A program made the position numbers and the translations under genes. A DNA stretch of 64,000 nucleotides from a virus. Lineage: Duplodnaviria; Heunggongvirae; Uroviricota; Caudoviricetes. The notes beneath the pieces are model-generated. The model did not search any database. It was not told the DNA's origin and was given only the letters and a program-made list of their open reading frames with translations. This document shows, piece by piece, positions 1 through 64,000 of the stretch (within the stretch, counting starts at the first letter, position 1; every line of letters begins with the position of its first letter). The DNA lies in the IMG/VR virus record IMGVR_UViG_3300011242_000001, positions 50,439 to 114,438 of that record. One strand, 5' to 3'.

Positions 1-120
1 GTCTTCAAAATATGGGGCAATGCCACAACAGGATGCTTTTTCAGCTCGTTCGTTTAATTCTTCAAATGACATATTTTCAATTTTAGCCAAAAATCGTTTG
101 GCTAACTCTGCGTCAAACAT
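1..120 (-). CDS. hypothetical protein, N-terminal fragment (gene continues beyond the left edge)
   Basis: Reverse-strand ATG near 118-120 preceded by AGGTGG RBS; the ORF runs off the window edge; N-term MFDAELAKRFLAKIENMSFEELNERAEK. Confidence 0.4.
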   Translation of the reverse strand, partial: MFDAELAKRFLAKIENMSFEELNERAEKASCCGIAPYFED

Positions 121-144
121 AATACCACCTAAAATAATTTATGA

Positions 145-813
145 TTATATCCTTTTAAAAATATTTTTTGTAAAAATACATTTAATTAAAAAATACACAT
201 ATATCATAAAAATAATTTGACCTAAAATTGGTATTAAAAATATCAATTTATTTTTAATAATTTGACCAAATTCACGATCCATATATTCTGATAATGTTTC
301 ATCAGTAGCCACTATAAGAAAATTATCATCTTGACCATTTTCAAATGTATATGGTCGATCTAATACTTTAAGCGAATCCTTAATAATAACATTATAAAAA
401 TCCTCTAATAAATCTTTATTCTTTAAATGATGTAATATTTCTTGTCCCTTAAGTTTATCATTGTCATAAAAGCATCTAGTTTTATAAAAATTGATATCAA
501 CTCTACATCCATTATTATTAGCTCGAATTAAATGAATAGATATCAATAAATCCCTCATATTAATTACAGAAGGATTTATAGATTTTGCAGGCGCAAACGT
601 TTTAAATGAATAACTATCAGTATCAATATTACCGGTCAAAAAATAAATTGCTTCCGCTACTTCTTTATGATAACCATGAATAACTGATACAATATCATCT
701 TTAAATTGACTTTTTTCTAAAGCCTTAGCCATATCTAAGTTTTCATATTTAGATTTTAAGTCCAGATTCAGCATATAACAGTCTCTTTTTTGTACATATA
801 AGACATTCGCCAT
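145..813 (-). CDS. hypothetical protein with hydrophobic C-terminus
   Basis: 222-aa ORF; C-terminal stretch is TM-like; no recognisable motifs. Confidence 0.45.
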   Translation of the reverse strand: MANVLYVQKRDCYMLNLDLKSKYENLDMAKALEKSQFKDDIVSVIHGYHKEVAEAIYFLTGNIDTDSYSFKTFAPAKSINPSVINMRDLLISIHLIRANNNGCRVDINFYKTRCFYDNDKLKGQEILHHLKNKDLLEDFYNVIIKDSLKVLDRPYTFENGQDDNFLIVATDETLSEYMDREFGQIIKNKLIFLIPILGQIIFMIYVYFLIKCIFTKNIFKRI

Positions 814-1106
814 CCAAAATCATTTTTAGCTTTCATAAAAAAGAATGCACCATCTGGAAACTTGCCCGTTTCAGCCCAGCTATTTATAATATCTGACGCC
901 CGCGATTGCAATGTATCCAATGGCTCTTCCATATATTCAACTAAAAATTTAGTAAATTCATCTATCGCATCTTTTATAGAAATTCGAGTTGCTAATACAA
1001 ATTGTAGTTCTCGAATTTCTATATCATTGGTACCTTTCATAATAAAAGTATGAATTTTAGTTGGCACTGCTGAATCTGACATATTATTTATCCTGTGAAA
1101 GTCCAA
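768..1106 (-). CDS. hypothetical protein
   Basis: 112-aa ORF in a co-directional minus-strand gene run. Confidence 0.45.
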   Translation of the reverse strand: MDFHRINNMSDSAVPTKIHTFIMKGTNDIEIRELQFVLATRISIKDAIDEFTKFLVEYMEEPLDTLQSRASDIINSWAETGKFPDGAFFFMKAKNDFGWRMSYMYKKETVIC

Positions 1107-1354
1107 TCTGGCGGCATAGTAACTAATGTACCTTTATACCGTTTTTTCTCAAACTTTTCTTCATTAACATTTACACGACCTTGATATTCCTGCCGCATAT
1201 ACCAATCAGGCGCAGAACTCGCTGTATTATATTTTTCGTCATATTTACGACAAAATTCTAATGCTAGCTCTTCAGTTGGAAACAGATATTGATCTTCACG
1301 GCGGGATCCCCATCCGCGTTCATATTCCATCTCATCTACTAGATACACAATCAT
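1088..1354 (-). CDS. hypothetical protein
   Basis: 88-aa ORF; start overlaps the upstream gene. Confidence 0.45.
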   Translation of the reverse strand: MIVYLVDEMEYERGWGSRREDQYLFPTEELALEFCRKYDEKYNTASSAPDWYMRQEYQGRVNVNEEKFEKKRYKGTLVTMPPDWTFTG

Positions 1355-1366
1355 ACGACACTCCTT

Positions 1367-1822
1367 TTAATAGTCATCATCTTCGTCTTCGTCTTCTTCA
1401 TACCAATCATCTTCAACATCTTCATCATCTTCTTCTGGACGAGTGTCAACTGTAATATGACCGAACTTCATATTACCATCGTTATTACTACATTGTACAT
1501 TATTTTCAAATGTAACAACTACAGAACAATCGGCATTTGATTTAATTACTTTCTTAGTAAGTACAGATGTCGGAATAATCGCAATCTGTCCACTATCAAC
1601 TAAAATATTATTGTTATTAAAGGTATTTGGGTAACCGCCATCACCATATGCAGTTCCGAAGACAACCATATTTTTACCTTTATAAGTAAATTGATTTTCT
1701 TTCATATGACTGGTACTATAGATAGTATCAACCATATTTTGATAAGCATCATCAGGCATTACATAGCATGGATCAATAATAATATATTCGCCTGCTGGGA
1801 GTGTAATTGTATTTGTAAACAT
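1367..1822 (-). CDS. hypothetical protein with poly-acidic C-terminal tail
   Basis: 151-aa ORF ending EEDDEDVEDDWYEEDEDEDDDY. Confidence 0.5.
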   Translation of the reverse strand: MFTNTITLPAGEYIIIDPCYVMPDDAYQNMVDTIYSTSHMKENQFTYKGKNMVVFGTAYGDGGYPNTFNNNNILVDSGQIAIIPTSVLTKKVIKSNADCSVVVTFENNVQCSNNDGNMKFGHITVDTRPEEDDEDVEDDWYEEDEDEDDDY

Positions 1823-1909
1823 GTTAATATACCTCTATATTTGTATAAAATCATTATATAATATAATTGTTTAAACGTACATACATTTTTATATTTTAAG
1901 GAAAATATT

Positions 1910-2284
1910 ATGCCTATTAAATTAGATGAAGCAGCTGTAACTATTACAGTACCTGACTCTACCAAATATAACATGGATTTAATGATGGATTTAACAATAG
2001 TATTAGCTAGTCGACACTATTGGGATATCAACGGCAAGGCTGTGTATAAAATATTTCATAAAAAATATAAAAATGTTAAAAAATCAAGCCTTGATAATTC
2101 AATAGGTGAACTATCAAACTATGAACACTATAAAGATCTTTGTAAAATTAAAACCGCACTTGACTTTTTTAAAGATAAATCGGAAACAGATATTTTAGAT
2201 TTACAGTTTAAAGCTGAAATGGGTAAACCATATAATAAGTATATTACTCGTCTATTTGTATATCGTAAAATTATGTGGATTTAA
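1910..2284 (+). CDS. hypothetical protein
   Basis: 124-aa ORF; AAGGAAAAT RBS before ATG; followed by a terminator hairpin. Confidence 0.5.
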   Translation: MPIKLDEAAVTITVPDSTKYNMDLMMDLTIVLASRHYWDINGKAVYKIFHKKYKNVKKSSLDNSIGELSNYEHYKDLCKIKTALDFFKDKSETDILDLQFKAEMGKPYNKYITRLFVYRKIMWI

Positions 2285-2305
2285 AAAAAGGACCTCGAGG
2301 TCCTT

Positions 2306-2758
2306 TTAAAATATTAAAGATGTGTAATTAAAATCTATCACTAATGCGGTTATCAATCCATCTGAATTTTTACAAGCACTTACATCAATTTGAGTTTGAT
2401 GATATGGGATTAATGTACTAGCTACCATATATTGAGATGACAAAACAAATTTTATATTATCTTCACGATTTAGTTTAATACCATTACTTCTAAAAAATTT
2501 ATCATCATCACCAATTACAATATAGCTATTGCTATTTGATAAAGTGCAATAAATAGTTTTTAATTTTTCAGGGATAAACAATCCATAATGAGGATGATTT
2601 AAAATAATTTTAGCAATATTTCTATTGTCGTCATAAAAAATATCACAATTATATTCGCCAGGAACACATAGATAACTATTTTCTACATCATATTCATTTA
2701 ATTTAGTAGTAAATGAAATACGTTTTTCTAATTGAATAGATAGCAAAATGAACTCCAA
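2306..2758 (-). CDS. hypothetical protein
   Basis: 150-aa ORF. Confidence 0.45.
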   Translation of the reverse strand: MEFILLSIQLEKRISFTTKLNEYDVENSYLCVPGEYNCDIFYDDNRNIAKIILNHPHYGLFIPEKLKTIYCTLSNSNSYIVIGDDDKFFRSNGIKLNREDNIKFVLSSQYMVASTLIPYHQTQIDVSACKNSDGLITALVIDFNYTSLIF

Positions 2759-2802
2759 AAAATGGGATAATAATATTATTATCCCATTTTTATTAATTTA
2801 AA

Positions 2803-4104
2803 TTATTTTTTCATTGCGATACGTTGGCTATCGGTTTTGACAATCTTTTTATAATTGTCTTGTAAATCTTTTAAGCGAGTAACTGCTTTTTCGCGCTCAC
2901 TCACACCCTGTTGCTGAATTTGAATTACTTCATTAACAGTTTTAATTAATGTACTTTGTACATATTCTAAAGTTGATACGTCAATAACTGAACGTTGGTT
3001 TGCTTTAGCCGTACTTACAGAGTTGGTGTGCAATAAGTCTGCATTACGTTTAAGAATTTCATTTGTAGCGTCATCAATAGTATTCGCTAATTGAACACTA
3101 TTCTTTTGCTCATTCAATGAAATCGCAAGTGTAATCTGGTTTTTCCATGCTGGAATCGTGATATTTTTGATTGCATAGAACTTATCAACAAGCATCAAAT
3201 TGTTTGCTTGAATAATACGAATCATTGGCAATGTCTGTAATGCTGATTGCTGTAATACATGAAGATCGTGTAAACGCTTTTCTAAGTTATTGCAAACATG
3301 GTTCAAGTCATAAATACGTTGAATTACATTTTGATCTTGTTGATTGCCATTAGATAAATCTTTAATTTCGTCTTTAAGTTCTTGTAACTTTAAATGGCCT
3401 GCTGCAATATGTAGACCTAATGAACGATAATCGTTGTTTACATTGTCAAACATATTATCGAGTAAGTGGACACGATTAGTAAGGCCAGATTGATTGGTTT
3501 CAATTTCACTTACAAGCGCTTTAATTTGTTCTTCTGTAGTATTAAATTTAGTTAAGAAATTATTACGAGCTTTTTCAACAGATTTAAATAATCCACCAAT
3601 AATTGGTAAGCGCGAAAATGAGCTTTGTTTACCAATAAAGTTGCTGCTATTAATACCTTTAGCTACATGAATAACCTGGTTTAATTTTTCGCCGGTTTGA
3701 TCAATGTCTTTATTGTTTACTAAACCCAAAATTTCTGATGTACAGTCATTTGTAGCTGATGAAATATCTTTACCATATTCAGCAACTGCTAATGCATCCA
3801 TTGGACCTAATTTATTTTTTAGTTCCATTACATCTTTTACATCAGCGTCAGTCAAGCCAAGATCAACCAAATTCAATTTTGATGCAGCGAGATCCAAATT
3901 TTTAATTGCCGGCAATGCAGGTTCTTCATTTACAGATTTAAGAATTTGATTATTTACATCTTGCTGAATAGCCGATGGCTCGTCTGCAACAATAACGTCC
4001 ACTTTACCAGTCTCAGATTGAGACATAGCAGCGCGTTCTTTCAATAGTTTTTCTAGTAAAGCGTCGGTTTGTTCTTTATTAAGATCGTTAATTGATGATA
4101 CCAT
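2803..4104 (-). CDS. putative TelA/KlaA-like (toxic anion resistance family) protein
   Basis: 433-aa, largely alpha-helical/coiled-coil protein with overall resemblance to the TelA family; assignment from memory is tentative. Confidence 0.35.
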   Translation of the reverse strand: MVSSINDLNKEQTDALLEKLLKERAAMSQSETGKVDVIVADEPSAIQQDVNNQILKSVNEEPALPAIKNLDLAASKLNLVDLGLTDADVKDVMELKNKLGPMDALAVAEYGKDISSATNDCTSEILGLVNNKDIDQTGEKLNQVIHVAKGINSSNFIGKQSSFSRLPIIGGLFKSVEKARNNFLTKFNTTEEQIKALVSEIETNQSGLTNRVHLLDNMFDNVNNDYRSLGLHIAAGHLKLQELKDEIKDLSNGNQQDQNVIQRIYDLNHVCNNLEKRLHDLHVLQQSALQTLPMIRIIQANNLMLVDKFYAIKNITIPAWKNQITLAISLNEQKNSVQLANTIDDATNEILKRNADLLHTNSVSTAKANQRSVIDVSTLEYVQSTLIKTVNEVIQIQQQGVSEREKAVTRLKDLQDNYKKIVKTDSQRIAMKK

Positions 4105-4175
4105 GATACATATTCCATTTAGGTTTTAAGATAAAACAAATATACCATAAAGAAGTATATTTGTATATACATATT

Positions 4176-5711
4176 TTACAATAAATTATAAACTTTGTTA
4201 AATTCATCATTATTGATTTTCATATTCATTTCAATTGCAGGTTTTAAGATTTTTTCAATCGCTGTAAACTTGTCAATCAAAATACCAATATTGTTTTTAG
4301 CTAGCTCATATTGCATTGCTGTTGTACGTGACAATGTTTGAGCCGCCAATAAATCATTTTTTCGTCGTAATAAACGTTGCTTATCACTATCCGAATATTG
4401 ATCATCTTGCATATAAGATTCTAATAATTTGATATCTTCATCAAATTGTGTATGTAAATCTTTTAATGAATCATATAATTTAGCAAATGATTCATATTGA
4501 TTGGATAATACAGTTACTAAATTACTGCCTTTGTCTAATAAATTTTCGAAGTCAATAACTGCAATTGTAATATTGGCCTTAATTTCAATGTCTGATTTAA
4601 ATATTTTGCCCCAAAAGCCAATAGTAGAATACTTTTTATATTTTTCTACTGCAGATTTAAGATTTACAATTACACTACTCATTCTTTCCAGGTTATCACT
4701 AGTAATTTCCATGGTAATTGTATTCATTTTATCGATAGTTGTTACACCAACTGCAAAAATACCGGTATTTGTATCCATATCTATTTCAGCCTTTTCTATT
4801 TGTTCATCAACAACTGTATTGTCGGGCTCTTTAAAAGTACCCATTAAGTTGTTATATTGTAGACTGTTTATAATAAGTTCGTACATACGTGGGCTAACAT
4901 AAAACTTAATTATTCTATCAAATAATTTTTTATGTTGCTCATTTAGCATAAAGTAGTCATATTCAATGCATCTTAATATAAAAACTCTAATGGCAGATAA
5001 ATCATTAGATCCACCTGTCATGTATATAAATGGAATATACTTATTTTGATTTAAAATAGATTCTATCTTATCTGGTCTAATGTCATCATTTAAAAATTCA
5101 GATATAAAGTTACAGTAATCGATGAGACCTTTATAGTCATCATTTACATAAAATCTTAAATTAATGATATCATTAATAATAGCAATATGTTTATGTAAAT
5201 CCCTACTTCTAGTTTGTTGTAAATTTCGCACATAACTTGAAATATATCCATCATTATAGCCAAACCCACTAATTTTATCTAAATTTTTAAATATGTCATT
5301 TATTGAAAGTGTGTTATACGTATGAAAATATGCAACTGTTTCCGAAGTAGGCTTCGTTTCATACATTGGTAAATGTAAAATAAAATCTTTGCTTATAAGT
5401 TTTGAAAATGTATGATATGTATAAATTTGATTAATATAATTGCGATATATTGTATCAGCAACATGATTTAAATCTTTTGCTTTGGTTGTTAAACAATATT
5501 TTAAAATTAAGGCCATACGTTTATGTAATGAGCTATTATCATCATACGAAATCGGATTTACAACAGCTGCATAAATATCGCCTAAAGCGGGCTTTAGATC
5601 ATTAGGTAAAGAATTAAAATGATATTCAATTTTGTCAGTCAAATAAAAGTTTTCATCACGAATATCGTAATGTATAAAAGATAGAAAATAAAAATATACA
5701 TGCATATTCAT
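4176..5711 (-). CDS. large hypothetical protein (511 aa)
   Basis: Long uninterrupted ORF directly upstream of the TelA-like gene on the same strand. Confidence 0.5.
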   Translation of the reverse strand: MNMHVYFYFLSFIHYDIRDENFYLTDKIEYHFNSLPNDLKPALGDIYAAVVNPISYDDNSSLHKRMALILKYCLTTKAKDLNHVADTIYRNYINQIYTYHTFSKLISKDFILHLPMYETKPTSETVAYFHTYNTLSINDIFKNLDKISGFGYNDGYISSYVRNLQQTRSRDLHKHIAIINDIINLRFYVNDDYKGLIDYCNFISEFLNDDIRPDKIESILNQNKYIPFIYMTGGSNDLSAIRVFILRCIEYDYFMLNEQHKKLFDRIIKFYVSPRMYELIINSLQYNNLMGTFKEPDNTVVDEQIEKAEIDMDTNTGIFAVGVTTIDKMNTITMEITSDNLERMSSVIVNLKSAVEKYKKYSTIGFWGKIFKSDIEIKANITIAVIDFENLLDKGSNLVTVLSNQYESFAKLYDSLKDLHTQFDEDIKLLESYMQDDQYSDSDKQRLLRRKNDLLAAQTLSRTTAMQYELAKNNIGILIDKFTAIEKILKPAIEMNMKINNDEFNKVYNLL

Positions 5712-5888
5712 GATAATTGCCTTATGATTTACGAATTTTTGATACGTCTAACTTTTTAATTTTTTCAAGATGATCTGATGCATTAATTGCATCTAAAAGA
5801 TTATTTGCATTTCGATTGCTACGATTAATCGCTTGCTTTAAAATAATTGGACCAGTCCCAATCGCTTGCATCATATTATATGTACTAT

Positions 5889-6353
5889 TCATTTTGATAA
5901 ATCCCGTGATAGTTTAGCCATTTTATTTTTAAAAGCCATATCATAAAGAGCTTCCGACGTTTGACCATATTTTTTAGTAATTAACGTATGAGCCTTAATA
6001 ATTGCTTCTTCATAAGTATAACCGCCACAATCAAGGTCTGTATCATGGGTTAAAGCAAACTTACGACCTTTTGTATATGCATATTCACTACTAGGAACGC
6101 TCCAATCAATTTCAAATGGGACTAATACTTCTACCCAATATTGTAAGGTATCATTTAAAGATGCATCATCTTCAATGCGATTAGTTTTTTTGCAAATAAG
6201 ATGAGGATCAATTAAAACAATAATTGTCTCTTCTGGATAAGCAAACAGAAATTTGTGGTGATTTTTAAGTTCCCACTCTTTTTTAATAAAGTCTTTAATT
6301 TCATCAATAGTCATAATAAAAAAGCTCGCTAAAATGTATATACATAATAACAA
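5889..6353 (-). CDS. hypothetical protein (true start possibly the internal Met MTIDEIK)
   Basis: 154-aa ORF. Confidence 0.4.
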   Translation of the reverse strand: MLLCIYILASFFIMTIDEIKDFIKKEWELKNHHKFLFAYPEETIIVLIDPHLICKKTNRIEDDASLNDTLQYWVEVLVPFEIDWSVPSSEYAYTKGRKFALTHDTDLDCGGYTYEEAIIKAHTLITKKYGQTSEALYDMAFKNKMAKLSRDLSK

Positions 6354-6372
6354 GCTTTTTTATATTTGTAAA

Positions 6373-6924
6373 CTATTTTACTTCAATGTACGGCAACTTT
6401 GAATAATATAGAATAGGTTTACCAGTTGTATCTTTAGTATAGCAATCTTGTTGCCAATCCCAACCTGCCAAAAACCATTTGTCTTCGCCAGTATCGGACA
6501 ATGAATTAAAGCCAATTGTAGTTGTATATAAATCATCCTGGGTACCAACATTTGATGATTCAACTAATACAATATATTGTTCACCATCTTTAATTGAATC
6601 ATCAATGTATCGCCATCCCATCTTCAAATATGTAGTAATTACAGCTTGTCGATGTTGATCATGCATGCCTTGTAATTTAGTATGCATGAGCTTAATAATT
6701 TCCATTGAAACATTATCAGGGTGATCTTTTGAAATATCAATGCCATTAACTAATTCAGGTACCCATTCGGTTGACCATAAATTATATTCATTTCGAATAT
6801 CCTGACCTAATGACGAATGTAATGAAATAAGATCATCACTATCTAATGCTCCCAATTGAATTTTTGCATTATCAGACAATTTATCAATTAAGCCATCTGC
6901 AATTTTATTAATATCTACTTTCAT
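6373..6924 (-). CDS. hypothetical protein
   Basis: 183-aa ORF. Confidence 0.5.
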   Translation of the reverse strand: MKVDINKIADGLIDKLSDNAKIQLGALDSDDLISLHSSLGQDIRNEYNLWSTEWVPELVNGIDISKDHPDNVSMEIIKLMHTKLQGMHDQHRQAVITTYLKMGWRYIDDSIKDGEQYIVLVESSNVGTQDDLYTTTIGFNSLSDTGEDKWFLAGWDWQQDCYTKDTTGKPILYYSKLPYIEVK

Positions 6925-7040
6925 ATTATTCCTAATTCATCATATATTGCGCTGTATCACACTATATCAAAGATGGTTGCGGTTTGTATACATTTTTATT
7001 AAGTATTCCATATGGATCAACCAGGATCAAATATGGAATA

Positions 7041-7412
7041 CTATTCTGGCTTCCAAAGCTTAGCAAACTTTAATACGTTAGGTATATTGCCAGTGCTTAC
7101 GGGTAATGTAACTAAACAAGATTTTTTACCACCCAAGGTATTATTTTCATGACCGGCGTAACATACTAATTGGGATTGTATTTTATTAAATTCTTTTTGA
7201 TTTACCTTAACAACCACCTTTTTAAATGATTCTGTTTTCCATTTTGAATATGTATCGGGAATATTTGTATTACCTAAACAATTAAATTCAATCGAATCTA
7301 AAAAATAGCTATCAGCCGCTAATACAGCATGCGCTACTAAAGTGGGTACCATATAAGATGGGAATTCATCTAATACAGCAATATACATTTTTAAATATGG
7401 TTCTTGGCTCAT
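7041..7412 (-). CDS. hypothetical protein
   Basis: 123-aa ORF; AAGGAGA RBS upstream on the minus strand; start abuts the 5' end of structured element A. Confidence 0.5.
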   Translation of the reverse strand: MSQEPYLKMYIAVLDEFPSYMVPTLVAHAVLAADSYFLDSIEFNCLGNTNIPDTYSKWKTESFKKVVVKVNQKEFNKIQSQLVCYAGHENNTLGGKKSCLVTLPVSTGNIPNVLKFAKLWKPE

Positions 7413-7432
7413 TCTTAATTTCTCCTTTATTT

Positions 7433-8045
7433 GGGTATGACTCGACCTTTATATCCGTGATTTGAGTAAAATTAAATTAAATTTAATAATAAAATTAAGA
7501 ATGATAATAAAAACTTAAAAATATTATTAAAGTAATTACTAATGATGATATACATATGGAAAAATGATAAGAAAACATATTTACAATAATTTGTACTTTG
7601 ATTCTCTATTTCTACAATGAGAAATCAATTTAAATCAGGGCTGGTCCAACAATACCAATATCACCGTGTAGAGCGGCTTATTACAAATTTACATCTCGTC
7701 TCTCGACACATTCTTTGCCGTAGAATGTATATCCCCTAAGAATTTGTTCCGGCTTCTTAGGCACCAAACTATATACTAGTTCAAATGGATCAATCAAATA
7801 TCCATCCTATCAGTTATTATAGAGTTATATTCTATGACGAATATATTGAAACTACGGTTGGTGTGGCGGATTCTAAACTATCTATGCAATTATATAATTT
7901 AGAATCTGTTCTTTACCTCTATAAAAGATTATATTATCTGATTAAAGTAAAGTCTTCGTTTCAAAGTGGTTGATTACCGTATAACCATGATTGGATCACG
8001 TCGCCTGTTGTTAGGTCAAACATTGCAGGCACTTTATTTTTTAAT
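7433..8045 (+). ncRNA. ORF-free conserved structured element A (candidate novel ncRNA or cis element); homologous to the inverted copy at 36598-37298
   Basis: About 610 nt with no conserved ORF. It shares multiple blocks with the reverse complement of 36598-37298: tatgactcNacctttatatccgtgatt, ccaacaat, cacattctttgccgtagaatgtatatcc, ctaaga..cggc.tcttag.cacc, ctatgacga..gttggtNtggcgg, gtggttgattaccgtaNaacca, ggatcac. Perfect hairpin ACATTCT-ttgccgt-AGAATGT. Covarying stem CTAAGA(A)/(T)TCTTAG versus CTAAGAG/CTCTTAG. Confidence 0.45.
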
Positions 8046-8170
8046 TGCAAAGATATTATCAATCTTCATTCTTTTCTCTATTATTTCGCGCCCAAGAAAA
8101 GTAAGGCAGGCTGCAACTTAGGTTGAGACTTATTTATATTTTATATCACATTTGATTATATTTGTAAATA

Positions 8171-8197
8171 AAAAAACTCCCGAAGGAGTCTTTATTT
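8171..8197 (-). terminator. rho-independent terminator (hairpin ACTCC-cgaa-GGAGT with flanking A/T runs)
   Basis: Stem-loop plus T-run on the minus strand immediately after gene 8208..8465. Confidence 0.55.
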
Positions 8198-8207
8198 TAT
8201 AAAATCT

Positions 8208-8465
8208 TTAGTTATAAAATGGATCTTTCATTAATGCAATTAATAATGCGTTATGCTGATCAACCACTAAAAATGTTGTGAACGGTTGATATTCTCTATT
8301 ACATCGTGTAATAAAGTGACCAAACAAGCGTTCGCCTTCTTCGGCACCAAAAATGCTTTGGAATTTACGCAAATCCGATTTATATTGGAATTTAATAATT
8401 CTTCCATTAAATGAGCTCCAATTTCTTAGAACTGTTAATTCATCATTTGATAATTCATTAGACAT
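8208..8465 (-). CDS. hypothetical protein
   Basis: 85-aa ORF followed by a terminator. Confidence 0.45.
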   Translation of the reverse strand: MSNELSNDELTVLRNWSSFNGRIIKFQYKSDLRKFQSIFGAEEGERLFGHFITRCNREYQPFTTFLVVDQHNALLIALMKDPFYN

Positions 8466-8480
8466 ATAATTTACTCACTT

Positions 8481-8924
8481 TTAAACATAATAAACGACAA
8501 TTTCTAAATCTGGTGTAACTTCATTAATAATTTGTTGAATTGTAGCCCAATCACCGCCAGCAAGACCTGCACCAATACGAGGTATACATGCAGTTTTGCC
8601 TTTAAAGTCTTCATTTAATAATGCGAATCCTTTTCGAACAGCGTCATAATCTACTTGAATTTGATGTGTACCAAAATCATATTGTGTATATAAGTTAATT
8701 ACAGTACCAAATTCTGTTACAGCCATTGAATAAAGACCAAGTTTATTTTTTGTACCAATTGGAGTTTTACAATCTGCTTGATAAGCATTAGGGTATCTGT
8801 ATTTTACAATAGCTGCGATTCCACCTCCCATGGTATGGAAGCAATTACAACCATGTACTAGTATATCATATTCTTTCTTTTCAAATGGTACAAATAAGTT
8901 TTCTTTAATTTCAGCAACGATCAT
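8481..8924 (-). CDS. macro-domain protein (ADP-ribose binding/hydrolase, MacroD-like)
   Basis: Motifs VHGCNCFHTMGGGIAAIV and IPRIGAGLAGGDW match the macro-domain Gly-rich loops; start set at the internal Met MIVAEIK, which has an AGGAAA RBS. Confidence 0.6.
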   Translation of the reverse strand: MIVAEIKENLFVPFEKKEYDILVHGCNCFHTMGGGIAAIVKYRYPNAYQADCKTPIGTKNKLGLYSMAVTEFGTVINLYTQYDFGTHQIQVDYDAVRKGFALLNEDFKGKTACIPRIGAGLAGGDWATIQQIINEVTPDLEIVVYYV

Positions 8925-8982
8925 GTGTTTTTTCCTGGCCAAATATAATAATATATATAAGCAATTATATCGGAGATACATA

Positions 8983-9555
8983 GTGATTAAAATAGAAGAT
9001 TTTAAAAAAGAACATTCTACAAATATGAAAATGCTGAATAAGTATCTAAATGATGATTTAATGGGACCTATAGCAGAATGGATTATGGAAGAAAAAGGTA
9101 ATCCATTAGTTTGGATGGATCCTAACTATTATAATCAAATGCGAACTTTGGGTGGTCTTATTAGCATTTTACACAATATTCAACATGCTCTTGTGGATGA
9201 TGGAGAAATGTGCTTTCCAATTGTTGAAGGCGAGCAGCAAATTCGATTCATGGACAAATGGGATTATATTCGTACTATTGGCGAACCTGATGCATGGGCC
9301 GAAGATATTTATGACTTTATTGAAAATATCGAAATAATTCATCGTGAATGGTTACGCAATGCATTTGCGTTTGATGCGGCTGATATTGGGATTGAGTCTG
9401 CAATGGATCAATATTTATCACGATATGCAGACTTTGATCCAGCCTGGGGAACTGAGATTTTAACGCTAAAACGCATTCATATCAAAGCTAAGTTAAGAAA
9501 AAAATTACAATTAATAAATGAACGGAAGGCTAAAAATAATGATCCACAAGTATAG
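8983..9555 (+). CDS. hypothetical protein (start uncertain: GTG ~8983 with GGAG RBS, or ATG ~9025)
   Basis: ORF 8830..9555 overlaps the convergent macro gene at its 5' end, so a later start is more likely. Confidence 0.4.
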   Translation: MIKIEDFKKEHSTNMKMLNKYLNDDLMGPIAEWIMEEKGNPLVWMDPNYYNQMRTLGGLISILHNIQHALVDDGEMCFPIVEGEQQIRFMDKWDYIRTIGEPDAWAEDIYDFIENIEIIHREWLRNAFAFDAADIGIESAMDQYLSRYADFDPAWGTEILTLKRIHIKAKLRKKLQLINERKAKNNDPQV

Positions 9556-9904
9556 TTATGGCAAAGGATATAGCACTGTTGATATAGAAGTTTATGAAAA
9601 AGAACTTACTATTAAAAGTGATGAATACGGTTATTTCTTACAATTTTATAAAGGCGACGAATTCTTAAACATTCTTGAACTTATAGAAATTAACTTTGCT
9701 AAGAATGAATGGGATCAACATACAGAGACTTATTTTAAACATGAATTAGAAGCTTTTAAGATAGATTTTGATATAAATGTACCACATCATGCATATACTA
9801 TTCAAAGTCTTGCAGATGAAGATCATCGGTTATGTGTATCATTGAATGAATGGAATGAATTTTTAGCTACTTTATATACAATTCGTGAAGATTTATTCAG
9901 ATAA
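9539..9904 (+). CDS. hypothetical protein
   Basis: ATG with GGAAGG RBS; 121 aa. Confidence 0.4.
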   Translation: MIHKYSYGKGYSTVDIEVYEKELTIKSDEYGYFLQFYKGDEFLNILELIEINFAKNEWDQHTETYFKHELEAFKIDFDINVPHHAYTIQSLADEDHRLCVSLNEWNEFLATLYTIREDLFR

Positions 9905-9972
9905 TATATGTACTTATGTATGTACATTTGTTATAATGTATATACATTATAACAAAACACAAAGGTGTTAAA

Positions 9973-10308
9973 ATGACAGACTATCCTGAAGGAACAACCC
10001 ATAAAAATCCATGGTTAAATCGTTACGGTTCAACTTGTTTTGACTGGTTTAAGATTGATCAGGAAACTGGAGAAGTTTTCCAATGGTATATTCCGTATAT
10101 GGAACATCAATATCGATGGGCCCCACCTTTATCACAAATGGTTAGTCGCGAAACATGGCACAAGACTTTAATTCCAGTTGACCAGGAATGTAAATTGGAA
10201 CCAAAGCCTTGGCATAAAGCGTCATATTTAGCTGGTGGTATATCTAAAGCTTATGACCGACCAGAAAACCCTTATTACCCTAACAGTACAGGATATCAAG
10301 GAGATTAA
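9973..10308 (+). CDS. hypothetical protein (Trp/Pro-rich)
   Basis: 111-aa ORF; AAAGGTG RBS. Confidence 0.45.
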   Translation: MTDYPEGTTHKNPWLNRYGSTCFDWFKIDQETGEVFQWYIPYMEHQYRWAPPLSQMVSRETWHKTLIPVDQECKLEPKPWHKASYLAGGISKAYDRPENPYYPNSTGYQGD

Positions 10309-10685
10309 ATTTTCTTTTTCTTCTTTTTTGGTTTACTGAAATTAATTGATACTTCATTATCTTCAGTGGTGATAGTAAGTTTTTTAGATTTATCACTTTC
10401 ATAATAAATGGTACCTTCAGACGTTATATCTAATTTATTAGCTAGTGCTTGAAGGGCCGTTTTTATAATATTTTTATGACCTAAACCAGTTACTGACATT
10501 CTATTAATATAAAAAATATTTTCAACATTTGGATGTGTGCTATATGTTTGTATAGTTACACCGCGCTGTTCTAAAAAAATAAAAATATCTTCTAAATCAA
10601 TTATATCATATTCGCTTGATAAAAGTAATTCGTCATTACTTGCAAAATAAGTAGTTGGCCCTTTTAAGAAATTTGTATATCCCAT
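10305..10685 (-). CDS. hypothetical protein with Lys-rich C-terminus and possible HhH-like GLGHK motif
   Basis: 126-aa ORF. Confidence 0.45.
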   Translation of the reverse strand: MGYTNFLKGPTTYFASNDELLLSSEYDIIDLEDIFIFLEQRGVTIQTYSTHPNVENIFYINRMSVTGLGHKNIIKTALQALANKLDITSEGTIYYESDKSKKLTITTEDNEVSINFSKPKKKKKKI

Positions 10686-10687
10686 TA

Positions 10688-10987
10688 TTATTCCTCGATG
10701 TTCAAAATATCTATTAATAGAATCTTTTCATATATACTATGCTTTTCTATTGGAAATATACAAATATATTTTTCATTTTTATAATTTGTATAAATACCTT
10801 CACTAAATGATTCAAATAATTCTTTTGTAATTTGTAGATGTTCAAACTTTTGATTTAATTCCCAATCATTAAATTTGAGCATACTAGCCCAATGTAAATT
10901 TAATGATTTAAAATAATCTGATGATTCAATTAATGCAATATCGGTATTTATTTCTTCATACGAAATAATATAAAGTACGTATTCCAT
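10688..10987 (-). CDS. hypothetical protein
   Basis: 99-aa ORF adjacent to the previous gene. Confidence 0.4.
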   Translation of the reverse strand: MEYVLYIISYEEINTDIALIESSDYFKSLNLHWASMLKFNDWELNQKFEHLQITKELFESFSEGIYTNYKNEKYICIFPIEKHSIYEKILLIDILNIEE

Positions 10988-11049
10988 TCATTTGCCTCGA
11001 CTACTTATATATTCTATTATTTATTCATTAAATGTATGTGCCTAAAATA

Positions 11050-11082
11050 GCTGTACAAACAAATATAAAAATATATAATTCG
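11050..11082 (+). promoter_or_regulatory. promoter-like TGTACA...AAATATAAAAATATATAAT upstream of polB part B
   Basis: TGTACA -35-like element and TATAAT -10-like element; member of a recurring motif. Confidence 0.3.
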
Positions 11083-11104
11083 ATTAAGAATGACAGGAGC
11101 AAAC

Positions 11105-12352
11105 ATGAATACTCAAATTTCAGATTTGAAATTTCAAATAACACAGCTGCAGCAATCTATTAAAGATTTAGATGATGAGTGTGAACGATATTCAGCAATG
11201 GAACAAGCCGTAAAGATTGTTTTAAACGGTGGATATGGAGCATTAGGGGCAGCTGCATTTAGATGGTATGACGAAACAATTGCGGAAGGTATTACTGCAA
11301 CCGGCCGTGTCGGAATACAATATATTACTAAAAAAATTAATGAATTTGTAAATGAGAAAGCCGGAACAGCCGGCATCGACTATGTTGTAAGTTCTGATAC
11401 AGATTCAGTTTATTTTGAAGTTGACGCAATTGTAAAACATAGATGGCCCGAAGTTACCGATAAACAGCAAATTACTGATTTAGTAAATGAATTTGCTGAA
11501 AATGAAGCTGGACCATATATTGATCAATGCTATAAAGATCTTTCCGATTATCTAAATTGCGACGTAAATTTATTAGATATGAAGCGCGAAGCAATTGCTG
11601 ATACATTTATTATCAGGGCCAAGAAAAATTATATCATGCGAGTATTTGATAATGAAGGAATTCGTTATGCTGATCCGTATTATAAAATGATGGGTATTGA
11701 AGTTGTTCGTACATCTCACCCACAAATGATTCGTGACGCTTTAGAGGATACTTTAAAGATGGTAATTGAAGGATCAGTTGAACAAGTTCGATCATATGTA
11801 AAAGAATTTAAAGCAAAGTTTATGAATTCGCCATTAAATCAGATTGCTGCACCCCGCGGTATTTCCGATATTACAAAATATATGAATAGCGAAGATTATT
11901 CAATTAAAGAATTTGAATATGTTACTAATGAATTTGGTAATAAAGTTAAATCTAAAATTACTATTCCAATTCATGTAAGAGCTGCTATTAATTATAATTA
12001 CCTAGTTAATAAATATAAGTTATCAAATAAATTTGAATTTATTAAAAACGGTTCTAAAATTAAATTTTTGCCATTAAAAGAGCCGAATCCAATTAAGAGC
12101 CATGTAATTGGATTCATTGATAATATTCCAACTGAATTTGGTTTAGATGAGTTTATTGATAAAGAAGCTCATTTTAATAAAATGTTCATTAGTCCGCTAG
12201 AAACTTTCTTAATTTATAATGGATGGACAATCCAGGAAAATACCTTATTAGATATGTTCGGATCATCCGATATTGATATGGCGACAGCTGCAATTAATAC
12301 AAAGAAAAAGACAATAAAAAAAGTCGATAAAAAGACAACTTCATTGTTTTAA
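11105..12352 (+). CDS. 43: family-B DNA polymerase, C-terminal fragment (gp43 part B: fingers motif B, palm motif C, thumb)
   Basis: KIVLNGGYGALG (motif B, KxxxNSxYG) and VVSSDTDSVYFEV (motif C, DTDS) align to T4 gp43 INSLYGALGN...YGDTDSIYVS; GGAG RBS before ATG; N-terminal 40 aa heptad-like (QISDLKFQITQLQQSIKDLDDE). Confidence 0.85.
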   Translation: MNTQISDLKFQITQLQQSIKDLDDECERYSAMEQAVKIVLNGGYGALGAAAFRWYDETIAEGITATGRVGIQYITKKINEFVNEKAGTAGIDYVVSSDTDSVYFEVDAIVKHRWPEVTDKQQITDLVNEFAENEAGPYIDQCYKDLSDYLNCDVNLLDMKREAIADTFIIRAKKNYIMRVFDNEGIRYADPYYKMMGIEVVRTSHPQMIRDALEDTLKMVIEGSVEQVRSYVKEFKAKFMNSPLNQIAAPRGISDITKYMNSEDYSIKEFEYVTNEFGNKVKSKITIPIHVRAAINYNYLVNKYKLSNKFEFIKNGSKIKFLPLKEPNPIKSHVIGFIDNIPTEFGLDEFIDKEAHFNKMFISPLETFLIYNGWTIQENTLLDMFGSSDIDMATAAINTKKKTIKKVDKKTTSLF

Positions 12353-12356
12353 AAAA

Positions 12357-12378
12357 AGGTCTTCGGACCTTTTTTTAA
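12357..12378 (+). terminator. rho-independent terminator
   Basis: AGGTCTTCGGACCT hairpin followed by TTTTTTT. Confidence 0.6.
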
Positions 12379-12465
12379 TGTATACACTTAGTTTTATTGT
12401 ACAAATATAAAAAATAATAGTAAAATATGTTCATTGGATTAGTTCAATATAATTGATTATACATA

Positions 12466-12500
12466 TATGTACAAATATAAATTTTAATATGCCTATAATA
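12466..12500 (+). promoter_or_regulatory. promoter-like ATGTACAAATATAAATTTTAAT...TATAAT upstream of uvsX
   Basis: Nearly identical to GTGTACAAATATAAAATTTTAT at 18559-18581; TATAAT downstream. Confidence 0.3.
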
Positions 12501-12561
12501 AAAGCAAGCGTGTAACGATTATAAATAGATGTTTAATTTATAATTCGGAGCATATATAATT

Positions 12562-13644
12562 ATGTCATTATTGGCAAAGTTAAAGAAAAATTCAACTATT
12601 AAAATGTCAAACTCAATGGCCGACTCTAAATTCTTTAATGAAAAAGATGCAGTTACCACTGATTTGCCATTATTAAATCTTGCATTATCTGGTTCTATTC
12701 ATGGTGGTTTAAGCTCTGGCTTAACTGTTGTTGCAGCTCCAAGTAAACACTTTAAATCAAATATTTCGCTATTTATGGTAGCGGCGTATATGAAAAAATA
12801 CCCTGAATCAGTATGTTTATTTTACGATTCAGAATTTGGTTCACCACCTGATTACTTACATTCATTTGATATTGATCTTGACCGCGTATTACATACACCT
12901 GTTGCTACTGTTGAAGAATTACGTTCAGACTTAACAGTTCAGCTTGATAACATTGAACGTGGTAAAGATAAAGTCGTAATTTTTATTGACTCTATTGGTA
13001 ACTTGGCATCTAAAAAAGAAACCCAAGATGCATTAGATGGTAAAGAAAAAGCGGATATGACTCGTGCTAAAACGATTAAATCATTATTCCGTATTGCTAC
13101 ACCACAATTTATTTTGAAAGACATTCCATGTATCGTAATTAACCATACGATTGAAACAATGGAAATGTTCTCTAAAACAGTTATGACTGGTGGTACTGGT
13201 ATTTTGTATTCTGCAAATACAGTTCTATTTGTGACTAAAGCACAAGAAAAAGATGGTACTGATCTTGCTGGATTTAAGTTTACCTTGGTAGCTGAAAAAT
13301 CACGTGCTGTTAAAGAACGTTCTAAATTCCCTCTTATTGTTACTTTCGAAAAAGGTATTAATAAGTATTCTGGTATGCTTGAATTGGCATCTGATTTAGA
13401 CTTTATCAGAAAACCAAAAATGGGATGGTATTCTCGTGTAATTGACGGCGTACAAGAAGAAAAATTGTGGCGTGCTAAAGATACAAGCACAACAGAATTC
13501 TGGAATCCTATTTTCAACGATCCAGCATTTGATGATGCATGTAAAGCAAAATATCGTTTATCTTCAGGCGCGAAAGTTACCGAAGATAGTATCGAAGAAG
13601 AATATGAATCCGATCTCGATTATGTCGATGATATGGACTATTAA
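12562..13644 (+). CDS. uvsX: UvsX RecA-like recombinase
   Basis: Near-colinear match to T4 UvsX (SKFFNEKD, GGLSSGL, FYDSEFG, DSIGNLASKKETQDAL, MTRAKT.KSLFRI, WRAKDT); GGAG RBS. Confidence 0.9.
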   Translation: MSLLAKLKKNSTIKMSNSMADSKFFNEKDAVTTDLPLLNLALSGSIHGGLSSGLTVVAAPSKHFKSNISLFMVAAYMKKYPESVCLFYDSEFGSPPDYLHSFDIDLDRVLHTPVATVEELRSDLTVQLDNIERGKDKVVIFIDSIGNLASKKETQDALDGKEKADMTRAKTIKSLFRIATPQFILKDIPCIVINHTIETMEMFSKTVMTGGTGILYSANTVLFVTKAQEKDGTDLAGFKFTLVAEKSRAVKERSKFPLIVTFEKGINKYSGMLELASDLDFIRKPKMGWYSRVIDGVQEEKLWRAKDTSTTEFWNPIFNDPAFDDACKAKYRLSSGAKVTEDSIEEEYESDLDYVDDMDY

Positions 13645-13645
13645 T

Positions 13646-13676
13646 AAAAAGGACTCTTAATTGAGTCCTTTTTATT
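13646..13676 (+). terminator. rho-independent terminator
   Basis: GGACTC-ttaatt-GAGTCC hairpin plus T-run. Confidence 0.6.
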
Positions 13677-13737
13677 TGTATGTACAATAATTAAATCTTA
13701 CGGCATAATATTTTTATTATATATAGGAATAGCGACT

Positions 13738-14181
13738 ATGAGCGAGCAATTTACAATACAATCAGTTGCACTTACTTCTAATACAAATATTGAAAACCTA
13801 TGTCTTGTCGGTTTTTTAGGCGATCTAGATTTATCAATTGAATACGTGTCGTCTTCTTATATTCATGAGAAAATTAATAAAACATTTTTAATTTTAGATG
13901 AATGCGAGGATTATATCCATAAGTTATTAGATAATAAAAACCGCTATTTTGAATTAAAATATATTTTAACACCTGATGAATTAAAGCTAATATTTAATGA
14001 TCAGATTGATATTTATGAAAGCGGTGAAATTGATAATATTAATGTCAATCAAATTAAAGAAGTTGAACAATTACGTTATATTTTATGGCGTAACGATAAA
14101 AGACATCAATTTAATAGTAAAAATGAACTTATTGGTTATTTGATTGATTATATTGAGTTAGATATTTTTATTAAAGAATAA
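13738..14181 (+). CDS. hypothetical protein
   Basis: 147-aa ORF; AGGAAT RBS. Confidence 0.45.
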   Translation: MSEQFTIQSVALTSNTNIENLCLVGFLGDLDLSIEYVSSSYIHEKINKTFLILDECEDYIHKLLDNKNRYFELKYILTPDELKLIFNDQIDIYESGEIDNINVNQIKEVEQLRYILWRNDKRHQFNSKNELIGYLIDYIELDIFIKE

Positions 14182-14204
14182 TAATCTTTAAATATAATAT
14201 AAAA

Positions 14205-14228
14205 GGATACATTCGTGTATCCTTTTTA
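14205..14228 (+). terminator. rho-independent terminator
   Basis: GGATACA-ttcg-TGTATCC hairpin plus TTTTT. Confidence 0.55.
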
Positions 14229-14258
14229 ATAACAATAAATAAAGCCTGGAGAATTATT

Positions 14259-14645
14259 GTGTCATTTGTAGAATTTTTAAAAAATGAAACTGAACTTATT
14301 AATGAGAGTTGTAAAGTAAAAATTACTGATGAATTAAAAGCATTGGTAACTAAAGAATTACATAATGGATATTTTGGAGCCGAACATCGTCATCTTATTA
14401 AAATTAAAAAAGTTGACGATAGTAAATATTATGCATTAGTCGGCCATCATGTTGATGAGCATCAAGTTAGTTTGTCAAATATAGAAGGCTTAAAAGTCGG
14501 CGACGAAATTTATGAAATATTCGAATTTGATGGTATCGAAGAACATAATATAAGAGCAGTCGATATTATACCTGGTGAAGATGATTCTGGTATCTATACT
14601 AGTAAAACAAAAGCGTTAGAATATTTTAACTCATTAAAAAGTTAA
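14259..14645 (+). CDS. hypothetical protein, GTG start, weak CTS-like N-terminus (MSFVEFLKNE)
   Basis: GGAG RBS 8 nt before GTG; 128 aa. Confidence 0.45.
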   Translation: MSFVEFLKNETELINESCKVKITDELKALVTKELHNGYFGAEHRHLIKIKKVDDSKYYALVGHHVDEHQVSLSNIEGLKVGDEIYEIFEFDGIEEHNIRAVDIIPGEDDSGIYTSKTKALEYFNSLKS

Positions 14646-14672
14646 AAAAAGGACCACACGGTCCTTTTTAAA
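14646..14672. terminator. bidirectional rho-independent terminator (GGACC-acac-GGTCC)
   Basis: Hairpin flanked by A-run and T-run between convergent genes. Confidence 0.6.
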
Positions 14673-14682
14673 TTCTTATATT

Positions 14683-14922
14683 TTATGCAATGATATGGAA
14701 ATCAAAGTGAATACCAAGTGATACTGCTTCAGTGCCAATCGCAACTGGGATAAAACGACCATAATGATTTTTATTATTGCAGTTATCTTCGTCTAATTTT
14801 ACCACGATATAAGAAATATCAACTTGACCATATTTTTTTAAAAACGCGGCACTTGCATTTTCGTATGAAGCATAAGTTTTAGTAGTTGAACATGTATCTA
14901 ATTTACGTAAGGTTGCAGCCAT
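14683..14922 (-). CDS. hypothetical protein
   Basis: 79-aa ORF. Confidence 0.4.
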   Translation of the reverse strand: MAATLRKLDTCSTTKTYASYENASAAFLKKYGQVDISYIVVKLDEDNCNNKNHYGRFIPVAIGTEAVSLGIHFDFHIIA

Positions 14923-15009
14923 GATATTTACTCCATCGAGTCAGTATGTTTATTTGATAAAATCATTATACCACAAAAATTTTATTTGTGTATACGTTTT
15001 TTTAAATTA

Positions 15010-15321
15010 TTATCGAATATAAATTTCGCCATTTAAATGTTTAACAAGAGATAAACAATCTTTTTCGCTAGATACAGTAGGATCTAAGCTTACTAGATTT
15101 TTTACAACGCCAGTTGATTTTTCAACAGTTAATTCTATATAACGAGTATTAATTAATACGTCATGGTCGTTAGTTGTGGCTAATACTGTAATACGACGTT
15201 GACTTCCATCATTAAGAGTCCAATATTCACCATTATCAAGCATTGAAACTACAGTTGAAATTACTAAATTTTCCATATTTTTACTCCAGCAAGTATATTT
15301 GATATGGACATCATACCGCAA
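15010..15321 (-). CDS. hypothetical protein
   Basis: 103-aa ORF. Confidence 0.45.
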   Translation of the reverse strand: MRYDVHIKYTCWSKNMENLVISTVVSMLDNGEYWTLNDGSQRRITVLATTNDHDVLINTRYIELTVEKSTGVVKNLVSLDPTVSSEKDCLSLVKHLNGEIYIR

Positions 15322-15437
15322 TAATTTAATTGTGTATACGTTTTTAATAACTCAAAATAAAATCATATATGTATATACAAATATATGCGTACATAATATA
15401 ATGACGATAACTTAAATGATCCATATGGATAAACTCA

Positions 15438-15713
15438 ATGAAAGACACCGTTTTAATTTTTAAAATTGACGATACTATCTATCACGTAGAGATTCCTGCT
15501 ATGTATAATGATAGAGCTATTCCTGCGAATGTCATAAATCAATTTGACGCTGCAATTTTAGAAGATAAAATTAATAAAGGTCATTTTGTTGATATCCATA
15601 AAATTGAATATGCGTATCGAGTGAACCGTACAAAGCAAATTATGTATAAAGACTTTGATCGTGCAATTCAATTTAAATCATCTGATGTAAAAGAATTTTT
15701 ATCAAAATTATAA
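15438..15713 (+). CDS. hypothetical protein
   Basis: 91-aa ORF. Confidence 0.4.
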   Translation: MKDTVLIFKIDDTIYHVEIPAMYNDRAIPANVINQFDAAILEDKINKGHFVDIHKIEYAYRVNRTKQIMYKDFDRAIQFKSSDVKEFLSKL

Positions 15714-15721
15714 GGTACTAT

Positions 15722-16081
15722 ATGAAAACAGTAAAATTTTTAATTAATGGTAATCTATTTGGATTTGCCACAGATAGTAATGATGAATGGCAACATATAG
15801 TTTGTACGCAGATTGTGCAAATGTGTGAATTTGTATCTATTGGCGATGATATTATTAAATGCCGTTATCCTAATAAATATACAGTACATGCAGATATTAA
15901 TGAACAATATAATCAAGGTCATTTTACGCAATTACCGGTTAATGTATTAAAGCCTTCGAGATTTGATTCTTTAATATATGATAATTTAACTGGCTTCCCT
16001 GAAAGAAATAATCATTTGATGGGATATGATCACATTCGTAATATTTTTGATTTACTCATTAAAAAAGATATTCTTGTTTAA
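15722..16081 (+). CDS. hypothetical protein
   Basis: 119-aa ORF; AAGGT RBS. Confidence 0.45.
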   Translation: MKTVKFLINGNLFGFATDSNDEWQHIVCTQIVQMCEFVSIGDDIIKCRYPNKYTVHADINEQYNQGHFTQLPVNVLKPSRFDSLIYDNLTGFPERNNHLMGYDHIRNIFDLLIKKDILV

Positions 16082-16083
16082 TA

Positions 16084-16108
16084 AAAAAGGACCTTAAGGT
16101 CCTTTTTT
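16084..16108. terminator. bidirectional rho-independent terminator (GGACC-ttaa-GGTCC)
   Basis: Hairpin with flanking A/T runs between convergent genes. Confidence 0.6.
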
Positions 16109-16121
16109 AATTTTAAAACTA

Positions 16122-16556
16122 TTAACACAAAGCACGTAACACTTTGAGCTGTGATGCTAAGATACGTGGAGCACCATCACCTAACTGGATCGATTTAGCG
16201 GTTGCAATTGTTGATACAAACACTAAAGCACCATTGGATGCGGCATCATAAATACCGAGTGAAACCACTGTTCCCCAGTTACCAGTTGGGACTGGAAAGA
16301 TTAATTCAGCTGTATTGTTATATTCCTGGTTAGTACCGGTTGGTCCAGTCCAAGTACCAGCAACGCGAGGCAACTCTACACGTGAATATCCTGTACCTGA
16401 CGCCGAAACCTCTACGCCGCCAGTACCATTTAGGTTAGGTGTTGTAGTAAATAACGCAAGCCATAAGCTTGATGGCATTGAAGGCATCGCGACACCTTTT
16501 AAAAGGTAGTCGAGGAAATTCTGTGAGGTTGTATAAGAGAGCGTACTAGAAGGCAT
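16122..16556 (-). CDS. hypothetical Gly/Thr/Pro-rich protein in a locally GC-rich segment
   Basis: 144-aa ORF; the segment reads clearly GC-richer than its flanks by eye; beta-rich, fibre-like composition. Confidence 0.45.
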   Translation of the reverse strand: MPSSTLSYTTSQNFLDYLLKGVAMPSMPSSLWLALFTTTPNLNGTGGVEVSASGTGYSRVELPRVAGTWTGPTGTNQEYNNTAELIFPVPTGNWGTVVSLGIYDAASNGALVFVSTIATAKSIQLGDGAPRILASQLKVLRALC

Positions 16557-16675
16557 GTATAATTCCTCAATTTGATTTTTTATAATTATATTTATGCAAC
16601 TTATTTATGTACTTTTAATTATATTTGCTTTAATATAAGTATGTTTTGTAACCTTCTAAAATTGGTATTTAAATC

Positions 16676-16858
16676 ATGCATAATAAATTTGCTGACGCCG
16701 CTAAAGCTAAATCTGAATTGCCACGTAAAGAATGTATTCCTTATATTACAAAAGATGATACATCTATTAAATATGATTGGTTCACACAAGAAGAATTTCA
16801 AAAAACTGGATATATCCAGGTTAATTTATCAGGTTTTGCCGATCATAAAGATGAATAA
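16676..16858 (+). CDS. small hypothetical protein
   Basis: 60-aa ORF. Confidence 0.3.
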   Translation: MHNKFADAAKAKSELPRKECIPYITKDDTSIKYDWFTQEEFQKTGYIQVNLSGFADHKDE

Positions 16859-16867
16859 GGACTATAA

Positions 16868-17098
16868 ATGATAAAATGTTTATTAAAATCTCTAGCGTGG
16901 CGCATTTTAGATAAAGAATTGCGTCAACATTATATTCAGCGATCACACTTCAATGAATATACTAAATGGATGAGTCGAGATTTTCCTATCATGGAAGATA
17001 TGTTTGAACATTTTAAAGATGAGCCATATGGACAAGCTCGTCGCATTGATGTTCATAGAGAAGAAATGAAAGAAAAATATTTTCCTAAAGAAAAATAA
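16868..17098 (+). CDS. small hypothetical protein
   Basis: 76-aa ORF followed by a hairpin terminator. Confidence 0.35.
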   Translation: MIKCLLKSLAWRILDKELRQHYIQRSHFNEYTKWMSRDFPIMEDMFEHFKDEPYGQARRIDVHREEMKEKYFPKEK

Positions 17099-17118
17099 TT
17101 AGGAAATATTTTATTAAA

Positions 17119-17145
17119 AGGTCTATTTATAGACCTTTTATTTTT
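17119..17145 (+). terminator. rho-independent terminator
   Basis: AGGTCTAT-ttat-AGACCT hairpin plus T-run. Confidence 0.55.
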
Positions 17146-17210
17146 ACCAATATAATTGTACATACAAATTTATATATGGTATTATTACTTTACTTTAGAT
17201 ATGAGCCTAT

Positions 17211-18236
17211 ATGATGAATATTTTAAATTTATCGGCTAAAGATATTTTAGCGATTAAAATATTTTCTGAAATGTTCACCGGAACAGAAGATGAAAATAAA
17301 AAAACATATCGTATGCTTTTAAAAAAATGGCATCCAGATATGAATAGTACGGATACAAGCGATGTATTTGTACATATTACACAATTGTATGATAGCTTAT
17401 CTATTAATATAATTCCGAAATCTGTAGAGATTAACGGCAAGTCATATGATTATATATATGATGTTGTAAAAGATTTATATACAATTTACTATACTGATAA
17501 TGGTACAGGATTTTTAATTAAGTTCAATCAAAAAGCAGATGGACTTAAACAAAATTATAAATCTAATTTAACTAAGCTTCAATCTTTATTGAAAAATCAT
17601 AAATTTGAAGATCGTTATAAAGATTTGTTATCTTGTAATATTTATGAAAATAAAGAATTTGCAAAAATCAGAGTACCTGCAGGTTATGTTCCTTTAAACC
17701 TGGCTTTAAAATATATTATATCTTTTAAAGATTGGAAAATTTCAGCATACATTATTTCGCGTTTATATGATACAGCGTTATTGTATAAAAATGCAGGTCT
17801 ATCATGTATCGGATTTGATCCTGATTTTATCTTTTTAGATACTAAAAAACATCAAATTATTGATTTATCAGCATTATTTTTCTCTACTGAGAGCAATAAA
17901 TCTTTAAGTCTTGCACTTACTCCAATGCAAGCATCCGCATTTATTAAAGATGACCTACAAAATAAAAAGTGTAGTGATGATTCTATTAATAGTATGATTA
18001 ATTCATTAGGCTTAATGTTATCAGGTGATTTAAATCGATTTGGTAATATTAATGTATTAGATGATTCTGCAAATAAAGAAATGGTTAAAATTATTAGTGG
18101 TATTGGTATTAATGTTCCAATTCGCAATAATTATGAAGCATGGCAAACTAAACTAGTACAACGTATTTTTAATGAAAGATCTTTTTATAAAAAAGAAATT
18201 GTATTTGGTGATTTAACAAAATATATTGGTAATTAA
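17211..18236 (+). CDS. J-domain (DnaJ-like) protein
   Basis: N-terminal segment KKTYRMLLKKWHPDMN...QLYDSL matches the J-domain helix II/III with an invariant HPD tripeptide; 341 aa. Confidence 0.6.
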   Translation: MMNILNLSAKDILAIKIFSEMFTGTEDENKKTYRMLLKKWHPDMNSTDTSDVFVHITQLYDSLSINIIPKSVEINGKSYDYIYDVVKDLYTIYYTDNGTGFLIKFNQKADGLKQNYKSNLTKLQSLLKNHKFEDRYKDLLSCNIYENKEFAKIRVPAGYVPLNLALKYIISFKDWKISAYIISRLYDTALLYKNAGLSCIGFDPDFIFLDTKKHQIIDLSALFFSTESNKSLSLALTPMQASAFIKDDLQNKKCSDDSINSMINSLGLMLSGDLNRFGNINVLDDSANKEMVKIISGIGINVPIRNNYEAWQTKLVQRIFNERSFYKKEIVFGDLTKYIGN

Positions 18237-18237
18237 T

Positions 18238-18552
18238 ATGAATATTCAAATTGATGAAATTATTAAAGCATTAAATTATATCTCTGAAAGTACACGGGAT
18301 ATTAAAGCTTTTAACTTTAATAAATTTATTTCAATTTATCAACGACCAACAATTATGCCTCGGGAAGGTGTACTAGTTGGGCAATATGAAAAATGGTGTT
18401 ATAAAAAGATTTATTTTTTATCATGCTTCGGCGTTAACATTCAGCTGTTTTCATATTGGGAAGATGAGGTTGTATTTACTGAACAACATGCGAATGATAT
18501 TTTAAATCATATCCGCAACACGCTTGAAGAAATTAAACACATTTATTTTTAA
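18238..18552 (+). CDS. hypothetical protein
   Basis: ATG overlapping the upstream stop; the track ORF from 18226 uses a TTG. Confidence 0.4.
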   Translation: MNIQIDEIIKALNYISESTRDIKAFNFNKFISIYQRPTIMPREGVLVGQYEKWCYKKIYFLSCFGVNIQLFSYWEDEVVFTEQHANDILNHIRNTLEEIKHIYF

Positions 18553-18558
18553 AATCGC

Positions 18559-18600
18559 GTGTACAAATATAAAATTTTATAGCATTATATTTGTACATAC
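18559..18600 (+). promoter_or_regulatory. promoter-like motif upstream of the vWA gene
   Basis: GTGTACAAATATAAAATTTTAT...TTGTACATAC. Confidence 0.3.
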
Positions 18601-18630
18601 TTTAAAACAAACGTTACGAGGAGTAACAAT

Positions 18631-19551
18631 ATGGGTGGTTCATCTTTTAATTATGATGATTGGCAACAGTCTTCAGCAACGACTAAAACACAATCGATTA
18701 ATCAAATTTATAGCTCATCTCTACAAGATGATGTAAATCCACTATTAATTAAAAATGGTGTACGTGAATCATGTGATAGCGATGCTAATCCTAATTCAAC
18801 GCCTATTATTATTGGTCTTGATGCAACTGGTAGTATGCAAACTATTCCAGAATACATGATCAAAACCGGCCTGGGTGAAATGTTTAAATCTATTTATGAA
18901 CGTCAACCAGTAACAGACCCACAAGTTTTATTCTGTACAATCGGGGACGTAATTGCAGGCGATCCTGCACCATTGCAAGTCGGCCAATTTGAATCTCAAT
19001 GTGATCTTCTCATTGATGGACTAAAAAAATTCTGGCTTGACGGTTGTTGGGGTGGTGGTAATGATAAAGAAAGCTATGACCTACCATATTATTTTGCAAT
19101 TAACAAAACCCGTACTGACGCATTAATTAAACGCGGCAAAAAAGGTTATCTAATTACTATTGGTGATGAGCCACCTCCACAATTATTAAAACGCGAACAT
19201 ATTGATAAAGTATTTGGCGGTCGAGCTGAAGGCGACTTTACATTTGAACAATTAGTGACACAGGTCCGTCGTTCATATATTCCAATTCATATTGTAATTG
19301 AACAAGGTAGTCATGTTCAATCATATGGATTAGATCATGTATATAGCCCATGGAAACGCTTATTGGGTGAAGATGCGATCGTTTGTAGCGATTATACTAA
19401 ATTGGCCGAAATTATTACTAGTATTTTACAAGTAAAAGCTGGTATTAATACTAACGATGTAATTAATAGTTGGGATGGTAGCACTTCAGTTGCTGTTGCT
19501 AAAGCAATTGGTTCGCTTACAACAACACAAGATACAAGCGTTGTATTTTAA
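18631..19551 (+). CDS. von Willebrand factor A (vWA)-like domain protein
   Basis: IIIGLDATGSM (MIDAS DxTGS), downstream TIGD and ITIGDE motifs; GAGGAG RBS; 306 aa. Confidence 0.5.
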   Translation: MGGSSFNYDDWQQSSATTKTQSINQIYSSSLQDDVNPLLIKNGVRESCDSDANPNSTPIIIGLDATGSMQTIPEYMIKTGLGEMFKSIYERQPVTDPQVLFCTIGDVIAGDPAPLQVGQFESQCDLLIDGLKKFWLDGCWGGGNDKESYDLPYYFAINKTRTDALIKRGKKGYLITIGDEPPPQLLKREHIDKVFGGRAEGDFTFEQLVTQVRRSYIPIHIVIEQGSHVQSYGLDHVYSPWKRLLGEDAIVCSDYTKLAEIITSILQVKAGINTNDVINSWDGSTSVAVAKAIGSLTTTQDTSVVF

Positions 19552-19614
19552 TAATTGAAGGTTGGATGCTGTAATAAATATTATTATGGCATCCAATATT
19601 AAGTGGTATAATAA

Positions 19615-19911
19615 ATGATTACACAATTCTTTAGATATAGAAAAATATTTGTTACATTAGGGACAGAACGCTTTTGTATTATTATTCCATTTTATGAAAA
19701 TAATACATATCTTGCAATGGATCCAACTGGTCAAATTTTTACCTATGATTCACTCCCTGTATTCGATAAATCAGTAAATCAATATATAATTGATGAAAAG
19801 GAACATTCATATGATTTAGTTGCTACCTATAATGGTGACGCATCTAAATTTGTAAATAATATTATTGCAATTGCAGACAAGCAATACGAATATAATTTTG
19901 TGGAAACCTAA
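19615..19911 (+). CDS. hypothetical protein, paralog of 20386..20682
   Basis: 98 aa; shares the LAMDPTGQIFTYDSLP / VAMNKNGDIFMYDSQP block with the paralog. Confidence 0.45.
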   Translation: MITQFFRYRKIFVTLGTERFCIIIPFYENNTYLAMDPTGQIFTYDSLPVFDKSVNQYIIDEKEHSYDLVATYNGDASKFVNNIIAIADKQYEYNFVET

Positions 19912-19913
19912 TT

Positions 19914-20276
19914 ATGAGACTAGAACTGGAATCCGTTATTAATACCGATCAATTTATTGGTAAAAAAGTTTATGTTTGCGCTTATCAAGAGCCAGACTTA
20001 CATAGTCGTCGTGCCGTACAAAATGTACATGTGACAGAATGTATTGTTGCACCAATGGATGAATATTTACAAAACGCATCCACCAAAAAAACTATTTATC
20101 ATAGTAAAAACGCCTTATTAAAGTTAACAAAAACTAGGCGGGTCATTTATAATAATCCAGTTCAGCCATATGCATATAATGCATCATATCATACATGGAC
20201 CAAAACAGGCGGCATCAATATATTTGATGATTTAGATGAATGTAAAGAACATTATATTTCTTTACTAAAAAGTTAA
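19914..20276 (+). CDS. hypothetical protein
   Basis: 120-aa ORF. Confidence 0.45.
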   Translation: MRLELESVINTDQFIGKKVYVCAYQEPDLHSRRAVQNVHVTECIVAPMDEYLQNASTKKTIYHSKNALLKLTKTRRVIYNNPVQPYAYNASYHTWTKTGGINIFDDLDECKEHYISLLKS

Positions 20277-20292
20277 ATTCAATTATAAAAAA

Positions 20293-20314
20293 GAGGCTTT
20301 AAGCCTCTTTTTTA
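20293..20314 (+). terminator. rho-independent terminator
   Basis: GAGGCTTTAAGCCTC hairpin plus TTTTTT. Confidence 0.6.
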
Positions 20315-20385
20315 TTTAAATGTATATACATTAGTAATAAACTTATCTATAATAAAATGTATATACATATTAAGAAGAGATAAAA

Positions 20386-20682
20386 ATGATTAAATCTACT
20401 TATAAGCACACGTTAACTCTTATTGTGGGTGACGAAGAATTAGAAATAAATATTCCTAATTTTGAATATCCATATTTTGTGGCCATGAATAAAAATGGTG
20501 ATATTTTTATGTATGATTCACAACCGGCTCGAGCTGGCTACGATCATAATCCACTTAACTGTAAGCGATATATGCATATTGCAAGCGCGATTGAGGTCGA
20601 TACACAATCATATATCGATCATTGTATTGAAGTTGATATGTTTGATACAATTGTTGATTTTAATAGTGGTACATCTCGATAA
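20386..20682 (+). CDS. hypothetical protein, paralog of 19615..19911
   Basis: 98 aa; AAGAAGAGA RBS. Confidence 0.45.
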   Translation: MIKSTYKHTLTLIVGDEELEINIPNFEYPYFVAMNKNGDIFMYDSQPARAGYDHNPLNCKRYMHIASAIEVDTQSYIDHCIEVDMFDTIVDFNSGTSR

Positions 20683-20747
20683 TTGTATATACAAATGAAA
20701 TATTTACTGTTATAATAAGTTATTAATTAATCTAAATGAGATAACAT

Positions 20748-21941
20748 ATGAACGTTGTTGTAATCGGCGCCAACTATGGTGATGAAGGTAAAGGTCGTAC
20801 TGTTGATTTTCTTGCCAAAGACTTTTGTGGGCTTGAAAATCGACCTACTCTGAATGTAAGATTTTCTGGTTCAAATAATGCAGCACATACCGTATGGCAT
20901 AATAATACATCATTTGTATTTCATATGTTAGGGGCTGCTTCTTTTCGTGGGCATCCAACATATTTGAGTCAACATGTTGTTGTTGATTTTGTTGCACTAG
21001 AAACAGAAATTAATGAATTTGAAAAAATTACTGGATTTAAACCAGTCGTTTATGTCGATCCGCGGTGCCGTATTAATCTGCCATATGATGTAATGAAAAA
21101 CCGTATTAAAGAAATTCTTAAAGGTAATGATAAACACGGTTCAACTGGTAATGGTCTAAATGAAACTATTGACCGGCATCAACGTCTTCCAATTTTAGCA
21201 GGTACATTTGAATTTGCATTACCTATGTTAATTCTCACACAAAGTGATTTTCAGCAATTTGTTGAAACTGAGTTAAAGGATATTGAATTAGAATATCGAC
21301 ATAAAGACTTTATTGAATTTTTATGTGAGAAAAATTCAGTATCGTTTATTTTTGATAAAATTAGACATATCCTTAATAATCATCCTCAAATTGTATGCGA
21401 TACACCAAATCTTAAAATTTATAACTGTATCTTTGAAGGGAGTCAAGGGTTAGCTTTAGATGAATATAGCAAATTTTTTCCTCATGTAACTCGTACACGT
21501 ACTGGTACAACAAATGTAATAGATTTATGCCGTGAGCATGATATTGTAATTGACAATGTATATTATGTATCACGACCGTATTTCAGCCGTCATGGTGCAG
21601 ACAAATACTTTGAAGAATTTGATAGAATTAGTGACGTTTATAACATTGTAGATGAAACTAATATACCAAATGACTGGCAAGATAATTTAAAATTTGGTAT
21701 TTTAAATGTAACTGAAATGGATGAACGTATTAATGATGACTTTAAAATCATTAAAAATTTATTCCCAAATGTAAATAAGCAGCTGGTGTTTACTTGTATG
21801 GATCAATGTGGCGGTGGGTCTGGTATTTATATTCGTAACGGTCGACTATATCAAACAAGCGATCTAATAAATTCATTAAATTTATATTATAGATTTAGTG
21901 ATATTAAACCAATCTTTTTTGATAATAAGGAAAATATATAA
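20748..21941 (+). CDS. adenylosuccinate synthetase (PurA) family homolog; candidate PurZ-like enzyme
   Basis: N-terminal NVVVIGANYGDEGKGRTVDFL matches the PurA P-loop GDEGKGK; GSNNAAHTV matches GGHNAGHT; FEGSQGLALDE matches FEGAQGTLLD; the C-terminal region is divergent; 397 aa. Confidence 0.65.
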   Translation: MNVVVIGANYGDEGKGRTVDFLAKDFCGLENRPTLNVRFSGSNNAAHTVWHNNTSFVFHMLGAASFRGHPTYLSQHVVVDFVALETEINEFEKITGFKPVVYVDPRCRINLPYDVMKNRIKEILKGNDKHGSTGNGLNETIDRHQRLPILAGTFEFALPMLILTQSDFQQFVETELKDIELEYRHKDFIEFLCEKNSVSFIFDKIRHILNNHPQIVCDTPNLKIYNCIFEGSQGLALDEYSKFFPHVTRTRTGTTNVIDLCREHDIVIDNVYYVSRPYFSRHGADKYFEEFDRISDVYNIVDETNIPNDWQDNLKFGILNVTEMDERINDDFKIIKNLFPNVNKQLVFTCMDQCGGGSGIYIRNGRLYQTSDLINSLNLYYRFSDIKPIFFDNKENI

Positions 21942-22714
21942 TGTCATATGATATTATCAGTAAATGGCCACAAATGCTTGTGACCGGTCAAACTATTACT
22001 AATCGTGATACTATTATTGAAATTCTTTTATTAACAGATTCATTTTTAACAGATACATCCCAATATAGTGGTGGTAATAATCACGCATTTAATTTAATGT
22101 ATCGTACAAAAGCCGGCCTAGAATATGTAGGTAAATTTGAAAGATATATTAAAGAAAATAATATTACATTAAATGATGATTTTAAATATTTTTCATATGA
22201 GTTTGAAAAACTTTTAAAAGCTGAATTAGGTGTTATTGATAATGAATATGTATCTAATAGATGGGCGTCATCGTGTTTCATTTATGGTGCATATGGTTGG
22301 TGCTCACCTGAAGGGAAAATATTATATACAGATAATGTTGGTAAATGGCCTTCAACAGAAGAAATTGTTGAAGAATGGGAATTTATTGCAAAAAAATGGC
22401 CCTTCCTTAATATTAATGTTACCATTTTTGATGGTGAAAGTTGCGAAGATAATAAAAACGCATTATTTAATTTAGCTATTAAAGACGGTACTGTTGAAAT
22501 TAAAGCACCTGATACAAGTGTACATTGTCATTTAACAGATATGGATTCTAATTTTAATCAGATTAATCGATCATATTCTGAACGTAATGAACAAGGTATT
22601 CCAGATGATATGATTGATGAAATAGCATCAATTGTTAAAAATAAAGTTCATGAGGTATTAAAGAAAATTCCAGAAAAAGAGTTAGTCAAATATATGGAAT
22701 TAAATCCATTTTAA
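21941..22714 (+). CDS. hypothetical protein, translationally coupled to the PurA-like gene
   Basis: TAATG overlap; 257 aa. Confidence 0.5.
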   Translation: MSYDIISKWPQMLVTGQTITNRDTIIEILLLTDSFLTDTSQYSGGNNHAFNLMYRTKAGLEYVGKFERYIKENNITLNDDFKYFSYEFEKLLKAELGVIDNEYVSNRWASSCFIYGAYGWCSPEGKILYTDNVGKWPSTEEIVEEWEFIAKKWPFLNINVTIFDGESCEDNKNALFNLAIKDGTVEIKAPDTSVHCHLTDMDSNFNQINRSYSERNEQGIPDDMIDEIASIVKNKVHEVLKKIPEKELVKYMELNPF

Positions 22715-22719
22715 ATAAA

Positions 22720-22740
22720 GGACCTTAGGGTCCTTTTTAT
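22720..22740 (+). terminator. rho-independent terminator
   Basis: GGACC-ttag-GGTCC plus TTTTT. Confidence 0.6.
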
Positions 22741-22834
22741 ATTTGTGCACACCAAGTTTTTTACAAATATAAAAAGAAATATAATACAATACTTCATATT
22801 GTATACTTTTATATTTGTAGGAGATAATTAACGC

Positions 22835-24769
22835 ATGTTTTATACATCAGTTGTAAAAATGGGAAATAATATTATTCACCGTTATATCAAAGATGGAAAG
22901 CGTTATCAAGAAATTATTAAGAATTTTGATTATGATTTATATGTGCGAAGCGAATATTCGCGAGACGCTTTAGATGTACATAAAAACCATTTAAAACGTT
23001 ATAATTTTGACAATATTTATGATATGAGTCAATTTATTAATGAAAATGGTAATGACAATGTTTATGGTAATACTGATCCAGTAACACAATTTATAGCAAA
23101 AACATATCCTGATGAAATTAAATTAACTAATGATTATGTAGTTCTAAACTTCGATATTGAGACCGAACACGGCGAAGGCTTTATCAAATATAAAGACCCT
23201 CATATTATCCAGGTTCAAGAAGATAAAAATGAACCAATTAAAATGGCATTGGGTGAATTTAAAAAGATCGATCTAAATGTACATGAATATCATGTATATG
23301 ATGAAGAAAAAAAAGATTGGCTTCTTTATGAAAATTCATGTTATGCGCCGCAACAACTAGGATTCCCAGACCCAAATTTAGCTTTATACCAGGTAATGTC
23401 GGTATCATTAATTTCATCTTTAGAAAATATAATTTATGTATATGGTACTAAAGAATTTAAAGGTGCACGCACAATTGAAGGATCTGATTATACTATTCGT
23501 CATATTTATTGCGCAAATGAAAAAGAACTTTTAGTTAAATTTATTCAGAAATGGCGTGAAATTAAACCTGATATTTTAACTGGCTGGAATGTTGAAGGAT
23601 TCGACGTACCATATATTATTAATCGTATTGTGCGTGTACTTGGTAAAAAGTTTGCTAATATGCTTAGCCCATTTGCTAATGAATCACAAAACTGTATTCG
23701 CGAACGCCAAAAAGAAGATGCCGTTTATTATAGTATTTCAGGTATTACCATTTACGATTACCTGTCTGTATATAAAAAGTTCTCGCGTGAAAAACGTGAA
23801 AGCTATAAATTAGACTGGATTGGTAAAGTAGAAGTAGACCATCAAAAGATTTCATATGACGAATATGATAATTCACTAATGAAATTATGGGAATACGATT
23901 ATGATAAATTCATTCTATATAATGCTATCGATACATTAATTGTTAATAAGCTAGATAAGAAATTAAAGTTTATTAATCTTGCAATTACGATTGCTCATAT
24001 TACTAAATCAGATTTAAGTGATGCTTTAGGTACCATTAAAATTTGGGATAATATGATTTATAACTTACTACGTAAGCGCGATATTCAAATTCCACCAAAT
24101 ATCAAACAAGAAAAATCTAAAGAATTCTTGGGTGCATTTGTAAAAGAGCCATTACTTGGTCGACATGGTTGGACTTTAACATTCGATTTAACATCGCTAT
24201 ATCCAAGTATTATTCGTATGTTAGGTATGTCACCGGAAACACTTATTGATCGTGAAATTGGTAATGATTTCACTGCAAATAGTGCCGTGCGAAAAGTTAT
24301 TAAATCCAATATGGATATTGTTGCCAATATTATTATGGACGGTGAATTTGGCACAGATAATGAATTATCAGAAGATTTATATATTCTTAAACGATTTGAA
24401 TCAGCCGATGTTAATAAAATTAAATCATTAGATAAAAATACAATGATTTATGTTTTACAAGAATTACGTCGGGCAGATGAATATTATAATTCTGGTCATA
24501 ATCATATTCATGGTGTTAAAACAGTATTAGAAAATGTTGAAAACTTTATTAATATGGTGACCGATCTTTCTTGGGCTAAAGAAAAAAATGTCACTGTAGC
24601 AGGTAATGGTTCAACATATGATAAATCCACTGAAGGCGTAATTCCTGAAGCGATGACTCACTTATTCAATTACCGTAAACTACTTAAGAATAAGATGAAG
24701 GAAGAAAAGAAAAAATTACAGCTAAAAATTGAAGAGCTACATAAGTTAGAATCACAGCTAACATCTTAA
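22835..24769 (+). CDS. 43: family-B DNA polymerase, N-terminal fragment (gp43 part A: 3'-5' exonuclease domain and palm motif A)
   Basis: MFYTSVVKMGNNIIHRYI matches T4 MKEFYISIETVGNNIVERYI; FDIETE exo I; LTGWNVEGFDVPYIINRI matches LTGWNVESFAIPYVYNRI; GAFVKEPLLG...FDLTSLYPSIIR matches GAFVKEPIP...FDLTSLYPSIIR (motif A); ends with a coiled-coil-like tail KKKLQLKIEELHKLESQL; GGAG RBS. Confidence 0.85.
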   Translation: MFYTSVVKMGNNIIHRYIKDGKRYQEIIKNFDYDLYVRSEYSRDALDVHKNHLKRYNFDNIYDMSQFINENGNDNVYGNTDPVTQFIAKTYPDEIKLTNDYVVLNFDIETEHGEGFIKYKDPHIIQVQEDKNEPIKMALGEFKKIDLNVHEYHVYDEEKKDWLLYENSCYAPQQLGFPDPNLALYQVMSVSLISSLENIIYVYGTKEFKGARTIEGSDYTIRHIYCANEKELLVKFIQKWREIKPDILTGWNVEGFDVPYIINRIVRVLGKKFANMLSPFANESQNCIRERQKEDAVYYSISGITIYDYLSVYKKFSREKRESYKLDWIGKVEVDHQKISYDEYDNSLMKLWEYDYDKFILYNAIDTLIVNKLDKKLKFINLAITIAHITKSDLSDALGTIKIWDNMIYNLLRKRDIQIPPNIKQEKSKEFLGAFVKEPLLGRHGWTLTFDLTSLYPSIIRMLGMSPETLIDREIGNDFTANSAVRKVIKSNMDIVANIIMDGEFGTDNELSEDLYILKRFESADVNKIKSLDKNTMIYVLQELRRADEYYNSGHNHIHGVKTVLENVENFINMVTDLSWAKEKNVTVAGNGSTYDKSTEGVIPEAMTHLFNYRKLLKNKMKEEKKKLQLKIEELHKLESQLTS

Positions 24770-24774
24770 AAAAA

Positions 24775-24796
24775 GGACCGCAAGGTCCTTTTTTAT
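24775..24796 (+). terminator. rho-independent terminator
   Basis: GGACC-gcaa-GGTCC plus TTTTTT. Confidence 0.6.
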
Positions 24797-24855
24797 TGTA
24801 CTTACAATTATATACGCGATACAATTTATATAAATTAATGATAGAGATCATACAA

Positions 24856-25494
24856 ATGAATATTCCGCACGAAGTATATCAATTATTAGCAATTCTTAAA
24901 GAATATAATCCGCTATTGGTTGGCGGATGTGTGCGTGACTATTTAATGGGTAATGAGCCACATGATTATGATTTAGTTGTGCCACATGTACATCACCAAA
25001 TGCTGCTTGAAATAATTGAAGCTGGATGGCAAACTAAATTAACCGAAAATAATGACACAGAAATTTGGAATGTAACCAAAAAATTTCCGGTATATGATAC
25101 TATCTATTATAAAGGTTCACCTATCAATTATGTTAAAGGCGAAAAATCTTATGTAATTGAGTTGCTTTCATATAGAGGCGAAACATTAAGCGATGATGCA
25201 TCTAATCGCGACTTAACAGTTAATTCGTTATATTATGATTATTTTAATGATAAAATATTTGACCCGACTGGTCGTGGATTGGAAGATATTCAAAATAAAG
25301 TTGTTCGCTTTAATAATAAGCAAGTAGTGGAAAAAGATCCATTGCGTATTATGAGAGCATATCGTTTCGCTAAAAAATTTAATTTTACTATTGAAGATAA
25401 AAGCCTAAAACTATGTAGAAATGGATTTGATTCAATGATTAAAGAAATAAGCCCAACCAGAATACTTAAAGAAATTGAAAAACTTTGTCTATAA
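24856..25494 (+). CDS. class II CCA-adding / poly(A) polymerase-type nucleotidyltransferase, head+neck domains only
   Basis: LLVGGCVRDYLMGNEPHDYDLVV matches GGAVRDxLLG..xDxD; NRDLTVNSLYYD...FDPTGRGLEDI...DPLRIMRAYRFA matches RRDLTINALA...IDPxxGLxDL...EDPLRxLRxxRFA; no HD body domain; start taken at ATG rather than the track's TTG inside the terminator. Confidence 0.6.
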   Translation: MNIPHEVYQLLAILKEYNPLLVGGCVRDYLMGNEPHDYDLVVPHVHHQMLLEIIEAGWQTKLTENNDTEIWNVTKKFPVYDTIYYKGSPINYVKGEKSYVIELLSYRGETLSDDASNRDLTVNSLYYDYFNDKIFDPTGRGLEDIQNKVVRFNNKQVVEKDPLRIMRAYRFAKKFNFTIEDKSLKLCRNGFDSMIKEISPTRILKEIEKLCL

Positions 25495-25509
25495 ATTTGG
25501 AGATATTAT

Positions 25510-26082
25510 ATGTTAACTTTTGATCAAACATTTGAAGATGGCGATGATGTACAATATGTATTAAAGGATAACTCATATCATTGTGGCGTTGGTACTGTAA
25601 AGTTTTCTAATAATGAATTCGCCGGTATTATTGTAAATAGTAAAATATTTTATGCACCACATAAAATTTATGCTATGCATCACCATAGCCGTGACTTTGA
25701 TTTAGGTCGTTATCTTAAAAAAATTGAACTTCCTATTAAAGCACAAGAATATATTTTTGATGAATATAAAAATGTAGATACATCTAAATTACAATTAATG
25801 GACTTTGAATCCGACTATATTCATCATACACCGTTTCAGCGGGTATTATTTGAACAGTCATATTGGGATAAATCTCATTTAGAACATGTCAATTGGTTTG
25901 CTCCATCTGCATGTTATTACCCAAAAGGATGGTATAACCTGGGTGGTGAAAGAAGTGAAGAAAGCGATACTATTGGCGAACAAGTTGATTGGCAGTGGCA
26001 AGCGTGGCGAAATGCACTTTTACAAAATATGTGGCTCGACACTATTAAAGTAGAAAAAGTTACATATCAGGTATTAGTATGA
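25510..26082 (+). CDS. hypothetical protein
   Basis: GGAG RBS; 190 aa; overlaps the downstream gene (ATGA). Confidence 0.45.
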   Translation: MLTFDQTFEDGDDVQYVLKDNSYHCGVGTVKFSNNEFAGIIVNSKIFYAPHKIYAMHHHSRDFDLGRYLKKIELPIKAQEYIFDEYKNVDTSKLQLMDFESDYIHHTPFQRVLFEQSYWDKSHLEHVNWFAPSACYYPKGWYNLGGERSEESDTIGEQVDWQWQAWRNALLQNMWLDTIKVEKVTYQVLV

Positions 26083-26522
26083 AAAATATTGATGTTAGAA
26101 ATTTTAATTTTAAAGTTAAAAATTATTCAATTCATAATGCTATTCAACAAATAGATAATAAAGAACTGTTATTGCAATATTATAATGGTAAAAAATCCAC
26201 TGATTGGGATAATGTTCAAAAAAGCAAATATATTGAATCTATTCTAATTCGGGCGCCTGTTACACCCATTATTTTATATAATGACTTTAATAATCATATA
26301 GTAATTGATGGCCTTAATCGATTAAATGCTTTATATGAATATATGAATAATGAATTCGAACTTACAGGTTTGGATTTTTTGTTGGAGTTTAATAATAATA
26401 AATATTCTGATTTTGGCCGAGCATTCCAACGGCGCATTGAAGAAACTCAAATAATTATTCATGTCATAGAATGTTACAATGAGAATGGATTAGCAAATAT
26501 ATTAATAAATAGATATTTTTAA
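26079..26522 (+). CDS. DUF262 / ParB-like nuclease-domain protein (N-terminal GmrSD-type domain)
   Basis: APVTPIILYNDFNNHIVIDGLNRLNALYEY resembles the DUF262 core (PIP..IDGQQRLTAL); 147 aa. Confidence 0.45.
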   Translation: MKNIDVRNFNFKVKNYSIHNAIQQIDNKELLLQYYNGKKSTDWDNVQKSKYIESILIRAPVTPIILYNDFNNHIVIDGLNRLNALYEYMNNEFELTGLDFLLEFNNNKYSDFGRAFQRRIEETQIIIHVIECYNENGLANILINRYF

Positions 26523-26585
26523 AAATGTATATAGTAGTATAATACATTTACAAATTTAATCCAATTGAAATTAATGAGTATATAA

Positions 26586-27029
26586 ATGAACAATATTGTT
26601 AAAGTGAAATTTATTTTTGAAAATTGTGAATCACTTACTTATGAAGCCGTTGATATTGCTAAAATTGCATTTTTTGGCTTAAGTAAACAATTTTCCAAAT
26701 ATTCAGGTAGTCTTCATAAAAATAACTACGTTTCCGCATTTGAATTTATTTTAAAAAATAAATCAATTCCATGTAATGAAACATTACATTCTCCATTAGA
26801 CAATCCATCCTTTCGATTTGAAGAACACGACGTTGCACAAATTTGTTTTATCTATGAAGATGAATCTCATGAAGCATATTTGGTAGAATGGCCAAACGGT
26901 GATGCATGCACCCATTCTAAACAGCAATATAATATGTCATTAAAAGGCAATATTCATTTTACATCATATATTAAGAAAAAGCATTTTAAAAAGTTTGCAA
27001 CAATAGAAACGGTAGATTATTTTTCTTAA
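26586..27029 (+). CDS. hypothetical protein
   Basis: 147-aa ORF. Confidence 0.4.
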   Translation: MNNIVKVKFIFENCESLTYEAVDIAKIAFFGLSKQFSKYSGSLHKNNYVSAFEFILKNKSIPCNETLHSPLDNPSFRFEEHDVAQICFIYEDESHEAYLVEWPNGDACTHSKQQYNMSLKGNIHFTSYIKKKHFKKFATIETVDYFS

Positions 27030-27099
27030 TTGTATATACACATATAATTTTTTATATTATAATATCTCCATACAATATAAATCTTGATGGAGATATGCA

Positions 27100-27450
27100 A
27101 TGAACATTACTATTAAAGCTAAACCTGTAAAATATTCTGCAGCGACTAAACAAGCGTTACTTAGCAAAATTGATAGACAATTTAGTTACTCTGGTGGTGC
27201 CTTAGTTGGATTGTTTGATTATAACCGTAATGTAGTTCGTGTTTATAATCTTCATAAAATTAATGCAAAATATGATCATAGCGCAAAATTTAAAAGCGGG
27301 CCTCGTAAAGGACAACGTAAGCCAAGCGTAAAAGTGCGCGATAGCCAATGGATTGCCTATGTATATGATTTAGATCGTACATTACTTAATCTCGCTAAAT
27401 TACAAGTTACTCAAAACCACCGCAATTTTACTATTAAATCTCGGAACTAA
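27100..27450 (+). CDS. hypothetical basic protein
   Basis: GGAG RBS; 116 aa. Confidence 0.4.
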   Translation: MNITIKAKPVKYSAATKQALLSKIDRQFSYSGGALVGLFDYNRNVVRVYNLHKINAKYDHSAKFKSGPRKGQRKPSVKVRDSQWIAYVYDLDRTLLNLAKLQVTQNHRNFTIKSRN

Positions 27451-27451
27451 T

Positions 27452-28069
27452 ATGTCATATCATAAATTAAAAATTTGTAAACATCATGTCGGCAGCCCAT
27501 GGAAATTACAAGAAGAAGTTCTTGAATACATTGATGCTGTATCAAATGATAATCCTGTTATGGCAGCTAATGAGTTATCTGATTTATATGGTGTCATTGA
27601 AGAAGAAGCTAAAAAATACGGTCTGACAATGGATAATTTAAAAACCATGTCAGACTTAACAAAGCAAGTATTTAATAGCGGGCATCGCAAAGGCATGTCT
27701 TTATATGAAGATATTAAAGCTAATGCTATTAAAGTTGGTTTTATCGACGATTTAGCTATTGCATTTATGCCAAACGAATTTGTATATCTTTTTGTTAAAG
27801 ATGGACAATCTTATTCAGATGATATTACAGAAATGCAAATTGTAGTAGAAACAATTAAAGGCGAATGTCATATTACAGATGGCTCAAATAATGAAAATCA
27901 TCTAAAATTAAATGTACAAATGCTATTAATTGACTCGCCCACTACAGAGATTTATTTTGCAGACAATACTATTATTAAATTTAAAGCATTTAACGGCCAA
28001 TTATTAAATGCAGAATTTGATGCTGATGAAGAAGCACTTTTTTATATTAAATCGGTATGTGAGGCTTAA
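27452..28069 (+). CDS. hypothetical protein with possible N-terminal MazG/HisE-like all-alpha NTP pyrophosphatase segment
   Basis: LQEEVLEYIDAV...ANELSDLYGVIEEEAKKYGL resembles the EExxE...ExxD MazG signature; weak. Confidence 0.3.
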   Translation: MSYHKLKICKHHVGSPWKLQEEVLEYIDAVSNDNPVMAANELSDLYGVIEEEAKKYGLTMDNLKTMSDLTKQVFNSGHRKGMSLYEDIKANAIKVGFIDDLAIAFMPNEFVYLFVKDGQSYSDDITEMQIVVETIKGECHITDGSNNENHLKLNVQMLLIDSPTTEIYFADNTIIKFKAFNGQLLNAEFDADEEALFYIKSVCEA

Positions 28070-28630
28070 ATGAGTAATATTAGCGCATCATTATTATATT
28101 CAGCAATGACATTTTTTAAGAACGCTGGATATCATTTTATTACTGTTCCAATGTTAATCGATGAAGATGTTATTCGCCTTACATTACCACCTGATCGATT
28201 ACCAAAATTTCATAACAATAAATGTTATGTTGGAAGTGCTGAACAATCAATTTACCAACTTATTAAAGAAGGTAAAGATTTACCTCCTAAATTATTAGCT
28301 ATTACACCATGCCAACGCGACGAAATGGTTCTTGATGAATTACATCAAGAAATATTTTTAAAAATTGAGTTGGCGTGTACTGATAATACTATTACATATC
28401 GTGATATTGCAAATGATGTAATGAATTTTTATAGTCAATTTACAGATAAAGCAAAAATTGTTGATTTTGTAGACTTTGATAATAGCTGCGATATCGAAAT
28501 TGGTGGTATCGAAGTTGGTAGTTATGGACAGCGTGAGTATAAAGGCCGCACTATTCATTTTGGAACAGGTGTAGCATTACCGCGTTTAGCTCAAGCACTT
28601 AATAAACTAATGGTTAATGAAAATGAATAA
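28070..28630 (+). CDS. minimal class II aminoacyl-tRNA-synthetase-like catalytic core (AsnA/EpmA-like ligase)
   Basis: YHFITVPMLIDE (motif 1-like), CQRDEMVLDELHQEIFLKIEL (motif 2-like FRxE...H.EF..E), HFGTGVALPRL (motif 3-like GxGxGxxRL); 186 aa. Confidence 0.45.
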   Translation: MSNISASLLYSAMTFFKNAGYHFITVPMLIDEDVIRLTLPPDRLPKFHNNKCYVGSAEQSIYQLIKEGKDLPPKLLAITPCQRDEMVLDELHQEIFLKIELACTDNTITYRDIANDVMNFYSQFTDKAKIVDFVDFDNSCDIEIGGIEVGSYGQREYKGRTIHFGTGVALPRLAQALNKLMVNENE

Positions 28631-28829
28631 TCATAGAATTATTAGATTTTTAAAAGTATATTCTATTTTTAATGGTGGTATATATGATGAGTCGACAAAA
28701 AATTTGTCGGACCATTATGAAATATATATAGATATATATCCAGAAGAATCTAATAATCCTAAACAAGAATTCGATCAAATGAAAGAATTTATATTAGCAA
28801 AAAAATGGAACACATATGCGAAACGTTAA
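28617..28829 (+). CDS. small hypothetical protein
   Basis: 70-aa ORF overlapping both neighbours. Confidence 0.3.
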   Translation: MKMNNHRIIRFLKVYSIFNGGIYDESTKNLSDHYEIYIDIYPEESNNPKQEFDQMKEFILAKKWNTYAKR

Positions 28830-29343
28830 ACAATTAATTACTAGTATTGAATCTGGTAATGATCACGAATATATTTATTTTTGGGGACACCAAGGTAGTA
28901 AAAAAGGTTGTTTAAGCCAATGGTTTGAATCAAGTTTTGTTATTAATGGTGTAACATATAAAACAGCTGAACATTGGATGATGGCTCAAAAAGCCAGACT
29001 ATTCGGCGATGCCACATTAGCAAATCAAATTGTACAATGCAGACACCCGCGTGATGCAAAACAATTAGGGCGGGCCGTTAGAAAATTCAATAATGATATT
29101 TGGAATAAACATAAATTTGCATATGTTGTCGATGGTAATATCGCTAAATTTCAGCAAAATCCTTCACTAAAGAAATTTTTATTATCTACTGGTAATAAAG
29201 TGATTGTAGAGTCATCTCCTGTTGATTCTATTTGGGGTGTTGGTTTGCATATGACAAATCCTGATATTAATAATCCTACTAAATGGAAAGGCGAAAATTT
29301 ATTAGGATTTGCTTTGATGGAAGTTCGGGAACAATTAAAATGA
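28816..29343 (+). CDS. NADAR (YbiA-like, DUF1768) domain protein
   Basis: FWGHQ...SQWF...TAEHWMMAQKARLFGD...LGRAVRKF...SPVDSIWGVG...GENLLGFALMEVR matches the YbiA/NADAR pattern along its length. Confidence 0.65.
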   Translation: MRNVKQLITSIESGNDHEYIYFWGHQGSKKGCLSQWFESSFVINGVTYKTAEHWMMAQKARLFGDATLANQIVQCRHPRDAKQLGRAVRKFNNDIWNKHKFAYVVDGNIAKFQQNPSLKKFLLSTGNKVIVESSPVDSIWGVGLHMTNPDINNPTKWKGENLLGFALMEVREQLK

Positions 29344-29750
29344 GTAATCGTGAACATTATCAAATAGAAGCAAATGAATATTTTAATAAGCCCTTTAATA
29401 TAGATGACTTTATTGAAAAACTTTGCTCATACGATGATAAATGGGCGTGGGTAATTTTTGTAGGTAATTTCACGCGTTATGTTGATTCCAGAAGTTTTTG
29501 GGAGTTCATGTTCCTGGGTGAAGAGCCTAGCGACAATCATAAGCAAAATACCAAAATTGATATTATCAAAGAATTTATGATTAAAATCATGAATCAAGAT
29601 AATATCTACCTATTACAATTTGTAATTACAGGTCTTGCCCCTATACGATATTATGTTCGTGAAGAATATAAACAAATGCAATTGGATTTTAATAAAATAG
29701 TCAATAAAAACTGTTTTACTAATATACATTTATATACAAGAGTTAATTAA
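29340..29750 (+). CDS. hypothetical protein
   Basis: ATGA overlap with NADAR; 136 aa from this start. Confidence 0.4.
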   Translation: MSNREHYQIEANEYFNKPFNIDDFIEKLCSYDDKWAWVIFVGNFTRYVDSRSFWEFMFLGEEPSDNHKQNTKIDIIKEFMIKIMNQDNIYLLQFVITGLAPIRYYVREEYKQMQLDFNKIVNKNCFTNIHLYTRVN

Positions 29751-29879
29751 ATTAGAATTAGATAATATTAAATCTAAACTAACTCAAATAATACCGCATT
29801 AATAAAATTTAAAAATGTATATACATTTTTAAATTATTGTATTATAATTTCTTTATTATATGTACAAAGAGATTATACT

Positions 29880-30116
29880 ATGACTCGTCAAGAATTTTAT
29901 GAAAAATATAAAGATGTTGAATTTACCTTAAACGGATATAACAAATATGTTTTTACGTTTGTTGGTGATTACAATGGCCAAACGGTTTATGTTGGTGTTG
30001 GCGGTAATTCAGATTCAATTTACCGCCAGGAATTTGCAGTTGATTGTAAAGAATCAATTGAAAGTTTAGAGCCTTTTGAAGGTCAATGCGGCGACGATTC
30101 ATTCTACGATTATTAA
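29880..30116 (+). CDS. small hypothetical protein
   Basis: 78-aa ORF. Confidence 0.4.
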   Translation: MTRQEFYEKYKDVEFTLNGYNKYVFTFVGDYNGQTVYVGVGGNSDSIYRQEFAVDCKESIESLEPFEGQCGDDSFYDY

Positions 30117-30126
30117 GGATTTTATA

Positions 30127-30417
30127 ATGTATATTTTTCGATATAGTTATGAAGGTGCCTGGAATAATACATGCATTAAATATGCGGATGAATTGACCAC
30201 TGAAAATGTTAAAAAGTTTTTATTAAGTCTTCCACCATTTAAAGAAAATTGGACTACTGAATATGAAACTAAATTTATGGATCAAATTGATATATATCAA
30301 GTTGATGAAAATTTTGTTATAAGCTCATACGATGAGGATGGCGATTTATTTTTAAAAATTGAAGATGAAAATTGCGATAATCATTGGTGTTTTGTTAAAA
30401 AAATAGAGCCCGTATAA
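30127..30417 (+). CDS. hypothetical protein
   Basis: AAGGA RBS before ATG; the track ORF from 30076 uses a TTG. Confidence 0.4.
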   Translation: MYIFRYSYEGAWNNTCIKYADELTTENVKKFLLSLPPFKENWTTEYETKFMDQIDIYQVDENFVISSYDEDGDLFLKIEDENCDNHWCFVKKIEPV

Positions 30418-30428
30418 GGAAAAACCCT

Positions 30429-31031
30429 ATGTTCGATTTATTTTTACACCATCAAAACATGCCATTTAGTATTGCAATTGCAGTCGCATTATTAATTGGT
30501 CTTGTTGAAATCATTAGTCTATTATTAGGCGGATTAGTTAGTATTGATAGTATTATCCCTGAAAAAGATATTGGGGTTGATGCAGATATTAATGGATTTT
30601 CAGTTGTCGATTATCTTTGTATCGGTAAAATACCATTATTAATGTGGTTAGTTGTATTTCTATTGTCATTTGGTATTATTGGTATTATTTTCCAATCAAT
30701 ATTTGCATTAAATTCAACAGTTGCTGCTATTATTGTATTATTCATCTCTGCATTCCCTGTTCGATATATATCGTTATTGTTGCAAAAAATTGTTCCTAAA
30801 GATGAAACAACTGCAATATATGATATTGATTTTATTGGATATAAAGCGGAAATTATCCTTGGTACTGCACGTCGTAATTATCCAGCCCAAGCTAAGTTTA
30901 AAGATGTTCACAATCAAACACATTATGTAATGGTTGAACCTTTATCAGATACAGATGAATTTGTTACTGGTGATACTGTTGTCTTATATGAGAAAAAAGG
31001 CACAATTTTTCTTGTATCGGATTATAAATAA
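30429..31031 (+). CDS. NfeD/YqiJ-like membrane protein (TM helices plus C-terminal OB-fold)
   Basis: Three to four hydrophobic helices followed by a beta-rich C-terminus; located immediately upstream of a flotillin gene, as in the bacterial yqiJ-yqiK / nfeD-floT pairs; AAGGA RBS. Confidence 0.5.
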   Translation: MFDLFLHHQNMPFSIAIAVALLIGLVEIISLLLGGLVSIDSIIPEKDIGVDADINGFSVVDYLCIGKIPLLMWLVVFLLSFGIIGIIFQSIFALNSTVAAIIVLFISAFPVRYISLLLQKIVPKDETTAIYDIDFIGYKAEIILGTARRNYPAQAKFKDVHNQTHYVMVEPLSDTDEFVTGDTVVLYEKKGTIFLVSDYK

Positions 31032-31121
31032 ACTTTTTTAAAAATATATGTGTACATATATGTTAAATTATATTATAAATGTACACACAATTTAACGTAA
31101 CTTACAAACAAGGTTAATATT

Positions 31122-32903
31122 ATGCCAAATCTTATGAACATTTTAATTATTGCGGGAATTATCGTCGCTGGTATTATTATCATGGGTGTCATTATCGCCC
31201 GACTATATAAGCGCTCAACAAAAGAAGTTTCTTTCGTTCGTACCGGTTGGGGCGGAGAAAAAGTAATTCTAAATGGTGGTGCAGTCGTTCTACCAGTATT
31301 GCATGAAATTATCAATGTAAATATGAATACACTTCGTCTTGAAGTATCACGTATTAATGAACAATCATTAATTACTAAAGATCGTATGCGTGTTGATGTT
31401 CAAGCTGAATTCTACGTTCGTGTTAAACCAACTGCTGAATCTATTGCTGCAGCTGCACAAACATTAGGTCGTAAAACAATGTCTCCACAAGAATTGAAAA
31501 ATCTTGTAGAAGGTAAATTTGTTGATGCTCTTCGCTCTGTAGCAGCTGAAATGGATATGGAAGAATTGCATGAAAAACGTACCGACTTTGTTCAAAAAGT
31601 ACAGCAAGCTGTTACTGAAGACTTAACTAAAAACGGTCTTGAACTTGAAACTGTATCTCTTACTGGTCTTGACCAAACTGATGTACGTCATTTCAATCCT
31701 CAAAACGCATTTGATGCTGAAGGTCTTACTAAACTTACTGAAACAATTGAAGATCGTCGTAAAAAACGTAATGAAATTGAACAGAATACTGATCTTGCGG
31801 TTAAAACCAAAAATCTTGAAACTGAACAAGCTCGTCTGCAAATTATTCGTGAAGAAGAATATGCTAAGATGGAACAACAACGCGAACTATCTAATCGTCG
31901 TGCTGCTCAACAAGCTGAAATTGCAATGCAAGAAGCTGAAAAGCAACGTGAATCTGAAGAAGCTCGTATTGCTGCACAGCGTGAAGTTGAATTAAAACAA
32001 ATTGCTGCTCAACGTGATATTGATAATGAAAATATCTTAAAAGAGCAACAAATTCAAAAAGCGAAAGTTGAACAAAAGAAAACTATTGAAATTGCTGAAC
32101 AAGATAAAGCCATTGCGATCGCTCAAAAATCACAAGCTGAATCTGAAGCAAAAGCAAAAGCTGACTTGGCACGTGCCGAAGCAGTAAAAGCTGAAGAAGA
32201 AGTAATCACAGTTCGCCAAATCCAACAAGCAGAACGTCAAAAATCTGTAGAATTGGTACAAGCCAAAGAAAAAGCTGAAAAAGAAGCGATTGCAATTACT
32301 GTTGCGGCTGAAGCAGATAAAAAAGCTGCTACTGACCGTGCTGAAGCTACTCAAATTGCATCATCTGCACAAGCTGAATCGATTCGTATTGCTGCTAAAG
32401 CAAATGCTGATAAAGAAGCGATTGCAATCACTGTAGTTGCAACTGCAGAAAAAAATGCAGCTCAAGCTCGTGCTGATGCTCGATTACTTGAATCTAAAGC
32501 TCAATCTGAATCTGAAATTCTTCTTGCTGATGCGGCAGAACGTAAATATGCAGTTGATGCAGCTGGTAAACGCGAATTGAACGAAGCGGATAACTTACTA
32601 TCTGCAGAACAAATCGCAATGAAAATTAAGCTTGAACTTATCAAAGCTCTTCCAGAAATTATCGCTCAAAGCGTTAAGCCAATGGAAAACATTGAAGGTA
32701 TCAAAATTCTACAAGTTAATGGTCTAACTGGTGGCCAATCTGGTGGTGATACTGTTGAAGGTGAATCTACTAACTTGGCAGATCAAATGACTAACTCAGC
32801 ACTTCGATACCGTGCGCAAGCTCCATTAGTTGATTCACTAATGACTGAACTTGGTATCAAAGGTGGTGACATCAACGGTTTTACTAAAGGTCTAAATGAC
32901 TAA
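31122..32903 (+). CDS. flotillin-like SPFH/band-7 protein (YqiK/FloT family)
   Basis: N-terminal TM helix; SPFH core (EVSFVRTGWGGEKVILNGGAVVLPVLHEI...RVDVQAEFYVRV); about 300 aa of Ala/Glu/Lys-rich coiled coil (AEAKAKAD, EKAEKEAIAIT repeats); 593 aa. Confidence 0.7.
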   Translation: MPNLMNILIIAGIIVAGIIIMGVIIARLYKRSTKEVSFVRTGWGGEKVILNGGAVVLPVLHEIINVNMNTLRLEVSRINEQSLITKDRMRVDVQAEFYVRVKPTAESIAAAAQTLGRKTMSPQELKNLVEGKFVDALRSVAAEMDMEELHEKRTDFVQKVQQAVTEDLTKNGLELETVSLTGLDQTDVRHFNPQNAFDAEGLTKLTETIEDRRKKRNEIEQNTDLAVKTKNLETEQARLQIIREEEYAKMEQQRELSNRRAAQQAEIAMQEAEKQRESEEARIAAQREVELKQIAAQRDIDNENILKEQQIQKAKVEQKKTIEIAEQDKAIAIAQKSQAESEAKAKADLARAEAVKAEEEVITVRQIQQAERQKSVELVQAKEKAEKEAIAITVAAEADKKAATDRAEATQIASSAQAESIRIAAKANADKEAIAITVVATAEKNAAQARADARLLESKAQSESEILLADAAERKYAVDAAGKRELNEADNLLSAEQIAMKIKLELIKALPEIIAQSVKPMENIEGIKILQVNGLTGGQSGGDTVEGESTNLADQMTNSALRYRAQAPLVDSLMTELGIKGGDINGFTKGLND

Positions 32904-32914
32904 TAAAGCAAAAT

Positions 32915-32946
32915 AAAAAAAAGGACCGCAAGGTCCTTTTTTTATG
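32915..32946. terminator. bidirectional rho-independent terminator (GGACC-gcaa-GGTCC)
   Basis: Hairpin flanked by an A8 run and a T9 run between convergent genes. Confidence 0.6.
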
Positions 32947-33415
32947 CTTTTTTAATAGATTTAACTATATTATATTCGGATTTAGTCGCTAATAATACAG
33001 TTTGCGGTGTTAAATGACCATTTGAATTTTTATAACTTAAAGATATTGTTCTACTATATCCGTATGTATCAGATGATTTTCCTTCTTGATGAGCAATCAA
33101 TGCGAAAGTATGAGCTCCTTTCTTATTTTCATTTGAGTCAACTAATTCATATCCTTTTTTAAGTAATTCAGCCGGCTTAGCCGATTTTAATACAGAAGAC
33201 TCTTCAATTGAATCTAAGAAATCACTATAATTATCCCATTTTGCATCAGATTTATTTTGTACTTTACTTTGTACTATATAATTAAAACCTTCTACTACGG
33301 CTTTAACTATTGTACCGTCATCTAATTCAATAGTTAATAGATCACCTTTATTGTAATTTGTAAATTTTACACTTTTATCATTCGATGATTCATTTAAAAA
33401 TTGTTCAAAATTCAT
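32942..33415 (-). CDS. putative capsid-targeted internal protein (CTS family), 157 aa
   Basis: N-terminus MNFEQFLNESS matches the window-wide MxFxxFLNE motif, which is analogous to the T4 CTS MKTYQEFIAE. Confidence 0.5.
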   Translation of the reverse strand: MNFEQFLNESSNDKSVKFTNYNKGDLLTIELDDGTIVKAVVEGFNYIVQSKVQNKSDAKWDNYSDFLDSIEESSVLKSAKPAELLKKGYELVDSNENKKGAHTFALIAHQEGKSSDTYGYSRTISLSYKNSNGHLTPQTVLLATKSEYNIVKSIKKA

Positions 33416-33486
33416 TTTTTATTGCTCAATAATATTTATATATATATATTTATATAATAAAATAACTTTTAATTAAGATTTAAAAA

Positions 33487-33510
33487 GGATGCAATATGCA
33501 TCCTTTTTTT
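33487..33510 (-). terminator. rho-independent terminator (GGATGCA-tat-TGCATCC)
   Basis: Hairpin with flanking A/T runs after the minus-strand gene 33512..33763. Confidence 0.5.
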
Positions 33511-33511
33511 A

Positions 33512-33763
33512 TTACTTATCGCTAAAGTGTTCAGCGATATATGATTTTAAATCTTCATTATCATCACATATATAAGTATCAAGATGTTTTTCACCTTTAA
33601 AGAGAATACATTCATATTCTCCTTTGTCAAATTCAGTAATATATAAAGAATGTGTGGAATTAGTAATTAAAGTTGCTTTACCAGTATGTACTTTTGCGGT
33701 GCTAGGTACTGCAGATTTAATAGCCGAAGTTGTAATTTCATTTAGGAAGTTAGTGAAGCTCAT
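33512..33763 (-). CDS. putative capsid-targeted internal protein (CTS family), 83 aa
   Basis: N-terminus MSFTNFLNEITT. Confidence 0.5.
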   Translation of the reverse strand: MSFTNFLNEITTSAIKSAVPSTAKVHTGKATLITNSTHSLYITEFDKGEYECILFKGEKHLDTYICDDNEDLKSYIAEHFSDK

Positions 33764-33856
33764 TTTTTATCTCTTTATTTACGTTATTATATTATTTTAT
33801 TTAATAGAGTTTTTTTTATTAAATAATAAAAAACCCCATACCAAAGGTATTAACAA

Positions 33857-34588
33857 ATGAATTTTGAACAATTTTTAAATGAAGCATCACCCGCGCGTGA
33901 ACGTACTGCTCGACTCACTTTTTCTAAAAAAGTAGCTGACGGGCTTGATAAAGCAGCGGGCGACCCAGAAAAAGAACGTCGCTTCGGTAAAGCTATTTTT
34001 AAAGAAATGTATAAAAAATATGGCGTCGGCTATGATCATTTATTAGATTCACTTGAAGGATCAACAGCTGAAAAATTAGAACAAGCAAATGCATGGGCTG
34101 CTTTAGAAGGTGTTCGCGATTTTTATGCTGAAAAAGGTGATACAAAAACAGCAGAATCTTATCAACGTACAATTGATAAAATGGATCGTGAAACTACTAC
34201 TAAAACCGGATCGGCTGCTTTAATTAAAAATATTATTGCGGCAATTAAACCAGGCGGTAAGTTTAACGAATTTGCCGAATATGATACTAACAAATTTGAT
34301 ATTGTTTTCCCAAAACATAGTCCAAAAACCACTGAAGTTAAAGAATCTGTTAGTAAAGCAACAGCGAACTTATATTTTCAGCATAAAACTACTACATATA
34401 AAAAAGTAAGTACAATATCATATATGGCGAATATTATTATTGCTTATAATGGACCTCGTGCTGGTGAAATTATGCATATCATTTATAATGATAACGGCGT
34501 CACAAAAATTAAAACATTCGGTACGGAAAATTTATTAGATGACGCTTTAAAAGGTACATTTAATAATAAAACGATTACAAAAGTTTAA
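33857..34588 (+). CDS. putative capsid-targeted internal protein (CTS family), 243 aa
   Basis: N-terminus MNFEQFLNEASP. Confidence 0.5.
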   Translation: MNFEQFLNEASPARERTARLTFSKKVADGLDKAAGDPEKERRFGKAIFKEMYKKYGVGYDHLLDSLEGSTAEKLEQANAWAALEGVRDFYAEKGDTKTAESYQRTIDKMDRETTTKTGSAALIKNIIAAIKPGGKFNEFAEYDTNKFDIVFPKHSPKTTEVKESVSKATANLYFQHKTTTYKKVSTISYMANIIIAYNGPRAGEIMHIIYNDNGVTKIKTFGTENLLDDALKGTFNNKTITKV

Positions 34589-34601
34589 AAAGTTTAAAAA
34601 A

Positions 34602-34622
34602 GGACCATTTGGTCCTTTTTAT
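34602..34622 (+). terminator. rho-independent terminator
   Basis: GGACC-attt-GGTCC plus TTTTT. Confidence 0.6.
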
Positions 34623-34718
34623 TTTACTGGTGAAAATCAGTTATTTTATAAAAATGTATATACAAATTTAATTTTATATATTATAATGATATCATATTCA
34701 ATCATAATGGTGATTAAA

Positions 34719-35027
34719 ATGAGATTAGTTCGTGAAGCTGCTGGTAAAGAATATAAAGGTAAACGTCATGCATTTCGTATCATTGGCGCTGCTGAAGATA
34801 AAGCTCGCATTGAGCATATTGAAGATCTACTTGGCCAATGTCTAACTGGTAATATGATGTTCTCTGAATACCACCAAAAAATGGTACCTGAAACTTATTA
34901 TCATCGTTACAGTGATTGGTGTGCCGGATGTGAATATTCTGGTGCTGGATGCGGTTGGTATGTTGATATCGAAGATATTGAAGAATTCAAAGCAAATTGG
35001 AATGATATTAAAAAGCGTATACAATGA
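34719..35027 (+). CDS. hypothetical Cys-containing protein
   Basis: ATG MRLVREAAGKEY; contains CAGCEYSGAGCGW. Confidence 0.4.
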   Translation: MRLVREAAGKEYKGKRHAFRIIGAAEDKARIEHIEDLLGQCLTGNMMFSEYHQKMVPETYYHRYSDWCAGCEYSGAGCGWYVDIEDIEEFKANWNDIKKRIQ

Positions 35028-35464
35028 AACTATTAGAAACTCATATGCATCATCAATATCCGGCACATTTTAAAGAATTGTGCCGTGAGCTTAATACTAA
35101 TACTATTAGTGATATTAATTCGCAATCAAATATATATTATGGTGATACCAATTTTTTACAAGAATTTGGTATCTATAAAAATCCTAAAGCATATGATACA
35201 ATAATTAGTCGTATCATTGGAAATATACCGCCTCATGTAGATAATTTAGAGGATTATTCAAAGAACGCATATCTTCTTGTATTAGATGTTAGTATAGGTA
35301 ATCAATATGTTGATTCTCAAAGTTTACCAATGTTATATCAAAATAAAGAATTTTTAGGCTTACGTAAAGGTGATCTAGTAGAATTTAATCAAAGAGCAAC
35401 ACATGCTTTATTTTGGGATCGGCGCATTGATATCGCCGTATTTTGGAAAAAAATTTATTATTAA
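35024..35464 (+). CDS. hypothetical protein (possible HxD...H double-stranded beta-helix oxygenase-like)
   Basis: PPHVDN then ATHALF about 40 aa later; speculative. Confidence 0.4.
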   Translation: MKLLETHMHHQYPAHFKELCRELNTNTISDINSQSNIYYGDTNFLQEFGIYKNPKAYDTIISRIIGNIPPHVDNLEDYSKNAYLLVLDVSIGNQYVDSQSLPMLYQNKEFLGLRKGDLVEFNQRATHALFWDRRIDIAVFWKKIYY

Positions 35465-35477
35465 GTGAGTATATGAT

Positions 35478-35921
35478 ATGGATCCAAAAAAAGTTGAAGA
35501 ATATTATGAAAAAATTCAAGAAGTAATTGAAAAATGTGGTTATGCAATCCAGGGCGTATTTGGCGACGGAAAACCTGTTTGCTATACAATTGGATTAACC
35601 CCATTACTTGGTGCTGAAATTCTTACCACTGCCCCAATATCATTAGATACATTATATCAAATGTTACGTACTAATATTGATGGCTTTATTAAAAATAATC
35701 AATCAATTCCTGATGATGTATTTTCAGGTGGCTATTTAAAAAATGGCGATGAATTGCGATGTAAATTGGTAGATGTATCTACAAATAAAGATGTACTAAA
35801 CTTTATAACTGTTCGTACTTGTAATGTAGATAAAGTTTATCAATTATATTTTGGCGATATTAATAATATTCTGCCAGGTGAAGACGGTTATGATAATAAC
35901 TTCGATCAAGAACTAAAATAA
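35478..35921 (+). CDS. hypothetical protein
   Basis: 147-aa ORF followed by a terminator. Confidence 0.45.
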   Translation: MDPKKVEEYYEKIQEVIEKCGYAIQGVFGDGKPVCYTIGLTPLLGAEILTTAPISLDTLYQMLRTNIDGFIKNNQSIPDDVFSGGYLKNGDELRCKLVDVSTNKDVLNFITVRTCNVDKVYQLYFGDINNILPGEDGYDNNFDQELK

Positions 35922-35925
35922 AAAG

Positions 35926-35948
35926 AGGCTAAAGCCTCTTTTTAAAAA
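35926..35948 (+). terminator. rho-independent terminator
   Basis: GAGGCTAAAGCCTC hairpin plus TTTTT. Confidence 0.6.
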
Positions 35949-35994
35949 CATTTTTTTCATCTGTATGAATATGATCTTCAATAATAGATATATT

Positions 35995-36411
35995 TTATGC
36001 GTCTTTTTCTTCGGTTGGTTTTAAATCTTCAATCAATTCACCAAGGTAACCATATAATTCATCTTTACCAAATTTCTTCTCTAATTCAGTAATGAACGCT
36101 TCAATATCTTTACCACCACCAGTAATAGGAGCGCCTTCATCGTCATTCACATCAACATCGCCATCTTGTGAAATACCAGCTTCTACTGTTACTGTACCCG
36201 TTTTGCCATCTTCAGTTGTAACTTCAAATTTAACTTTAGCTAAGTGGACTAATTCATCACCACCAAACTCATCATATGCTTCATCAGCATCGCCGTCAAA
36301 TCCACCAACTAAGCCATAACGAATAAATACATAGCTTTTAGCATATTTAAAAGCATTATCAAAAGCAGCGGTTGCACCTTTTGCTTCATTTAAAAAATCT
36401 GCAAATTTCAT
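35995..36411 (-). CDS. putative capsid-targeted internal protein (CTS family), Gly/Asp-rich, 138 aa
   Basis: N-terminus MKFADFLNEAKG. Confidence 0.5.
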   Translation of the reverse strand: MKFADFLNEAKGATAAFDNAFKYAKSYVFIRYGLVGGFDGDADEAYDEFGGDELVHLAKVKFEVTTEDGKTGTVTVEAGISQDGDVDVNDDEGAPITGGGKDIEAFITELEKKFGKDELYGYLGELIEDLKPTEEKDA

Positions 36412-36597
36412 TTTTATTAATCCTAATAATTTTAATAATATTATTTAATAAAAATAATGTACATTTATTTACAGCTATGTTATAAATACAACATGATAAA
36501 AGTCTTATGTAGTAATGCATACAGCCTGTCTTTATTATATCCGGACGCGAAAAATAGGATATAAGATGTGAATTGATAACATTCATGCAATCGAAAT

Positions 36598-37298
36598 TAA
36601 TAAAGTCTGGGCAACGACGACCCCTGTCGACCTAGGACGGTGATCCCACGAAAGTGGTTTACGGTAATCAACCACCTGAAGATGAAGAATCTAATATTAT
36701 TCCATATGAATATAAAATATTAGATTCAGTTATTATAAAGAATGATTGCACAGTTTTTATAATAACCGCCATACCAACAGTAATCTTCATATGATCGTCA
36801 TAGATCATAACTTATATAAGAATGATAAGATAAGCATTTAATTGGTTTATCTGAACTGTCTATATTATTTGGTGTCTAAGAGGCCGTAATAAGCTCTTAG
36901 AGGATATACATTCTACGGCAAAGAATGTGCTGAAAAGCAAGGCAAACTTAAAAGCAAGTCCATCTACAGGATTATGCGAGCATTGTTGGGCTCAACGTGG
37001 TTCTAATTAAATGAATGTGTAGATAATAGTTCATTTAAAGTAATTATCTTTTTATAAATTAAAATTTATAAATTGAATAAAGATAATATGCAATCTCATC
37101 ACTATTTGTCTTCGACAAAATGACACGACTTTCAGTCGGTCAAACTCCATATGAATTTATAGTTTATTAATTGATAATCATTTCTTTTAATATATTTTAA
37201 ATTAATTATATATAATCATTCTTTTTCTATTTTTAAATTCTAATTTTATAAAAAATATATTTTACTAGAATCACGGATATAAAGGGGTGAGTCATATC
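36598..37298 (-). ncRNA. ORF-free conserved structured element B (inverted homolog of element A at 7433-8045)
   Basis: The reverse complement aligns block by block with 7433-8045, including the conserved hairpin ACATTCT-ttgccgt-AGAATGT and a covarying CTAAGAG/CTCTTAG stem; no ORF over 60 aa; the 5' end (element orientation) abuts the divergent gene 37391. Confidence 0.45.
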
Positions 37299-37328
37299 TA
37301 AAAGAAAGTAAAAAAGAATATAAGAATA

Positions 37329-37356
37329 AATGTATATACAAATATAATAAAATATA
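37329..37356 (+). promoter_or_regulatory. promoter-like palindromic motif TGTATATACAAATATAAT upstream of 37391
   Basis: The same core recurs at about 4161, 20683, 27029, 29811, 34651, 38571, 48103 and 61097. Confidence 0.3.
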
Positions 37357-37390
37357 GTATTATTGCCTTTATTTTTTAAAGGATTTAGTT

Positions 37391-37954
37391 ATGCGTTATC
37401 TTGCAGCTTTTTTATCAATGCCTAATGCTGGTTCGTGGAATGGACGTTGGAGTGGTGAATCTAGACCATATGTATCATTAATTCGCGTATCAGAAGTTAA
37501 TAAAGCAAAAATGGAACGTCAATTATCAATCATTGGATCATATTACTATGATTTTGGTGATGGATGGGGTGCAAGCGTAAATATTAAAGAAGTAACCGAA
37601 AGTGAATATAAGCACTATAAAAAGATTACCGCTGGTTTTTCTGGTTATGACTGGATGGTTTCATCAATTATCAAGTATAAGCGTATCGTGAATTCAACGG
37701 AAAAGACCTTTTTAGATTTTAAAGAACTTGCAGAAAAACATTTAAACCATGTTGAATTAACTGATCATAACTGTTATGAAGAATTACGGTTTGATAATGG
37801 TCGTAATAAATTTAGCTTGCGCTTATATAATCAATATAATGATCATGCAAATGAACATATGTACTTATATGTAGATGGTCGTGAATATTGCAAAGTAACA
37901 AGTGCATCATTAAGCTTAATGGAAAGTCTTAAACATATGGCAGATGCGGCTTAA
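37391..37954 (+). CDS. hypothetical protein
   Basis: 187-aa ORF. Confidence 0.45.
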   Translation: MRYLAAFLSMPNAGSWNGRWSGESRPYVSLIRVSEVNKAKMERQLSIIGSYYYDFGDGWGASVNIKEVTESEYKHYKKITAGFSGYDWMVSSIIKYKRIVNSTEKTFLDFKELAEKHLNHVELTDHNCYEELRFDNGRNKFSLRLYNQYNDHANEHMYLYVDGREYCKVTSASLSLMESLKHMADAA

Positions 37955-38040
37955 TCAGTCGCATTTGATCCTAATTGATAAACATAGACAAACATATATG
38001 TTTTATTTAAAACTCCATATAGAGCGAATGGGAAGATCTA

Positions 38041-38247
38041 ATGACTCATAGAAAAATTAATATTAAAGACTTTATTAAATTAAAAGGCGAGCGCAAAGCT
38101 AAAAAGATATTTTTAGGGCGTGGCACATTAACTACATATATGTGGTATGAATATAATTTAGAAACAGGTCAGGGTCAAAATATTTATATTTGTATTGATG
38201 AATTATGTAAATATTTTGAACAGGTAATTAAAAATGAAACTATTTGA
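38041..38247 (+). CDS. small hypothetical protein
   Basis: 68-aa ORF. Confidence 0.35.
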   Translation: MTHRKINIKDFIKLKGERKAKKIFLGRGTLTTYMWYEYNLETGQGQNIYICIDELCKYFEQVIKNETI

Positions 38248-38290
38248 AGAAATTCAAATTTTAATATCTAAAAGTATAGGTGAATAAATT

Positions 38291-38569
38291 ATGTGTAACC
38301 ATCATAACAAATATGTACATTTAAATGTAGATCTTAGTAAGTTTAAAATTACTTATTGCGATAATCAATCAATTATTTTTAATCATATTGATGACACAGA
38401 TATGGAAGATCGTATTCGAGACTCATATGTTGTAATATATTCAGATAGTGCTTGGATGGGCGGCAACATAGGTGTTAATTTATATTTGGATGGATTTACA
38501 CAAGGATCTGACTTGCAATTAGATCAAGCTTTATTGGAACTTGATAAACATTTTATTAATAAAAAATAA
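38291..38569 (+). CDS. hypothetical protein
   Basis: 92-aa ORF. Confidence 0.4.
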   Translation: MCNHHNKYVHLNVDLSKFKITYCDNQSIIFNHIDDTDMEDRIRDSYVVIYSDSAWMGGNIGVNLYLDGFTQGSDLQLDQALLELDKHFINKK

Positions 38570-38570
38570 T

Positions 38571-38606
38571 ATGTATATACAAATACATTTATATGTTTTA
38601 TAATGC
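38571..38606 (+). promoter_or_regulatory. promoter-like ATGTATATACAAATACATTT...TATAAT upstream of the dexA-like gene
   Basis: Core palindrome plus TATAAT 30 nt before the RBS. Confidence 0.3.
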
Positions 38607-38635
38607 CATCAACATATTTATAAAAGGAAAAGAAT

Positions 38636-39184
38636 ATGAACTTTAAAATTATTGTAGATGTCGAGGCAACATGTACAAACAAAGATGAATTTCCACGAGA
38701 TGAAATGGAAATTATTGAAATTGGCGCGGTATGTTTAGATGAGAATGATGAAGTGCGAGATACTTTTCAGTCATATATTCGACCATTAAAACATCCACAA
38801 CTTACAGACTTTTGTAAAGAGCTAACTACGATTAAACAAGAAGATATTGATCTATCTTATACATTTAATACGGTTATGCCACAATTTCTTCAATGGGTAA
38901 AAAATATTACAGGTCGTAATGATTATATTTTTTATTCGTGGGGTAATTTTGATAAAAATATTTTTAAACGTCAATGTATTGAAGATAATATTGACGCACG
39001 TGTATTTTTATCAAAACATAAAAATGCTAAAACATTATTCGCTGCTGAAAATCAACTTAAAAAAGAAGTTGGTGTTGGTGGAGCATTAAAAATCAAAAAA
39101 ATGAAGTTTGTTGGAACTCCACACCGTGCTATTGATGACGCTATCAATATTGCGAATTTAGTTTTAACATTAAAATCTGCTTAA
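38636..39184 (+). CDS. dexA: DEDDh 3'-5' exonuclease (DnaQ-like; DexA-like)
   Basis: IVDVEAT (exo I, D-x-E), YSWGNFD (exo II), HRAIDDA (exo III, H-x4-D); AAGGAAAAG RBS; 182 aa. Confidence 0.6.
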   Translation: MNFKIIVDVEATCTNKDEFPRDEMEIIEIGAVCLDENDEVRDTFQSYIRPLKHPQLTDFCKELTTIKQEDIDLSYTFNTVMPQFLQWVKNITGRNDYIFYSWGNFDKNIFKRQCIEDNIDARVFLSKHKNAKTLFAAENQLKKEVGVGGALKIKKMKFVGTPHRAIDDAINIANLVLTLKSA

Positions 39185-39196
39185 TAGGATAATTGT

Positions 39197-39700
39197 ATGG
39201 GCTTAGATATTAAGTGGATTCCAGAATATAAAGATACAGCTAGTGGCGATTGGCTATTTTTTAATGTGCCTGAAGATCATCCTATAAAAAGTAGAATGAG
39301 CAATCGTGATTATCAAGTATTTTCTTTATTAGGACCAAAATGGAAGGATGAATATAAAGATTATCCTACATTACCACTTTTAAGAGACTTGCCTGTACAA
39401 ACTTTAGACAGATTTGAATCTAATACATTTAAACATAAATACACATCGTTTTCTATGACTGATGTGTATAGAAACATTGAATTATATGATTGTAGTGAAG
39501 AATTTGCTTTACACTACAATCCAATGAATTCAATGTTTAATAGCACTATATATATCGACGAAGCATTATCATTTGATTATAATCAGCTTGCAGTCAATGA
39601 TTTAACCTGGAATGATCTTTTAAAAGATTGGTGGATTCCTATTATGGAATATTTTAAATCAATGGGCGTATCCCAAGTACATATTTCATTTGGACATTAA
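39197..39700 (+). CDS. hypothetical protein; C-terminal block paralogous to 40672..41088
   Basis: IDEALSFDYNQLAVNDLTWNDLLKDWW versus ISDALAFDYDQIAYDDITYRDALHDNYF. Confidence 0.45.
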   Translation: MGLDIKWIPEYKDTASGDWLFFNVPEDHPIKSRMSNRDYQVFSLLGPKWKDEYKDYPTLPLLRDLPVQTLDRFESNTFKHKYTSFSMTDVYRNIELYDCSEEFALHYNPMNSMFNSTIYIDEALSFDYNQLAVNDLTWNDLLKDWWIPIMEYFKSMGVSQVHISFGH

Positions 39701-39702
39701 TT

Positions 39703-40668
39703 ATGACAACTATTACATTAAACGAGTCTTTATCATTTGTAGATACTTCTAATCATCGACAAATTGAAGCAAGTCGTATTGCAAAATATTTCCCAGTAAA
39801 GCGTCATACAAAGCTTGACTATATTAAAGGTTCTATTGACACACTTAATTTAAAAAATCATGGCTTATTTGGTCTTATTTCTCATGCTTATACATATCAT
39901 AAGCCATTAACTATTAATCCAACTGATGTATGGATTTTAATTCTATCTCAATTTAAAACTATTATTAAAGATAATGCGGAAACATATCGCCACTTATTTA
40001 CCGATTCACCGGACAAAAAAACATTGGCTGTACCAACTAATAGTTTATATGAATTGCCAGTTGATCTATTAATTAAAACTCTTAATGAATATATTAATTT
40101 CGATTCTAAATTAATTCAAGTTGAATTTAGTACAGATACAGCCATTGCAAATGAAGTGAAAAACCACTTGCTATTGGACATGGCATCTCCATATTACAAT
40201 TATGCAATGTTTCTATGCGGCATTCCATCTATTAAAATCGGTGGTCATGTAGAAGATTGGGAGCGATTATACAGCGCATTCTTAAAGTTAAATGAAGTAT
40301 TCTATCTTAAAGAAGAAGATGAATATTTGTTATGGCAATGTTCTGTAACTCATATTCTTGATATTCTATTAATGGCGTCTCAAGGCAATTATGATATTGA
40401 TTTTTTCCGCGATATCTTTACACAGAAAAATATTGGTTCTGGTGGAGAATTGGAAATTAAGGGATGGATTACTAATCTATTCTATAAAATGCCGAAAGTA
40501 GCTAAAATTGAAAACTTTAATTCACATGTATCTTGTGTAGAATATAAGAATTTAACAACCCAAAAAGAATATGTAATGATTTCAGGTGGATTTAGTTATA
40601 CACTTGATGAAGATGGCTATCATGCGTTATCTTATTCAAAACATATCTTTGAAATTATAACGGTATAA
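39703..40668 (+). CDS. hypothetical protein (321 aa)
   Basis: Long ORF. Confidence 0.5.
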   Translation: MTTITLNESLSFVDTSNHRQIEASRIAKYFPVKRHTKLDYIKGSIDTLNLKNHGLFGLISHAYTYHKPLTINPTDVWILILSQFKTIIKDNAETYRHLFTDSPDKKTLAVPTNSLYELPVDLLIKTLNEYINFDSKLIQVEFSTDTAIANEVKNHLLLDMASPYYNYAMFLCGIPSIKIGGHVEDWERLYSAFLKLNEVFYLKEEDEYLLWQCSVTHILDILLMASQGNYDIDFFRDIFTQKNIGSGGELEIKGWITNLFYKMPKVAKIENFNSHVSCVEYKNLTTQKEYVMISGGFSYTLDEDGYHALSYSKHIFEIITV

Positions 40669-40671
40669 CAT

Positions 40672-41088
40672 ATGATTAGCTTTATCATTTATTTGGAAAA
40701 ATATGATAACGGTCGTTGGACGGGTATTGAATTATGCGATTTGAATGAAGAAATTGAAGATAATTTCATCGGTTGTAATTCAATATATCCATTCTTTGGC
40801 TATAATAAATATCGTAGCTCATTTAAATATCTTGAATTTAAAGTTGATCCATTACCGTTTATTCAACTTATCCCGCAAGATATTTCACCAGAGTTTGATG
40901 AATATTATTTTGCTGGTTGTGAGCAGTCACCGGGTATGTTCTTAATATCTGATGCATTGGCGTTTGATTATGATCAAATTGCATATGATGATATAACATA
41001 CAGAGATGCATTACATGATAATTATTTTGCTCTATTAGAATTAGCTAAATCAAATAATATGAGCAGAATCCTTTTTTATTTTTCATAA
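40672..41088 (+). CDS. hypothetical protein; paralog of 39197..39700
   Basis: Shared C-terminal block. Confidence 0.45.
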   Translation: MISFIIYLEKYDNGRWTGIELCDLNEEIEDNFIGCNSIYPFFGYNKYRSSFKYLEFKVDPLPFIQLIPQDISPEFDEYYFAGCEQSPGMFLISDALAFDYDQIAYDDITYRDALHDNYFALLELAKSNNMSRILFYFS

Positions 41089-41152
41089 AAATATAAACAA
41101 AAATGGTTCTGTTCGTAGTAAAATATAAACAGAACTATTTTGTGAGAAAAAG

Positions 41153-41704
41153 ATGACACTGCAAATAACAAGTTTAAACGTGGATATTGATGGCGTATTG
41201 TATGACTATGCTGCACAAATGGCATCAATGGACGGTTTTAAATATCAAGGTCGATGGTTTGAATACATTCAAACAGGTGGATATAATTTACATGATTATA
41301 TGAAAATCAAATTTGAAGAGTATGCTGCACATGGTCTATTTTTAAATGGTAAACCATGCGATGGCGCCTATGACTTAGTAAGCATGCTTACTTTATTGAA
41401 AAGCAAATATGATCTAAAACTTAATATTTTAGGTGCATTGCCTTATAATAAATCATATAGTAATACTGTACGTTGTCATAAAATTTCTTTTTTAAAAACT
41501 TATGGCTTATGGGATAAGTTTGACGAAGTTATTTTTGTAAACGGATCACGATCAAAAACAGATTATGCCAATAACCAATCTATTTTAATTGATGACTATC
41601 CTCGCACGAAAAAACGATTTGATGATTTAAACGCACCGATGGTTTTATATAGAAACCCATCAGATACTATGAAAGAACTTGAAAAATTTGGTTTAACACT
41701 ATGA
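41153..41704 (+). CDS. HAD-superfamily 5'(3')-deoxyribonucleotidase-like protein
   Basis: NVDIDGVLYDY (HAD motif I, DxDGxL) and C-terminal ILIDDY (motif IV); GAGAAAAAG RBS; 183 aa. Confidence 0.5.
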   Translation: MTLQITSLNVDIDGVLYDYAAQMASMDGFKYQGRWFEYIQTGGYNLHDYMKIKFEEYAAHGLFLNGKPCDGAYDLVSMLTLLKSKYDLKLNILGALPYNKSYSNTVRCHKISFLKTYGLWDKFDEVIFVNGSRSKTDYANNQSILIDDYPRTKKRFDDLNAPMVLYRNPSDTMKELEKFGLTL

Positions 41705-41922
41705 ATATTAAGGATCAAGAAATTATTGTTTTAAAGCATTTATTTAACGGTACATTTTGGAACGGTTCTAAATGGATTATTCCTAGCACATATGAAGAGC
41801 TAATGGAATGTAAGAATTGTATTTCAGATAAAACGTTAGGTCAATTATGTGAAGATGCCGGTGTAGATTCATTTCGTTGCATCTTTTCATCTATTATTGT
41901 ACAAATGAGATTTATTTTTTGA
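41701..41922 (+). CDS. small hypothetical protein
   Basis: 73-aa ORF overlapping the upstream stop. Confidence 0.3.
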   Translation: MNIKDQEIIVLKHLFNGTFWNGSKWIIPSTYEELMECKNCISDKTLGQLCEDAGVDSFRCIFSSIIVQMRFIF

Positions 41923-41975
41923 CATACTTTGAAATTGTATCACAACAATTTAATAAAGTTAGACCATTATTAAAA

Positions 41976-42293
41976 ATGTATAAAGAGAACTGGAAAAAAG
42001 AAAATAGTGAAATAGAATTTCATGAATATCTTGGATTAACATCTTCTCTTTATACATTGCTTATAACAAATGAAGAAAACTTTTTTAAATTGATGGCTTC
42101 ATATTGGCGACTAACTACTAGTAGCAATATTAAGCTTATTGACGGTTTACCTCATAGATTACGTCGCGGTAACTGGGTGCCTATCAATCTTGATTGGTTA
42201 GGACAAATTACTACTCGCAAAACTATTCGTAATAGGCCGAGCAAACTTACTAATAAATTAAAAAATGGAAGAAAGCGATGCAAGATCATTTAA
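41976..42293 (+). CDS. hypothetical basic protein (start uncertain)
   Basis: Internal ATG of track ORF 41877..42293; no clear RBS. Confidence 0.3.
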   Translation: MYKENWKKENSEIEFHEYLGLTSSLYTLLITNEENFFKLMASYWRLTTSSNIKLIDGLPHRLRRGNWVPINLDWLGQITTRKTIRNRPSKLTNKLKNGRKRCKII

Positions 42294-42673
42294 TTAAATT
42301 TCTTAAAAGCGCCAGGTATTATGACTGTGATTGGAATACTATCTATGCAGATACTCCGCGCCAACAATTTTTAAATGCATTAAATGAAAATATTTTATTA
42401 GTAGATTATTTTTTAAAGAATTATAATGAATTTGAACGCTCAGCCGAAAATATATTTCATTTAATGCGTATTTCAAATAGATCATTGTTTTTTTCTATTA
42501 ATGATATTAAAGAAATCCTTTTTAAAGAAACGGATGATTGTACTATTGATTCCATTTTACAGTTTTTAGAAACATATAATTTAGATTATAAAATTGATTT
42601 ATCATTTTTAAAAAATAAAAAGTATAAATACAAATGGCTTAAAGACTATGCACATTCTATAGCAGATCATTAA
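42278..42673 (+). CDS. hypothetical protein
   Basis: 131-aa ORF. Confidence 0.4.
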   Translation: MQDHLIKFLKSARYYDCDWNTIYADTPRQQFLNALNENILLVDYFLKNYNEFERSAENIFHLMRISNRSLFFSINDIKEILFKETDDCTIDSILQFLETYNLDYKIDLSFLKNKKYKYKWLKDYAHSIADH

Positions 42674-42693
42674 TTAAATATACGAGGTAAATA

Positions 42694-43227
42694 ATGTCGA
42701 TTGAATATTTATTAAGCGAATCATATGAAGGTAAATATTTTAAAATAAAAAGCCCAGATGGCTATTTTAAAGACGGAATTGTTGTTTCAGTTGAAAAAGA
42801 TTTTAATAATAATTATGTATTTGATCCTATTTTGGCAGATGTATATATTAATTCCAATGACCCTACCTGGGAATTATTAGAAGAATTACCTGAAGAAACT
42901 CATATACATCATTGTGATACATGTCGACGCAATTCTATTTCATATATAGATGAATCAGTAGAAGAATATGATTGTGAAGACTGTAGAAATAAACACAAAC
43001 AATTAAGCTCATATTTAATTGCCGACGATATTTATATGTTTAGAACTAATAATGATCTTAAAATTATTCAATCATTATTAGATGGTATTTCATTACACTT
43101 TAATGATGAAGAAACATTATTTAAAACTGAATCTGGTTTAGTAGTTGCTCATACAGAAATGGGTGAATTTGATTCATATCCTACTAAATGGTATAGAATT
43201 ATCCCGAAAGAAATTATTAAATTTTAA
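42694..43227 (+). CDS. hypothetical protein with CxxC pairs (possible Zn binding); N-terminus MSIEYLLSE weakly CTS-like
   Basis: HHCDTCRRN...CEDCRNK. Confidence 0.45.
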   Translation: MSIEYLLSESYEGKYFKIKSPDGYFKDGIVVSVEKDFNNNYVFDPILADVYINSNDPTWELLEELPEETHIHHCDTCRRNSISYIDESVEEYDCEDCRNKHKQLSSYLIADDIYMFRTNNDLKIIQSLLDGISLHFNDEETLFKTESGLVVAHTEMGEFDSYPTKWYRIIPKEIIKF

Positions 43228-43329
43228 TAAAAGTCGTATACATAATTATTATATACGCGTTAAAATGATTTTACTAACGTTATGTTATAAAGACTTTAAT
43301 TAGTCGTATGAAATCTTATAATTGGATAT

Positions 43330-43629
43330 ATGTATTATATTAATTGTAATTGGATATATACAGAAATGTCAAATGTAAGTGAAAAGTCTCGTAAGGTAGC
43401 ATTGAAGCAATCTATTATTGAAATTAGCAATGCTTGGCTGCAAGCCGAGTCGCATAATTTACATGCTAAAGAAGTGATTAAACACGTCGCTGAAGAGTAT
43501 GAAATGGATAAAGCTTTAGTTAACTCTCTTGCGAAAATGTACCACAAGCAAAACGCCAATGAAATTAAAGCGAAAGCTGATACAGTAATTGACGAATATG
43601 AATCTTTATTTGGCTCAACTGACGAGTAA
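43330..43629 (+). CDS. hypothetical protein
   Basis: 99-aa ORF followed by a strong terminator. Confidence 0.4.
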   Translation: MYYINCNWIYTEMSNVSEKSRKVALKQSIIEISNAWLQAESHNLHAKEVIKHVAEEYEMDKALVNSLAKMYHKQNANEIKAKADTVIDEYESLFGSTDE

Positions 43630-43640
43630 AGATTTAAATT

Positions 43641-43668
43641 GGAGGATCTTCGGGTCCTCCTTTTTATT
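43641..43668 (+). terminator. rho-independent terminator
   Basis: GGAGGATC-ttcg-GGTCCTCC plus TTTTT. Confidence 0.6.
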
Positions 43669-43705
43669 GCTTAAATAATAATAAAATTAAAGGAGTGCTT
43701 ATACC

Positions 43706-44053
43706 ATGAGTGCTAAATTGTTTGCGATACAAATTTTTGCTTGGTTAGCGATTATATTATTAAATTCTATTTTGGTATATGCATATTTTAATTTCATTAT
43801 TGTTGATTTATTACCACATTATATGAATTTTCAGATACCTTTAATTGCTATATTTTCAACATTCTTAGGAATATATATTTTTATAAATAATTTACAAATA
43901 CCTTTTTTTGATTATAGTATATTAACTACTGAATCAACTGATGAAGATATTGAATTATGTATACAGCTTGAATTGGCTGATATTACATATCATTTAATGC
44001 AATCCGGTGGACTCACAGCAGGTCTAATCATTTTCATGGGCATATTTGTATGA
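43706..44053 (+). CDS. small multi-pass membrane protein
   Basis: Three predicted TM helices in 115 aa. Confidence 0.45.
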   Translation: MSAKLFAIQIFAWLAIILLNSILVYAYFNFIIVDLLPHYMNFQIPLIAIFSTFLGIYIFINNLQIPFFDYSILTTESTDEDIELCIQLELADITYHLMQSGGLTAGLIIFMGIFV

Positions 44054-44469
44054 CCGATAATTTAATAGATGCATCGGATTTATTAGAAGCGATATCTAAT
44101 AAAGATTTACCGGCAGCCGTACGTTATAATAAGCGTAAAGTTGTTTTCTTAATAACGCCGGATCCATTTGAAAATCATAATAAGATAATGGATTATTTGA
44201 GGTACGGTATGCGATGCGCTACCGATTCAGGCCGTAGAACAGAATGTCCTGTTTTATGCTATACCATAAAATTAGGTCTATATGGATTTAATCAGTGGAA
44301 TTTACAGGCTGGACCATTTTCGCATCAACAGCTGTTTGATATGCAAGTATCACAGATGTTAAGATGTAATTATGTTGCTGTATATGGTAATGAATATACA
44401 GAATCAATGAATAGATTATTAAACGTGGCGAAGCTAAATATACCACGTATAGATTTTAGAACACTTTAG
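44050..44469 (+). CDS. hypothetical protein
   Basis: 139-aa ORF. Confidence 0.45.
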   Translation: MTDNLIDASDLLEAISNKDLPAAVRYNKRKVVFLITPDPFENHNKIMDYLRYGMRCATDSGRRTECPVLCYTIKLGLYGFNQWNLQAGPFSHQQLFDMQVSQMLRCNYVAVYGNEYTESMNRLLNVAKLNIPRIDFRTL

Positions 44470-44479
44470 GAACATACTA

Positions 44480-45217
44480 ATGCTATTAATGACCAAATAT
44501 ATCGATGATCAAGGATTTTTAAAAAATATCTTTTTTAAAATTTCACATAATATTAATAATGCTGAACAGCTTAAAATTTTTAAGCATACTATTTTAAGTC
44601 AATATAATAGTAATGTATTAATTTTACGCGGTATTTCAGACTTTGGTAAATTAGCCACATCAGCATCGCGTTTAATTACCGATCAATATGATATTGATAT
44701 TAACGCAAATAATTTTAATATTCTTACTTTACCGGAACCGGCATTTGGATCGGCCGTTGAATGTATTACTACAAATTTGACATTACAAACACAAATTGAA
44801 TGCCAAAAAGTACAATCTTATTTTGAAAGTATCAGAATTAAGTTAGTACCAATTGATACTAAAGCTGATGCATTAGTTGTTTTATTAAATGAAATTCGTA
44901 GTAACGGTATCCATACACATAAGTATGAATTAAAATTTGAATTTTCTGAAGACTGGTCTCCGACTTGTAATACATGTCAAACTGGCATGCAATATCTTCA
45001 GCAAGAATTAGCTAAGTTATCTGAAGAATTATATTGTGCAAAAGATATGTTTAATTTAGACGGTCGTATTATTACTGATCTTTCCGTAAATAATATTAGT
45101 GTACTTAAAGACGAAATTAAGTTATTATTGACTAATGCGTTATTAAATGCACGGGTACGAGACTTTACTATAACAGATGTATCAGATACAATTGGAGAAT
45201 TTGGAGATGAAACATAA
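44480..45217 (+). CDS. hypothetical protein
   Basis: 245-aa ORF. Confidence 0.45.
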   Translation: MLLMTKYIDDQGFLKNIFFKISHNINNAEQLKIFKHTILSQYNSNVLILRGISDFGKLATSASRLITDQYDIDINANNFNILTLPEPAFGSAVECITTNLTLQTQIECQKVQSYFESIRIKLVPIDTKADALVVLLNEIRSNGIHTHKYELKFEFSEDWSPTCNTCQTGMQYLQQELAKLSEELYCAKDMFNLDGRIITDLSVNNISVLKDEIKLLLTNALLNARVRDFTITDVSDTIGEFGDET

Positions 45218-45322
45218 CTTTGTCGCTAAACACATGAACGATGTTTGTAAACCTGCTGTCATGATCGATCGCAAGAAAGATTCTAAAAAAGGTAAACAAA
45301 AACATAAAGTAAACTACAAAAA

Positions 45323-45343
45323 GGACCTTAATCGGTCCTTTTA
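45323..45343 (+). terminator. rho-independent terminator
   Basis: GGACC-ttaatc-GGTCC plus TTTT. Confidence 0.55.
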
Positions 45344-45401
45344 ACATTTATAGTAAAAGCAAAAAGTCTCATACTAAATAACAATAAAAAGGTATTCTCA
45401 A

Positions 45402-45800
45402 ATGAGTTTTGAACAATTTTTAACTGAAGCAGCTGAACCGCCATATGAAACAGTTAATACGGATCAATTAAATGTTTTACGTCAAGAGATTGATCGCAGC
45501 GCATTACGTGTAGAATTAAATAAAAAGTATATTGATAAATCTGATCTTAATATTAGTTTATTTAATAATGACTATTATATTGGTGGCATGCGATTAGATA
45601 ATGATGATAATGTTATTGTTAAAGTTGCAATTATAGTTGAAGTAACGGAAGAGGACGGTTATTTATATTATAAGATAGCAAATATTGTATATGATATCAA
45701 TCAAAATAAAATTATTAAGATAATTGAAAATGATAAGATTCGTGATGAAAATTGGAAAACAGTTCAAGGCGAAATTTTAAAAACCGCCATTAAATTATAA
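45402..45800 (+). CDS. putative capsid-targeted internal protein (CTS family), 132 aa
   Basis: N-terminus MSFEQFLTEAAE. Confidence 0.5.
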   Translation: MSFEQFLTEAAEPPYETVNTDQLNVLRQEIDRSALRVELNKKYIDKSDLNISLFNNDYYIGGMRLDNDDNVIVKVAIIVEVTEEDGYLYYKIANIVYDINQNKIIKIIENDKIRDENWKTVQGEILKTAIKL

Positions 45801-45865
45801 AATTACATACATTTTAAAAAATACGGCTTATTATATGAGTCGTATTTTACATTTAAGGCGTTATT

Positions 45866-46501
45866 ATGTCATATTCTTCAATATACATTATTGATCAAGA
45901 TACTCATTTATCAAATACAATTGAATATTCAAATAGCTGGCTATTCGCACCAGTTGTATGGGAAATTATTTTAAATTCATATATCCAGGATGAACTACGT
46001 ACATCATATGGTATTGCTAAAAGTTTATTTACTAGTGATGGTGATCACTTATTCAGGATGGCAAATAAAGCAGTTAATAATTCTTCTATTATGTCTGATC
46101 GTGTGGCATGGGAAGTATCTAATCAGCAAATAATATTAGTTAAAGATAAAGAGTTTATTGCCGATTCTTTATTAAAATTTGTAGATGATCATAAAAATGA
46201 TGTAATGCTTTATAATAAAGAAAATAATTTGCAATATGATCATATTGCAAATAGATTTAAAAAAATTGCGGAAGATATAAGAAATATTGATTCAGATAAA
46301 AAATATTTTATTTTTAAAAACACTTCTGTTGATGATAGTATTGAATATTTCTTTACCAAATACGATGAAGAACTTGATGATTGTGTTCCAACCACATTAG
46401 AAGAAGCATCTAAAGAGTATGAAATGGAATTAGTTATTTTTTCAGACGATTATTCTAAAATGAATTTTATTAGTTCAAATAATCCAGAATTTAAACTCTA
46501 A
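45866..46501 (+). CDS. hypothetical protein
   Basis: 211-aa ORF. Confidence 0.45.
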   Translation: MSYSSIYIIDQDTHLSNTIEYSNSWLFAPVVWEIILNSYIQDELRTSYGIAKSLFTSDGDHLFRMANKAVNNSSIMSDRVAWEVSNQQIILVKDKEFIADSLLKFVDDHKNDVMLYNKENNLQYDHIANRFKKIAEDIRNIDSDKKYFIFKNTSVDDSIEYFFTKYDEELDDCVPTTLEEASKEYEMELVIFSDDYSKMNFISSNNPEFKL

Positions 46502-46520
46502 ATAAATATAAAAACTTTTT

Positions 46521-46547
46521 GGGGATTAAATTAATCCCCATTTTTTG
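46521..46547 (+). terminator. rho-independent terminator
   Basis: GGGGATTAAATTAATCCCC hairpin plus TTTTTT. Confidence 0.6.
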
Positions 46548-46762
46548 TATAAATAAAAATAATATGGAAATAAATTAACTTATACTAATACTTATACCGG
46601 CGAACGTGATTCAGTACAAAGTTTTGAACGCGAATTTACAAATATAAATTTTAATAATACGCGTCTTGTTGGATTTAGTAATGATTTAAACTGTCCAATT
46701 AATGATAATTCTGTTATATATACTGCAAAAATCATTAAATAATTGTAAAAAAAGAGAATACT

Positions 46763-47410
46763 ATGAAATTTGCAGACTTTCTATTAGAAGCGCCATTACC
46801 AGATACTTGGGATAAAGACAAGTTTAAAGGCAGGCTTGACTTTAAAGGTATGGTTGAATACGCATTAGAACGCTCAAAATCTTTAGGTGAAGGCTCATCA
46901 CGTGTTGCATTTAATATTGAATATAAAGGTCGTGAAACAGCTTTAAAAATTGCAAAGAATCCAAAAGGCGTTGCTCAAAACGTACAAGAAATATTGTACT
47001 TAAATGATGAAAAAATTAAAAAACTTAATATCACAATCCCTTTAATTGATTATGATACAACCAACCATAAAGCACGTTGGTTACATACAGAAAAAGCTGA
47101 TAAAATTCATGACGCATATTTTGAAGAAGAATTAGGTTTACCTTTGCGGGACGCAATTCTTTATATTAACCGTGATATTAATCCACCAAAGTTGTCAATA
47201 GGTTCTAAATTACAAGCCGAACGAGGCGAAAAGCTTAAAAAAGATTCCCCTATCGTTAAAGCAATCTATAAATTATTAACAGATTTTCCAGAAATTGGTT
47301 ATGGTGATTTAGCTCGCATTCAAAATTGGGGTATGTATAAAGGGCACCCGGTTATTTTAGATATCGGATATGATTCAACCTCGGCAGTATTATATAAGTT
47401 GGCAAAATAA
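46763..47410 (+). CDS. CTS-bearing protein-kinase-like (RIO/KdoK/APH-type fold) protein
   Basis: N-terminus MKFADFLLEA; LGEGSSRVAF (Gly-rich loop), TALKIAK (beta-3 Lys), YGDLARIQNWGMYKGHPVILDIGYD (HGDLxxxN catalytic loop followed by IDFG-like metal-binding Asp); 215 aa. Confidence 0.55.
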   Translation: MKFADFLLEAPLPDTWDKDKFKGRLDFKGMVEYALERSKSLGEGSSRVAFNIEYKGRETALKIAKNPKGVAQNVQEILYLNDEKIKKLNITIPLIDYDTTNHKARWLHTEKADKIHDAYFEEELGLPLRDAILYINRDINPPKLSIGSKLQAERGEKLKKDSPIVKAIYKLLTDFPEIGYGDLARIQNWGMYKGHPVILDIGYDSTSAVLYKLAK

Positions 47411-47847
47411 TGAAATTTGTAGATTTTTTAAATGAAGTTAAGCTTTATAGAGGTGGGGTAATTCCACCTGGTAAAACACTTATTTGGTATACAGAAGATT
47501 CAGATTTTGCAACAACTTATAGTCATTTAAAAGGTGACTTTGTATTTCATGAATTAGATGCCGATTTATCAAAATACAATATATGTGATATTGGCAGAAT
47601 TGAAAATGTAACCAGTATGACATATTTATGCGGCATTTTATGGAAGTATGCTAATATTAAGGATAAAGAAATTTTTGATAAAGCTAAAAAATTGATGCAA
47701 GAAATACGAGGGTCTAGTAAAGATCATTTACATCAATTGATATTCAAAGAGCCTAGATTTATTGACTATATGAAATTATTAAAAATAGATGGTATTAAAG
47801 CAACGGAAAACAAATCTGTAACATATGGTTTTATTAATAAGCTATAA
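47410..47847 (+). CDS. putative capsid-targeted internal protein (CTS family), 145 aa
   Basis: N-terminus MKFVDFLNEVK; ATGA-coupled to the upstream gene. Confidence 0.5.
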   Translation: MKFVDFLNEVKLYRGGVIPPGKTLIWYTEDSDFATTYSHLKGDFVFHELDADLSKYNICDIGRIENVTSMTYLCGILWKYANIKDKEIFDKAKKLMQEIRGSSKDHLHQLIFKEPRFIDYMKLLKIDGIKATENKSVTYGFINKL

Positions 47848-47852
47848 AAAAA

Positions 47853-47870
47853 GGACCGTGAGGTCCTTTA
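47853..47870 (+). terminator. hairpin GGACC-gtga-GGTCC (weak T tract)
   Basis: Same hairpin family as the other terminators, but followed by only TTTA. Confidence 0.4.
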
Positions 47871-47890
47871 CCAAATTACAGTCTCAGATT

Positions 47891-48115
47891 TTATAGCAGG
47901 CCTAATCTGCATCTCTGCATCTCTGCAATACAACCAGGCTCTAAAGGATATTTATCAATATTCCACTCAAAATTCGCCATAAAGGTGGTACCTTGATAGA
48001 TCAAGAAATTTTTAATTAGCGGTTTAAGTATCATTTTTTTAATGTCCTTTTTACTCTTATTTAATAAAAAAGCTATATACTTATATAAAGTCACGTTATA
48101 TAATTGTATATACAA
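47891..48115 (-). CDS. small hypothetical protein (doubtful)
   Basis: 74-aa ORF in an intergenic segment that also contains a CTGCATCT x2.5 tandem repeat. Confidence 0.25.
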   Translation of the reverse strand: MYIQLYNVTLYKYIAFLLNKSKKDIKKMILKPLIKNFLIYQGTTFMANFEWNIDKYPLEPGCIAEMQRCRLGLL

Positions 48116-48133
48116 ATTTAATGGAATAGATGC

Positions 48134-48526
48134 ATGAAATATTTAGCAATTATATTTTTATTATCTAGCATGAATGTAACGGCTAAAGCTGACACGATTT
48201 ATATTGGTGATTATACACAATACCAAGCAAAGTATTTAAAAAACATTGATTTGCATCAATCACCTAAAGGCGTCTTAAATAGTTTAACATCGTTAGATTA
48301 TAAAAAAATTGATAATGTGGTATTATCAACTGGCGTATCTAATAGATGTGCTGATTATAAAGTCGCAGAGGCACAGATTAAATTTTTAGCATCAAAAAAC
48401 ATTAATTTTATAGTTATTAAAGATAAATCATGCTTTGGCGTAGAAAGCGTATTACGAAAAGCATGTGAAGCGTCTACTAAGTGTAAGTATAAAGAGTTTA
48501 ATGAATTAAGATTTAATGAATACTAA
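48134..48526 (+). CDS. secreted/periplasmic protein with N-terminal signal peptide
   Basis: MKYLAIIFLLSSMNVTAKA signal-like N-terminus; Cys-containing mature part. Confidence 0.45.
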   Translation: MKYLAIIFLLSSMNVTAKADTIYIGDYTQYQAKYLKNIDLHQSPKGVLNSLTSLDYKKIDNVVLSTGVSNRCADYKVAEAQIKFLASKNINFIVIKDKSCFGVESVLRKACEASTKCKYKEFNELRFNEY

Positions 48527-48568
48527 ATTGATCGACACACATAGATTTAAAAACATGGATTATATATT

Positions 48569-49189
48569 ATGGTAAAATATTACGCTGGGATTGGTAGTAG
48601 AGAAACGCCACCTGACATTTTTAAATTGATGACAGAAATAGCTTCAATTTTAGAAGTAAATAACTTTATTTTAAGAAGTGGCGCTGCGACAGGTGCGGAT
48701 ACCGCATTTGAATCTGGTATATCTGATTTTAAAAATATGAATTTATTTTTACCCAAGCCAGTATTTAATGATCATAATTGGTATGATAAAGGCTGTATTT
48801 ATATAAATGATACACACCCAAATTATCAAGCTGCATATGATAGTATCATTATTCATCCAGCTGGATTTAAATTATCACTAGGTCCCCGCAATATGATGAT
48901 CCGAAATTATTTCCAAGTAATGGGTATTAATGACGAACCAATATCTTCATTTGTTATATGCTGGACACCAGATGGAGCTGATGGTATTACTAAGCTAACA
49001 TCGCGTGAAACTGGTGGAACGGGTCAGGCCATAAGGATAGCAAGTAAGTATAATGTGCCGGTTTATAATTTAAATAGTGATTATGGTGAAATGGATGCAC
49101 AATCGATTGTTGATATGATTTTGAAAAACCTGAATGAGGGTATTAACCCTCATATCAGAATTCAACGAAAGACAACTTCACTTTTTTAA
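48569..49189 (+). CDS. DprA/Smf-like (SLOG superfamily) Rossmann-fold protein
   Basis: YAGIGSRETP...LRSGAATGADTAFESG matches the DprA/LOG-type GxGSR...SGxAxGxD nucleotide-binding pattern. Confidence 0.45.
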   Translation: MVKYYAGIGSRETPPDIFKLMTEIASILEVNNFILRSGAATGADTAFESGISDFKNMNLFLPKPVFNDHNWYDKGCIYINDTHPNYQAAYDSIIIHPAGFKLSLGPRNMMIRNYFQVMGINDEPISSFVICWTPDGADGITKLTSRETGGTGQAIRIASKYNVPVYNLNSDYGEMDAQSIVDMILKNLNEGINPHIRIQRKTTSLF

Positions 49190-49935
49190 AGTATTTCTAA
49201 AAACTCTTCCCAACGGTCGAGTAAAACAGCTACGCATGGTCCACCAATCCAAAATTCACATTTTCCGTGAATTTTGGATATCTCATTTGACTTAATAGCG
49301 GTAAAGTTTAATTGCTTTGGGTCATATGTATATGACAAATATTTTTCAACATTATTAACATCATGTTTAAATAGTTCTGCCACAAATTCTTCTTGACTAC
49401 TACTATTATCATTAATATTTTCAATAATATGTTTAATATCGCGTACTATTGATTCATAACTACTTGAATCAATATTGCATTCTAAAAATAGGGTGTTATA
49501 TTGTTCTAAATCACCAAAGTCATCACCAATAGATGTTTCAGTCATCCAGATATCAGGCTTATTAACGCATCCAATAATAGTATCGTCATAAGGTAATATT
49601 ACATACATATTATCGCCAAATATTTTTGCTTGACGTTTATTGCTAATATTAGTACAAATAATAGAAGCCGATCTTAATGGTAAATTTGATTTAGTTTTTT
49701 TAATAAAATGATCGATCATTACAGTGTAATAATTACCATTACTATCTTTATTGCGGGATTCACGATTGCCTTTTTGTCCTTCAAATATATAGTATTGTCC
49801 AGTATTATTAGCTCCACGAATAATATAATTATCTTTATCAATATGGGAGCAATGTTTTTTTACAAGCTCAATAGCTTCGGCTTGTGTTATTGTTGTTCTG
49901 TATGAAGATTCATTTAAAAAAGTTAAAAAATCCAT
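49186..49935 (-). CDS. putative capsid-targeted internal protein (CTS family), 249 aa
   Basis: N-terminus MDFLTFLNESSY. Confidence 0.5.
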   Translation of the reverse strand: MDFLTFLNESSYRTTITQAEAIELVKKHCSHIDKDNYIIRGANNTGQYYIFEGQKGNRESRNKDSNGNYYTVMIDHFIKKTKSNLPLRSASIICTNISNKRQAKIFGDNMYVILPYDDTIIGCVNKPDIWMTETSIGDDFGDLEQYNTLFLECNIDSSSYESIVRDIKHIIENINDNSSSQEEFVAELFKHDVNNVEKYLSYTYDPKQLNFTAIKSNEISKIHGKCEFWIGGPCVAVLLDRWEEFLEIL

Positions 49936-50009
49936 TGTATTTTCTCAAAGGTATATACGTTTATTTATTCATAAGGTATAATTGCACCATTATGTAAGGG
50001 TCAATTAAT

Positions 50010-50351
50010 ATGCTTAAAGATATTTATAAACGTTTGGCGGATCTTCCAAACGGAAAATATGCAATTCAATCAAAATTTTTATTTATCAATTGGACACATG
50101 GATATATTTCGGTTGAACGTGATAAAGATGGTAAAATGACATTTATGACAACAAGTCATGAAAATTACCATTACCGTATTGCTGACTTCGCATGCTTTAA
50201 TGTTGTATTGAATCCAGATCTAAGCGAATGTATTTTTGCTCGCTATTATGCAGTCTCATTTTGGGATCAATTAGGCAAAGAATCATATAAGGAAGAAGCT
50301 AGACAATTCTACAATCAGCTTAAAGATAAAACATTTAAAGTGGTGAAATAA
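50010..50351 (+). CDS. hypothetical protein
   Basis: 113-aa ORF. Confidence 0.4.
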   Translation: MLKDIYKRLADLPNGKYAIQSKFLFINWTHGYISVERDKDGKMTFMTTSHENYHYRIADFACFNVVLNPDLSECIFARYYAVSFWDQLGKESYKEEARQFYNQLKDKTFKVVK

Positions 50352-50352
50352 T

Positions 50353-51141
50353 ATGAGAATGACTGAAGAACAATTGAATAAAGCATACTTTGAATGCTAT
50401 ACCGGCATGATTACGTCCACTTCTAATGAAGAACGCGGTATCGGTAACGGTAAAAATATTTCTGTTGCTAAATTACCATATGGTAAATATATTATTAGAA
50501 ATGGTCGAAAAGATATTATTTCTTATAAGATGCCAAACGATGATACTTTATATAATATGGGTGCAAAACATCTTATTTTAAATGAAATACCATCATCATT
50601 TTATGTACATGAATTGGTTACATCTGACGATTTAAAACCAGGATATGATATTACTCCGTCTGAAATATCAGTTAATCATAAAATTAATAAAATCAGTAAT
50701 GATTTAATTTTTAATGTCAAGCAAGATGTTATTGATAGATTTTTTATTACCGATTCATATCAAAATGATATACCGAATGGCTATTTATATAAAGCTGAAA
50801 TTGAAGAAAAATTAGTAAAATATGCGGTATATAACGCGGCAACTAGATCAGTTAATTTTGAATTTTATATCGTAGATGGCGACCCTATACAAGCATATAA
50901 AATACCAAATTCTTTTTATTCATCTGATAATCCTAATGTAATTTTTACAAATAACATTTATAGACTTAAAGGCTCAATGCAATCAGCATTAAATTATATT
51001 GAACGTTATATTGATAAACAATCAATTGTTCGTCGATCAATATTACAAAGTAATGTCAAATCACTTGTAAATAATAAAATTAATTTGATGACAAATGAGC
51101 AAATCGATAATTTAGTAAAATATGTTAATGAATTAGTATAA
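50353..51141 (+). CDS. hypothetical protein
   Basis: 262-aa ORF. Confidence 0.45.
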   Translation: MRMTEEQLNKAYFECYTGMITSTSNEERGIGNGKNISVAKLPYGKYIIRNGRKDIISYKMPNDDTLYNMGAKHLILNEIPSSFYVHELVTSDDLKPGYDITPSEISVNHKINKISNDLIFNVKQDVIDRFFITDSYQNDIPNGYLYKAEIEEKLVKYAVYNAATRSVNFEFYIVDGDPIQAYKIPNSFYSSDNPNVIFTNNIYRLKGSMQSALNYIERYIDKQSIVRRSILQSNVKSLVNNKINLMTNEQIDNLVKYVNELV

Positions 51142-51188
51142 ACGTATGTACAAACTCGTATATATGGTATATATTTTATATATCTTAT

Positions 51189-51989
51189 ATGCGAGTTGTT
51201 GCTATGAAATATTTTACAGTAATTAATTTTGAAAGCTTATCCTCATCTGGTATTGATACATCTAAAATTATTGATGTAAAAATAGATCAATTAAAAGATG
51301 GACAGTATATTAATGATCTTAATAAACCAATAAAACATCTTTGTCTTACTTTAAAGTTTGATAATAACTATATTGTTGACTTTTTAAATAAAAATCCTTT
51401 ATTAAAACATCTTTTTGACTGGGGTGAATTCAAAATTCTACTTGAATCAGTAACACCAGAATTCTTTAAATTTATTGAAAAATTTTATTTGGTGCATTAT
51501 ATTGATAATGAATATCGTGACAACCGCCAATTTGCTCTATTATCTCAATTAAAATATGACCAATATAGTTTTTTGGAATATAATGGTAATTCAGCATTTT
51601 ATAAAAATATGTTTTTTGTTTCTAATGCTACTGAATATAATGTTATTCCATATGATAAAGATCGATATAAATCTATTGATAATTTAATTCCTGACTATAG
51701 TCGTGGCAAAAATTCGCAACCTGATTTTAGAGACTTATGGTTTAAATTATTAGCGTATATTATGAATAATGTAGATCGCCATATGGATCCTACTGAAGGT
51801 CAACAATTTATATTTTGTGATGATCTAATGATGGAAATGACTCATTTTGGATATACACTTCATAAAAAAGGCAAAACTCGCTCTTTTTATGAAACTACAA
51901 ATATCAATAAAGCCGTTAATTATATTACAAATTATTTTTTACAAAATGATGGTCGTTATAAAATATTAAACAATATGTTGGAGAACTAA
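51189..51989 (+). CDS. hypothetical protein
   Basis: 266-aa ORF. Confidence 0.45.
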   Translation: MRVVAMKYFTVINFESLSSSGIDTSKIIDVKIDQLKDGQYINDLNKPIKHLCLTLKFDNNYIVDFLNKNPLLKHLFDWGEFKILLESVTPEFFKFIEKFYLVHYIDNEYRDNRQFALLSQLKYDQYSFLEYNGNSAFYKNMFFVSNATEYNVIPYDKDRYKSIDNLIPDYSRGKNSQPDFRDLWFKLLAYIMNNVDRHMDPTEGQQFIFCDDLMMEMTHFGYTLHKKGKTRSFYETTNINKAVNYITNYFLQNDGRYKILNNMLEN

Positions 51990-51990
51990 G

Positions 51991-52698
51991 ATGGACGCAT
52001 TTATACTTAATTCATGTGATGACCTTAAAACATATATATCAGATGATATATTAATTGGTGATATTAACGTGCAATATGATGAATGTTTTATTATTACATT
52101 GCTTAACTGTAAGGGTCTTAAATCTGTTGCTAAAAATTACCCATTTATGCAACCTTACATTTATAATGGTTACAGTATTAAATTTAAAATTAAGAACACG
52201 CCTTCAATTAAAGAACTATTATCTTTAATTGGGAGATCCGAAACTAAATATGCAGTATTATCTTTAAATCCAACTTATGACAATATAGCATATAAGTCTA
52301 TTTTATTGTCAACCTTGTCTAATAAATCATATACTAAATTGACAAATAGATTATATAAATGGGGCGATATATTTTTAGTTAGTGATGAATCAATTTATAA
52401 TATAAAAGATTATATTGATACATATATTAATTTAAAGTTGACTCGATTATATATTTCAAAGTTTTTGGCTAATTTGTATTCATATAACAAATATAATGCA
52501 AATAATTTGTATATACATCCAGATTTGCGGTATAATCTTACTATTGATACATATCTTAAAGTATGTATAGATGATAAATGCATTGCGTCATTCAATGAGA
52601 TAGAGGATGCAGTAAAATATTTAATGTTTTTAACATTTACTGACAAAGAAATGTACAATAAATATATTGCAACATACCCAAATTTTATAGAAGGTTAA
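51991..52698 (+). CDS. hypothetical protein
   Basis: 235-aa ORF. Confidence 0.45.
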   Translation: MDAFILNSCDDLKTYISDDILIGDINVQYDECFIITLLNCKGLKSVAKNYPFMQPYIYNGYSIKFKIKNTPSIKELLSLIGRSETKYAVLSLNPTYDNIAYKSILLSTLSNKSYTKLTNRLYKWGDIFLVSDESIYNIKDYIDTYINLKLTRLYISKFLANLYSYNKYNANNLYIHPDLRYNLTIDTYLKVCIDDKCIASFNEIEDAVKYLMFLTFTDKEMYNKYIATYPNFIEG

Positions 52699-52701
52699 TA
52701 A

Positions 52702-54060
52702 ATGAATAGTAATAAAGTATTTGAATCATTACAGGAAATCGCACAAACATCTGCGACTAGTCAAAAACAGCAGCTTGTTGCATCATTTATTGAGAATGAG
52801 CAATTTCGATTGGCTGTTGAATATGCTTTTAATCCTCATAAAGTTTATGGTATTATTCCAGAACATAGCTGGATTACTACTAATGGTACTGCTGTATTTG
52901 ACGAAACTACTTATACTTTATTGAATTCATTAATTGAACGCAAATTAACTGGTAATGCTGCTCGTGAGGCTATTCGCCAAGAATTAAGTCGCTTGCAAGC
53001 TGAATCAGCAAATCTTTTAGTTGATATTATTAAAAAAGACTTGCGAGCAGGTTTTTCTGAAAGTACAGTGAATAAGGTATATAAGGATTTAATTCCTGAA
53101 TATAGCTATATGCGTTGTAGCACTTTAACAAAAATTAAGCCGGCAAAATTTAATTGGAAAAAAGGTGTTTTTTCTGAGCTTAAATTAGATGGTATGTATG
53201 CTAACGGTAATATCCTTGATGATCTACAATTTGTATCACGACAAGGTTCGGTTATGCCAATGGAGCATTTCCAAAATATTGCCAATAGTGTTAAACATAT
53301 TAATGGCTATCAAACGCATGGTGAGCTTCTTGTAAAACAAGATGGTAAAATTTTACCCCGTACTACTTCGAACGGTATTTTAACATCTGTTATGAAAGGT
53401 GGTAAATTTGAAGATAATCAAGTACCAGCTTATGTAGTATGGGATATTATTCCAATTGAATTTGCAAAGAAAAAAGGTAAATACAAAGTACCTTATCATA
53501 AGCGTTTAGAATTACTTGAAGAATTATTTGCAGAAAATTCATATATTGACGTTGTAGAATATAAAGTTGTATATTCTCTACAAGAAGCAGTTCAACATGC
53601 GATGGAGCTTATTACTTTAGGTCATGAAGGCTCTGTATTTAAAGACCCAGATATGCCTTGGGAAGATGGTACAAGTAAATGGCAAGTAAAAGTAAAAATT
53701 GAATTTGAAAGCGATTTAGAAATTGTTGAAATCATTCCAGGTCGAGTCGGAACAAAAGTAGAAGGTCGTCCTGCAGCATTATTATGCAGATCATCAGATA
53801 ATGCATTATCAGTATCAGTTGCTGTTAAAAATGATAAAATGCGTGACACTATTGAAAAAGATCCAAGCGATTGGATTGGTCGTATTGTACCAGTGGTAGC
53901 AAATGATTTAATGCTACCAGGCGATAATAATAAATTACATAGCTTATTTTTGCCTCGCTTATCACAAGCTGTATATCGTGTTGATAAGTCTACAGCGGAT
54001 GATATTGGGCGTATTAAAGATAGCTTAGAAGCGGCTAAACAAGGCGTCGTATTAGAGTAA
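52702..54060 (+). CDS. 30: ATP-dependent DNA ligase (T4 gp30-like)
   Basis: ERKLTGNAAREAI matches T4 ligase TRKLTGNAAIEEL; SELKLDGMYANGNI contains the KxDG adenylation motif; AAGG RBS; 452 aa. Confidence 0.8.
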   Translation: MNSNKVFESLQEIAQTSATSQKQQLVASFIENEQFRLAVEYAFNPHKVYGIIPEHSWITTNGTAVFDETTYTLLNSLIERKLTGNAAREAIRQELSRLQAESANLLVDIIKKDLRAGFSESTVNKVYKDLIPEYSYMRCSTLTKIKPAKFNWKKGVFSELKLDGMYANGNILDDLQFVSRQGSVMPMEHFQNIANSVKHINGYQTHGELLVKQDGKILPRTTSNGILTSVMKGGKFEDNQVPAYVVWDIIPIEFAKKKGKYKVPYHKRLELLEELFAENSYIDVVEYKVVYSLQEAVQHAMELITLGHEGSVFKDPDMPWEDGTSKWQVKVKIEFESDLEIVEIIPGRVGTKVEGRPAALLCRSSDNALSVSVAVKNDKMRDTIEKDPSDWIGRIVPVVANDLMLPGDNNKLHSLFLPRLSQAVYRVDKSTADDIGRIKDSLEAAKQGVVLE

Positions 54061-54104
54061 TAAAGAATATGGGGTATAATACCCCATTCTTTTTGGAGAA
54101 ATAA

Positions 54105-54452
54105 ATGCACATTTATGAATTTCAATATGATTTTGGTCCATATGAAGGAAATTATGTTTTCTTTTTAAAACAAGGATCATCTAGCACTAAAGAATTTCGT
54201 CAAAATGCAATTAATCATTGCAAAAAACTTATTGAAGATGAATTAGCATCTGAACAAAATTTAATGTTAGAATATAGTAAACATTATCCAAATGAAGATA
54301 CTACATCTATGTTTAATCATTCTTTATCATCGTTACAAGAAAAATTGGATGATTTAAATAATCATATTGAAGTTTTTATAGAGACTGGTAGTGCTTATAT
54401 TAGTACATACCGCAATATAAGATTAATCCAGCGTGAGCTTTTAATATTATGA
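54105..54452 (+). CDS. hypothetical protein
   Basis: 115-aa ORF. Confidence 0.4.
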   Translation: MHIYEFQYDFGPYEGNYVFFLKQGSSSTKEFRQNAINHCKKLIEDELASEQNLMLEYSKHYPNEDTTSMFNHSLSSLQEKLDDLNNHIEVFIETGSAYISTYRNIRLIQRELLIL

Positions 54453-54943
54453 AAACTATTATTATTGAAATAGATATTCCAGATTTTGAAGAAATTCAAG
54501 CGCCAGCATCATGGAAAACTGATGTTGGTGTATTTGACAATATGTTGGATATTTATGCAATTGAATCCACAATTAATTATTTTAAAAATAATAACGACCG
54601 TGATTATTTAATTAATGCTCACCACGATATCCGAAAATTATTAGTTAAAGGTTTATTGGAACGTAATGCCCCATACGGTTCTACTTTAAGTGATAATCAT
54701 CATTTAGTTGAAGCCATTAGTTCATTGATTTTTGGATTCCGTAATGGAACCGGATATAAAATTGATGACTATACCTTTACATGGGATGAATATTGTAAAG
54801 GAACTAAAATTTCTATTCCTGGTACTAATTATATATATGATAGTGTTGATAAATTAGTAGAAACTGCAGTATCTAATTATACGCGATCCGGTCACTTTAA
54901 TAGTAAAATGTTCAAATATAAATTGATTGAAAAAGAGGCTTAA
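54449..54943 (+). CDS. hypothetical protein
   Basis: 164-aa ORF followed by a terminator. Confidence 0.45.
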   Translation: MKTIIIEIDIPDFEEIQAPASWKTDVGVFDNMLDIYAIESTINYFKNNNDRDYLINAHHDIRKLLVKGLLERNAPYGSTLSDNHHLVEAISSLIFGFRNGTGYKIDDYTFTWDEYCKGTKISIPGTNYIYDSVDKLVETAVSNYTRSGHFNSKMFKYKLIEKEA

Positions 54944-54958
54944 GCCTCTTTTTTTAAC
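54935..54958 (+). terminator. rho-independent terminator
   Basis: GAGGCTTAAGCCTC hairpin plus TTTTTTT. Confidence 0.6.
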
Positions 54959-55025
54959 TATAAATAAATGTTTATTTTTTATAAAATATAGTAAAATTAG
55001 ATATTAGTTGAATAGGAAAAAGATT

Positions 55026-55745
55026 ATGCCGGCAGGACAATATAGTAAAGAGATTACACATAATACAGGTCGTGTATTTGTAATCGGTGATTTACATGGT
55101 GAAATCGATAAACTTTATGCGGCTATGGAATCTGTTAATTTTAATTATGATGAAGATATTATTATTGCGGTTGGTGACCTGGTAGATAGAGGCCCTAAAT
55201 CACTTGAATGCTTTAATTTAATTTATAAATCATGGTTTAAAACTGTTCGTGGAAATCATGAACAATTTTGTTTAGATCGTGTATATGGTAGCACACCCGC
55301 AAATATTCATGAAGGTAATGGCGGAGAATGGTTTAGTTATTTACCTGAAGATGTGCAAGTTAAAATTGCTGATGAAGTAGAACAATTGCCGATCGTATTG
55401 ACATTAAATAGAAATAATAAAAGATATGGCTTTGTGCATGGTGATATTCCAATTATTATTAAAGATTGGAATGAATTAGTATCGTTTTTAAGTGGTCCAT
55501 CAAAAGATACATATGCGACTCAATGCTTATGGGGCCGAACTCGTATTAAGCAAACCATGAACACCCCATTATCATTAAAGGCTAGTATTGATAATATTGC
55601 ATCAGTGAGAAATGTCGACCAAATTTATATTGGTCATACTGTTATTAAAGATATAAAAACATTAGGTAATATGACATTCATTGATACAGGCGCATGTTTT
55701 GATAATTTTGGTTACGGTAAATTAACAATTATAGAGCTAGAATAA
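55026..55745 (+). CDS. Ser/Thr protein phosphatase (PP-lambda / calcineurin-like metallophosphoesterase)
   Basis: VIGDLHGE (GDxHG), VGDLVDRGP (GDxxDRG), RGNHE (GNHE), later HGD and GHT motifs; AGGA RBS; the track start at 55008 is a TTG. Confidence 0.7.
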   Translation: MPAGQYSKEITHNTGRVFVIGDLHGEIDKLYAAMESVNFNYDEDIIIAVGDLVDRGPKSLECFNLIYKSWFKTVRGNHEQFCLDRVYGSTPANIHEGNGGEWFSYLPEDVQVKIADEVEQLPIVLTLNRNNKRYGFVHGDIPIIIKDWNELVSFLSGPSKDTYATQCLWGRTRIKQTMNTPLSLKASIDNIASVRNVDQIYIGHTVIKDIKTLGNMTFIDTGACFDNFGYGKLTIIELE

Positions 55746-56057
55746 ATGGTTATAACATTACTTTTTATTTTATTGTTAGTAAGTGGTTTAGCATTCTTAT
55801 TTCTTAAAAAAAGAAATAAAAAAATTAAAATATCTAATCCACTTAATAATGATTCACAACATTATTATATGTTTAATTTAGATGATTATAATTTTCTTAT
55901 ATATGTAACATCAACAGAAAAAATGCAAGAAGACAAGATTCAAAGCATAAAATATACTATTATAGAGAAGCTAAATATAACTAAAGACGTTAGCAATGAA
56001 ATCGGCGTCAGCTATTTAGGTTATATTTCAGAAACTGAATTTAAGAGTAAAAATTAA
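55746..56057 (+). CDS. small membrane-anchored protein
   Basis: N-terminal TM helix VITLLFILLLVSGLAFLFL. Confidence 0.4.
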   Translation: MVITLLFILLLVSGLAFLFLKKRNKKIKISNPLNNDSQHYYMFNLDDYNFLIYVTSTEKMQEDKIQSIKYTIIEKLNITKDVSNEIGVSYLGYISETEFKSKN

Positions 56058-56248
56058 TGCATCTAGGTTATCTTGTAGTACATAGAAGTGGTACAGATTC
56101 AGAAATTTATAGAATTAGTAAATTTAATGATGATGATACTTGCGAAATAATTTCGTATGTTAATGGTCGTGTAAAAACATTATCTATATCCCAATTACGT
56201 GAAGCTGATGATATTGAAGTCATGATTGGTAGCAGGATGAAAAAATGA
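56057..56248 (+). CDS. small hypothetical protein
   Basis: 63-aa ORF with overlapping start/stop couplings. Confidence 0.3.
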   Translation: MHLGYLVVHRSGTDSEIYRISKFNDDDTCEIISYVNGRVKTLSISQLREADDIEVMIGSRMKK

Positions 56249-56580
56249 AATTTAGTGATTATATTGCTGAAGCAAAAGAACAATATACGTTATACGTAGA
56301 TAAAAAACAAACAGTTGTACTTGATGATGCACCACCGTGGATTGATCATCGTAATGATGATTATGAAAAATATGTTGAAGTATATATTAAAGTAAAAGGT
56401 AATGATAAAGATAAAATTGCTTTATTAGTTGGTGTTAATATTGACGACGGTGAATATACGGTTATTGATACAAATATTCATGTTGATAAAGACAATAAAG
56501 ATCTTTTAAAATTCGTTAAATTAAGCACAGAACAAATTGAAGATTTATCTAAAGAAGAAGCTGAAACCGCAACCTCTTAA
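56245..56580 (+). CDS. putative capsid-targeted internal protein (CTS family), acidic, 111 aa
   Basis: N-terminus MKFSDYIAEAKE (IAE exactly as in the T4 CTS). Confidence 0.45.
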   Translation: MKFSDYIAEAKEQYTLYVDKKQTVVLDDAPPWIDHRNDDYEKYVEVYIKVKGNDKDKIALLVGVNIDDGEYTVIDTNIHVDKDNKDLLKFVKLSTEQIEDLSKEEAETATS

Positions 56581-56677
56581 AATCTTTCTATTTATTTTAT
56601 ATAAATACGTGTTATAGTTAAGTGTCTCTTACGGGACACTTAAATTTTTGTAAATTAAAATATATAATGGTAAATAA

Positions 56678-58498
56678 ATGAGTGAATTTAAAATTCTGAG
56701 TGAGCGTGATCATATCAGAACTAGAAGTGCGATGTATATCGGCTCAATTACATCGGAAGAAATTTCTGGTATTTTAAATTTTAAATATCAGACTAAAAAA
56801 TATATTCCTGGCCTAGTTAAAATTATTGAAGAAATTTATCAAAACTCGGTTGATGAAGCTATTCGTACTAATTTTGAATTTGGCAATGAAATTACAGTTA
56901 CTATTAAAGATGACTTTATTAACGGTTGGTTCGTTGAAGTCAATGATAATGGTCGGGGTATTCCAACTAAACAAATAGATGGCAAATATCAAGCTGAATT
57001 ATCTTGGACTCGAGCTCGTGCAGGTTCTAATTTTAGTGATGATAATCGTACTACAATCGGTATGAACGGTATCGGCAGCTATTTAACAACATGTTTTTCA
57101 AAACAATTTGTTGGCCAATCATGCGATGGAAAAATTAACGTAATTGTTAAATGTCTAAATGGTTGTGAAACAATTGAAACTACAGTTGAAAAGTCTAAAT
57201 CACGCGGTACAAACGTAAAATTTTATCCGGACTTAAAACTCTTTAATACAAAAACTATTGATAAAGAATTAATTGATCTTATTGAAGATCGACTAATGAA
57301 CTTAGCAATTTGTTATCCTAAAGTAACTTTTAAATTTAATGATAAAAAATTATCTATTAAAAATTCTACTCAATTAGCTAAGTCTTTCCATGAAAGTGCA
57401 TTGGCATTTGATGACGAAAATTTTAATATGGTTGTTGCTCCAGCTGGAGATGATGAAGAATTCCGTCATTTATCCTTCTTTAATGGTATTGCTATTAAAA
57501 ACGGTGGTAATCATATTGATTATTTTATCGGTGGTTTATGTAATGAATTAATTCCACTTATTAAACGTAAATGGAAAATTGAAGTATTACCTAACCAAAT
57601 TAAACAACATTTATTATTGGCATTTTGGGTACGTAATTTCCCTAATCCTAAATTTGATTCGCAGTCTAAAGAGCGTATCACAAATACGATTGGTGAAATT
57701 AAAACATTCATGGATTTAGACTTCAATAAAATTGCTAAGAAAATTTTAGCAACTGACGAAATCATTATGCCGGCAATTGATTCAATTCTTCGTAAAAAAG
57801 AAGCTATTGAAAAGCGTGCAGCCACTAATGCATTGAAGAAAGTTCAAAAGAAAAAGATTGCAAATCATATCGCTGCAAATGATAAAGATCCGGAAAAGAA
57901 AACTCTTTATATCGCAGAAGGTTTATCTGCTTCAGGCATGGGCCTTTCTGTACGTGATCCAAAATATCATGGGTTCTATTCTTTACGGGGTAAAGTATTA
58001 AACACACATGATATGTCGGCTTATGACATTCTTAAAAATAAAGAATTAGCTGAATTGCTTGCTATTATTGGATTGGATTTAAGTGATCCAGAAATATTGG
58101 AATCTGAATTGAACTACGGTAAAATTGCAGGCTTACAAGATATGGACCCGGATGGTAATGCGATCTTCTGTTTATTATTAATGTTCTTCTCTCGTTGGCC
58201 ACAACTATTTAAAGATAAACGTATTTTACGTGTTCAAACTCCTTTATTTGTAGCAAAGAAAAAAGGCAAACCAGCAAAGTATTATTATACGTTTGAAGAA
58301 TATGAAAATACGTCCGATAACTTAACTGGATATGAAATTACATATATTAAAGGTCTTGGATCTTTAGAAAAAGAAGACTATAAAGAAACTGTAATTGTTA
58401 ATCCACGCTTTATTGCAGTTACACTAGATGACATTGAAAAATTAAATATGACATTTGGTAATTCCGCTGATGCTCGTAAAGAGTGGATGATGGGATAA
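56678..58498 (+). CDS. 39: DNA topoisomerase II large subunit (GyrB-like; T4 gp39 and gp60 equivalents fused)
   Basis: ILSERDHIRTRSAMYIGS, NSVDEA, NDNGRGIP (GHKL ATPase); Toprim region (YIAEGLSASG, DMDPDGN) in the same ORF; 606 aa. Confidence 0.85.
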   Translation: MSEFKILSERDHIRTRSAMYIGSITSEEISGILNFKYQTKKYIPGLVKIIEEIYQNSVDEAIRTNFEFGNEITVTIKDDFINGWFVEVNDNGRGIPTKQIDGKYQAELSWTRARAGSNFSDDNRTTIGMNGIGSYLTTCFSKQFVGQSCDGKINVIVKCLNGCETIETTVEKSKSRGTNVKFYPDLKLFNTKTIDKELIDLIEDRLMNLAICYPKVTFKFNDKKLSIKNSTQLAKSFHESALAFDDENFNMVVAPAGDDEEFRHLSFFNGIAIKNGGNHIDYFIGGLCNELIPLIKRKWKIEVLPNQIKQHLLLAFWVRNFPNPKFDSQSKERITNTIGEIKTFMDLDFNKIAKKILATDEIIMPAIDSILRKKEAIEKRAATNALKKVQKKKIANHIAANDKDPEKKTLYIAEGLSASGMGLSVRDPKYHGFYSLRGKVLNTHDMSAYDILKNKELAELLAIIGLDLSDPEILESELNYGKIAGLQDMDPDGNAIFCLLLMFFSRWPQLFKDKRILRVQTPLFVAKKKGKPAKYYYTFEEYENTSDNLTGYEITYIKGLGSLEKEDYKETVIVNPRFIAVTLDDIEKLNMTFGNSADARKEWMMG

Positions 58499-58503
58499 AA
58501 AAA

Positions 58504-58525
58504 GGACCGTGAGGTCCTTTTTTAT
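58504..58525. terminator. bidirectional rho-independent terminator (GGACC-gtga-GGTCC)
   Basis: Hairpin with A-run/T-run between convergent genes. Confidence 0.6.
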
Positions 58526-58538
58526 TTTACAAGTTTTA

Positions 58539-58775
58539 TTACTTACTCATTTCTTTTTCGTATTTTTCAATATCTTCCATGGAAAGCCATTCAGGTTTTT
58601 TATCCAATGCGTTCCATAATTCTTTCATTTTTTCAATTTGTTCTTTAACACTGCCAGCCCATAAACTTGACTCAGAACGACCACCAGCTTTTAAAAAATA
58701 TTCACAGTCGCTTCGTAAACGACTCAATAACATATAATCGCCTTTGCTTTCATTTAAAAAGTCTTGAAAATTCAT
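58539..58775 (-). CDS. putative capsid-targeted internal protein (CTS family), 78 aa
   Basis: N-terminus MNFQDFLNESKG. Confidence 0.45.
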   Translation of the reverse strand: MNFQDFLNESKGDYMLLSRLRSDCEYFLKAGGRSESSLWAGSVKEQIEKMKELWNALDKKPEWLSMEDIEKYEKEMSK

Positions 58776-58883
58776 TGATATATCTCACTATTTTATTATG
58801 TATTTATTTAGTCAAATAAAATAAAATAAATAAGATCATATTTGCGTTAAAATAGAAATTCATTTTAAAGGACCTTAATTTAA

Positions 58884-60203
58884 ATGAACCCCGTAGTAAA
58901 CAAAACAGTAACTGAAATTATCGATAATGAATATAAAGCGTATGCAATGTATGTTTTAGAGAATCGGGCAATTCCAAGTTATATTGATGGATTTAAACCA
59001 TCTCACCGAAAAATTTTATATTCGATGCTTAATTATTATAAAGGCAAAAAGGTTAAAGTTGCTGAATTAGGCACTAGTATCAGTCAGTTTAATTATCACC
59101 ATGGTGAAACATCCGCAATGGGTGCAGCAATCACACTTACAGCAAATTGGAATAATAACATGCCAATTTTCCGTGGGCATGGTAATTTTGGTACTCGACT
59201 AATTCAAGAAGCTGCTGCACCTCGTTATATTTTTGCTGATCTAAATCCAGATTTTTATAAATATTTTAACGATTTTGAGGTATGTAATAAACATCTTGAT
59301 TTAGAAAATCCTGAACCACAACAATATTTGCCAACTATTCCATGGATTTTAGTAAACGGTATTGAAGGTATTGCTGTCGGATTTGCTTGTAAATTTTTAT
59401 CTCATTCAACTAAAGATATTGCTAAAGCATGCGCATTAGCAGTAAAAAATAAATTAAAAGATTCTTATGTTTTACCTGTTACCTTACCTGGTTTTAAAGG
59501 TGAAATTATTCAAGAAGATCATAATAAAATTATTACGCGTGGTGTTGTAAACCGTACTAAACGTAATACATGGACTATTACGGAAGTACCATGGGGATAT
59601 GATCGTGAAAAATTCTTTAATCAATTAGATAAGATGCTTGAACAGAATAAGATCGTTGATTTTGAAGATATGTGTGATGAAAGCGGATTTAAATTTGTTG
59701 TTAAAATGGATACTGCAACAGATGCTAAATGCGAAAAAGATCCAATTGAATTCTTTAAATTAGAAAAAGCATTTACTGAAAATTATACGGCATTGGATGA
59801 AAAAGGCCAAATTATTCTGTTTAATAATAAATTAGAAATTATTCGGCGATTTGTAGATTTTCGTATTATGAAAGTTGGCGAACGTATTGCCTATGATTTA
59901 CGAAAATTAGCTGGCGATATTCTATGGCTTAAAACCAAGCATGCTTTTGTTAAAGATGTGGTTGGCAAGAAAATCAATTTAATGAACTTTTCTCGAGCGG
60001 AATTACTTGAGAAATGTATTGAAAAATATAAAGTTGAAAAAGACATCGCTACTAAGTTACTTTCTATTCCAGTATATGATATGACAACAGATATGATTGC
60101 AGAACTTGAAAATAAGATTGCAAAACTAGAAAATGAACAGAAAGAGCTAAGTGAATCAAACGCTACGGATGTTTACTTATCAATGCTTAAATCTATCTCT
60201 TAA
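58884..60203 (+). CDS. 52: DNA topoisomerase II medium subunit (GyrA-like, T4 gp52)
   Basis: AYAMYVLENRAIPSYIDGFKPSHRKILYSM (catalytic-Tyr region); AAAGGA RBS; 439 aa. Confidence 0.85.
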   Translation: MNPVVNKTVTEIIDNEYKAYAMYVLENRAIPSYIDGFKPSHRKILYSMLNYYKGKKVKVAELGTSISQFNYHHGETSAMGAAITLTANWNNNMPIFRGHGNFGTRLIQEAAAPRYIFADLNPDFYKYFNDFEVCNKHLDLENPEPQQYLPTIPWILVNGIEGIAVGFACKFLSHSTKDIAKACALAVKNKLKDSYVLPVTLPGFKGEIIQEDHNKIITRGVVNRTKRNTWTITEVPWGYDREKFFNQLDKMLEQNKIVDFEDMCDESGFKFVVKMDTATDAKCEKDPIEFFKLEKAFTENYTALDEKGQIILFNNKLEIIRRFVDFRIMKVGERIAYDLRKLAGDILWLKTKHAFVKDVVGKKINLMNFSRAELLEKCIEKYKVEKDIATKLLSIPVYDMTTDMIAELENKIAKLENEQKELSESNATDVYLSMLKSIS

Positions 60204-60213
60204 TTCTCATTAT

Positions 60214-60287
60214 TTGAGCCATATCGCATAATTATTGTTAACATATATAAACATATATGTTATATTATATTGCACGATATGGCTCAA
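60214..60287. repeat. long-loop inverted repeat TTGAGCCATATCG ... CGATATGGCTCAA
   Basis: 13-bp perfect arms separated by about 45 nt of AT-rich sequence, between gp52 and the MazG-like gene. Confidence 0.5.
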
Positions 60288-60321
60288 TTCACAAGTCATA
60301 AACATATATAATGGAGTATAC

Positions 60322-61044
60322 ATGAGTATATTTACACATCTTGAATACATCTCAGTTCTTGCTAATAATGCAACAACAGAATCAGATTCAGGACATTTTA
60401 CAGATATTGACGTTTTAAAAAAATATACTGATAATGAAGTAGATACAGTTGTTTTCGGTGGACCAATCCGCTGCTATTCAAAATTTCAAATCACGCCACG
60501 CGACGTAACTTATGGCGATGAAGAGCATACTTTCCGTATTGCTTGTCTTAAAGAAGAACTACGCGAATTGAATGATGCAATTAATGAAAATGATATTCGT
60601 GAGACTATTGATGCATTAGTTGACTTATTAATTTTTGCTATTGGTACAAGCTATCGTGCAGGTAGTGTATTCCGTTCTATGTTTGCTTATAAAAATCACG
60701 CAACATCTGTTGGGTATCTAATTCATCAGCATGCGAAAAACTTGAATCTTTCTCCAGTTAAAGCAGCTCATCATGTTGCTGAAGGTTTTGTAAATGATCT
60801 TCAACATATGGATCATCGCCATTACTTAGCTTATCAAAATAAAATCGATCAAATCATTGCAACAGTATTGACATTCTTGCTTAACGAGTTCGATCGTGAA
60901 ATGATTCTCGAGTATTATGAACGTGTTACACAAGCAAATTTATCTAAAGAATTAGGTTCATTACCAAAGCGTGGATCATTCTCTATTGATCTTAAAAAAC
61001 CTGAAGGTTGGAAAGCACCATCATTTGAAGGTTTATTAAATTAA
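60322..61044 (+). CDS. MazG-like all-alpha nucleoside triphosphate pyrophosphohydrolase
   Basis: LKEELRELNDAINENDIRETIDALVDLLIFAIGT matches the MazG EExxE...ExxD...L core; start moved to an ATG with GGAG RBS (the track ORF starts upstream at 60235 inside the inverted repeat). Confidence 0.55.
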   Translation: MSIFTHLEYISVLANNATTESDSGHFTDIDVLKKYTDNEVDTVVFGGPIRCYSKFQITPRDVTYGDEEHTFRIACLKEELRELNDAINENDIRETIDALVDLLIFAIGTSYRAGSVFRSMFAYKNHATSVGYLIHQHAKNLNLSPVKAAHHVAEGFVNDLQHMDHRHYLAYQNKIDQIIATVLTFLLNEFDREMILEYYERVTQANLSKELGSLPKRGSFSIDLKKPEGWKAPSFEGLLN

Positions 61045-61064
61045 ACTAAATTGTAAGTACAAAA

Positions 61065-61092
61065 GATACACAATTGTGTATCTTTTTTTATG
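61065..61092 (+). terminator. rho-independent terminator
   Basis: GATACACA-at-TGTGTATC hairpin plus TTTTTTT. Confidence 0.6.
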
Positions 61093-61096
61093 TTTA

Positions 61097-61135
61097 TTGT
61101 TTACAAATATTAATGTATATACTATTATATTTTTA
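61097..61135 (+). promoter_or_regulatory. promoter-like GTTTACAAATATTAATGTATATACTATTATAT upstream of cd
   Basis: GTTTACA -35-like element (T4 early promoters use GTTTAC) and TATACTAT -10-like element. Confidence 0.3.
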
Positions 61136-61157
61136 TTGTTTATACGGAATATGATTC

Positions 61158-62273
61158 ATGATTTATTTAAATCGATATGCATTTAAAGATGAAAACATTA
61201 GTGCTGTAAAGGTATTAACTACAAGTCAAATTAAACAAAATGATGTAACAGTTGATGATTTATCTGGTGTGACTGATTTTAGTATTGTTAATACTATTAA
61301 ATTATATTCTGGTATTAAATTTAGCATAACAGCAGATGAATTTAATAATTTAATTATTACGGGCGATTTAACTGATGAACAATATACTTATATTACTAAA
61401 CTATTATGCGAGCCGTTACAACATTTAATTCGTAATAATATTATTAATCTTGTTTGTAATATTGATGAAGATAAACAAGTGACTATATTATATGGCTTTT
61501 GTAATAATGATATATATTTACCACATGATATTAAAGCGATCTTGGGTGATGCTTTATTAGTAGATAATATTTCAATTGCGGCTTCATATCGTACTGCAAT
61601 GTATGATGTAATTCATCGTGCTACAATAGAAAATAGTTATAATCATCTTATTGCAACAGATGAAAAGTTTTTATTAAAAATTATTAATGATAATCCTATA
61701 AATAATACATTTGATTTAATTCGTCAAGAGGTTCCACCTGAACATCTTGATCTTGCAACGCCAGAAGAAATGGATACACTTATTGAATATTATGAAAATG
61801 GCAAAGAACATAAAAATGTAATTGCTGATTATGATATTCGTTATATGCGTCTTGCTCGTGAATTTTCAACTTGGTCAAAAGATCCAAGCACTCAATTAGG
61901 TGCAGTTGCAATTTCCAACGAAAATAAAATTGTTTTGGCACAAGGATATAATGGTTTTCCTCGTGGTATTGAAGATGACTATAGATTATACATTCGTTCA
62001 TTAAAATATTCAATGGTTGTTCACGCTGAAATGAACATGATTTTCAATGCAGCAAGAAATGGTACATCATTAGAAAATTCTTCAGTTTATATTTATGGAT
62101 TACCTTGTTGCTCAGAATGTGTTAAAGGATTAATTCAATCAAAAGTTAAGCACATTATTATGTGTGATATTAAAAATGACCCACGATGGAATGAATCATT
62201 TAAAACTTCAGCTTTATTATTAAATGAGGCTGGAATCGAATATAAATTTATTAAACCGGAATATCTTGACTAA
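61158..62273 (+). CDS. cd: dCMP deaminase with about 215-aa N-terminal extension of unknown function
   Basis: C-terminal 150 aa: LGAVAISNENKIV, QGYNGFPRG, HAEMNMIFNAARNG (HAE zinc motif), GLPCCSECVKGL (PCxxC) align to T4 Cd; the N-terminal 215 aa has no recognisable motif; single continuous ORF. Confidence 0.7.
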   Translation: MIYLNRYAFKDENISAVKVLTTSQIKQNDVTVDDLSGVTDFSIVNTIKLYSGIKFSITADEFNNLIITGDLTDEQYTYITKLLCEPLQHLIRNNIINLVCNIDEDKQVTILYGFCNNDIYLPHDIKAILGDALLVDNISIAASYRTAMYDVIHRATIENSYNHLIATDEKFLLKIINDNPINNTFDLIRQEVPPEHLDLATPEEMDTLIEYYENGKEHKNVIADYDIRYMRLAREFSTWSKDPSTQLGAVAISNENKIVLAQGYNGFPRGIEDDYRLYIRSLKYSMVVHAEMNMIFNAARNGTSLENSSVYIYGLPCCSECVKGLIQSKVKHIIMCDIKNDPRWNESFKTSALLLNEAGIEYKFIKPEYLD

Positions 62274-62539
62274 TGAATTCTCTTATTGAAAAATATAGAA
62301 AAGATTGTTATAAACTTATTAATACTGAAAAAAATATTAATCCACAACAACTTATCGGTGATGAAACTAATCCAATTCATTTATTATGGATGCTTGATCA
62401 AATTGAATATAATAGTGACCAATCTGAAACTAAAAAACATAGATGGCTCGGTTATATTCAGGGTGTATTAGTATGTAAAGGCTCTTTTACGGTTGTAGAA
62501 GAACGCAATTACACCAGAAATATTTTGGATGGTAAATAA
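62273..62539 (+). CDS. hypothetical protein
   Basis: 88-aa ORF coupled on both sides. Confidence 0.4.
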   Translation: MNSLIEKYRKDCYKLINTEKNINPQQLIGDETNPIHLLWMLDQIEYNSDQSETKKHRWLGYIQGVLVCKGSFTVVEERNYTRNILDGK

Positions 62540-63804
62540 TGTCTAATTTTATTTTATTACCTGAATATGCTGAAGCGATTCAGTCAATACAAACGAACCC
62601 AGTTACATATGTAAGTGGAGCTGGCGGGACAGGTAAAAGTACGTTTATTCGTTATATTCGTTCTAAAGTTAAAAATTCAATCCTACTTGCACCGACTGGG
62701 ATTGCTGCTATTAATATTGGCGGTCGTACAATTCATTCTGTATTTAAATTTCCTCCTGCGTTCTTAACACCGGATGATATTAAACGTACAAATAAGACTA
62801 CTCGTCAATATTTACAAAGTACAAATTTACTTATCTTTGATGAAATTTCAATGGTATCATCAAATTTGTTAGATGGTGTGGATGAGTTTTTACGTTTAAA
62901 CATGAATGTAAATAAACCGTTTGGTGGCATTCCAGTATTAGTTGTTGGTGATTTATTTCAATTACCACCAATCGTGTCAGATAATACTAAACCATTATTT
63001 GAAAAATATTATGAATCAGCATTCTTTTTTGATTCAGCTTGTATTAAAGAATTGATTGAAAAAAATCAATTTAAAATGGTACAATTGAAAACAGTTTTAC
63101 GACAAAAAGATGACAAATTTATCGGAATTTTAAACAGAATTCGTACAGGAACAGACGTTGAAAATGCAATCGATGAGTTAAATGATCTTGTTACTTACGC
63201 TAATTCTGCACCAGAAGGGTATGTACAAATTACCCCTTATAATGACGTAAGTGATATAACAAATAGCAGAAAACTTGAAGAAATTGTATGTACACCTCGT
63301 ACATATTATGGTAATATTACAGGACAGTTTAATTCTAAAAACTTTCCAGTTGCACAGGCAGTAATGTTAAAAGTTGGTGCTCAGGTAATGATATCAAAAA
63401 ATATTTCTCGCGAAATTATTAATGGTACAATTGGAACAGTTACACAATTAAAGGATAGTTCAGTTATTGTCAAAACAGACCATGGCAATATTGAAGTATT
63501 CCCTGCAACATGGGAAGAGTATGGCTATACATTAGCAAATGGCAAATATACGTCTGGTGTAGTTGGTACATACTCACAAATTCCTATCAAGCTAGCCTGG
63601 AGTATGACGATTCATAAAGTGCAAAGTGCAACTATTGAACGTTTATATATTGATATGGACAGAGGTTCATTCGCACCAGGTATGCTTTATGTAGCACTAT
63701 CAAGAGCGACTTCATTAGATGGATTAATTTTGTCTAAACCATTAGACTATGAAGATGTGATTGTAGATCAACATGTAATTAACTTTTATAACACATATAT
63801 CTAG
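62539..63804 (+). CDS. dda: SF1 RecD/Pif1-like DNA helicase (Dda-like)
   Basis: SGAGGTGKST (Walker A), LLIFDEISMV (motif II), VVGDLFQLPPI (motif III), VLRQKDD (motif IV), C-terminal ALSRATS; 421 aa. Confidence 0.75.
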   Translation: MSNFILLPEYAEAIQSIQTNPVTYVSGAGGTGKSTFIRYIRSKVKNSILLAPTGIAAINIGGRTIHSVFKFPPAFLTPDDIKRTNKTTRQYLQSTNLLIFDEISMVSSNLLDGVDEFLRLNMNVNKPFGGIPVLVVGDLFQLPPIVSDNTKPLFEKYYESAFFFDSACIKELIEKNQFKMVQLKTVLRQKDDKFIGILNRIRTGTDVENAIDELNDLVTYANSAPEGYVQITPYNDVSDITNSRKLEEIVCTPRTYYGNITGQFNSKNFPVAQAVMLKVGAQVMISKNISREIINGTIGTVTQLKDSSVIVKTDHGNIEVFPATWEEYGYTLANGKYTSGVVGTYSQIPIKLAWSMTIHKVQSATIERLYIDMDRGSFAPGMLYVALSRATSLDGLILSKPLDYEDVIVDQHVINFYNTYI

Positions 63805-63814
63805 GAGATATATT

Positions 63815-64000
63815 ATGACCGACGGTAAAAAGTCTAGCATCCTTAACTTTCGTATTGCTAGTGACCTCAAAGATGAATCTAAAGAAGTTTTAGCCAAATA
63901 CAATTTGGACCATTCTAAAGCAATTCGATTATTTTTAAGTTACGTGGCAGAAAAAGGCCAATTACCTGAATCAATAAATGAATATTTAATTGAGCAAAAA
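63815..64000 (+). CDS. RelB/DinJ-family antitoxin-like protein (5' part; continues beyond the window)
   Basis: ILNFRIASDLKDESKEVLAKYNLDHSKAIRLFLSYVAEKGQLP resembles DinJ (RHH followed by an amphipathic helix); AGGAG RBS. Confidence 0.45.
   Translation, partial: MTDGKKSSILNFRIASDLKDESKEVLAKYNLDHSKAIRLFLSYVAEKGQLPESINEYLIEQK

Follow-up and report, generated by a model that had tools for sequence, protein, structure and literature searches.

To our knowledge, natural RNAs of more than 500 nt with elaborate tertiary structure are rare outside the ribosome, the list comprising RNase P, the group I and group II introns, OLE, GOLLD, ROOL and few others. GOLLD and ROOL show a single-copy pattern per genome and often lie beside tRNA genes in phage or prophage DNA. 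T4-type phages carry group I introns. T4 oriF and oriG and ColE1 RNA II (~550 nt) are R-loop origins, in which a lasting RNA-DNA hybrid primes leading-strand synthesis; those of T4 use early or middle promoters. The put RNA of phage HK022 (~70 nt, two stem-loops) acts in cis and makes RNA polymerase resist downstream terminators. The T4 late-promoter consensus, TATAAATA, lies some 6-7 nt upstream of the start site, and the capsid-targeting sequence of T4 internal proteins is MKTYQEFIAE. GOLLD, ROOL and OLE are large RNAs of unknown function, borne by phages or bacteria, that form homo-oligomers (PMC12286853). The leader of the T4 gene 32 mRNA consists of a pseudoknot, an unstructured A+U-rich tract and a ribosome-binding site (PMC3014915), and PeSLs are conserved promoter/terminator motifs that mediate gene exchange in T4-type phages (PMC4122927, PMC2839356).

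The locus described here lies in a 64-kb stretch of DNA (the window) from an uncultivated, distant T4-like phage, whose DNA polymerase is less than 40% identical to that of any deposited phage. Two copies, A and B, of a non-coding element of 650-800 nt are found in the window. Comparison of diverged copies shows a predicted fold of ribozyme-like complexity that is conserved, under selection and present in several diverged paralogues. As far as tests on sequence reach, the element is a new RNA family, because it has no match in Rfam 15 and no description of it was found in the searchable literature; no defined class combines its size, paralogy and position. On balance, we favour the reading that it is a new large structured RNA that would form the 5' module of accessory-gene transcription units, transcribed from the opposite strand to that originally proposed.

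Like GOLLD, ROOL and OLE, the element exceeds 500 nt, is protein-free, has many helices with tertiary contacts, and resides in phage or prophage DNA. It differs from them in having no Rfam match, several paralogues per genome, no tRNA gene in the window, a position directly ahead of genes and no terminator, and in being confined to one clade of uncultivated T4-like phages; the adjacency to tRNA genes typical of GOLLD and ROOL was looked for and is absent from the window, the tRNA genes of one relative (L014; relatives are designated here by L numbers) lying ~7 kb off. With put it shares the character of a folded RNA just past a (putative) promoter, heading phage transcription units, with more than one diverged copy per genome and conservation of structure over sequence, but its core is ~520 nt long with kissing loops, and position alone is compatible with the overriding of terminators. 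The order of folded 5' element, A+U-rich tract and ribosome-binding site recalls the gene 32 leader; the T4 operator, however, lies within ~70 nt of the start codon of one autoregulated gene, whereas the element is tenfold larger and precedes unrelated genes. PeSLs, too, are non-coding modules that recur at the borders of variable accessory genes; the element also bears signs of modular exchange between copies. A PeSL, however, is a small composite of an early promoter and a stem-loop terminator, repeated at indel boundaries and acting at the DNA level, and membership of a PeSL cassette was rejected on the unit size (650-900 bp), the ~20 covarying helices with their long-range pairs, and promoter hexamer pairs that do not rise above shuffled sequence.

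Group I and group II introns are in a similar size range and have a compact fold with tertiary loop contacts, but the element is intergenic and interrupts no gene. Its neighbours have their own starts and stops and differ between loci, no Rfam intron model matches, and there is neither a domain V-like hairpin nor a GUGYG at either end; both intron classes were rejected on these grounds. No Pfam family of the reverse transcriptase type was found in the ten neighbouring proteins scanned, and no intron-encoded protein was seen.

The preliminary description of this stretch had aligned 7433-8045, block by block, with the reverse complement of 36598-37298. The homology is confirmed: the cores of A and B are 65% identical, the 28-mer CACATTCTTTGCCGTAGAATGTATATCC occurs exactly twice in the window (7707-7734 on the + strand, 36902-36929 on the - strand) where zero occurrences are expected, and the 17-mer CCTTTATATCCGTGATT also occurs twice (7446-7462 +, 37269-37285 -). 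The boundaries had been set too narrowly. Copy A extends over 7433-8113 and is homologous to the reverse complement of copy B at 36522-37299, with a promoter-like motif outside each. Across copies the unit measures 650-900 bp and has three parts, a core of ~520 nt, a variable AT-rich spacer and a terminal block of ~40 nt (Table 1). The spacer, ~90-290 nt in other copies, is not alignable, contains 12-26% G+C, and has a base skew opposite to that of the core. In copy B it holds, at 37126-37138, a hairpin CGACT-GAAA-GTCG with TGTCATTTTG after it; both are read on the - strand, whereas for the core of this copy the + strand is favoured below. The terminal block is the best-conserved part of the unit and accompanies every complete copy. 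The A and B sites are the only ones in the window within 0-1 mismatches of 14, so that the block is no promoter or motif of general use in this genome. Nor does it represent a coding or leader segment common to paralogous genes, since the two adjoining genes are unrelated. Inspection of the element ends by eye revealed no terminal repeats or target duplications.

Table 1. Coordinates of the element copies, their predicted structural features and associated features in the window
Feature	Position	Strand	Remarks
Structured core, copy A	7591-8113	-	523 nt, ~20 helices; aligned with eight relatives (alignment A7)
AT-rich spacer, copy A	7473-7590	-	U-rich on - strand; variable
Conserved terminal block, copy A	7433-7472	-	+ strand reads GGGTATGACTCGACCTTTATATCCGTGATTTGAGTAAAAT
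Structured core, copy B	36522-37046	+	Aligned with relatives
AT-rich spacer, copy B	37047-37258	+	Lineage-specific hairpin at 37126-37138
Terminal block, copy B	37259-37299	+	~90 nt upstream of gene 37391-37954
Kissing loop TCTACA	7611-7616	-	Pairs with loop TGTAGA 7667-7672 (-); helix 3
Invariant loop CCAAC	7646-7650	-	Complementary to invariant GTTGG 7857-7861
3-bp hairpin, GNRA tetraloop GAGA	7698-7707	-	A7 columns 116-125, A8 columns 443-452
Hairpin ACATTCT-TTGCCGT-AGAATGT	7708-7728	-	Helix 7; two pairs changed on both sides; conserved loop
Hairpin CCTAAGAA...TTCTTAGG	7735-7761	-	Helix 9; two-sided changes in 6/10 pairs; 97.8% paired
Long-range helix, TTGAAAC (7846-7852) with GTTTCAA (7958-7964)	7846-7964	-	Helix 14
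Closing helix, block half	7456-7461	-	CGTGAT on +; pairs with 7995-8000
Closing helix, core half	7995-8000	-	ATCACG on +; ~540 nt from block
Internal hairpin GCCTG...CAGGC	8003-8030	-	Helices 19-20 covary; structure continues beyond
Two further covarying hairpins	8050-8066, 8071-8101	-	Helices 21 and 22; 4/5 and 6/7 pairs changed on both sides
Hairpin CCAC-GAAA-GTGG, GNRA loop	36646-36657	+	Favoured strand of copy B
Perfect TATAAATA (T4-type late-promoter consensus)	8131-8138	-	Reads into copy A
Perfect TATAAATA	36481-36488	+	Reads into copy B
Bidirectional intrinsic terminator	8172-8193		Closes upstream - strand genes before promoter-like motif
ORFs with capsid-targeting-sequence-like (CTS-like) start	32942-33415(-), 33512-33763(-), 33857-34588(+), 35995-36411(-), 45402-45800(+)
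CTS-like ORFs (continued)	46763-47410(+), 47410-47847(+), 49186-49935(-), 56245-56580(+), 58539-58775(-)

The absence of a credible ORF, stated in the preliminary description, is borne out. At least ten stops interrupt each of the six frames in every copy, and the 62-aa ORF at 7785-7973, described as unconserved, is kept in no relative. A protein-coding reading was rejected because of the stops in all frames and because substitutions lack three-base periodicity. The Rfam scan suggested at the same time, covering the 4227 models of Rfam 15 (including Intron_gpI, group II domains, GOLLD, ROOL, OLE, HEARO, raiA, RNase P, tmRNA and 6S), found no family on either strand in six diverged copies. At the gathering threshold there were no matches in the whole window; at E<=10 the region 7300-8300 gave only chance-level matches, over the flanking terminator or at the edges; and at E<=1 nothing overlapped the element in L084, L067, L014, L033 or L043.

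Compensatory changes were counted by RNAalifold in 64 of 108 pairs with five sequences and in 67 of 94 with nine. The structure submitted to further comparison consists of 22 helices with 130 pairs in the nine-sequence alignment A7. Standard pairs occupy 90.6% of its pair cells, against 74.5% after column shuffling and 33-43% when the 3' partner is slid by 1-3 columns. Changes on both sides are found in 81 of the 130 pairs (41.7 when shuffled), and the covariation score of 0.455 compares with 0.172 for shuffled alignments (0 of 500 shuffles reach the observed value) and 0.06-0.10 for slid ones. The copy A core folds with a z-score of -2.36 when read as the - strand, and of -2.09 as the + strand. 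The proposal that the element is a large structured RNA is thus upheld by compensatory changes across nine diverged sequences.

Single helices behave accordingly. The hairpin ACATTCT-TTGCCGT-AGAATGT, singled out in the preliminary description, is real and covaries, its stem ACATTCT/AGAATGT reading ACTATCT/AGATAGT in L033 and L085 and ACACTCT/AGAGTGT in L014. The stem CTAAGA...TCTTAG, said there to change in a compensatory manner, does so as helix 9, where CCTAAGAA/TTCTTAGG becomes CATAGCAA/TTGCTATG in L014 and CTCCAGGAA/TTCCTGGA(G) in L084. A third hairpin, GTGGTT...AACCAC, is present in the sequence but is not the sole pairing of its segment, which has two competing ones. The GCCTG...CAGGC hairpin with its T-run had been taken for the 3' end; covarying hairpins continue 70-80 nt beyond it and the terminator scan is silent. 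A T-rich run does follow this hairpin in all copies, interrupted in L033 and B. An intrinsic terminator at 8003-8040 was rejected on all three counts (no call by the scan, interrupted T-run, fold going on). On the favoured strand an A-rich linker leads up to GCCTG...CAGGC, a hairpin internal to the element.

The core contains at least two predicted loop-loop or loop-strand pairings that covary. The kissing pair UCUAC/GUAGA (helix 3) becomes UGUAU/AUACA in L014 and L067; GCC in the loop of the 7708-7728 hairpin pairs with GGC at 7865-7867, ~150 nt off, and reads GUC/GAC in L067; and a loop CGG pairs with CCG, replaced by GAG/CUC in L084. The loops CCAAC and GTTGG are complementary and thus a candidate pair, both being invariant in 9/9 sequences and so showing no covariation. 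Helix 14 (7 bp) closes a 115-nt sub-domain, with 5/7 pairs changed on both sides and 100% paired. The closing helix joins the terminal block to the core; it shows a C-G to U-A change in L067 and extends to 8 bp in L084. Such long-range and loop-to-loop covariation argues for RNA tertiary structure, being unexpected of DNA protein-binding sites or cruciforms. The alternative of a structured DNA element (origin or packaging site), kept in view by the preliminary description, is disfavoured, as helices spanning up to ~115 nt, loop-loop contacts and the ~540-nt pairing all covary.

It would appear that the RNA is quite probably the reverse complement of the strand first proposed, that is, window - strand for copy A and + strand for copy B. 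This polarity is indicated by GNRA loops, core skew, wobble pairs, the placement of TATAAATA, the orientation of neighbouring genes and the distribution of terminators. The 7698-7707 hairpin has a UUUC or UCUC loop on the first-proposed strand in 8/9 sequences and GAAA, in most relatives, on the reverse strand, where a C.A mismatch of L085 becomes U.G. A second hairpin, that of 36646-36657 in copy B, shows GAAA on the reverse strand also in L014, L067, L069 and L084 (four lineages), and in L067 it closes with U.G on that strand (C.A on the first-proposed one). In the closing helix, L084 has G.U on the reverse strand (A.C forward) and L069 has U.G (C.A forward). In 7/7 copies tested, the first-proposed strand of the core shows A<T and G<C; the sense strands of the phage's genes have A>T and G>C. 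The nested helices alone do not fix the strand, because G.U and A.C are nearly balanced in them (17 vs 17; 43 vs 34 in a second count), a balance unusual for RNA, and alifold energies are similar on both strands. Against the favoured strand stand a wobble-rich extension of the GCC/GGC loop pairing (UUGCCG/UGGCGG, helix 8), whose pairs can form in the forward strand alone, and the spacer, whose base skew favours the strand first proposed. A short convergent transcript might conceivably start near the terminal block of copy B.

A perfect TATAAATA lies 18-33 nt outside the core, at the same relative strand and place, in A, B, L043 and L067, whose flanks are otherwise unalignable. L033 and L014 have only versions with two mismatches, and L069 and L084 have a different extension there. 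The motif is not over-represented in the window (24 found, 30 expected); 11 of the 24 copies lie in intergenic DNA, which makes up 16% of the sequence, and two just upstream of a CTS-like gene. Its use as a putative late promoter in this phage is plausible. A scan for sigma-70-type promoters gave no hexamer pairs above the shuffle expectation in this AT-rich DNA. The variant TGTAAATA(AA), one mismatch from the late-promoter consensus, occurs at 36440-36449(-) and 8164-8173(+), pointing away from the element on the first-proposed strand; in B, L033 and L043 a CTS-like gene follows ~45-50 nt past it, and in copy A the terminator comes right after it, as if a cargo gene had been lost. At 17100-17140 of the window, between convergent small genes, AAAGGTCTATAAATAGACCTTT forms a perfect hairpin whose loop region includes TATAAATA; rather than a promoter, this is probably a terminator that works in both directions. 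The gap 16556-17211, poor in ORFs and bearing TATAAATA at the far end, was considered as a second unit and discarded on account of the two small + strand ORFs and the terminator within it.

Read along the favoured strand, copy A begins with the terminator (8193-8172), followed by TATAAATA (8138-8131), the core (8113-7591), the U-rich spacer and the block (7472-7433), after which come a ribosome-binding site and the start of a PTH2-like gene (7412-7041). Copy B has the mirror-image layout ahead of gene 37391-37954, and L033/L014, L043, L067 and L085 are arranged similarly. What the preliminary description had called the 5' end, beside a divergent start of gene 7041-7412, is therefore probably the 3' end, with a co-directional gene just downstream. 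No terminator-like site was found on the favoured strand between TATAAATA and the next gene; on the first-proposed strand of copy B, a terminator-like hairpin in the spacer precedes the core. Both copy A and L067 are embedded in long gene arrays that run on the favoured strand. The exception is L084, where a convergent gene with a CTS-like N-terminus is inserted right behind the block and the fold is still kept, so that a downstream co-directional gene is not obligatory. The rule that the block's neighbour is always divergent is broken by L084 and L080. Gene 7041-7412(-) encodes a member of a phage protein family that is very widespread (1902 matches); its PTH2 (peptidyl-tRNA hydrolase) signal is weak, and the source of one homologue gives it the name peptidyl-tRNA hydrolase. 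Also near copy A is a Macro-domain gene (8481-8981).

Relatives were sought by exact-motif scans of IMG/VR and JGI metagenomes and on contigs carrying homologues of the neighbouring proteins. Most exact k-mer matches in IMG/VR, JGI metagenomes and GTDB were due to chance and were screened out with nhmmer. Apart from near-identical copies (L001, L028, L070, L071), seven further distinct relatives were found in metagenomic phage contigs (L033, L014, L043, L067, L069, L084, L085), occupying at least four kinds of locus: A, B, C (L033/L014, adjoining a thymidylate kinase gene) and D (L067). A DNA similarity search of 50,697 deposited phage genomes (INPHARED) gave no match to the element, a loose-pattern scan of IMG/VR gave no further member, and one of GTDB, with one genome per species, gave no relative among the matches listed. 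The element is absent at the orthologous place in more distant T4-like phages. A third copy on the window's own ~381-kb contig was sought through the L033 neighbour protein, which was found on short contigs only. The family is real but narrow, comprising nine sequences from one narrow phage clade. L069 and L070 have a swapped terminal (3') domain relative to copy B, and L043 joins a B-type flank to a different core. An extra conserved stretch of ~130 nt, absent from other copies and including a hairpin AAGG...CCTT, lies past the core on the 3' side of the first-proposed strand at L069:150-300 and L084:330-480. The swapped domain and this extra stretch would indicate modular exchange between copies. 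The L085 copy, from a Logan contig, is shortened by an assembly artefact: L085:1-19, inside the element, is CTGTCTCTTATACACATCT, which we take to be Nextera adapter sequence.

If the favoured reading is correct, the copy A RNA would run on the window - strand from ~8124 to 7433 and the copy B RNA on the + strand from ~36495 to 37299. Each transcript would start a few bases downstream of the T4-type late promoter TATAAATA and, meeting no terminator, continue into the next gene (PTH2-like 7041-7412 for A, 37391-37954 for B), the ~40-nt terminal segment pairing back into the core. Transcription would be late, and the RNA would be physically continuous with the mRNA that follows it. The element would presumably act as RNA, through its three-dimensional fold. 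It could act in cis on its own transcript, affecting the stability, read-through or translation of the genes behind, or after excision as a stable RNA; a cis-acting 5' module and a released stable RNA are the two likeliest readings. The lack of a terminator leans toward a leader, and L084 together with the unrelated downstream genes leans slightly toward a function independent of the gene behind.

A rival reading is a large RNA of the GOLLD/ROOL type that stands alone and acts in trans through its fold, for example by assembling into a particle, by serving as a scaffold for proteins or by decoying host defence; it would be freed from the primary transcript, and its place ahead of genes would be incidental. 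This we consider somewhat unlikely. The size, helix number and tertiary pairings do resemble those of the ornate RNAs, L084 keeps the fold with no co-directional gene behind it, and the downstream genes are mutually unrelated, but the unit is bounded neither by a terminator nor by any processing site that could be recognised, its several diverged copies per genome contrast with the single-copy pattern of GOLLD and ROOL, no tRNA genes are nearby in the window, and the Rfam models of those two families find no match. The independent + strand RNA for copy A originally envisaged, running from the side of the divergent gene to the GCCTG...CAGGC hairpin and T-run, is quite doubtful. GNRA loops, base skew, wobbles, TATAAATA and neighbour orientation all oppose it, two covarying hairpins lie beyond the supposed terminator, and in copy B a terminator-like hairpin would precede the core; these outweigh the T-rich run in all copies, the UUGCCG/UGGCGG pairing exclusive to that strand, the GAAA hairpin in the copy B spacer, and the upstream gene of L084, co-directional with that strand.

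An R-loop replication origin and a PeSL-type cassette are less likely than the leader and stable-RNA readings. The former would combine a promoter with a pre-primer RNA that folds and an AT-rich stretch that melts easily, and the several copies per genome, the orientation of the window copies (outward from a 28-kb DNA polymerase block), the spacer of just 12-26% G+C and a core close in size to the ~550-nt RNA II are all in keeping with it. The motif upstream is nevertheless of late type, where T4 origins fire early, and tertiary loop-loop pairings exceed what a primer RNA needs, so an origin is very improbable. We give hardly any credence to a module acting as DNA, whether a PeSL-like recombination cassette that shuffles accessory genes or a selfish, ORF-less mobile element. 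Copies do lie at the boundaries of variable accessory or CTS-like genes, and the swapped 3' domain of L069/L070 and the composite L043 fit such shuffling, but at 65% identity the copies within a genome are poor substrates for homologous recombination, selection keeps pairing across long distances, and the 650-900-bp unit, with no terminal repeats or target duplications seen, compares with PeSLs that are described as small.

Each of the known large elaborate RNAs revealed a new capability of RNA, and this element, if the reading of it is true, would join a very short list. It is possible, and we suggest it tentatively, that it represents a new class of compactly folded phage RNA with an activity of its own (catalytic, self-assembling, or reprogramming the transcription or translation machinery in cis), several diverged copies of which head late units of T4-like jumbo phages. 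A cis action on late transcripts would mean a mode of gene control new to the T4 superfamily; a trans action would make the element a new ornate RNA that has paralogues within a single genome. A comparative set is in hand (nine diverged sequences, ~80 compensated pairs, candidate kissing loops and tetraloops), as is a clear genomic setting, behind a late-type promoter motif and ahead of accessory genes.

Several features of the source phage were also recorded. One window protein is recorded on a contig of 380,997 bp (~381 kb; a jumbo phage). The two copies of the element point outward from a 28-kb block that contains the DNA polymerase gene. The polymerase ORF, 22835-24769(+), encodes 644 aa, of which only residues 1-477 are spanned by the match to other T4-like phages; a 232-aa ORF, 24796-25494(+), follows directly, and in relatives, too, the polymerase is found as a short fragment (401 aa in L074). 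This lineage may have a split polymerase gene. A search for tRNA and tmRNA genes found none in the 64-kb window; the relative L014 (IMGVR_UViG_3300011947_000001) has three tRNA genes, at L014:975-1222, ~7 kb from its element. Ten window ORFs (Table 1) begin with the CTS-like pattern M-x-F-x-(D/Q/N)-F-L-x-E, for example MKFADFLNEA, as do many ORFs of the related loci (L033, L014, L043, L067, L084), and several of these genes adjoin RNA elements. The shared start suggests that the CTS-like ORFs encode a large, variable set of proteins that would be packaged in the head and injected.

Follow-up and report, generated by a model that had tools for sequence, protein, structure and literature searches.

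A macrodomain protein of the T4 Tk.4/AdfM family in an uncultured T4-like phage and its candidate role against DarT2-type DNA ADP-ribosylation

Introduction

The gene at 8481..8924 of the window (by which we mean the whole 64-kb stretch of DNA that was analysed) is considered here for what a small stand-alone macrodomain might do for a phage, and against which host enzyme it may act. In the arms race between phages and bacteria, one active front is the reversible ADP-ribosylation of DNA by DarT toxins. A preliminary description of this DNA had proposed that the gene encodes a macro-domain protein which, together with a NADAR-domain companion, removes ADP-ribose marks and may counter ADP-ribosylating defences. 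In this study, we examined the fold, the family and the active site of the protein as well as its genomic setting, and we weighed the functions that these would allow.

Results

Profile matches and predicted fold

We compared the protein with profile libraries, sequence databases and known structures. The results showed a match to Pfam Macro (PF01661) over profile positions 1-117 of 118 (E = 4.3e-5), which was a narrow pass at 23.9 bits against a cut-off of 22, and a match to PHROG 335 with E = 1.2e-52. Database searches returned 407 homologues at E ≤ 1e-5, many of them with a precomputed PF01661 match, and tblastn found a match in 2,624 of 50,697 GenBank phage records, T4 tk.4 included; the best of these matches, at 49% identity, came from Acinetobacter phages. 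In NCBIfam and PADLOC, the only families matched were DarG, and these through the macro-domain part only (NCBIfam DarG model, 38.5 bits against a cut-off of 250, profile positions 11-146 of 338).

From an alignment of 61 homologues, AlphaFold2 produced a model with a pLDDT of 94.2 and a pTM of 0.90, whose lowest confidence lay in the block of residues 81-90 (pLDDT 75). When this model was compared with the PDB by Foldseek, the top 50 matches were macrodomains or macrodomain-derived designs, with probability 1.00, and the best of them were TARG1, the DarG macrodomains, Poa1p and SCO6735 at TM-scores of 0.69-0.79. As modelled, the product of 8481..8924 is a macrodomain with the three-layer alpha/beta macro fold, in the ALC1/TARG1-like class, and its 147 residues form a single domain. 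Pfam, PHROG and the structural comparison thus agree with the preliminary description, which had recognised the macro domain by two Gly-rich loops. Both loops are present in the translation, HTMGGGIAAIV at residues 30-40 and IGAGLAGGDW at residues 117-126.

Gene start and local organisation

The features of the locus are listed in Table 1. A mechanical ORF list gave the macro frame as a 166-aa ORF (8481..8981) with its start at 8981. We rejected this start as an upstream extension of the macro frame, because the metagenomic homologues and the gene calls on their contigs begin with MIVAEIKENLF. One such homologue (P0001), which is 97% identical to the macrodomain protein and has 147 aa, begins in this way, and T4 Tk.4 begins at the equivalent point (MIVKYIKGDI). 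On the plus strand, ORF 8830..9555 overlaps the macro gene and was likewise rejected as an upstream-extension artefact; the actual neighbour is the divergent 190-aa gene.

Table 1. Positions of the macrodomain gene, its surroundings and the NADAR gene in the window
Feature	Position	Strand	Description and basis
Intrinsic-terminator-like hairpin	8172..8193	-	9-bp stem and T-run; closes the two-gene unit; terminator scan
85-aa gene	8208..8465	-	Function unassigned; 15 nt downstream of the macro stop; ORF list
Macrodomain gene	8481..8924	-	147 aa and stop, uninterrupted frame (translation); T4 Tk.4/AdfM family
A+T-rich spacer	8925..8982		58 bp, between the macro gene and the divergent 190-aa gene; sequence
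Shine-Dalgarno-like AGGA	8933..8936	-	8 nt upstream of the ATG at 8924; read from sequence
190-aa gene	8983..9555	+	Function unassigned; GTG start at 8983; divergent from the macro gene; called likewise in related contigs
NADAR-domain gene	28816..29343	+	175 aa, YbiA/Glu-type, motif IVESSPVDSIWGVG; Pfam NADAR E = 1.6e-56; PHROG 1017

The A+T-rich spacer presumably holds the promoter region, and a sigma-70 consensus scan found no minus-strand promoter upstream of the macro gene. On the other side, the 85-aa ORF follows closely and is itself followed by a hairpin on the same strand, indicating that the macro gene heads a two-gene unit; the 85-aa gene is probably co-transcribed with it. The terminator scan found 2 sites, against 0.5 expected in shuffles. 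The 85-aa gene had no Pfam match above the cut-off and no PHROG match. It adjoins the macro gene in the close relatives L006-L008, and in a further relative (L016), whose macrodomain is 77% identical, a 118-aa gene unrelated in size takes its place. It is not a conserved partner. At a larger scale, synteny was kept in the relatives, where the macro gene is flanked by a DUF6794 and TelA block and, on its opposite side, by a DNA polymerase fragment with UvsX.

The UvsX shares 59% identity with its counterpart in Karamvirus-type T4-like phages, and the window has a G+C content of 29.7% (A+T 70%). A megablast search with 6000..13000 against GenBank phages gave no match, so no close sequenced relative is available for annotation transfer. 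Scans for tRNAs and Rfam families, run on the whole window, gave no match.

Relationship to T4 Tk.4

By sequence comparison, the macrodomain gene belongs to the T4 Tk.4/AdfM family (PHROG 335). BLASTP aligned the protein with T4 Tk.4 over its full length, at 38% identity over 153 columns (E = 6e-26). The two proteins are equal in size and single-domain, and they have the motifs HGCNCFHTMG.G, YTQ and PRIGAG..G.W in common. Both genes lie in a T4-like (Straboviridae-type) genome with a NADAR gene elsewhere. Their neighbourhoods differ: T4 tk.4 lies between vs and tk, whereas the gene in the window lies between the DUF6794/TelA block and a C-terminal DNA polymerase fragment, and T4 AdfN and the companion NADAR in the window belong to different subfamilies.

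The T4 record annotates tk.4 as 'conserved hypothetical protein'. Growth of a T4 transposon library on a DarTG2 host yielded only one significant hit, tk.4, and a clean tk.4 knockout made T4 sensitive to DarTG2; the gene was renamed adfM, for anti-DarT factor Macrodomain (bioRxiv 10.1101/2025.11.20.689424). Enzymatic removal of ADP-ribose from DNA by Tk.4 was inferred by these authors and not shown. Within the family, DarTG2 resistance is known for T4 Tk.4 only. The full-length homology to Tk.4/AdfM supports the earlier suggestion that the window protein may remove ADP-ribose marks and counter DarT.

Conserved residues and active site

The key residues of the macrodomain protein are H24-G25-C26-N27-C28-F29, G33-G34-G35 and Y79-T80-Q81, together with P115-R-I-G118-A-G120-L-A-G-G124-D-W126 in the diphosphate loop. 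Their conservation was read from family alignments of 53 and 61 sequences. The results showed that G25, N27, C28, G35, D51, K61, G63, N77, Y79, Q81, G118, G120 and G124 were invariant, and that H24, C26, F29, G33, P115, L121, A122, G123, D125 and W126 were conserved in at least 90%. Loss of the Gly-rich or Asn residues on careful alignment, which the preliminary description had raised as a point against its reading, was not what we found: N27 and the loops were invariant or nearly so in these alignments. N27 and the Gly-rich loop residues also aligned with their equivalents in BT1257, SCO6735, DarG and Poa1p.

In a search of the PDB with the family profile, the best matches were BT1257 (PDB 2FG1; 2e-17) and SCO6735 of Streptomyces coelicolor (PDB 5E3B; 8e-15), ahead of M. 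tuberculosis DarG (3.6e-12), with Poa1p (5e-11) and TARG1 (6e-10) at lower ranks. HMMER and independent MAFFT alignments placed Q81 in the same column as SCO6735 Gln85, DarG Lys80 and TARG1 Lys84, and aligned N27 with SCO6735 Asn27. This column holds Gln in BT1257, SCO6735 and T4 Tk.4, Lys in M. tuberculosis DarG, PhiKZ gp104 and TARG1, and Ser in Poa1p, and the catalytic Lys of DarG is replaced by Gln in the macrodomain protein and all 61 aligned homologues. The second catalytic residue of TARG1, Asp125, corresponds to Ala122. In the MAFFT alignment, the BT1257, SCO6735, DarG and Poa1p fragments were taken from the PDB matches of the profile search, and the Lys84/Asp125 dyad of TARG1 corresponds to Gln81/Ala122. 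For PhiKZ gp104, we translated the DNA given in PMC13309987 and confirmed the translation.

The diphosphate loop PRIGAGLAGGDW corresponds in essence to the PRIGCGLAGG(T/K)W of SCO6735 and BT1257, unlike the PPLGVGNGGLDW of DarG. The loop after the Gln has 11 residues in the window protein, 8 in T4 Tk.4 and 13-14 in SCO6735 and BT1257. Judged from these alignments, the active site is of the Gln type, like that of SCO6735 and BT1257, and not of the Lys type of DarG and TARG1.

Comparison with characterised macrodomains

SCO6735 and BT1257 are 25-27% identical to the window protein and share with it the Gln at the DarG/TARG1 Lys position, the His and Asn of H-x-C-N, and the GLAGG.W loop. SCO6735 frees DNA of thymidine-linked ADP-ribose and rescues E. 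coli from DarT (Hlousek-Kasun et al., PMC9411070). In this enzyme, the inactivity of the Q85A and Q85E mutants shows Gln85 to be essential, Asn27 holds Gln85 in place (N27S is nearly inactive), and the proposed mechanism is water-mediated, without a catalytic Lys (PMC9411070). The chemistry of the window protein would probably be Lys-independent in the same way, with Asn27 holding Gln81, Gln81 positioning the distal ribose, and cleavage carried out by an activated water molecule.

The likeness to SCO6735 is not complete. Val25 of SCO6735 (Val or Ile after the conserved His), which has been treated as specific to its subclass, corresponds to an invariant Gly25 in the window family, and the subclass marker is therefore absent. 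The role proposed for Val25 is exerted through its backbone oxygen (PMC9411070), so function need not be lost with Gly25. A second conserved Cys (CNC) is present in the window family, unlike SCO6735 and BT1257. The SCO6735 subclass also has a mobile loop behind the catalytic position that exceeds its counterpart in DarG and TARG1 by about 5 residues; the 11 residues at this point in the window protein are also where the model is least confident. SCO6735 and BT1257 are bacterial housekeeping or stress genes and not phage genes.

The DarG macrodomain, from the antitoxin of DarTG2 (PDB 5M3I, 5M31/5M3E, 7OMU), is of the same fold class (Foldseek TM 0.73-0.77) and has the conserved Asn and both Gly loops in common with the window protein. 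The two probably also share their reaction, in which thymidine in ssDNA is freed of ADP-ribose, and their opponent, DarT2. They differ in that DarG Lys80 is replaced by Gln and the DarG loop GVGNGGLDW by GAGLAGGDW, and the window protein has neither the C-terminal DarT-binding domain of DarG nor an adjacent darT; its neighbours are small genes with no assigned function. Because the Gln, Asn and His are kept while Val25 and the DarG features are absent, we filed the protein as a member of the Tk.4/AdfM family that would work like SCO6735, and placed it neither in the SCO6735 subclass nor with DarG.

The lack of the catalytic Lys of DarG and TARG1 throughout the family would also suit a protein that binds ADP-ribose without catalysis, or a stoichiometric inhibitor that acts on DarT by binding; the Q85A mutant of SCO6735, although catalytically dead, retains an inhibitory effect on DarT in vitro through interaction (PMC9411070). 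We regard such a binder as very improbable, given that the Gln and Asn of SCO6735 catalysis and both Gly loops are invariant in 61 diverse homologues, a pattern typical of enzymes, and that a DarT-binding C-terminal domain is missing.

A second phage precedent is PhiKZ gp104, also called AdfM, a stand-alone macrodomain that counters DarTG2 and de-ADP-ribosylates DNA in vitro (Cell Rep 2026, PMC13309987). It is 23% identical to the window protein (E = 1e-6), with a Lys-type 'FPTK' and a DarG-like loop 'GCANGGLDF'. Since PhiKZ gp104 is of the Lys type and T4 Tk.4 of the Gln type, the name AdfM covers two sublineages. Human TARG1 (OARD1; PDB 4J5Q-S), the top Foldseek match at a TM-score of 0.79, and yeast Poa1p (PDB 6LFQ-6LFU) belong to the same macrodomain class as the window protein. 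Poa1p shares the H-x-C-N-C...GGGIA motif and differs by its Ser in the Gln column and by a long insertion that the window protein lacks.

Poa1p is an ADP-ribose 1''-phosphate phosphatase, and it was the best PDB match in a single-sequence search (E = 8e-8). The window protein might on this ground process small soluble ADP-ribose derivatives, such as ADP-ribose-1''-phosphate (an RNA-repair by-product), O-acetyl-ADP-ribose or NAD-derived immune signals. PHROG 335 and many GenBank records are labelled 'phosphatase' or 'O-acetyl-ADP-ribose deacetylase', Iyer et al. (PMC9503650) prefer small molecules as the substrates of Macro and NADAR domains in phages, and the window contains tRNA-related genes at other places (one with a CCA/poly(A) polymerase head domain, one with a HisRS-like PHROG). 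We nevertheless consider small-molecule substrates unlikely. Poa1p fell below BT1257, SCO6735 and DarG in the family profile search and differs at the catalytic column, the 'phosphatase' labels are inherited annotation, and Pfam scans of the window ORFs found no KptA/Tpt1 or 2H phosphoesterase family; the sole known genetic phenotype in the family is DarTG2 sensitivity. The earlier idea that the protein counters Thoeris or other NAD-derived signals found no support in this analysis.

NADAR gene and search for ADP-ribosyltransferases

The companion NADAR gene that had been reported is real (Table 1), and it scored 169.8 bits against a cut-off of 73.7 with the curated YbiA-type model of NCBIfam, TIGR02464. 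The macro and NADAR genes form no operon, as they lie about 20 kb apart on opposite strands. The NADAR protein had no detectable similarity to T4 gp30.3 (AdfN) by BLASTP (E = 35), and tblastn of T4 gp30.3 against the whole window gave no match; lacking sequence similarity, an AdfN type was rejected for it. According to Schuller et al. (PMC11543638), the subfamilies are marked by Glu in YbiA-type NADARs, Asp in the BC4488 type and His in the NADARs of T4-like phages. The window NADAR carries the marker Glu (IVESSP, within IVESSPVDSIWGVG), as assigned by eye without a structural alignment. Its phage relatives were mostly Staphylococcus, Listeria, Bacillus and Enterococcus myoviruses, with some Escherichia phages.

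T4 AdfN (gp30.3) counters DarTG1, and the YbiA group has been viewed as housekeeping (Johannesman et al., PMC11825919). Because the window NADAR is of the YbiA/Glu type and has no similarity to AdfN, an anti-DarT1 role for it is less secure than the anti-DarT2 role of the macrodomain. A Phytophthora NADAR that is unlinked to DarT removes guanine-linked ADP-ribose in vitro (PMC11543638), and the window NADAR could plausibly, if less certainly, cover a different linkage from the macrodomain, such as guanine-linked ADP-ribose. In a related metagenomic phage contig, whose macrodomain is 56% identical, the macro gene is followed 1.9 kb downstream, and on its own strand, by a NADAR gene that is 45% identical to the one in the window. 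Among myoviruses, Macro domains occur in 41% and NADAR domains in 27%, with co-occurrence above chance (Iyer et al., PMC9503650). Since the pairing recurs and its co-occurrence is documented, the proposed ADP-ribose-processing 'toolkit' is real but was known before.

We also searched the window for enzymes that attach ADP-ribose. A Pfam scan found no ADP-ribosyltransferase (ART) family among the 97 ORFs of at least 70 aa in the 64-kb window, and no tblastn match in the window to T4 ModA, T4 ModB or the N-terminal 501 aa of Alt fell below E = 0.24, at a sensitivity at which highly divergent ARTs could be missed. Within that sensitivity, these results bear out the preliminary description, which had seen no obvious ART.

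TARG1 and Poa1p de-modify proteins, and the window protein could likewise reverse the ADP-ribosylation of proteins or RNA, be it by host ARTs or by phage Alt/Mod-like enzymes encoded outside the window. SCO6735 removes ADP-ribose from auto-modified PARP1 (PMC9411070) and from uracil in RNA (PMC13036486), and Alt, ModA and ModB are common in T4-like phages (T4 annotation). Even so, a function of this kind seems improbable to us: no ART was detected in the window, a protein or RNA phenotype has not been reported for any member of the family, and the tk.4 hit in the T4 screen arose specifically under DarTG2 (bioRxiv 10.1101/2025.11.20.689424). Nothing in our results speaks for a tuning of the phage's own Alt/Mod-like enzymes, which had been offered as another possible role.

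DarT2-type target sites and bacterial homologues

TNTC is a target motif of the DarT2 type (PMC13309987). We counted 1,968 TNTC sites on the two strands of the window, with an observed/expected ratio of 0.89, so targets of this type are abundant and only mildly under-represented. TNTC ranked 8th lowest of 64 gapped patterns, an avoidance that is weak and uninformative alone.

The bacterial homologues of the window protein (40-45% identity) lie in ordinary housekeeping chromosomal neighbourhoods, as SCO6735 does. darT was looked for beside two of them (P0109 and P0092), and none was found. SCO6735, BT1257 and these bacterial homologues are all stand-alone and unlinked to DarT.

Discussion

From the family membership and the residue correspondences we infer that the protein is a DNA thymidine ADP-ribosylglycohydrolase, an orphan 'antitoxin-like' enzyme that would counter DarT2-type defence, and we put the probability of this reading at roughly 0.6. 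After infection, the enzyme would bind the DarT2-type mark, an ADP-ribose on thymidine of single-stranded phage DNA, and would hydrolyse the N-glycosidic bond, so that replicable DNA is restored. As an orphan antitoxin, it would have no need to contact the toxin.

Several points count against the DarT2 reading. The Tk.4 evidence is genetic and comes from a preprint, the identity to Tk.4 is 38%, and the Val25 that is specific to SCO6735 is an invariant Gly in the family. As the bacterial homologues are placed among housekeeping genes and without DarT, the ancestral substrate of the family need not be DarT-modified DNA. The action of SCO6735 on protein-linked and RNA uracil-linked ADP-ribose means that DNA is perhaps not the sole or main substrate, and it has been argued that phage macrodomains process mainly small ADP-ribose derivatives (Iyer et al., PMC9503650).

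A wider proposal is offered tentatively, as a possibility that we hold to be less likely than the DarT2 reading. Tk.4-type macrodomains may descend from stand-alone bacterial hydrolases of the Gln type, such as BT1257 and SCO6735, and not from a captured DarG; they may use a Lys-independent water mechanism, have a breadth of substrates like that of SCO6735, and be complemented by a YbiA/Glu-type NADAR. No new question is opened by the locus, because the family, its likely substrate and the pairing of Macro with NADAR are already in the literature. The gene adds a divergent member of the Tk.4/AdfM family, with at most 49% identity to anything in the 50,697 GenBank phage records, from an uncultured and very A+T-rich T4-like phage.

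The analysis argues for a replacement of the inherited 'phosphatase' label on about 2,600 phage genes. If the breadth of SCO6735 is shared, several classes of ADP-ribosylating defence would be neutralised by a single small enzyme of the phage, acting on thymidine-linked ADP-ribose in DNA, uracil-linked ADP-ribose in RNA and protein-linked ADP-ribose. If the wider proposal is true, a YbiA/Glu-type NADAR, of a subfamily so far deemed housekeeping, would complement it on other N-glycosidic adducts.

Genes around the macro unit and NADAR

The region of about 800 bp (7413..8207) downstream of the macro unit, which comprises the macrodomain gene and an 85-aa gene, contained nothing but short + strand ORFs of 40-62 aa. 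Scans of this region for tRNAs and Rfam families detected neither, and the matching stretch in relatives carried a single gene call, of 62 aa. A 123-aa gene follows, which is kept beside the macro unit in close relatives; its match to the peptidyl-tRNA hydrolase PTH2 was sub-threshold (20.6 bits, cut-off 23).

Several genes of RNA- and defence-related type were observed upstream of the NADAR-domain gene (28816..29343, +). One of these, encoding a 186-aa protein, stops short of the NADAR gene by under 200 bp; the CCA-adding/poly(A) polymerase head-domain and GmrSD_N (DUF262) genes lie farther upstream. The window also carries membrane-stress-type genes, unusual in a phage, encoding TelA-like, YqiJ/NfeD-like and flotillin/SPFH proteins; these matches were assigned to ORFs by size and translation.

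DNA polymerase and purine-related genes

Two separate genes, about 10.5 kb apart, seem to share the coding of the family-B DNA polymerase, with the C-terminal (palm/thumb) part upstream and the N-terminal (exonuclease) part downstream. In the related contig L016, a similar stand-alone polymerase fragment of 379 aa adjoins UvsX.

A short way upstream of the N-terminal fragment gene is a divergent adenylosuccinate-synthetase-family gene. Its product matched Pfam Adenylsucc_synt (6.5e-36) with coverage limited to profile positions 1-276 of 416, and every NCBIfam PurA equivalog scored far under its cut-off, as did the PurZ model (40 bits vs 300). This gene may point to a pathway for a modified purine.

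Features of the window
Feature	Position	Strand	Remark
TelA-like protein	2803..4104	-	Match 4.9e-80
123-aa protein	7041..7412	-	Strong match to PHROG 5822 (unknown function)
DNA polymerase, C-terminal part	11090..12352	+	
Adenylosuccinate-synthetase-family protein	20748..21941	+	Pfam Adenylsucc_synt; PHROG 1211
DNA polymerase, N-terminal part	22835..24769	+	
CCA-adding/poly(A) polymerase head-domain protein	24796..25494	+	
Small GmrSD_N (DUF262) protein	26079..26522	+	ORF assigned by eye
186-aa protein	28070..28630	+	PHROG labelled 'histidyl tRNA synthetase'
YqiJ/NfeD-like protein	30429..31031	+	
Flotillin/SPFH protein	31122..32903	+	Next after YqiJ/NfeD-like gene
Motif ORF	32942..33415	-	
Motif ORF	33512..33763	-	
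Motif ORF	33857..34588	+	
Motif ORF	35995..36411	-	
Motif ORF	45402..45800	+	
Motif ORF	46763..47410	+	
Motif ORF	47410..47847	+	
Motif ORF	49186..49935	-	
Motif ORF	56245..56580	+	
Motif ORF	58539..58775	-	

ORFs sharing an N-terminal motif

Ten ORFs in the window share the motif M-x-F-x-x-[FY]-[LI]-x-E at their very start; two of these N-termini read MKFADFLNEA and MNFEQFLNES. Across the complete six-frame translation of the window the motif occurs 16 times, and 10 of these occurrences are the ORF starts. The internal proteins of T4 carry a capsid-targeting sequence, MKTYQEFIAE, which is cut after [LI]-x-E, and the N-termini of the window ORFs are similar to it. One of the ten also matched a PHROG labelled 'internal virion protein'. 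Together, the capsid-targeting-like motif and this PHROG match suggest that these ORFs encode an unusually large set of putative head-packaged, injected proteins.

Follow-up and report, generated by a model that had tools for sequence, protein, structure and literature searches.

The closest described counterparts of the locus reported here are the gp43A and gp43B cistrons of Aeromonas phages 44RR, 25, 31 and 65 and Acinetobacter phage 133 (Petrov et al. 2006, 2010; PMC3061061, PMC2677866). In these phages, the polymerase gene is cut at the fingertip, each cistron has its own start and stop and no intein, and the two products are considered to form a non-covalent complex. The cistrons are adjacent, A followed by B, with a spacing of 2 bp to 3 kb that in some cases contains a homing endonuclease gene. 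This fingertip split of T4-type polymerases, previously seen only in neighbouring cistrons, has been taken as a snapshot of invasion by an insertion element, and the gene-breaking model has as its final stage "genomic uncoupling" after loss of the endonuclease (PMC2677866). Polymerases with distant halves are also on record. PolB1 and PolB2 of Methanothermobacter thermautotrophicus form an archaeal two-subunit family B polymerase whose genes lie 85 kb apart and lack an intein; the break is in the palm, some 83 residues C-terminal to the fingertip site (Kelman et al. 1999). The halves of the Nanoarchaeum equitans PolB are unlinked in the genome and are religated by a split intein (PMC2677866), and the PolB of Rhodothermus phage RM378 is encoded in separate genes, with a break predicted between the N-terminal/exonuclease part and the palm. 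Finally, "Pfu SQ", an engineered Pfu polymerase broken in the fingers hairpin, shows full activity once its separate fragments are reconstituted, the C-fragment needing the N-fragment to fold, and altered nucleotide selectivity has been seen for the engineered Pfu fingertip split (PMC3061061).

The locus described here lies in a 64,000-nucleotide stretch of DNA of an uncultivated T4-like phage (the window; AT-rich, 29.7% GC), in which a first-pass annotation had proposed that gp43 is split into two genes with the C-terminal half upstream of the N-terminal half. Both ORFs are present (Table 1), and the proteins that they encode, part A (644 aa) and part B (415 aa), correspond to complementary halves of a T4/RB69-type family B polymerase and do not overlap. 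Part A matches residues 4-125, 190-431 and 455-504 of RB69 gp43 (E 2e-60), and part B aligns with T4 gp43 residues 534-895 and RB69 residues 559-901 (E 5e-49). In Pfam searches, PF03104 was found in part A (E 1.3e-20), and the PF00136 profile was divided between part A (profile positions 22-91) and part B (139-376). The unsplit 893-aa PolB of Stenotrophomonas phage Moby is partitioned in the same way, residues 1-471 and 489-522 aligning with part A and residues 548-892 with part B, without overlap.

Table 1. Coordinates of the split polymerase genes and associated features in the window
Feature	Position	Strand	Remarks
Promoter-like site before part B	11052..11079	+	TGTACA-16 nt-TATAAT, variant of TRTACAAATATAAA; consensus match
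Part B (gp43B)	11105..12352	+	Second fingers helix with motif B, motif C, KKNY, thumb, C-terminal ...SLF tail
Second fingers helix coding region	11117..11245	+	Part B residues 5-47, including heptad N-terminal arm
Terminator-like hairpin right after part B stop	12353..12376	+	AAAAAGGTC-TTCG-GACCTTTTTTT; read from sequence, not listed by scan
uvsX recombinase	12562..13644	+	phrog_97, E 1.8e-88
Terminator-like hairpin ahead of part A	22717..22736	+	Ends preceding transcription unit
Promoter-like motif TRTACAAATATAAA	22760..22773	+	62 nt before part A start codon
Part A (gp43A)	22835..24769	+	N-terminal domain, 3'-5' exonuclease, palm motif A, helical insertion, first fingers helix
Clade-specific insertion, ~100 aa	24260..24559	+	Part A residues 476-575, motif A to palm beta-hairpin
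First fingers helix coding region	24638..24766	+	Part A residues 602-644, R614/K618, heptad C-terminal arm
Intrinsic-terminator-like hairpin directly 3' of part A	24769..24794	+	GGACC-GCAA-GGTCC then T run

The motifs DLTSLYPS, KIVLNGGYGALG and DTDS and both tail sequences were confirmed. As the first-pass annotation had it, part A carries the N-terminal domain, the exonuclease motifs (FDIE D107/E109, D257 and YNAID Y362/D366) and palm motif A (D451-L455-Y456-P457), and part B starts in the fingers with motif B (K37/N41/Y44-G45, K37 being the equivalent of RB69 K560) and goes on to motif C (D98-T99-D100) and the thumb; part B also contains KKNY (K173-K174-N175-Y176). None of these catalytic residues varies in clade alignments that cover 41-87% identity, and the halves together display exonuclease motifs I-III, motifs A, B and C, KKxY and, in a fusion model, the fold expected of a T4/RB69-type gp43. 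The part B reading frame opens at an ATG at 11090, but the ATG at 11105, which the first-pass annotation took as the start, has an AGGAG Shine-Dalgarno sequence 6 nt upstream. The terminal ...SLF of part B is conserved (F415 is invariant in the clade alignment) and probably binds the sliding clamp. Part A has an insertion after motif A, at a site that spans 24 residues in RB69 and about 116 in the window, and this insertion is predicted to form a helical subdomain (pLDDT 79-94 with the clade alignment).

Part A had been thought to end just before the fingers, but it contains the first fingers helix with R614 and K618 (RB69 R482 and K486). The break is therefore at the fingertip, in the loop of the fingers helical hairpin; alignment and model both place it between the two fingers helices, as in the Petrov-type cistrons. 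When parts A and B were fused end to end and modelled with AlphaFold2 (pLDDT 86, pTM 0.78), helices 602-644 (pLDDT 93-95) and 649-691 (86-93) formed a symmetric 43/43-residue hairpin with the junction in its 4-residue turn, and the model matched RB69 gp43 with target-normalised TM-scores of 0.78-0.87 and E of about 1e-60, figures to be read in the light of the artificial covalent join and the alignment of unsplit homologs, which bias the model toward the canonical fold. In part A modelled alone, palm residues 378-458 fell to pLDDT 26-49 and the tail helix 602-644 reached only 61-76. This loss of confidence fits mutual dependence of the halves, and it parallels the behaviour of Pfu SQ, an artificial construct that differs from the window in its short archaeal fingers and bicistronic clone. 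The same break recurs among relatives: the ending ...LQxKIEELHxLE is common to some 25 proteins of part A type, each roughly 640 aa long, and about 15 of part B type begin with the matching helix.

The kind of split is thus already known; what is new is the dispersed, order-swapped gene layout. Unlike the adjacent Petrov-type cistrons, part B comes first, on the same strand as part A and, in line with the first-pass annotation's estimate of about 10.5 kb, 10,482 bp upstream of it. The annotation had correctly placed uvsX between them, but its count of about 15 further ORFs was low: there are 17 others of at least 75 aa, making 18 intervening ORFs. Its description of distant, order-swapped cistrons as unusual agrees with the searchable literature, in which spacings of 2 bp to 3 kb are reported for T4-like phages. 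Each half appears to constitute a separate promoter-to-terminator unit, with promoters assigned from consensus matches and a function that is inferred; the motif TRTACAAATATAAA is found 12 times in the window, where 1.0 match would be expected, and other copies precede uvsX and other genes.

In the survey of relatives in IMG/VR, the halves occupy one ORF at 83 of 114 loci and are adjacent in the rest where the contig permits a call, and an intact polB lies directly upstream of uvsX in most of them. Within the split clade, uvsX follows part B in every member seen, and the separation of the halves is conserved but variable. The gap is 10,082 bp in IMGVR_UViG_3300008122_000018, the halves are 80 kb apart on opposite strands in JAWVHF010000011.1 and on different contigs in sample 3300011947, and at four further loci (L139-L142), which represent three distinct contexts, no partner lies within 10 kb.

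We consider it likely that the two polypeptides assemble non-covalently into the phage's replicative family B polymerase and that the halves have since become uncoupled. Part A would provide the N-terminal domain, the proofreading exonuclease, palm motif A and the first fingers helix, and part B the second fingers helix with motif B, palm motif C, the thumb and the putative clamp-binding tail. The free arms would pair as the usual antiparallel two-helix fingers, and a composite palm would form the rest of the interface. The split is real, and such a two-subunit polymerase is probably functional; we infer that the chains physically assemble into an active enzyme and that their expression is co-regulated.

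An assembly or binning artefact separating a truly contiguous gene deserves mention, the sequences being metagenomic, and the first-pass annotation had named it as a finding that would undo its proposal. We regard it as negligible because an independent IMG/VR contig of 95-97% DNA identity is collinear over the entire B-to-A region. Moreover, contigs from NCBI, ENA, Logan and IMG/VR also carry the halves as distinct ORFs, each with its own signals, and the part A stop codon and terminator and the part B start codon are conserved features. Covalent joining of the halves, by a split intein or by trans-splicing at the RNA level, has a precedent close at hand in part B relatives that carry inteins or split inteins (PF14890; junction between ...VHN and S), one of which, L142, has a split-intein fractured arrangement within part B. 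These real split inteins are plainly recognisable, but they lie at another site, motif C. At the fingertip, part A ends ...ESQLTS and part B begins MNTQ, both ends helical and devoid of intein blocks. Pfam gives only PolB domains in both halves, with no PF14890 or other intein domain, as the annotation had stated for the break; an Rfam search of the window gave no intron and no other RNA family; and both ORFs are equipped with a Shine-Dalgarno sequence, start, stop and terminator of their own. Covalent joining is therefore extremely improbable, and in this respect the window resembles the M. thermautotrophicus genes rather than those of N. equitans. It is also very unlikely that the ORFs are decaying remnants, or independent genes such as a stand-alone exonuclease in part A, in a phage replicated by another polymerase. 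The window covers 64 kb of a genome that probably measures 280-300 kb, like the contigs of relatives, and group 2.2 jumbo T4-like phages have been reported with an extra split minimal Pol III (PMC7824862). Within those 64 kb, no further PolB was found, including the full-length polB that the annotation had named as counterevidence, and each of two large relative contigs yielded only the split form (97 part-B homologs recovered). The active site is incomplete in each half taken alone, every exonuclease and polymerase catalytic residue is invariant, and wherever a relative allowed a search for both halves, both are retained. Codon differences from a 95-97% identical strain are 12 synonymous and none non-synonymous for part A residues 1-228, and 35 synonymous and 8 non-synonymous for part B, so that both halves are under purifying selection.

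How the halves are held together is a closer question. The first-pass annotation had described both junction ends as heptad-like, and hydrophobic a/d occupancy is indeed 0.73 in the part A tail and 0.75 in the part B tail, in the top 4% and top 1.4%, respectively, of 39-aa windows from the ORFs of the window. Its suggestion of leucine-zipper-like reassembly survives in part: the arms are long, heptad patterned and oppositely charged (net +5 in part A, -3 in part B), but they are native fingers helices, not an added zipper. They bear the dNTP-binding residues R614/K618 and K37/N41/Y44 and are predicted to be antiparallel, and we rejected an appended parallel leucine zipper on these grounds. A dedicated antiparallel heterodimerisation zipper, evolved after the split and acting as the main driver of assembly, is a more serious contender, though we think it somewhat improbable. 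Part A ends 30 residues past R614 and part B starts 36 residues ahead of K37, an arm-length sum of 66; the split clade spans 52-72 and adjacent fingertip-split relatives 51-62, against 35-46, with one at 59, in 50 unsplit relatives (median 42.5), and the tail consensus is strongly conserved. However, the unsplit fingers of RB69 and T4 are even longer (77 residues from R482 to K560), so arm length alone is not diagnostic of a split. In addition, the same helices hold catalytic residues and belong to the fold, the palm contributes a large interface, and no extension is needed for engineered Pfu splits to assemble. We therefore favour assembly through the native fingers hairpin, which must also involve the composite palm, to which part A brings motif A and part B motif C. 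The hairpin may plausibly have been reinforced to some degree after the split, because the arms are 10-25 residues longer than those of the nearest unsplit relatives and are opposite in net charge.

Most likely, an adjacent fingertip split like that of phage 44RR came first and gave two autonomous cistrons, which a later genome rearrangement would have uncoupled, B remaining upstream of uvsX and A moving. Part A is the half most likely to have moved because part B holds the usual place of an intact polB upstream of uvsX. The clade would then represent the stage beyond neighbouring cistrons, with autonomous halves drifting apart (10 kb, 80 kb, opposite strands) while purifying selection is maintained, and it would bear out, for an intein-less virus gene, the gene-breaking model's end-point of "genomic uncoupling". 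It would follow that a core replicase can last long-term as a trans-assembled heterodimer without linkage or an intein. The clade also offers natural sequence pairs for split-polymerase engineering, and it is a caution, for annotation and for diversity surveys based on polB, against taking half-length PolB ORFs in such phages for pseudogenes.

A broader and more doubtful reading is that this lineage uses protruding PolB helical hairpins as reusable break points. Taken jointly, it would have the fingertip cut in all members, with arms lengthened and charge matched into a specific antiparallel zipper; the insertion after motif A cut in a sub-lineage, perhaps giving a three-subunit polymerase; and the pieces free to scatter over the ~300-kb genome and be independently expressed. 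Were this so, the lineage would possess a natural, evolvable multi-subunit replicase of family B that might supply design rules for splitting polymerases and might show altered nucleotide selectivity, as the engineered Pfu fingertip split does. In the three-piece relatives, the second break maps to the insertion loop of part A, at about residues 501-522, and the middle piece, of 130 aa, has its gene on the opposite strand.

The uncultivated T4-like phage encodes a real, conserved, and probably functional two-subunit replicative polymerase, consisting of an N-terminal half (part A, gp43A) and a C-terminal half (part B, gp43B). Searches of PDB sequences with phmmer aligned part A with residues 4-125, 190-431, and 455-504 of RB69 gp43 (E 2e-60) and part B with residues 534-895 of T4 gp43 and 559-901 of RB69 gp43 (E 5e-49). 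Pfam assigned PF03104 and positions 22-91 of PF00136 to part A, and positions 139-376 of PF00136 to part B, and the full-length polymerase of Stenotrophomonas phage Moby (893 aa) mapped through residues 1-471 and 489-522 to part A and through residues 548-892 to part B. The two halves thus complement each other without overlap, as the first-pass annotation had proposed, and tblastn found no further PolB-like segment in the 64-kb window. ATG 11105 lies inside a longer reading frame, and it was taken as the start of part B because AGGAG lies 6 nt ahead of it and protein cluster P0121, of homologs, begins at the matching position.

The break had been placed just before the fingers, but alignment with RB69 and T4 puts it at the fingertip. 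R614 and K618 of part A correspond to RB69 R482 and K486, dNTP-phosphate ligands on the first fingers helix, which part A includes, and K37, N41, and Y44 of part B correspond to K560, N564, and Y567 of RB69 motif B. Because part A ends 30 residues past R614 and part B starts 36 residues ahead of K37, the break falls at the tip of the fingers hairpin. The two proteins show the features of a gp43-type PolB, and likewise those of a fingertip break. For an artificial fusion joining A to B end to end, AlphaFold2 with an alignment of 50 unsplit homologs reached pLDDT 86.4 and pTM 0.78, and Foldseek gave this artificial fusion target-normalised TM-scores of 0.78-0.87 against RB69 gp43. In the model, a helix (602-644) continues to the very end of part A and is followed by a 4-residue turn and a second helix (649-691), with pLDDT 85-95 throughout the hairpin. 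Part A modelled alone with the clade alignment retained its N-terminal and exonuclease domains, while palm segment 378-458 dropped to pLDDT 26-49 and the tail helix to 61-76, a loss of confidence that would be expected if part B were needed to complete the fold.

The tails flanking the break had also been read as a leucine-zipper-like means of reassembly. They are indeed heptad-like, with LIVMF occupancies at a/d positions of 0.73 (part A tail) and 0.75 (part B head) that rank in the top 4% and 1.4% of 39-residue windows across all ORFs in the window, and they carry opposite net charges (+5 and -3, respectively). The conserved Arg-to-Lys spacing is 35-46 residues in 50 unsplit relatives (one at 59; median, 42.5), and the arms of the split clade sum to 52-72 residues (66 in the window). 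Long arms also occur in relatives with adjacent split cistrons. This span measures 77 residues in RB69 and T4, neither of which is split, so the arm length is within the family range. We read the tails as native antiparallel helices of the fingers, plausibly reinforced after the split, and not as an appended module. No intein is present at the break, in agreement with the original annotation: Pfam found none in part A or part B, and the pair does not have the characteristics of an intein system. Joining of the halves through an intron was excluded because Rfam detected neither an intron nor anything else in the window and a tRNA scan detected no tRNA genes anywhere in the 64 kb.

No catalytic residue of exonuclease motifs I-III, or of motifs A, B, C, and KKxY, varies across clade alignments spanning 41-87% identity. 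An independent IMG/VR contig shares 95-97% nucleotide identity with the window; relative to it, codon differences number 12 synonymous and 0 non-synonymous in part A residues 1-228, and 35 synonymous and 8 non-synonymous in part B. Homolog searches recovered ~25 part-A-type proteins of roughly 640 aa sharing the ending ...LQxKIEELHxLE and ~15 part-B-type proteins of 390-420 aa that begin with a matching helix. Judged from such sequence comparisons, the split is old and maintained, and the two-subunit polymerase is probably active. Among 50,697 phage records searched with tblastn there was no closely related isolate (<=40% identity for both halves), and the part A tail and the clade-specific insertion gave zero matches. 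A metagenome scan with the part B alignment added only one further clade member, on a 3-kb contig.

The type of split is already known, and it is the uncoupled, rearranged gene layout that is new. According to Hansen et al. (PMC3061061), who summarise Petrov et al., fingertip splits are natural in T4-like phages 133, 44RR, 31, 25, and 65, whose cistrons are separated by 2 bp to 3 kb; the same paper describes the PolB of M. thermautotrophicus, which is broken in the palm and encoded by genes at a distance of 85 kb, and RM378, for which a break is predicted where the N-terminal part meets the palm. Pfu polymerase with a fingertip split shows full activity on reconstitution (PMC3061061). Adjacent cistrons are a feature of the bicistronic gp43 family as described, whereas the halves in the window are far apart. 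Among the papers searched, which cover subscription journals incompletely so that absence is not proof, none describes a T4-like phage whose gp43 halves are distant or swapped in order, and distant halves were seen in 0 of 114 loci among IMG/VR relatives; the suggestion that this layout is unusual thus held.

In the same survey, polB was a single ORF in 83 of the 114 loci and uvsX usually lay directly 3' of it. A few of the relatives' loci had adjacent split cistrons, cut either at the fingertip (L006, L011, and L071) or just past motif A (L087 and L120-125). In four other T4-like IMG/VR loci (L119, L126, L134, and L135), ~2.2-3 kb is inserted between the motif A and motif B regions of polB. 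Within the clade, uvsX always follows part B, and the partner half is absent within 10 kb in L139, L140/L141, and L142. Upstream of part B, the window, L003, and L142 each have a divergently transcribed block that includes TelA, and a block of a DnaJ-like gene, a 306-aa gene, an adenylosuccinate-synthetase-like gene, and part A is common to the window and JAWVHF010000011.1. In the simplest history, the fingertip split would have come first, upstream of uvsX at the usual position of intact polB, and part A would then have relocated, leaving part B at uvsX; we infer this order of events. Split followed by relocation matches the 'genomic uncoupling' stage in the gene-breaking model of Dassa et al. 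(PMC2677866).

Part B has its own Shine-Dalgarno sequence and a hairpin plus T run immediately 3' of its stop codon, and a copy of TRTACAAATATAAA precedes part A. This sequence occurs 12 times in the window versus 1.0 expected, mostly 5' of genes, uvsX among them. Because most copies are intergenic and 40-115 nt ahead of start codons, TRTACAAATATAAA is likely a phage promoter element. From their own promoter-like sites and terminator-like hairpins, parts A and B therefore appear to be independent monocistronic units. They are possibly of one promoter class and may be co-regulated.

A tendency toward three or more polymerase pieces in this lineage is also new. L183, a relative's locus on Logan contig SRR19044726_1235, has a three-piece polymerase whose first piece, A1, is 491 aa long and stops within the loop of the clade-specific insertion. 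The 130-aa A2, on the opposite strand ~1 kb upstream, past an N6/N4 methyltransferase gene, supplies the first fingers helix along with the palm beta-hairpin. Part B is directly 3' of A1, followed by NUDIX and then uvsX, which is itself divided into a RecA_N and a T4_UVSX_C part, with small ORFs in the ~2.3 kb between them. The three-piece form is rare, since a protein database search for stand-alone A2 gave only two clusters. The insertion is ~100 aa long, between motif A and the palm hairpin, where RB69 has 24 residues; it is confidently helical (pLDDT 79-94) in the model predicted with the clade alignment, and its loop, the second break site, corresponds to residues ~501-522 of the window's part A. 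In L142 (ENA SHEN23-1 scaffold_3, 281 kb), a split intein with junction ...VHN|S breaks part B further, at motif C (DTD|S), and a 364-aa gene separates the pieces, a 'fractured gene' arrangement. A contiguous intein occupies the same motif C site in other part B relatives (clusters P0129-P0131).

Coordinates and arrangement of polymerase genes and associated features
Locus	Feature	Position (strand)	Remarks
Window	Part A	22835-24769 (+)	644 aa; ORF listing and translation
Window	Part B	11105-12352 (+)	415 aa; ORF listing and translation
Window	Longer part B frame	11090-12352
Window	Layout		part B precedes part A by 10,482 bp on the same strand
Window	Clade-specific insertion	24260-24559	part A residues 476-575
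Window	Promoter-like site before part B	11052-11079	consensus match
Window	Terminator-like hairpin upstream of part A	22717-22736
Window	Terminator-like hairpin downstream of part A	24769-24794
Window	TRTACAAATATAAA, example sites	12398, 12468, 18560, 22760, 37335, 46635 (+); 1847, 6372 (-)
Window	TelA-like gene	2803-4104 (-)
Window	Adenylosuccinate-synthetase-like gene	20748-21941 (+)	close upstream of part A
Window	CCA-adding enzyme/poly(A) polymerase head-domain homolog	24796-25494 (+)	232 aa; directly 3' of part A
Window	Flotillin/SPFH (Band 7) gene	31122-32903 (+)
Window	DUF4419 gene	39703-40668 (+)
Window	DprA-like	48569-49189
Window	ATP-dependent DNA ligase	52702-54060
Window	Two-subunit topoisomerase II	56678-60203
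Window	dCMP-deaminase-domain protein	61158-62273
Window	Pif1/Dda-like helicase	62539-63804
IMGVR_UViG_3300008122_000018	Layout		10,082 bp gap; collinear with window
JAWVHF010000011.1 (299,728 bp)	Part B	76,638-77,825 (+)
JAWVHF010000011.1 (299,728 bp)	Part A	158,168-160,063 (-)
Sample 3300011947	Layout		one half per contig (57.6 kb; 78 kb)
L183	A2, A1, part B	207-599 (-), 1661-3136 (+), 3316-4521 (+)
L183	uvsX parts	5018-5944, 8267-8791
L142	Part B pieces and intervening gene	8250-8957, 8929-10023, 10001-11071

The pairing of the adenylosuccinate-synthetase-like gene with part A is kept in JAWVHF010000011.1. The gene carries the PHROGs family label PurZ-like; identity as PurZ was rejected at 40 bits versus a curated cut-off of 300, and PurA scored 97 versus 402 bits, both far below. 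Its best solved relatives are ordinary PurA enzymes, and by sequence the product may be a divergent purine-pathway enzyme. For a T4-like phage, the TelA-like, flotillin/SPFH, and DUF4419 genes are an unusual accessory set, TelA being kept upstream of part B in relatives. A CCA-adding/poly(A) polymerase head-domain homolog is present, yet the 64 kb holds no tRNA genes. The DprA-like, ligase, topoisomerase II, dCMP-deaminase-domain, and helicase genes add to the window's functions in replication and nucleotide metabolism. The occurrence of relatives on 281-kb and 300-kb contigs suggests that this is a jumbo T4-like phage, with a GC content of 29.7%.

Follow-up and report, generated by a model that had tools for sequence, protein, structure and literature searches.

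Does a run of five tightly packed genes in a phage genome encode one biochemical module, or do only some of its products work together? This question is raised by positions 27452-29750 of a 64,000-nucleotide stretch of viral DNA (the window), where the original prediction had seen a single nucleic acid modification or anti-defense cassette that unites a minimal class II aminoacyl-tRNA synthetase (aaRS)-like ligase with a NADAR domain protein. Judging from sequence comparisons, we find that among the five genes only the N-terminal domain of the first protein (A, residues 1-80) and the second protein (B) are a conserved unit. These two, encoded either side by side, in many cases with translational coupling, or as a single fusion protein, may well be the functional unit in place of the five-gene chain and would then make up a two-part enzyme, a proposal to which we give about an even chance of being right.

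Gene chain and transcription signals

All five open reading frames (ORFs) of the chain, which is part of what is described as a jumbo phage, were confirmed on the plus strand: A (27452-28069; 205 aa), B (28070-28630; 186 aa), C (28617-28829; 70 aa), D (28816-29343; 175 aa), and E (29340-29750; 136 aa). A longer form of E starting from an alternative in-frame ATG at 29283 lacks support from relatives. The packing is as tight as originally described, but chaining by ATGA or TAATG overlaps does not hold throughout: A and B abut without any overlap, the TAA of A being followed by the ATG of B in a shared reading frame, the B/C and C/D overlaps each span 14 nt, and an ATGA overlap is found only at the D/E junction. 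Another plus-strand ORF of 116 aa (27100-27450) stops 1 nt 5' of A, and we count it to the same chain because of this position.

Two plus-strand copies of a promoter-like motif, TGTATATACA-N17-TATAAT, flank the chain, one 5' of it at 27031-27063 and the next one at 29816-29848 at the start of the following unit. The motif presumably acts as a promoter; it occurs in 8 plus-strand copies in the window, compared to 0.02 expected by chance, and the copy at 27031-27063 also scores 10/12 as a sigma-70-like match. A search of the chain for terminators gave a sole terminator-like match inside B, at chance level, and nothing convincing internally. From the bracketing motifs and the adjacency of the 116-aa ORF we infer a six-gene transcription unit (27100-29750) that probably starts one gene earlier than previously thought, with the 116-aa ORF as its probable first gene. 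Flanked by promoter-like motifs and free of convincing internal terminators, the genes of the chain are probably co-transcribed.

Tight chains of same-strand ORFs are, however, ordinary in phage genomes and uninformative on their own, and the information of this locus lies in its domain content. No GenBank phage matched the region by megablast. The lineage of the window is not among the sequenced phages, and related sequences come from metagenomic contigs that reach ~380 kb.

NADAR and the other chain genes are not part of the conserved unit

The assignment of D as a NADAR protein is firmly supported: it matches the Pfam NADAR family (PF08719) over profile positions 1-163 of 163 with an E-value of 1.6e-56 and 191.5 bits (cut-off 35.1), it also matches phrog_1017, and it is homologous to the solved structure 8bau (E 3e-19) as well as to E. 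coli YbiA (PDB 2b3w; E 3e-10). D is thus a full-length, YbiA-like NADAR protein with nothing unusual about it. According to the original prediction, this enzyme would aid the aaRS-like ligase within one nucleic acid modification or anti-defense cassette, for example by reversing DarT ADP-ribosylation. Such a role would fit the tight chaining and probable co-transcription of the five genes, the gene order shared by near relatives, and three unrelated contigs (L061, L074, and L097) in which a NADAR gene lies close to a B homologue, no more than a few genes away. Yet the cassette is not kept outside close relatives. Across 83 unrelated loci with B homologues from IMG/VR and GenBank, an A domain is present in 74, NADAR in 2, and C and E in none, and NADAR, C, and E are missing beside most A-B pairs and beside all A-B fusions. 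Even the syntenic relatives L088-L090 have their NADAR gene cut to the last 40 residues while A, B, C, and E are intact, and NADAR of the phrog_1017 type is a common stand-alone phage gene. With co-conservation failing in this way, a single five-gene module is very hard to uphold, and we regard it as highly improbable. D would instead be an independent ADP-ribose-related enzyme within a probably shared transcription unit.

The remaining parts of the chain are clade-specific passengers. C and E match no Pfam or PHROG family; C is found in near relatives with 37-48% identity, and E is 86% identical in L088-L090 while giving no tblastn match in L086 and L087. The 116-aa ORF likewise has no Pfam or PHROG match and is conserved only in near relatives. 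The same applies to the C-terminal extension of A (residues 81-205; 27692-28069), which has no match in Pfam or the PDB and is confined to the clade of the window; relatives in Phab24-type Acinetobacter phages have a different and longer version.

B is a minimal catalytic core derived from seryl-tRNA synthetase

B (phrog_4806) had been read as a class II aaRS-like protein with motifs 1-3 that lacks an anticodon-binding domain, and this reading is borne out in full. The structure predicted for 28070-28630 (pLDDT 95) adopts the antiparallel beta-sheet core fold of class II aaRSs, the motifs PML, QRDE…H.EIF..IE, and GTGVALPRL are found in the sequence, the class II motifs (the proline of motif 1, fRxE…F of motif 2, and GxGxGxxR of motif 3) are conserved across 63 homologues, and B lacks any anticodon- or tRNA-binding domain. 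Which synthetase the family comes from is revealed by a family profile and not by single-sequence searches. Phmmer with B alone gave no match in the PDB, the sole Pfam match, tRNA-synt_2d, stays under its cut-off (E 0.004), and B falls below the Pfam and NCBIfam thresholds of every aaRS model, including Pfam tRNA-synt_2b and NCBIfam serS, with zero matches in NCBIfam overall. Profile alignments with Aquifex seryl-tRNA synthetase (SerRS; PDB 2dq3) and with an archaeal SerRS from L095 pair VGSAEQS of B with PTAEVP/GTSEQA of SerRS, TPCxRDE with TPCYRRE, and FLKxEL with FDKVEL, and these SerRS-paired positions are invariant among the 63 homologues. The SerRS-type active site, a class IIa site, is complete in B with TxE, TPCFRxE, FxKxE, ExxS, and G(S/T)G…R, the latter as part of a shared GTGxAxPR. 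P27 of motif 1 is nearly invariant, F96 and T166 are invariant, and so are the ATP- and Mg-binding positions, i.e., R83 of motif 2, E148, S151, and R172 of motif 3, despite the diversity of the homologues. Based on these residues, B has most likely kept the ability to bind ATP together with serine, or with a small alpha-amino acid much like it, and to make an aminoacyl-adenylate.

SerRS proteins have ~420-440 residues compared to the 186 of B, which lacks the N-terminal coiled-coil tRNA-binding arm (Seryl_tRNA_N) and aligns to the SerRS core with 184 of its 186 aa; PF02403 is present in the bona fide SerRS genes of L091 and L095. The motif-2 loop of B is also ~6 residues shorter than that of SerRS. 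E. coli SerRS deprived of this arm no longer charges tRNA-Ser efficiently. Because the arm for tRNA-Ser recognition is lost and the motif-2 loop is shortened, B does not qualify as a canonical tRNA synthetase. It would instead activate serine or a similar amino acid as adenylate without using a tRNA-Ser arm, and the activated group would then probably be passed to a non-canonical acceptor or to the 3' end of an RNA that is recognized in a different way. An identity as HisRS or HisZ, as implied by the annotation "histidyl tRNA synthetase" in PHROG and in RefSeq, was rejected since the motifs are SerRS-like and not HisRS-like. The family comprises ~1,450 clusters at 50% identity, and some members have an N-terminal helix-hairpin-helix domain resembling the C-terminal domain of RNA polymerase alpha (a PF03118 match was precomputed for P0086 only, and the other proteins were assigned by eye from their N-terminal similarity).

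A carries a HisE/MazG-like domain that is probably shared with the anti-defense protein Atd1

Residues 1-80 of A (27452-27691) match phrog_6408 (E 5e-20) and constitute a HisE/MazG-like all-alpha nucleoside polyphosphate pyrophosphohydrolase domain. The MazG-like N-terminus suspected earlier is supported and can be described more precisely as HisE/PRA-PH-like: PRA-PH, the family of HisE, is the closest Pfam family and is matched by 36 of 45 A relatives (best E 2.8e-5), while MazG is matched by 7. The A protein of the window itself reaches E 0.086 and 13.7 bits against PRA-PH, below the cut-off of 21.3, and the family profile matches HisE chains in the PDB with E-values of 0.16-0.3. Eleven residues are invariant among the 45 relatives (Y3, H4, K18, E21, E22, E25, E41, D44, T70, F74, and R79), and they include E22-x-x-E25 and E41-x-x-D44 of an EExxE…ExxD arrangement that corresponds to the EXXE-(12-28 residues)-EXXD metal-binding signature of all-alpha NTP pyrophosphohydrolases. 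In a model of a fusion protein of the two domains, the signature residues fall on predicted helices at positions 202-217 and 221-242. It seems plausible from this signature that A is a Mg2+-dependent pyrophosphohydrolase of the HisE/MazG type with a nucleoside polyphosphate as substrate. We also considered A as the MazZ partner of the PurA/PurZ-like gene at 20748-21941 of the window, but discarded this as a general account, since A-B pairs prevail in groups of phages that are not known to carry PurZ.

The acidic signature also separates the pair from the SerRS-like amino acid:[carrier protein] ligases (e.g., Bll0957, PDB 3mey), given that A is no carrier protein and has this motif in place of an invariant serine for phosphopantetheine. 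Most members of the A family are stand-alone proteins of 80-90 aa, and one of them is very probably Atd1, an anti-TIR defense protein of Pectobacterium phage PcCB7V that was described as a MazG-like ORF of <200 aa within 4 genes of an NTase (bioRxiv 10.1101/2022.06.09.495361). According to this preprint, which is not peer reviewed, Atd1 hydrolyzes ppGpp (Km ~50 uM), does not act on NTPs, and gives protection from TIR-STING and from retron-TIR; the protein was studied alone, and the word synthetase is absent from the text (bioRxiv 10.1101/2022.06.09.495361). We assigned Atd1 to the A family by gene position and not by a published sequence: PcCB7V has a single annotated candidate, QQG33500.1, a member of the A family that has 86 aa, is encoded two genes from the NTase, and is 97.7% identical to the homologue CB7_173 of vB_PatM_CB7. 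Three genes beyond QQG33500.1, PcCB7V encodes a B homologue. Compared to Atd1, the A protein of the window is larger (205 aa) and has an extra domain.

The two domains are neighbors or fused in phages, giant viruses, and cells

The original prediction had missed the conserved partner of the aaRS-like protein, the adjacent MazG-like domain that is often fused to it. At the 74 loci with both, the A domain is found ≤5 kb from B and mostly abuts or overlaps it; 9 of the 83 loci have no A domain within 5 kb. SerRS, by contrast, has no HisE/MazG-like partner. Among GenBank phage records, A is present in 258 and B in 276, with the same genera in both sets. In addition, we detected ~67 fusion proteins with the order B-to-A, and fusions of the reverse order also exist (P0361 and P0116). 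The natural fusion P0160, modeled from a 67-row alignment of fusion proteins, gave a pLDDT of 95 and a pTM of 0.90, and this model indicates that the two domains are held in a fixed mutual arrangement. Since the domains are so often fused, separately encoded A and B proteins probably form a complex as well, and its subunits would either share a nucleotide or nucleic acid substrate or carry out consecutive steps. Carriers of the pair or its fusion include phages, giant-virus bins, and the tiny symbiotic microbes of the CPR and DPANN groups.

An aaRS paralogue without anticodon domain next to a nucleotide enzyme is reminiscent of HisZ with HisG and HisE, and HisZ is a strong structural match of B. 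By analogy, B could be a catalytically silent regulatory subunit, as HisZ is for HisG, whose sensing of serine or ATP toggles the pyrophosphatase A. The HisE family membership of A and the tight physical coupling evident from the fusions are what one would expect of such a regulator-enzyme pair. HisZ is HisRS-like, however, while B has SerRS-like motifs with the catalytic residues kept, and the invariance of R83, E148, S151, and R172 would be unusual for a purely regulatory paralogue. Atd1, if rightly assigned to the A family, is moreover active alone in vitro, and we consider this regulatory role of B improbable. No HisG-like gene was found among the examined genes adjoining the pair.

Gene neighborhoods and candidate functions of the pair

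The genes around the pair follow two trends, one toward tRNA and RNA repair (CCA-adding enzyme, Pth, YqeY, and Rnl1) and the other toward nucleotide metabolism (NrdD/NrdG, NrdR, ThyA/DHFR/NDK, AAA_28 kinase, and radical SAM). All-against-all clustering of the ORFs of 86 loci for a third conserved partner gave no other real family in >9 loci, and two larger clusters proved to be artefacts of antisense-strand ORFs. An NTase gene was seen in 8 loci.

The first trend is seen in the window itself, where a CCA-adding enzyme is encoded at 24796-25494, and extends to 9 loci with a CCA-adding enzyme. PcCB7V has a CCA-adding enzyme and a peptidyl-tRNA hydrolase near the pair, phi92 encodes a YqeY/GatB-like protein directly 3' of B (the only YqeY-like gene seen), and in L100 Rnl1 and an HD_4 domain precede a fusion. 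These recurrent tRNA-related neighbors, together with the ppGpp hydrolysis and the protection from TIR-STING and retron-TIR described for Atd1 in the preprint, fit a module that maintains translation against the stringent response. In such a module, B would be a helper seryl-tRNA synthetase or a sensor of uncharged tRNA acceptor ends in the style of GCN2 or HisZ, while A would remove (p)ppGpp and thereby blunt the starvation or abortive infection response of the host. The full SerRS motif set kept by B and the helix-hairpin-helix N-terminus of some B proteins are compatible with this role. On the other hand, a helper synthetase is difficult to reconcile with the missing SerRS arm, the shortened motif-2 loop, and a window in which no tRNA genes were found, and a sensor would have no need for invariant catalytic residues. 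Some fusions are found in CPR and DPANN genomes with a canonical SerRS gene at a distance of 2-5 kb. Others come from giant-virus-like contigs that carry eukaryote-type genes; no ppGpp would be expected there, so that it cannot be the universal substrate of A. On balance, an anti-stringent role of the pair appears rather doubtful.

The second trend extends to cellular genomes. All four of the CPR and DPANN contigs that we inspected have a radical SAM gene (227-256 aa) abutting or overlapping the B-A fusion, and in two archaeal contigs an AAA_28 gene is located 5' of the fusion. The radical SAM proteins of CPR and archaea are mutually homologous (E 1e-13 to 1e-15), and their best family matches are the nucleotide-using radical SAM enzymes MoaA, viperin, and NrdG. 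In phage contig L104, A and B are followed by NrdD … NrdG, and the junctions overlap. There are precedents for partnerships with radical SAM proteins: EpmA (PoxA/GenX), a LysRS paralogue and stand-alone class II core that ligates an amino acid to a non-tRNA acceptor, works with the genetically linked radical SAM protein EpmB, and RaSEA is the radical SAM partner of ArcS. These observations could mean that the pair makes or processes an amino acid-nucleotide conjugate, with a small radical SAM protein and the kinase-like AAA_28 added in the cellular versions and the two core steps kept by phages. Against such a modified-nucleotide pathway stands the absence of a radical SAM homologue from the window and from all phage loci searched. 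The radical SAM protein beside the fusion matches no equivalog model, the pathway has no nameable product, and no base modification is known to be common to the phage hosts, so that we view it as unlikely.

In a further reading, to which we give clearly less than an even chance, the A-B pair would be a previously unrecognized and very widely distributed two-domain enzyme of tailed phages, giant viruses, CPR bacteria, and DPANN archaea: the SerRS-derived core would aminoacylate or adenylylate a non-tRNA acceptor, either a nucleotide or the end of an RNA or DNA, that is bound or processed by the HisE/MazG-like domain, and in cells this step would feed a radical SAM reaction.

Implications

Full-text literature searches retrieved no functional study of the SerRS-like gene and no account of the A-B pairing, but only homology-based annotations (e.g., for phage RXM). 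We rate the pair as an uncharacterized two-domain enzyme that is a variant of a known theme, the stand-alone aaRS paralogue. Unexpected chemistry has been found time and again in aaRS cores that stand alone (AsnA, HisZ, EpmA, and carrier protein ligases). The B family is larger than most such stand-alone cores, and its 276 sequenced phage genomes include therapeutic-candidate phages of Acinetobacter and E. coli. Database labels of its members as "seryl-" or "histidyl-tRNA synthetase" are probably wrong. The pairing also bears on the work on Atd1, whose ppGpp hydrolysis and anti-TIR activity were interpreted without the conserved neighbor B. Pairing and fusion with A make the function of B directly testable, and the radical SAM adjacency in CPR and DPANN genomes offers a second approach. 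In phages, A and B would probably sustain nucleotide and translation metabolism under the stress of infection. If B indeed serves a non-tRNA acceptor, the family would represent a new function of aaRS paralogues and possibly reveal a new amino acid-nucleotide metabolite or modification.

Genomic setting of the gene chain

The window has a G+C content of ~30% and carries T4-type replication genes encoding UvsX, topoisomerase II, DNA ligase, a Dda-like helicase, and a split family-B polymerase. Megablast of the region found no near-identical relative among GenBank phages, and metagenomic contigs of up to ~380 kb encode proteins 90% to 98% identical to B, the class II aminoacyl-tRNA synthetase (aaRS)-like core of the gene chain; the window thus most plausibly comes from the genome of an uncultured, T4-like jumbo phage. 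The two polymerase halves lie ~10 kb apart in swapped order, with the C-terminal half (11090-12352; phrog_262 positions 496-853) upstream of the N-terminal exonuclease half (22835-24769; phrog_262 positions 9-504). Other products include a TelA-like toxic-anion-resistance protein (2803-4104, minus strand; Pfam E 4.9e-80), a DnaJ-domain protein (17211-18236), and a divergent adenylosuccinate-synthetase-family protein (20748-21941; Pfam PF00709, E 6.5e-36; phrog_1211, the PurZ-type family) whose nearest phage relatives are of the Vibrio phage Va1 type (36% identity); identity as PurZ would imply 2-aminoadenine DNA. A GmrSD N-terminal (DUF262-like) domain, with no nuclease domain, makes up the whole of a 147-aa protein (26079-26522; Pfam E 1.2e-7, slightly under the cut-off), which is kept in syntenic relatives and might serve as a decoy for type IV restriction or inhibit it.

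All five predicted plus-strand ORFs are present: A (27452-28069), B (28070-28630), C (28617-28829), D (28816-29343), and E (29340-29750). The proposed chaining by ATGA/TAATG overlaps holds for D and E, which share ATGA, and B/C and C/D overlap by 14 nt each, but A and B abut without overlap. These two genes occupy one reading frame with a single TAA codon between them (27452-28630), an arrangement that can be set beside the natural A-to-B fusions found elsewhere. A sixth plus-strand ORF (27100-27450) ends 1 nt before the start of A. The promoter-like motif TGTATATACA-N(13-17)-TATAAT occurs in 8 plus-strand copies in the window (15370, 20321, 20684, 27031, 29816, 34655, 38572, and 52508), where chance alone would give 0.02. 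The copies at 27031 and 29816, the two that were checked, fall into intergenic gaps flanking the chain and share the form TGTATATACA-N17-TATAAT. These copies probably bracket a six-gene transcription unit, and no convincing terminator lies inside the chain. Directly downstream of the chain lies a pair of genes unusual in a phage and retained in relatives, encoding a YqiJ/NfeD-like membrane protein (30429-31031) followed by a flotillin/SPFH protein (31122-32903).

The conserved unit is a pair, not a five-gene cassette

Every protein of the neighborhood was queried against 83 loci with B homologues (80 IMG/VR contigs and 3 GenBank phages). The A domain was found at 74 of them, NADAR (D) at 2, and C and E at none. 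Where present, A usually sits immediately upstream of B, the codons at the junction overlapping or abutting, and in a few loci immediately downstream. Clustering of all neighboring ORFs revealed no third conserved real gene family beside the two. Among GenBank phage records, the A domain (258) and B (276) are almost equally frequent by genus (for example, A/B: Escherichia 113/112, Caulobacter 13/13, Pectobacterium 10/10). Synteny holds in near relatives of the window; in three of them (L088-L090), NADAR is cut to its last 40 residues with A, B, C, and E intact, and another (L086; GCA_040383985.1) has a 1.7-kb insertion between A and B (locus positions 4283-5964). Three genes make up this insertion, a possible mobile element: one of 369 aa, one of 72 aa, and one of 100 aa on the opposite strand. 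Based on these distributions, the A-E cassette is a lineage-specific arrangement, and the conserved unit consists of the first 80 residues of A, A(1-80), together with B.

The original prediction had proposed that all five genes form one nucleotide or nucleic acid modification or anti-defense module. Its assignment of D as NADAR/YbiA-like is well founded, given a full-length Pfam match (E 1.6e-56) and homology to YbiA and to the NADAR structure 8bau. However, the five genes are not co-conserved, so the cassette itself is essentially refuted. C, E, and the 27100 ORF match no Pfam or PHROG family. Accessory genes are commonly clustered in large phages, and NADAR is best regarded as a separate ADP-ribose-related enzyme within the operon.

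Natural fusions tie the two conserved partners together physically. At two IMG/VR loci, B and A form a single polypeptide; a database search seeded with one of these retrieved ~67 full-length B-to-A fusions of 260 to 318 aa, and the reverse A-to-B order occurs in P0361 and P0116. Fusions reside on phage contigs, on contigs carrying giant-virus-type genes, and on large contigs of CPR and DPANN that also have housekeeping genes.

A HisE/MazG-type partner of a SerRS-derived core

A(1-80) matches phrog_6408. The residues invariant among 45 relatives (Y3, H4, K18, E21, E22, E25, E41, D44, T70, F74, and R79) contain the EExxE…ExxD metal-binding signature of all-alpha NTP pyrophosphohydrolases, bearing out the suspected MazG-like N-terminus: Pfam PRA-PH (HisE) is matched by 36 of these relatives and MazG by 7, with the protein of the window scoring under the Pfam cut-off. 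Residues 81-205 are an extension confined to the clade of the window, and Pfam and PDB searches detected no relative of known fold for it.

B matches phrog_4806 (E 1e-45) and no curated aaRS model of Pfam or NCBIfam above threshold. A profile of its family (63 homologues) matches seryl-tRNA synthetase (SerRS) and PylRS structures in the PDB (E 4e-5 to 1e-4), and its AlphaFold model reaches a pLDDT of 95.1, which together with the motifs supports the predicted class II core without a tRNA- or anticodon-binding domain. In profile alignments, the invariant residues of the 63 homologues align with SerRS motifs: S56-A-E58 (VGSAEQS) with TxE, TPCxR83-D-E with TPCFRxE (motif 2), F96-x-K98-x-E100 with FxKVE, E148-x-x-S151 with ExxS, and G-T166-G…P-R172 with motif 3. 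In SerRS structures, the counterparts of this set contact ATP and Mg2+ as well as serine, through its amino and hydroxyl groups, and their conservation suggests that B has kept the capacity to make seryl-adenylate or a similar compound. Unlike SerRS, B lacks the N-terminal coiled coil that recognizes tRNA-Ser, and the motif-2 loop of SerRS is ~6 residues longer than its own. B is a core derived from SerRS rather than a SerRS itself, and the name "histidyl tRNA synthetase" given to it in databases finds no support. An exhaustive HMM search gave 1,457 representative clusters at E<=1e-10 and only 1,661 at E<=1e-3, which separates the family sharply from canonical synthetases.

One subfamily (P0086, P0288, P0333, P0388, and P0309) carries an RNAP-alpha-CTD-like helix-hairpin-helix domain N-terminal to B; the PF03118 match was precomputed for P0086 only, and the other four were grouped by eye from similar N-termini. 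This domain hints at contact with nucleic acid or RNAP. A HisZ-like regulatory role for B, a core whose ATP- and Mg2+-binding positions are invariant among the 63 homologues, strikes us as very improbable.

Gene context and possible substrates

Genome papers and records label the pair by homology only, as MazG and SerRS in phage RXM and as "MazG-type fold" and "putative seryl-tRNA synthetase" in phi92; full-text literature searches found no study of B or of its pairing with A. A preprint (10.1101/2022.06.09.495361) describes Atd1 of Pectobacterium phage PcCB7V as a MazG-like ORF of <200 aa lying at most four genes from an NTase. According to the preprint, which makes no mention of a synthetase, Atd1 hydrolyzes ppGpp (Km ~50 uM) but not NTPs and counters TIR-STING and retron-TIR toxicity. 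QQG33500.1, an A-family protein of 86 aa, is the only annotated pyrophosphatase near this NTase, and its position suggests that Atd1 belongs to the A family. The PcCB7V homologue of B is encoded three genes beyond QQG33500.1.

The pair might be an anti-stringent, tRNA-directed module. Besides Atd1, a CCA-adding enzyme gene lies 2.5 kb upstream in the window and is present in 9 loci, PcCB7V encodes a CCA-adding enzyme and a peptidyl-tRNA hydrolase, a YqeY/GatB-like gene directly follows B in phi92, and T4 Rnl1 and HD_4 domain genes precede the fusion in one locus (L100). The tRNA-Ser-recognizing coiled coil is missing from B, and overall we consider this module possible but unlikely. ppGpp as a universal substrate is ruled out because some members reside on contigs with giant-virus-type genes.

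Other neighbors point to nucleotide metabolism. A phage contig (L104) has the order A, B, NrdD … NrdG with overlapping junctions, and NrdR, ThyA, DHFR, uridine kinase, NDK, NAMPT, and Nudix genes are found elsewhere. Each of the four CPR or DPANN contigs examined has a small radical SAM gene (227 to 256 aa, CNAxCxFC motif) that abuts or overlaps the B-A fusion (L091 5234-6004, L093 6791-7474, L095 6808-7509, and L102 4791-5474). The bacterial and archaeal proteins are mutually homologous and resemble MoaA, viperin, and NrdG, with no match to an NCBIfam equivalog. Two of these contigs carry a canonical SerRS 2 to 5 kb away, and two archaeal contigs have a kinase-like AAA_28 gene ahead of the fusion. 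A modified-nucleotide pathway involving radical SAM chemistry would fit these neighborhoods, and no radical SAM relative is found in the window or the phage loci; we find this reading more doubtful than the tRNA-directed one. For the pair, gene context supports a role at RNA ends or on tRNA as well as one in a nucleotide pathway.

Implications

The best-supported reading, to which we give about an even chance, is that A and B form a two-part enzyme in which a SerRS-derived, adenylate-forming core would be physically coupled to a HisE/MazG-type pyrophosphohydrolase, with the core having lost canonical recognition of tRNA-Ser. As a kind of protein, stand-alone class II cores are already known. 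A SerRS-derived mini-core with an obligate, often fused HisE/MazG partner, spread over phages, giant-virus-like contigs, CPR, and DPANN and linked to radical SAM in cellular genomes, is undescribed in the literature we found. The structural and comparative evidence for the pair is strong, and its function is now directly testable.
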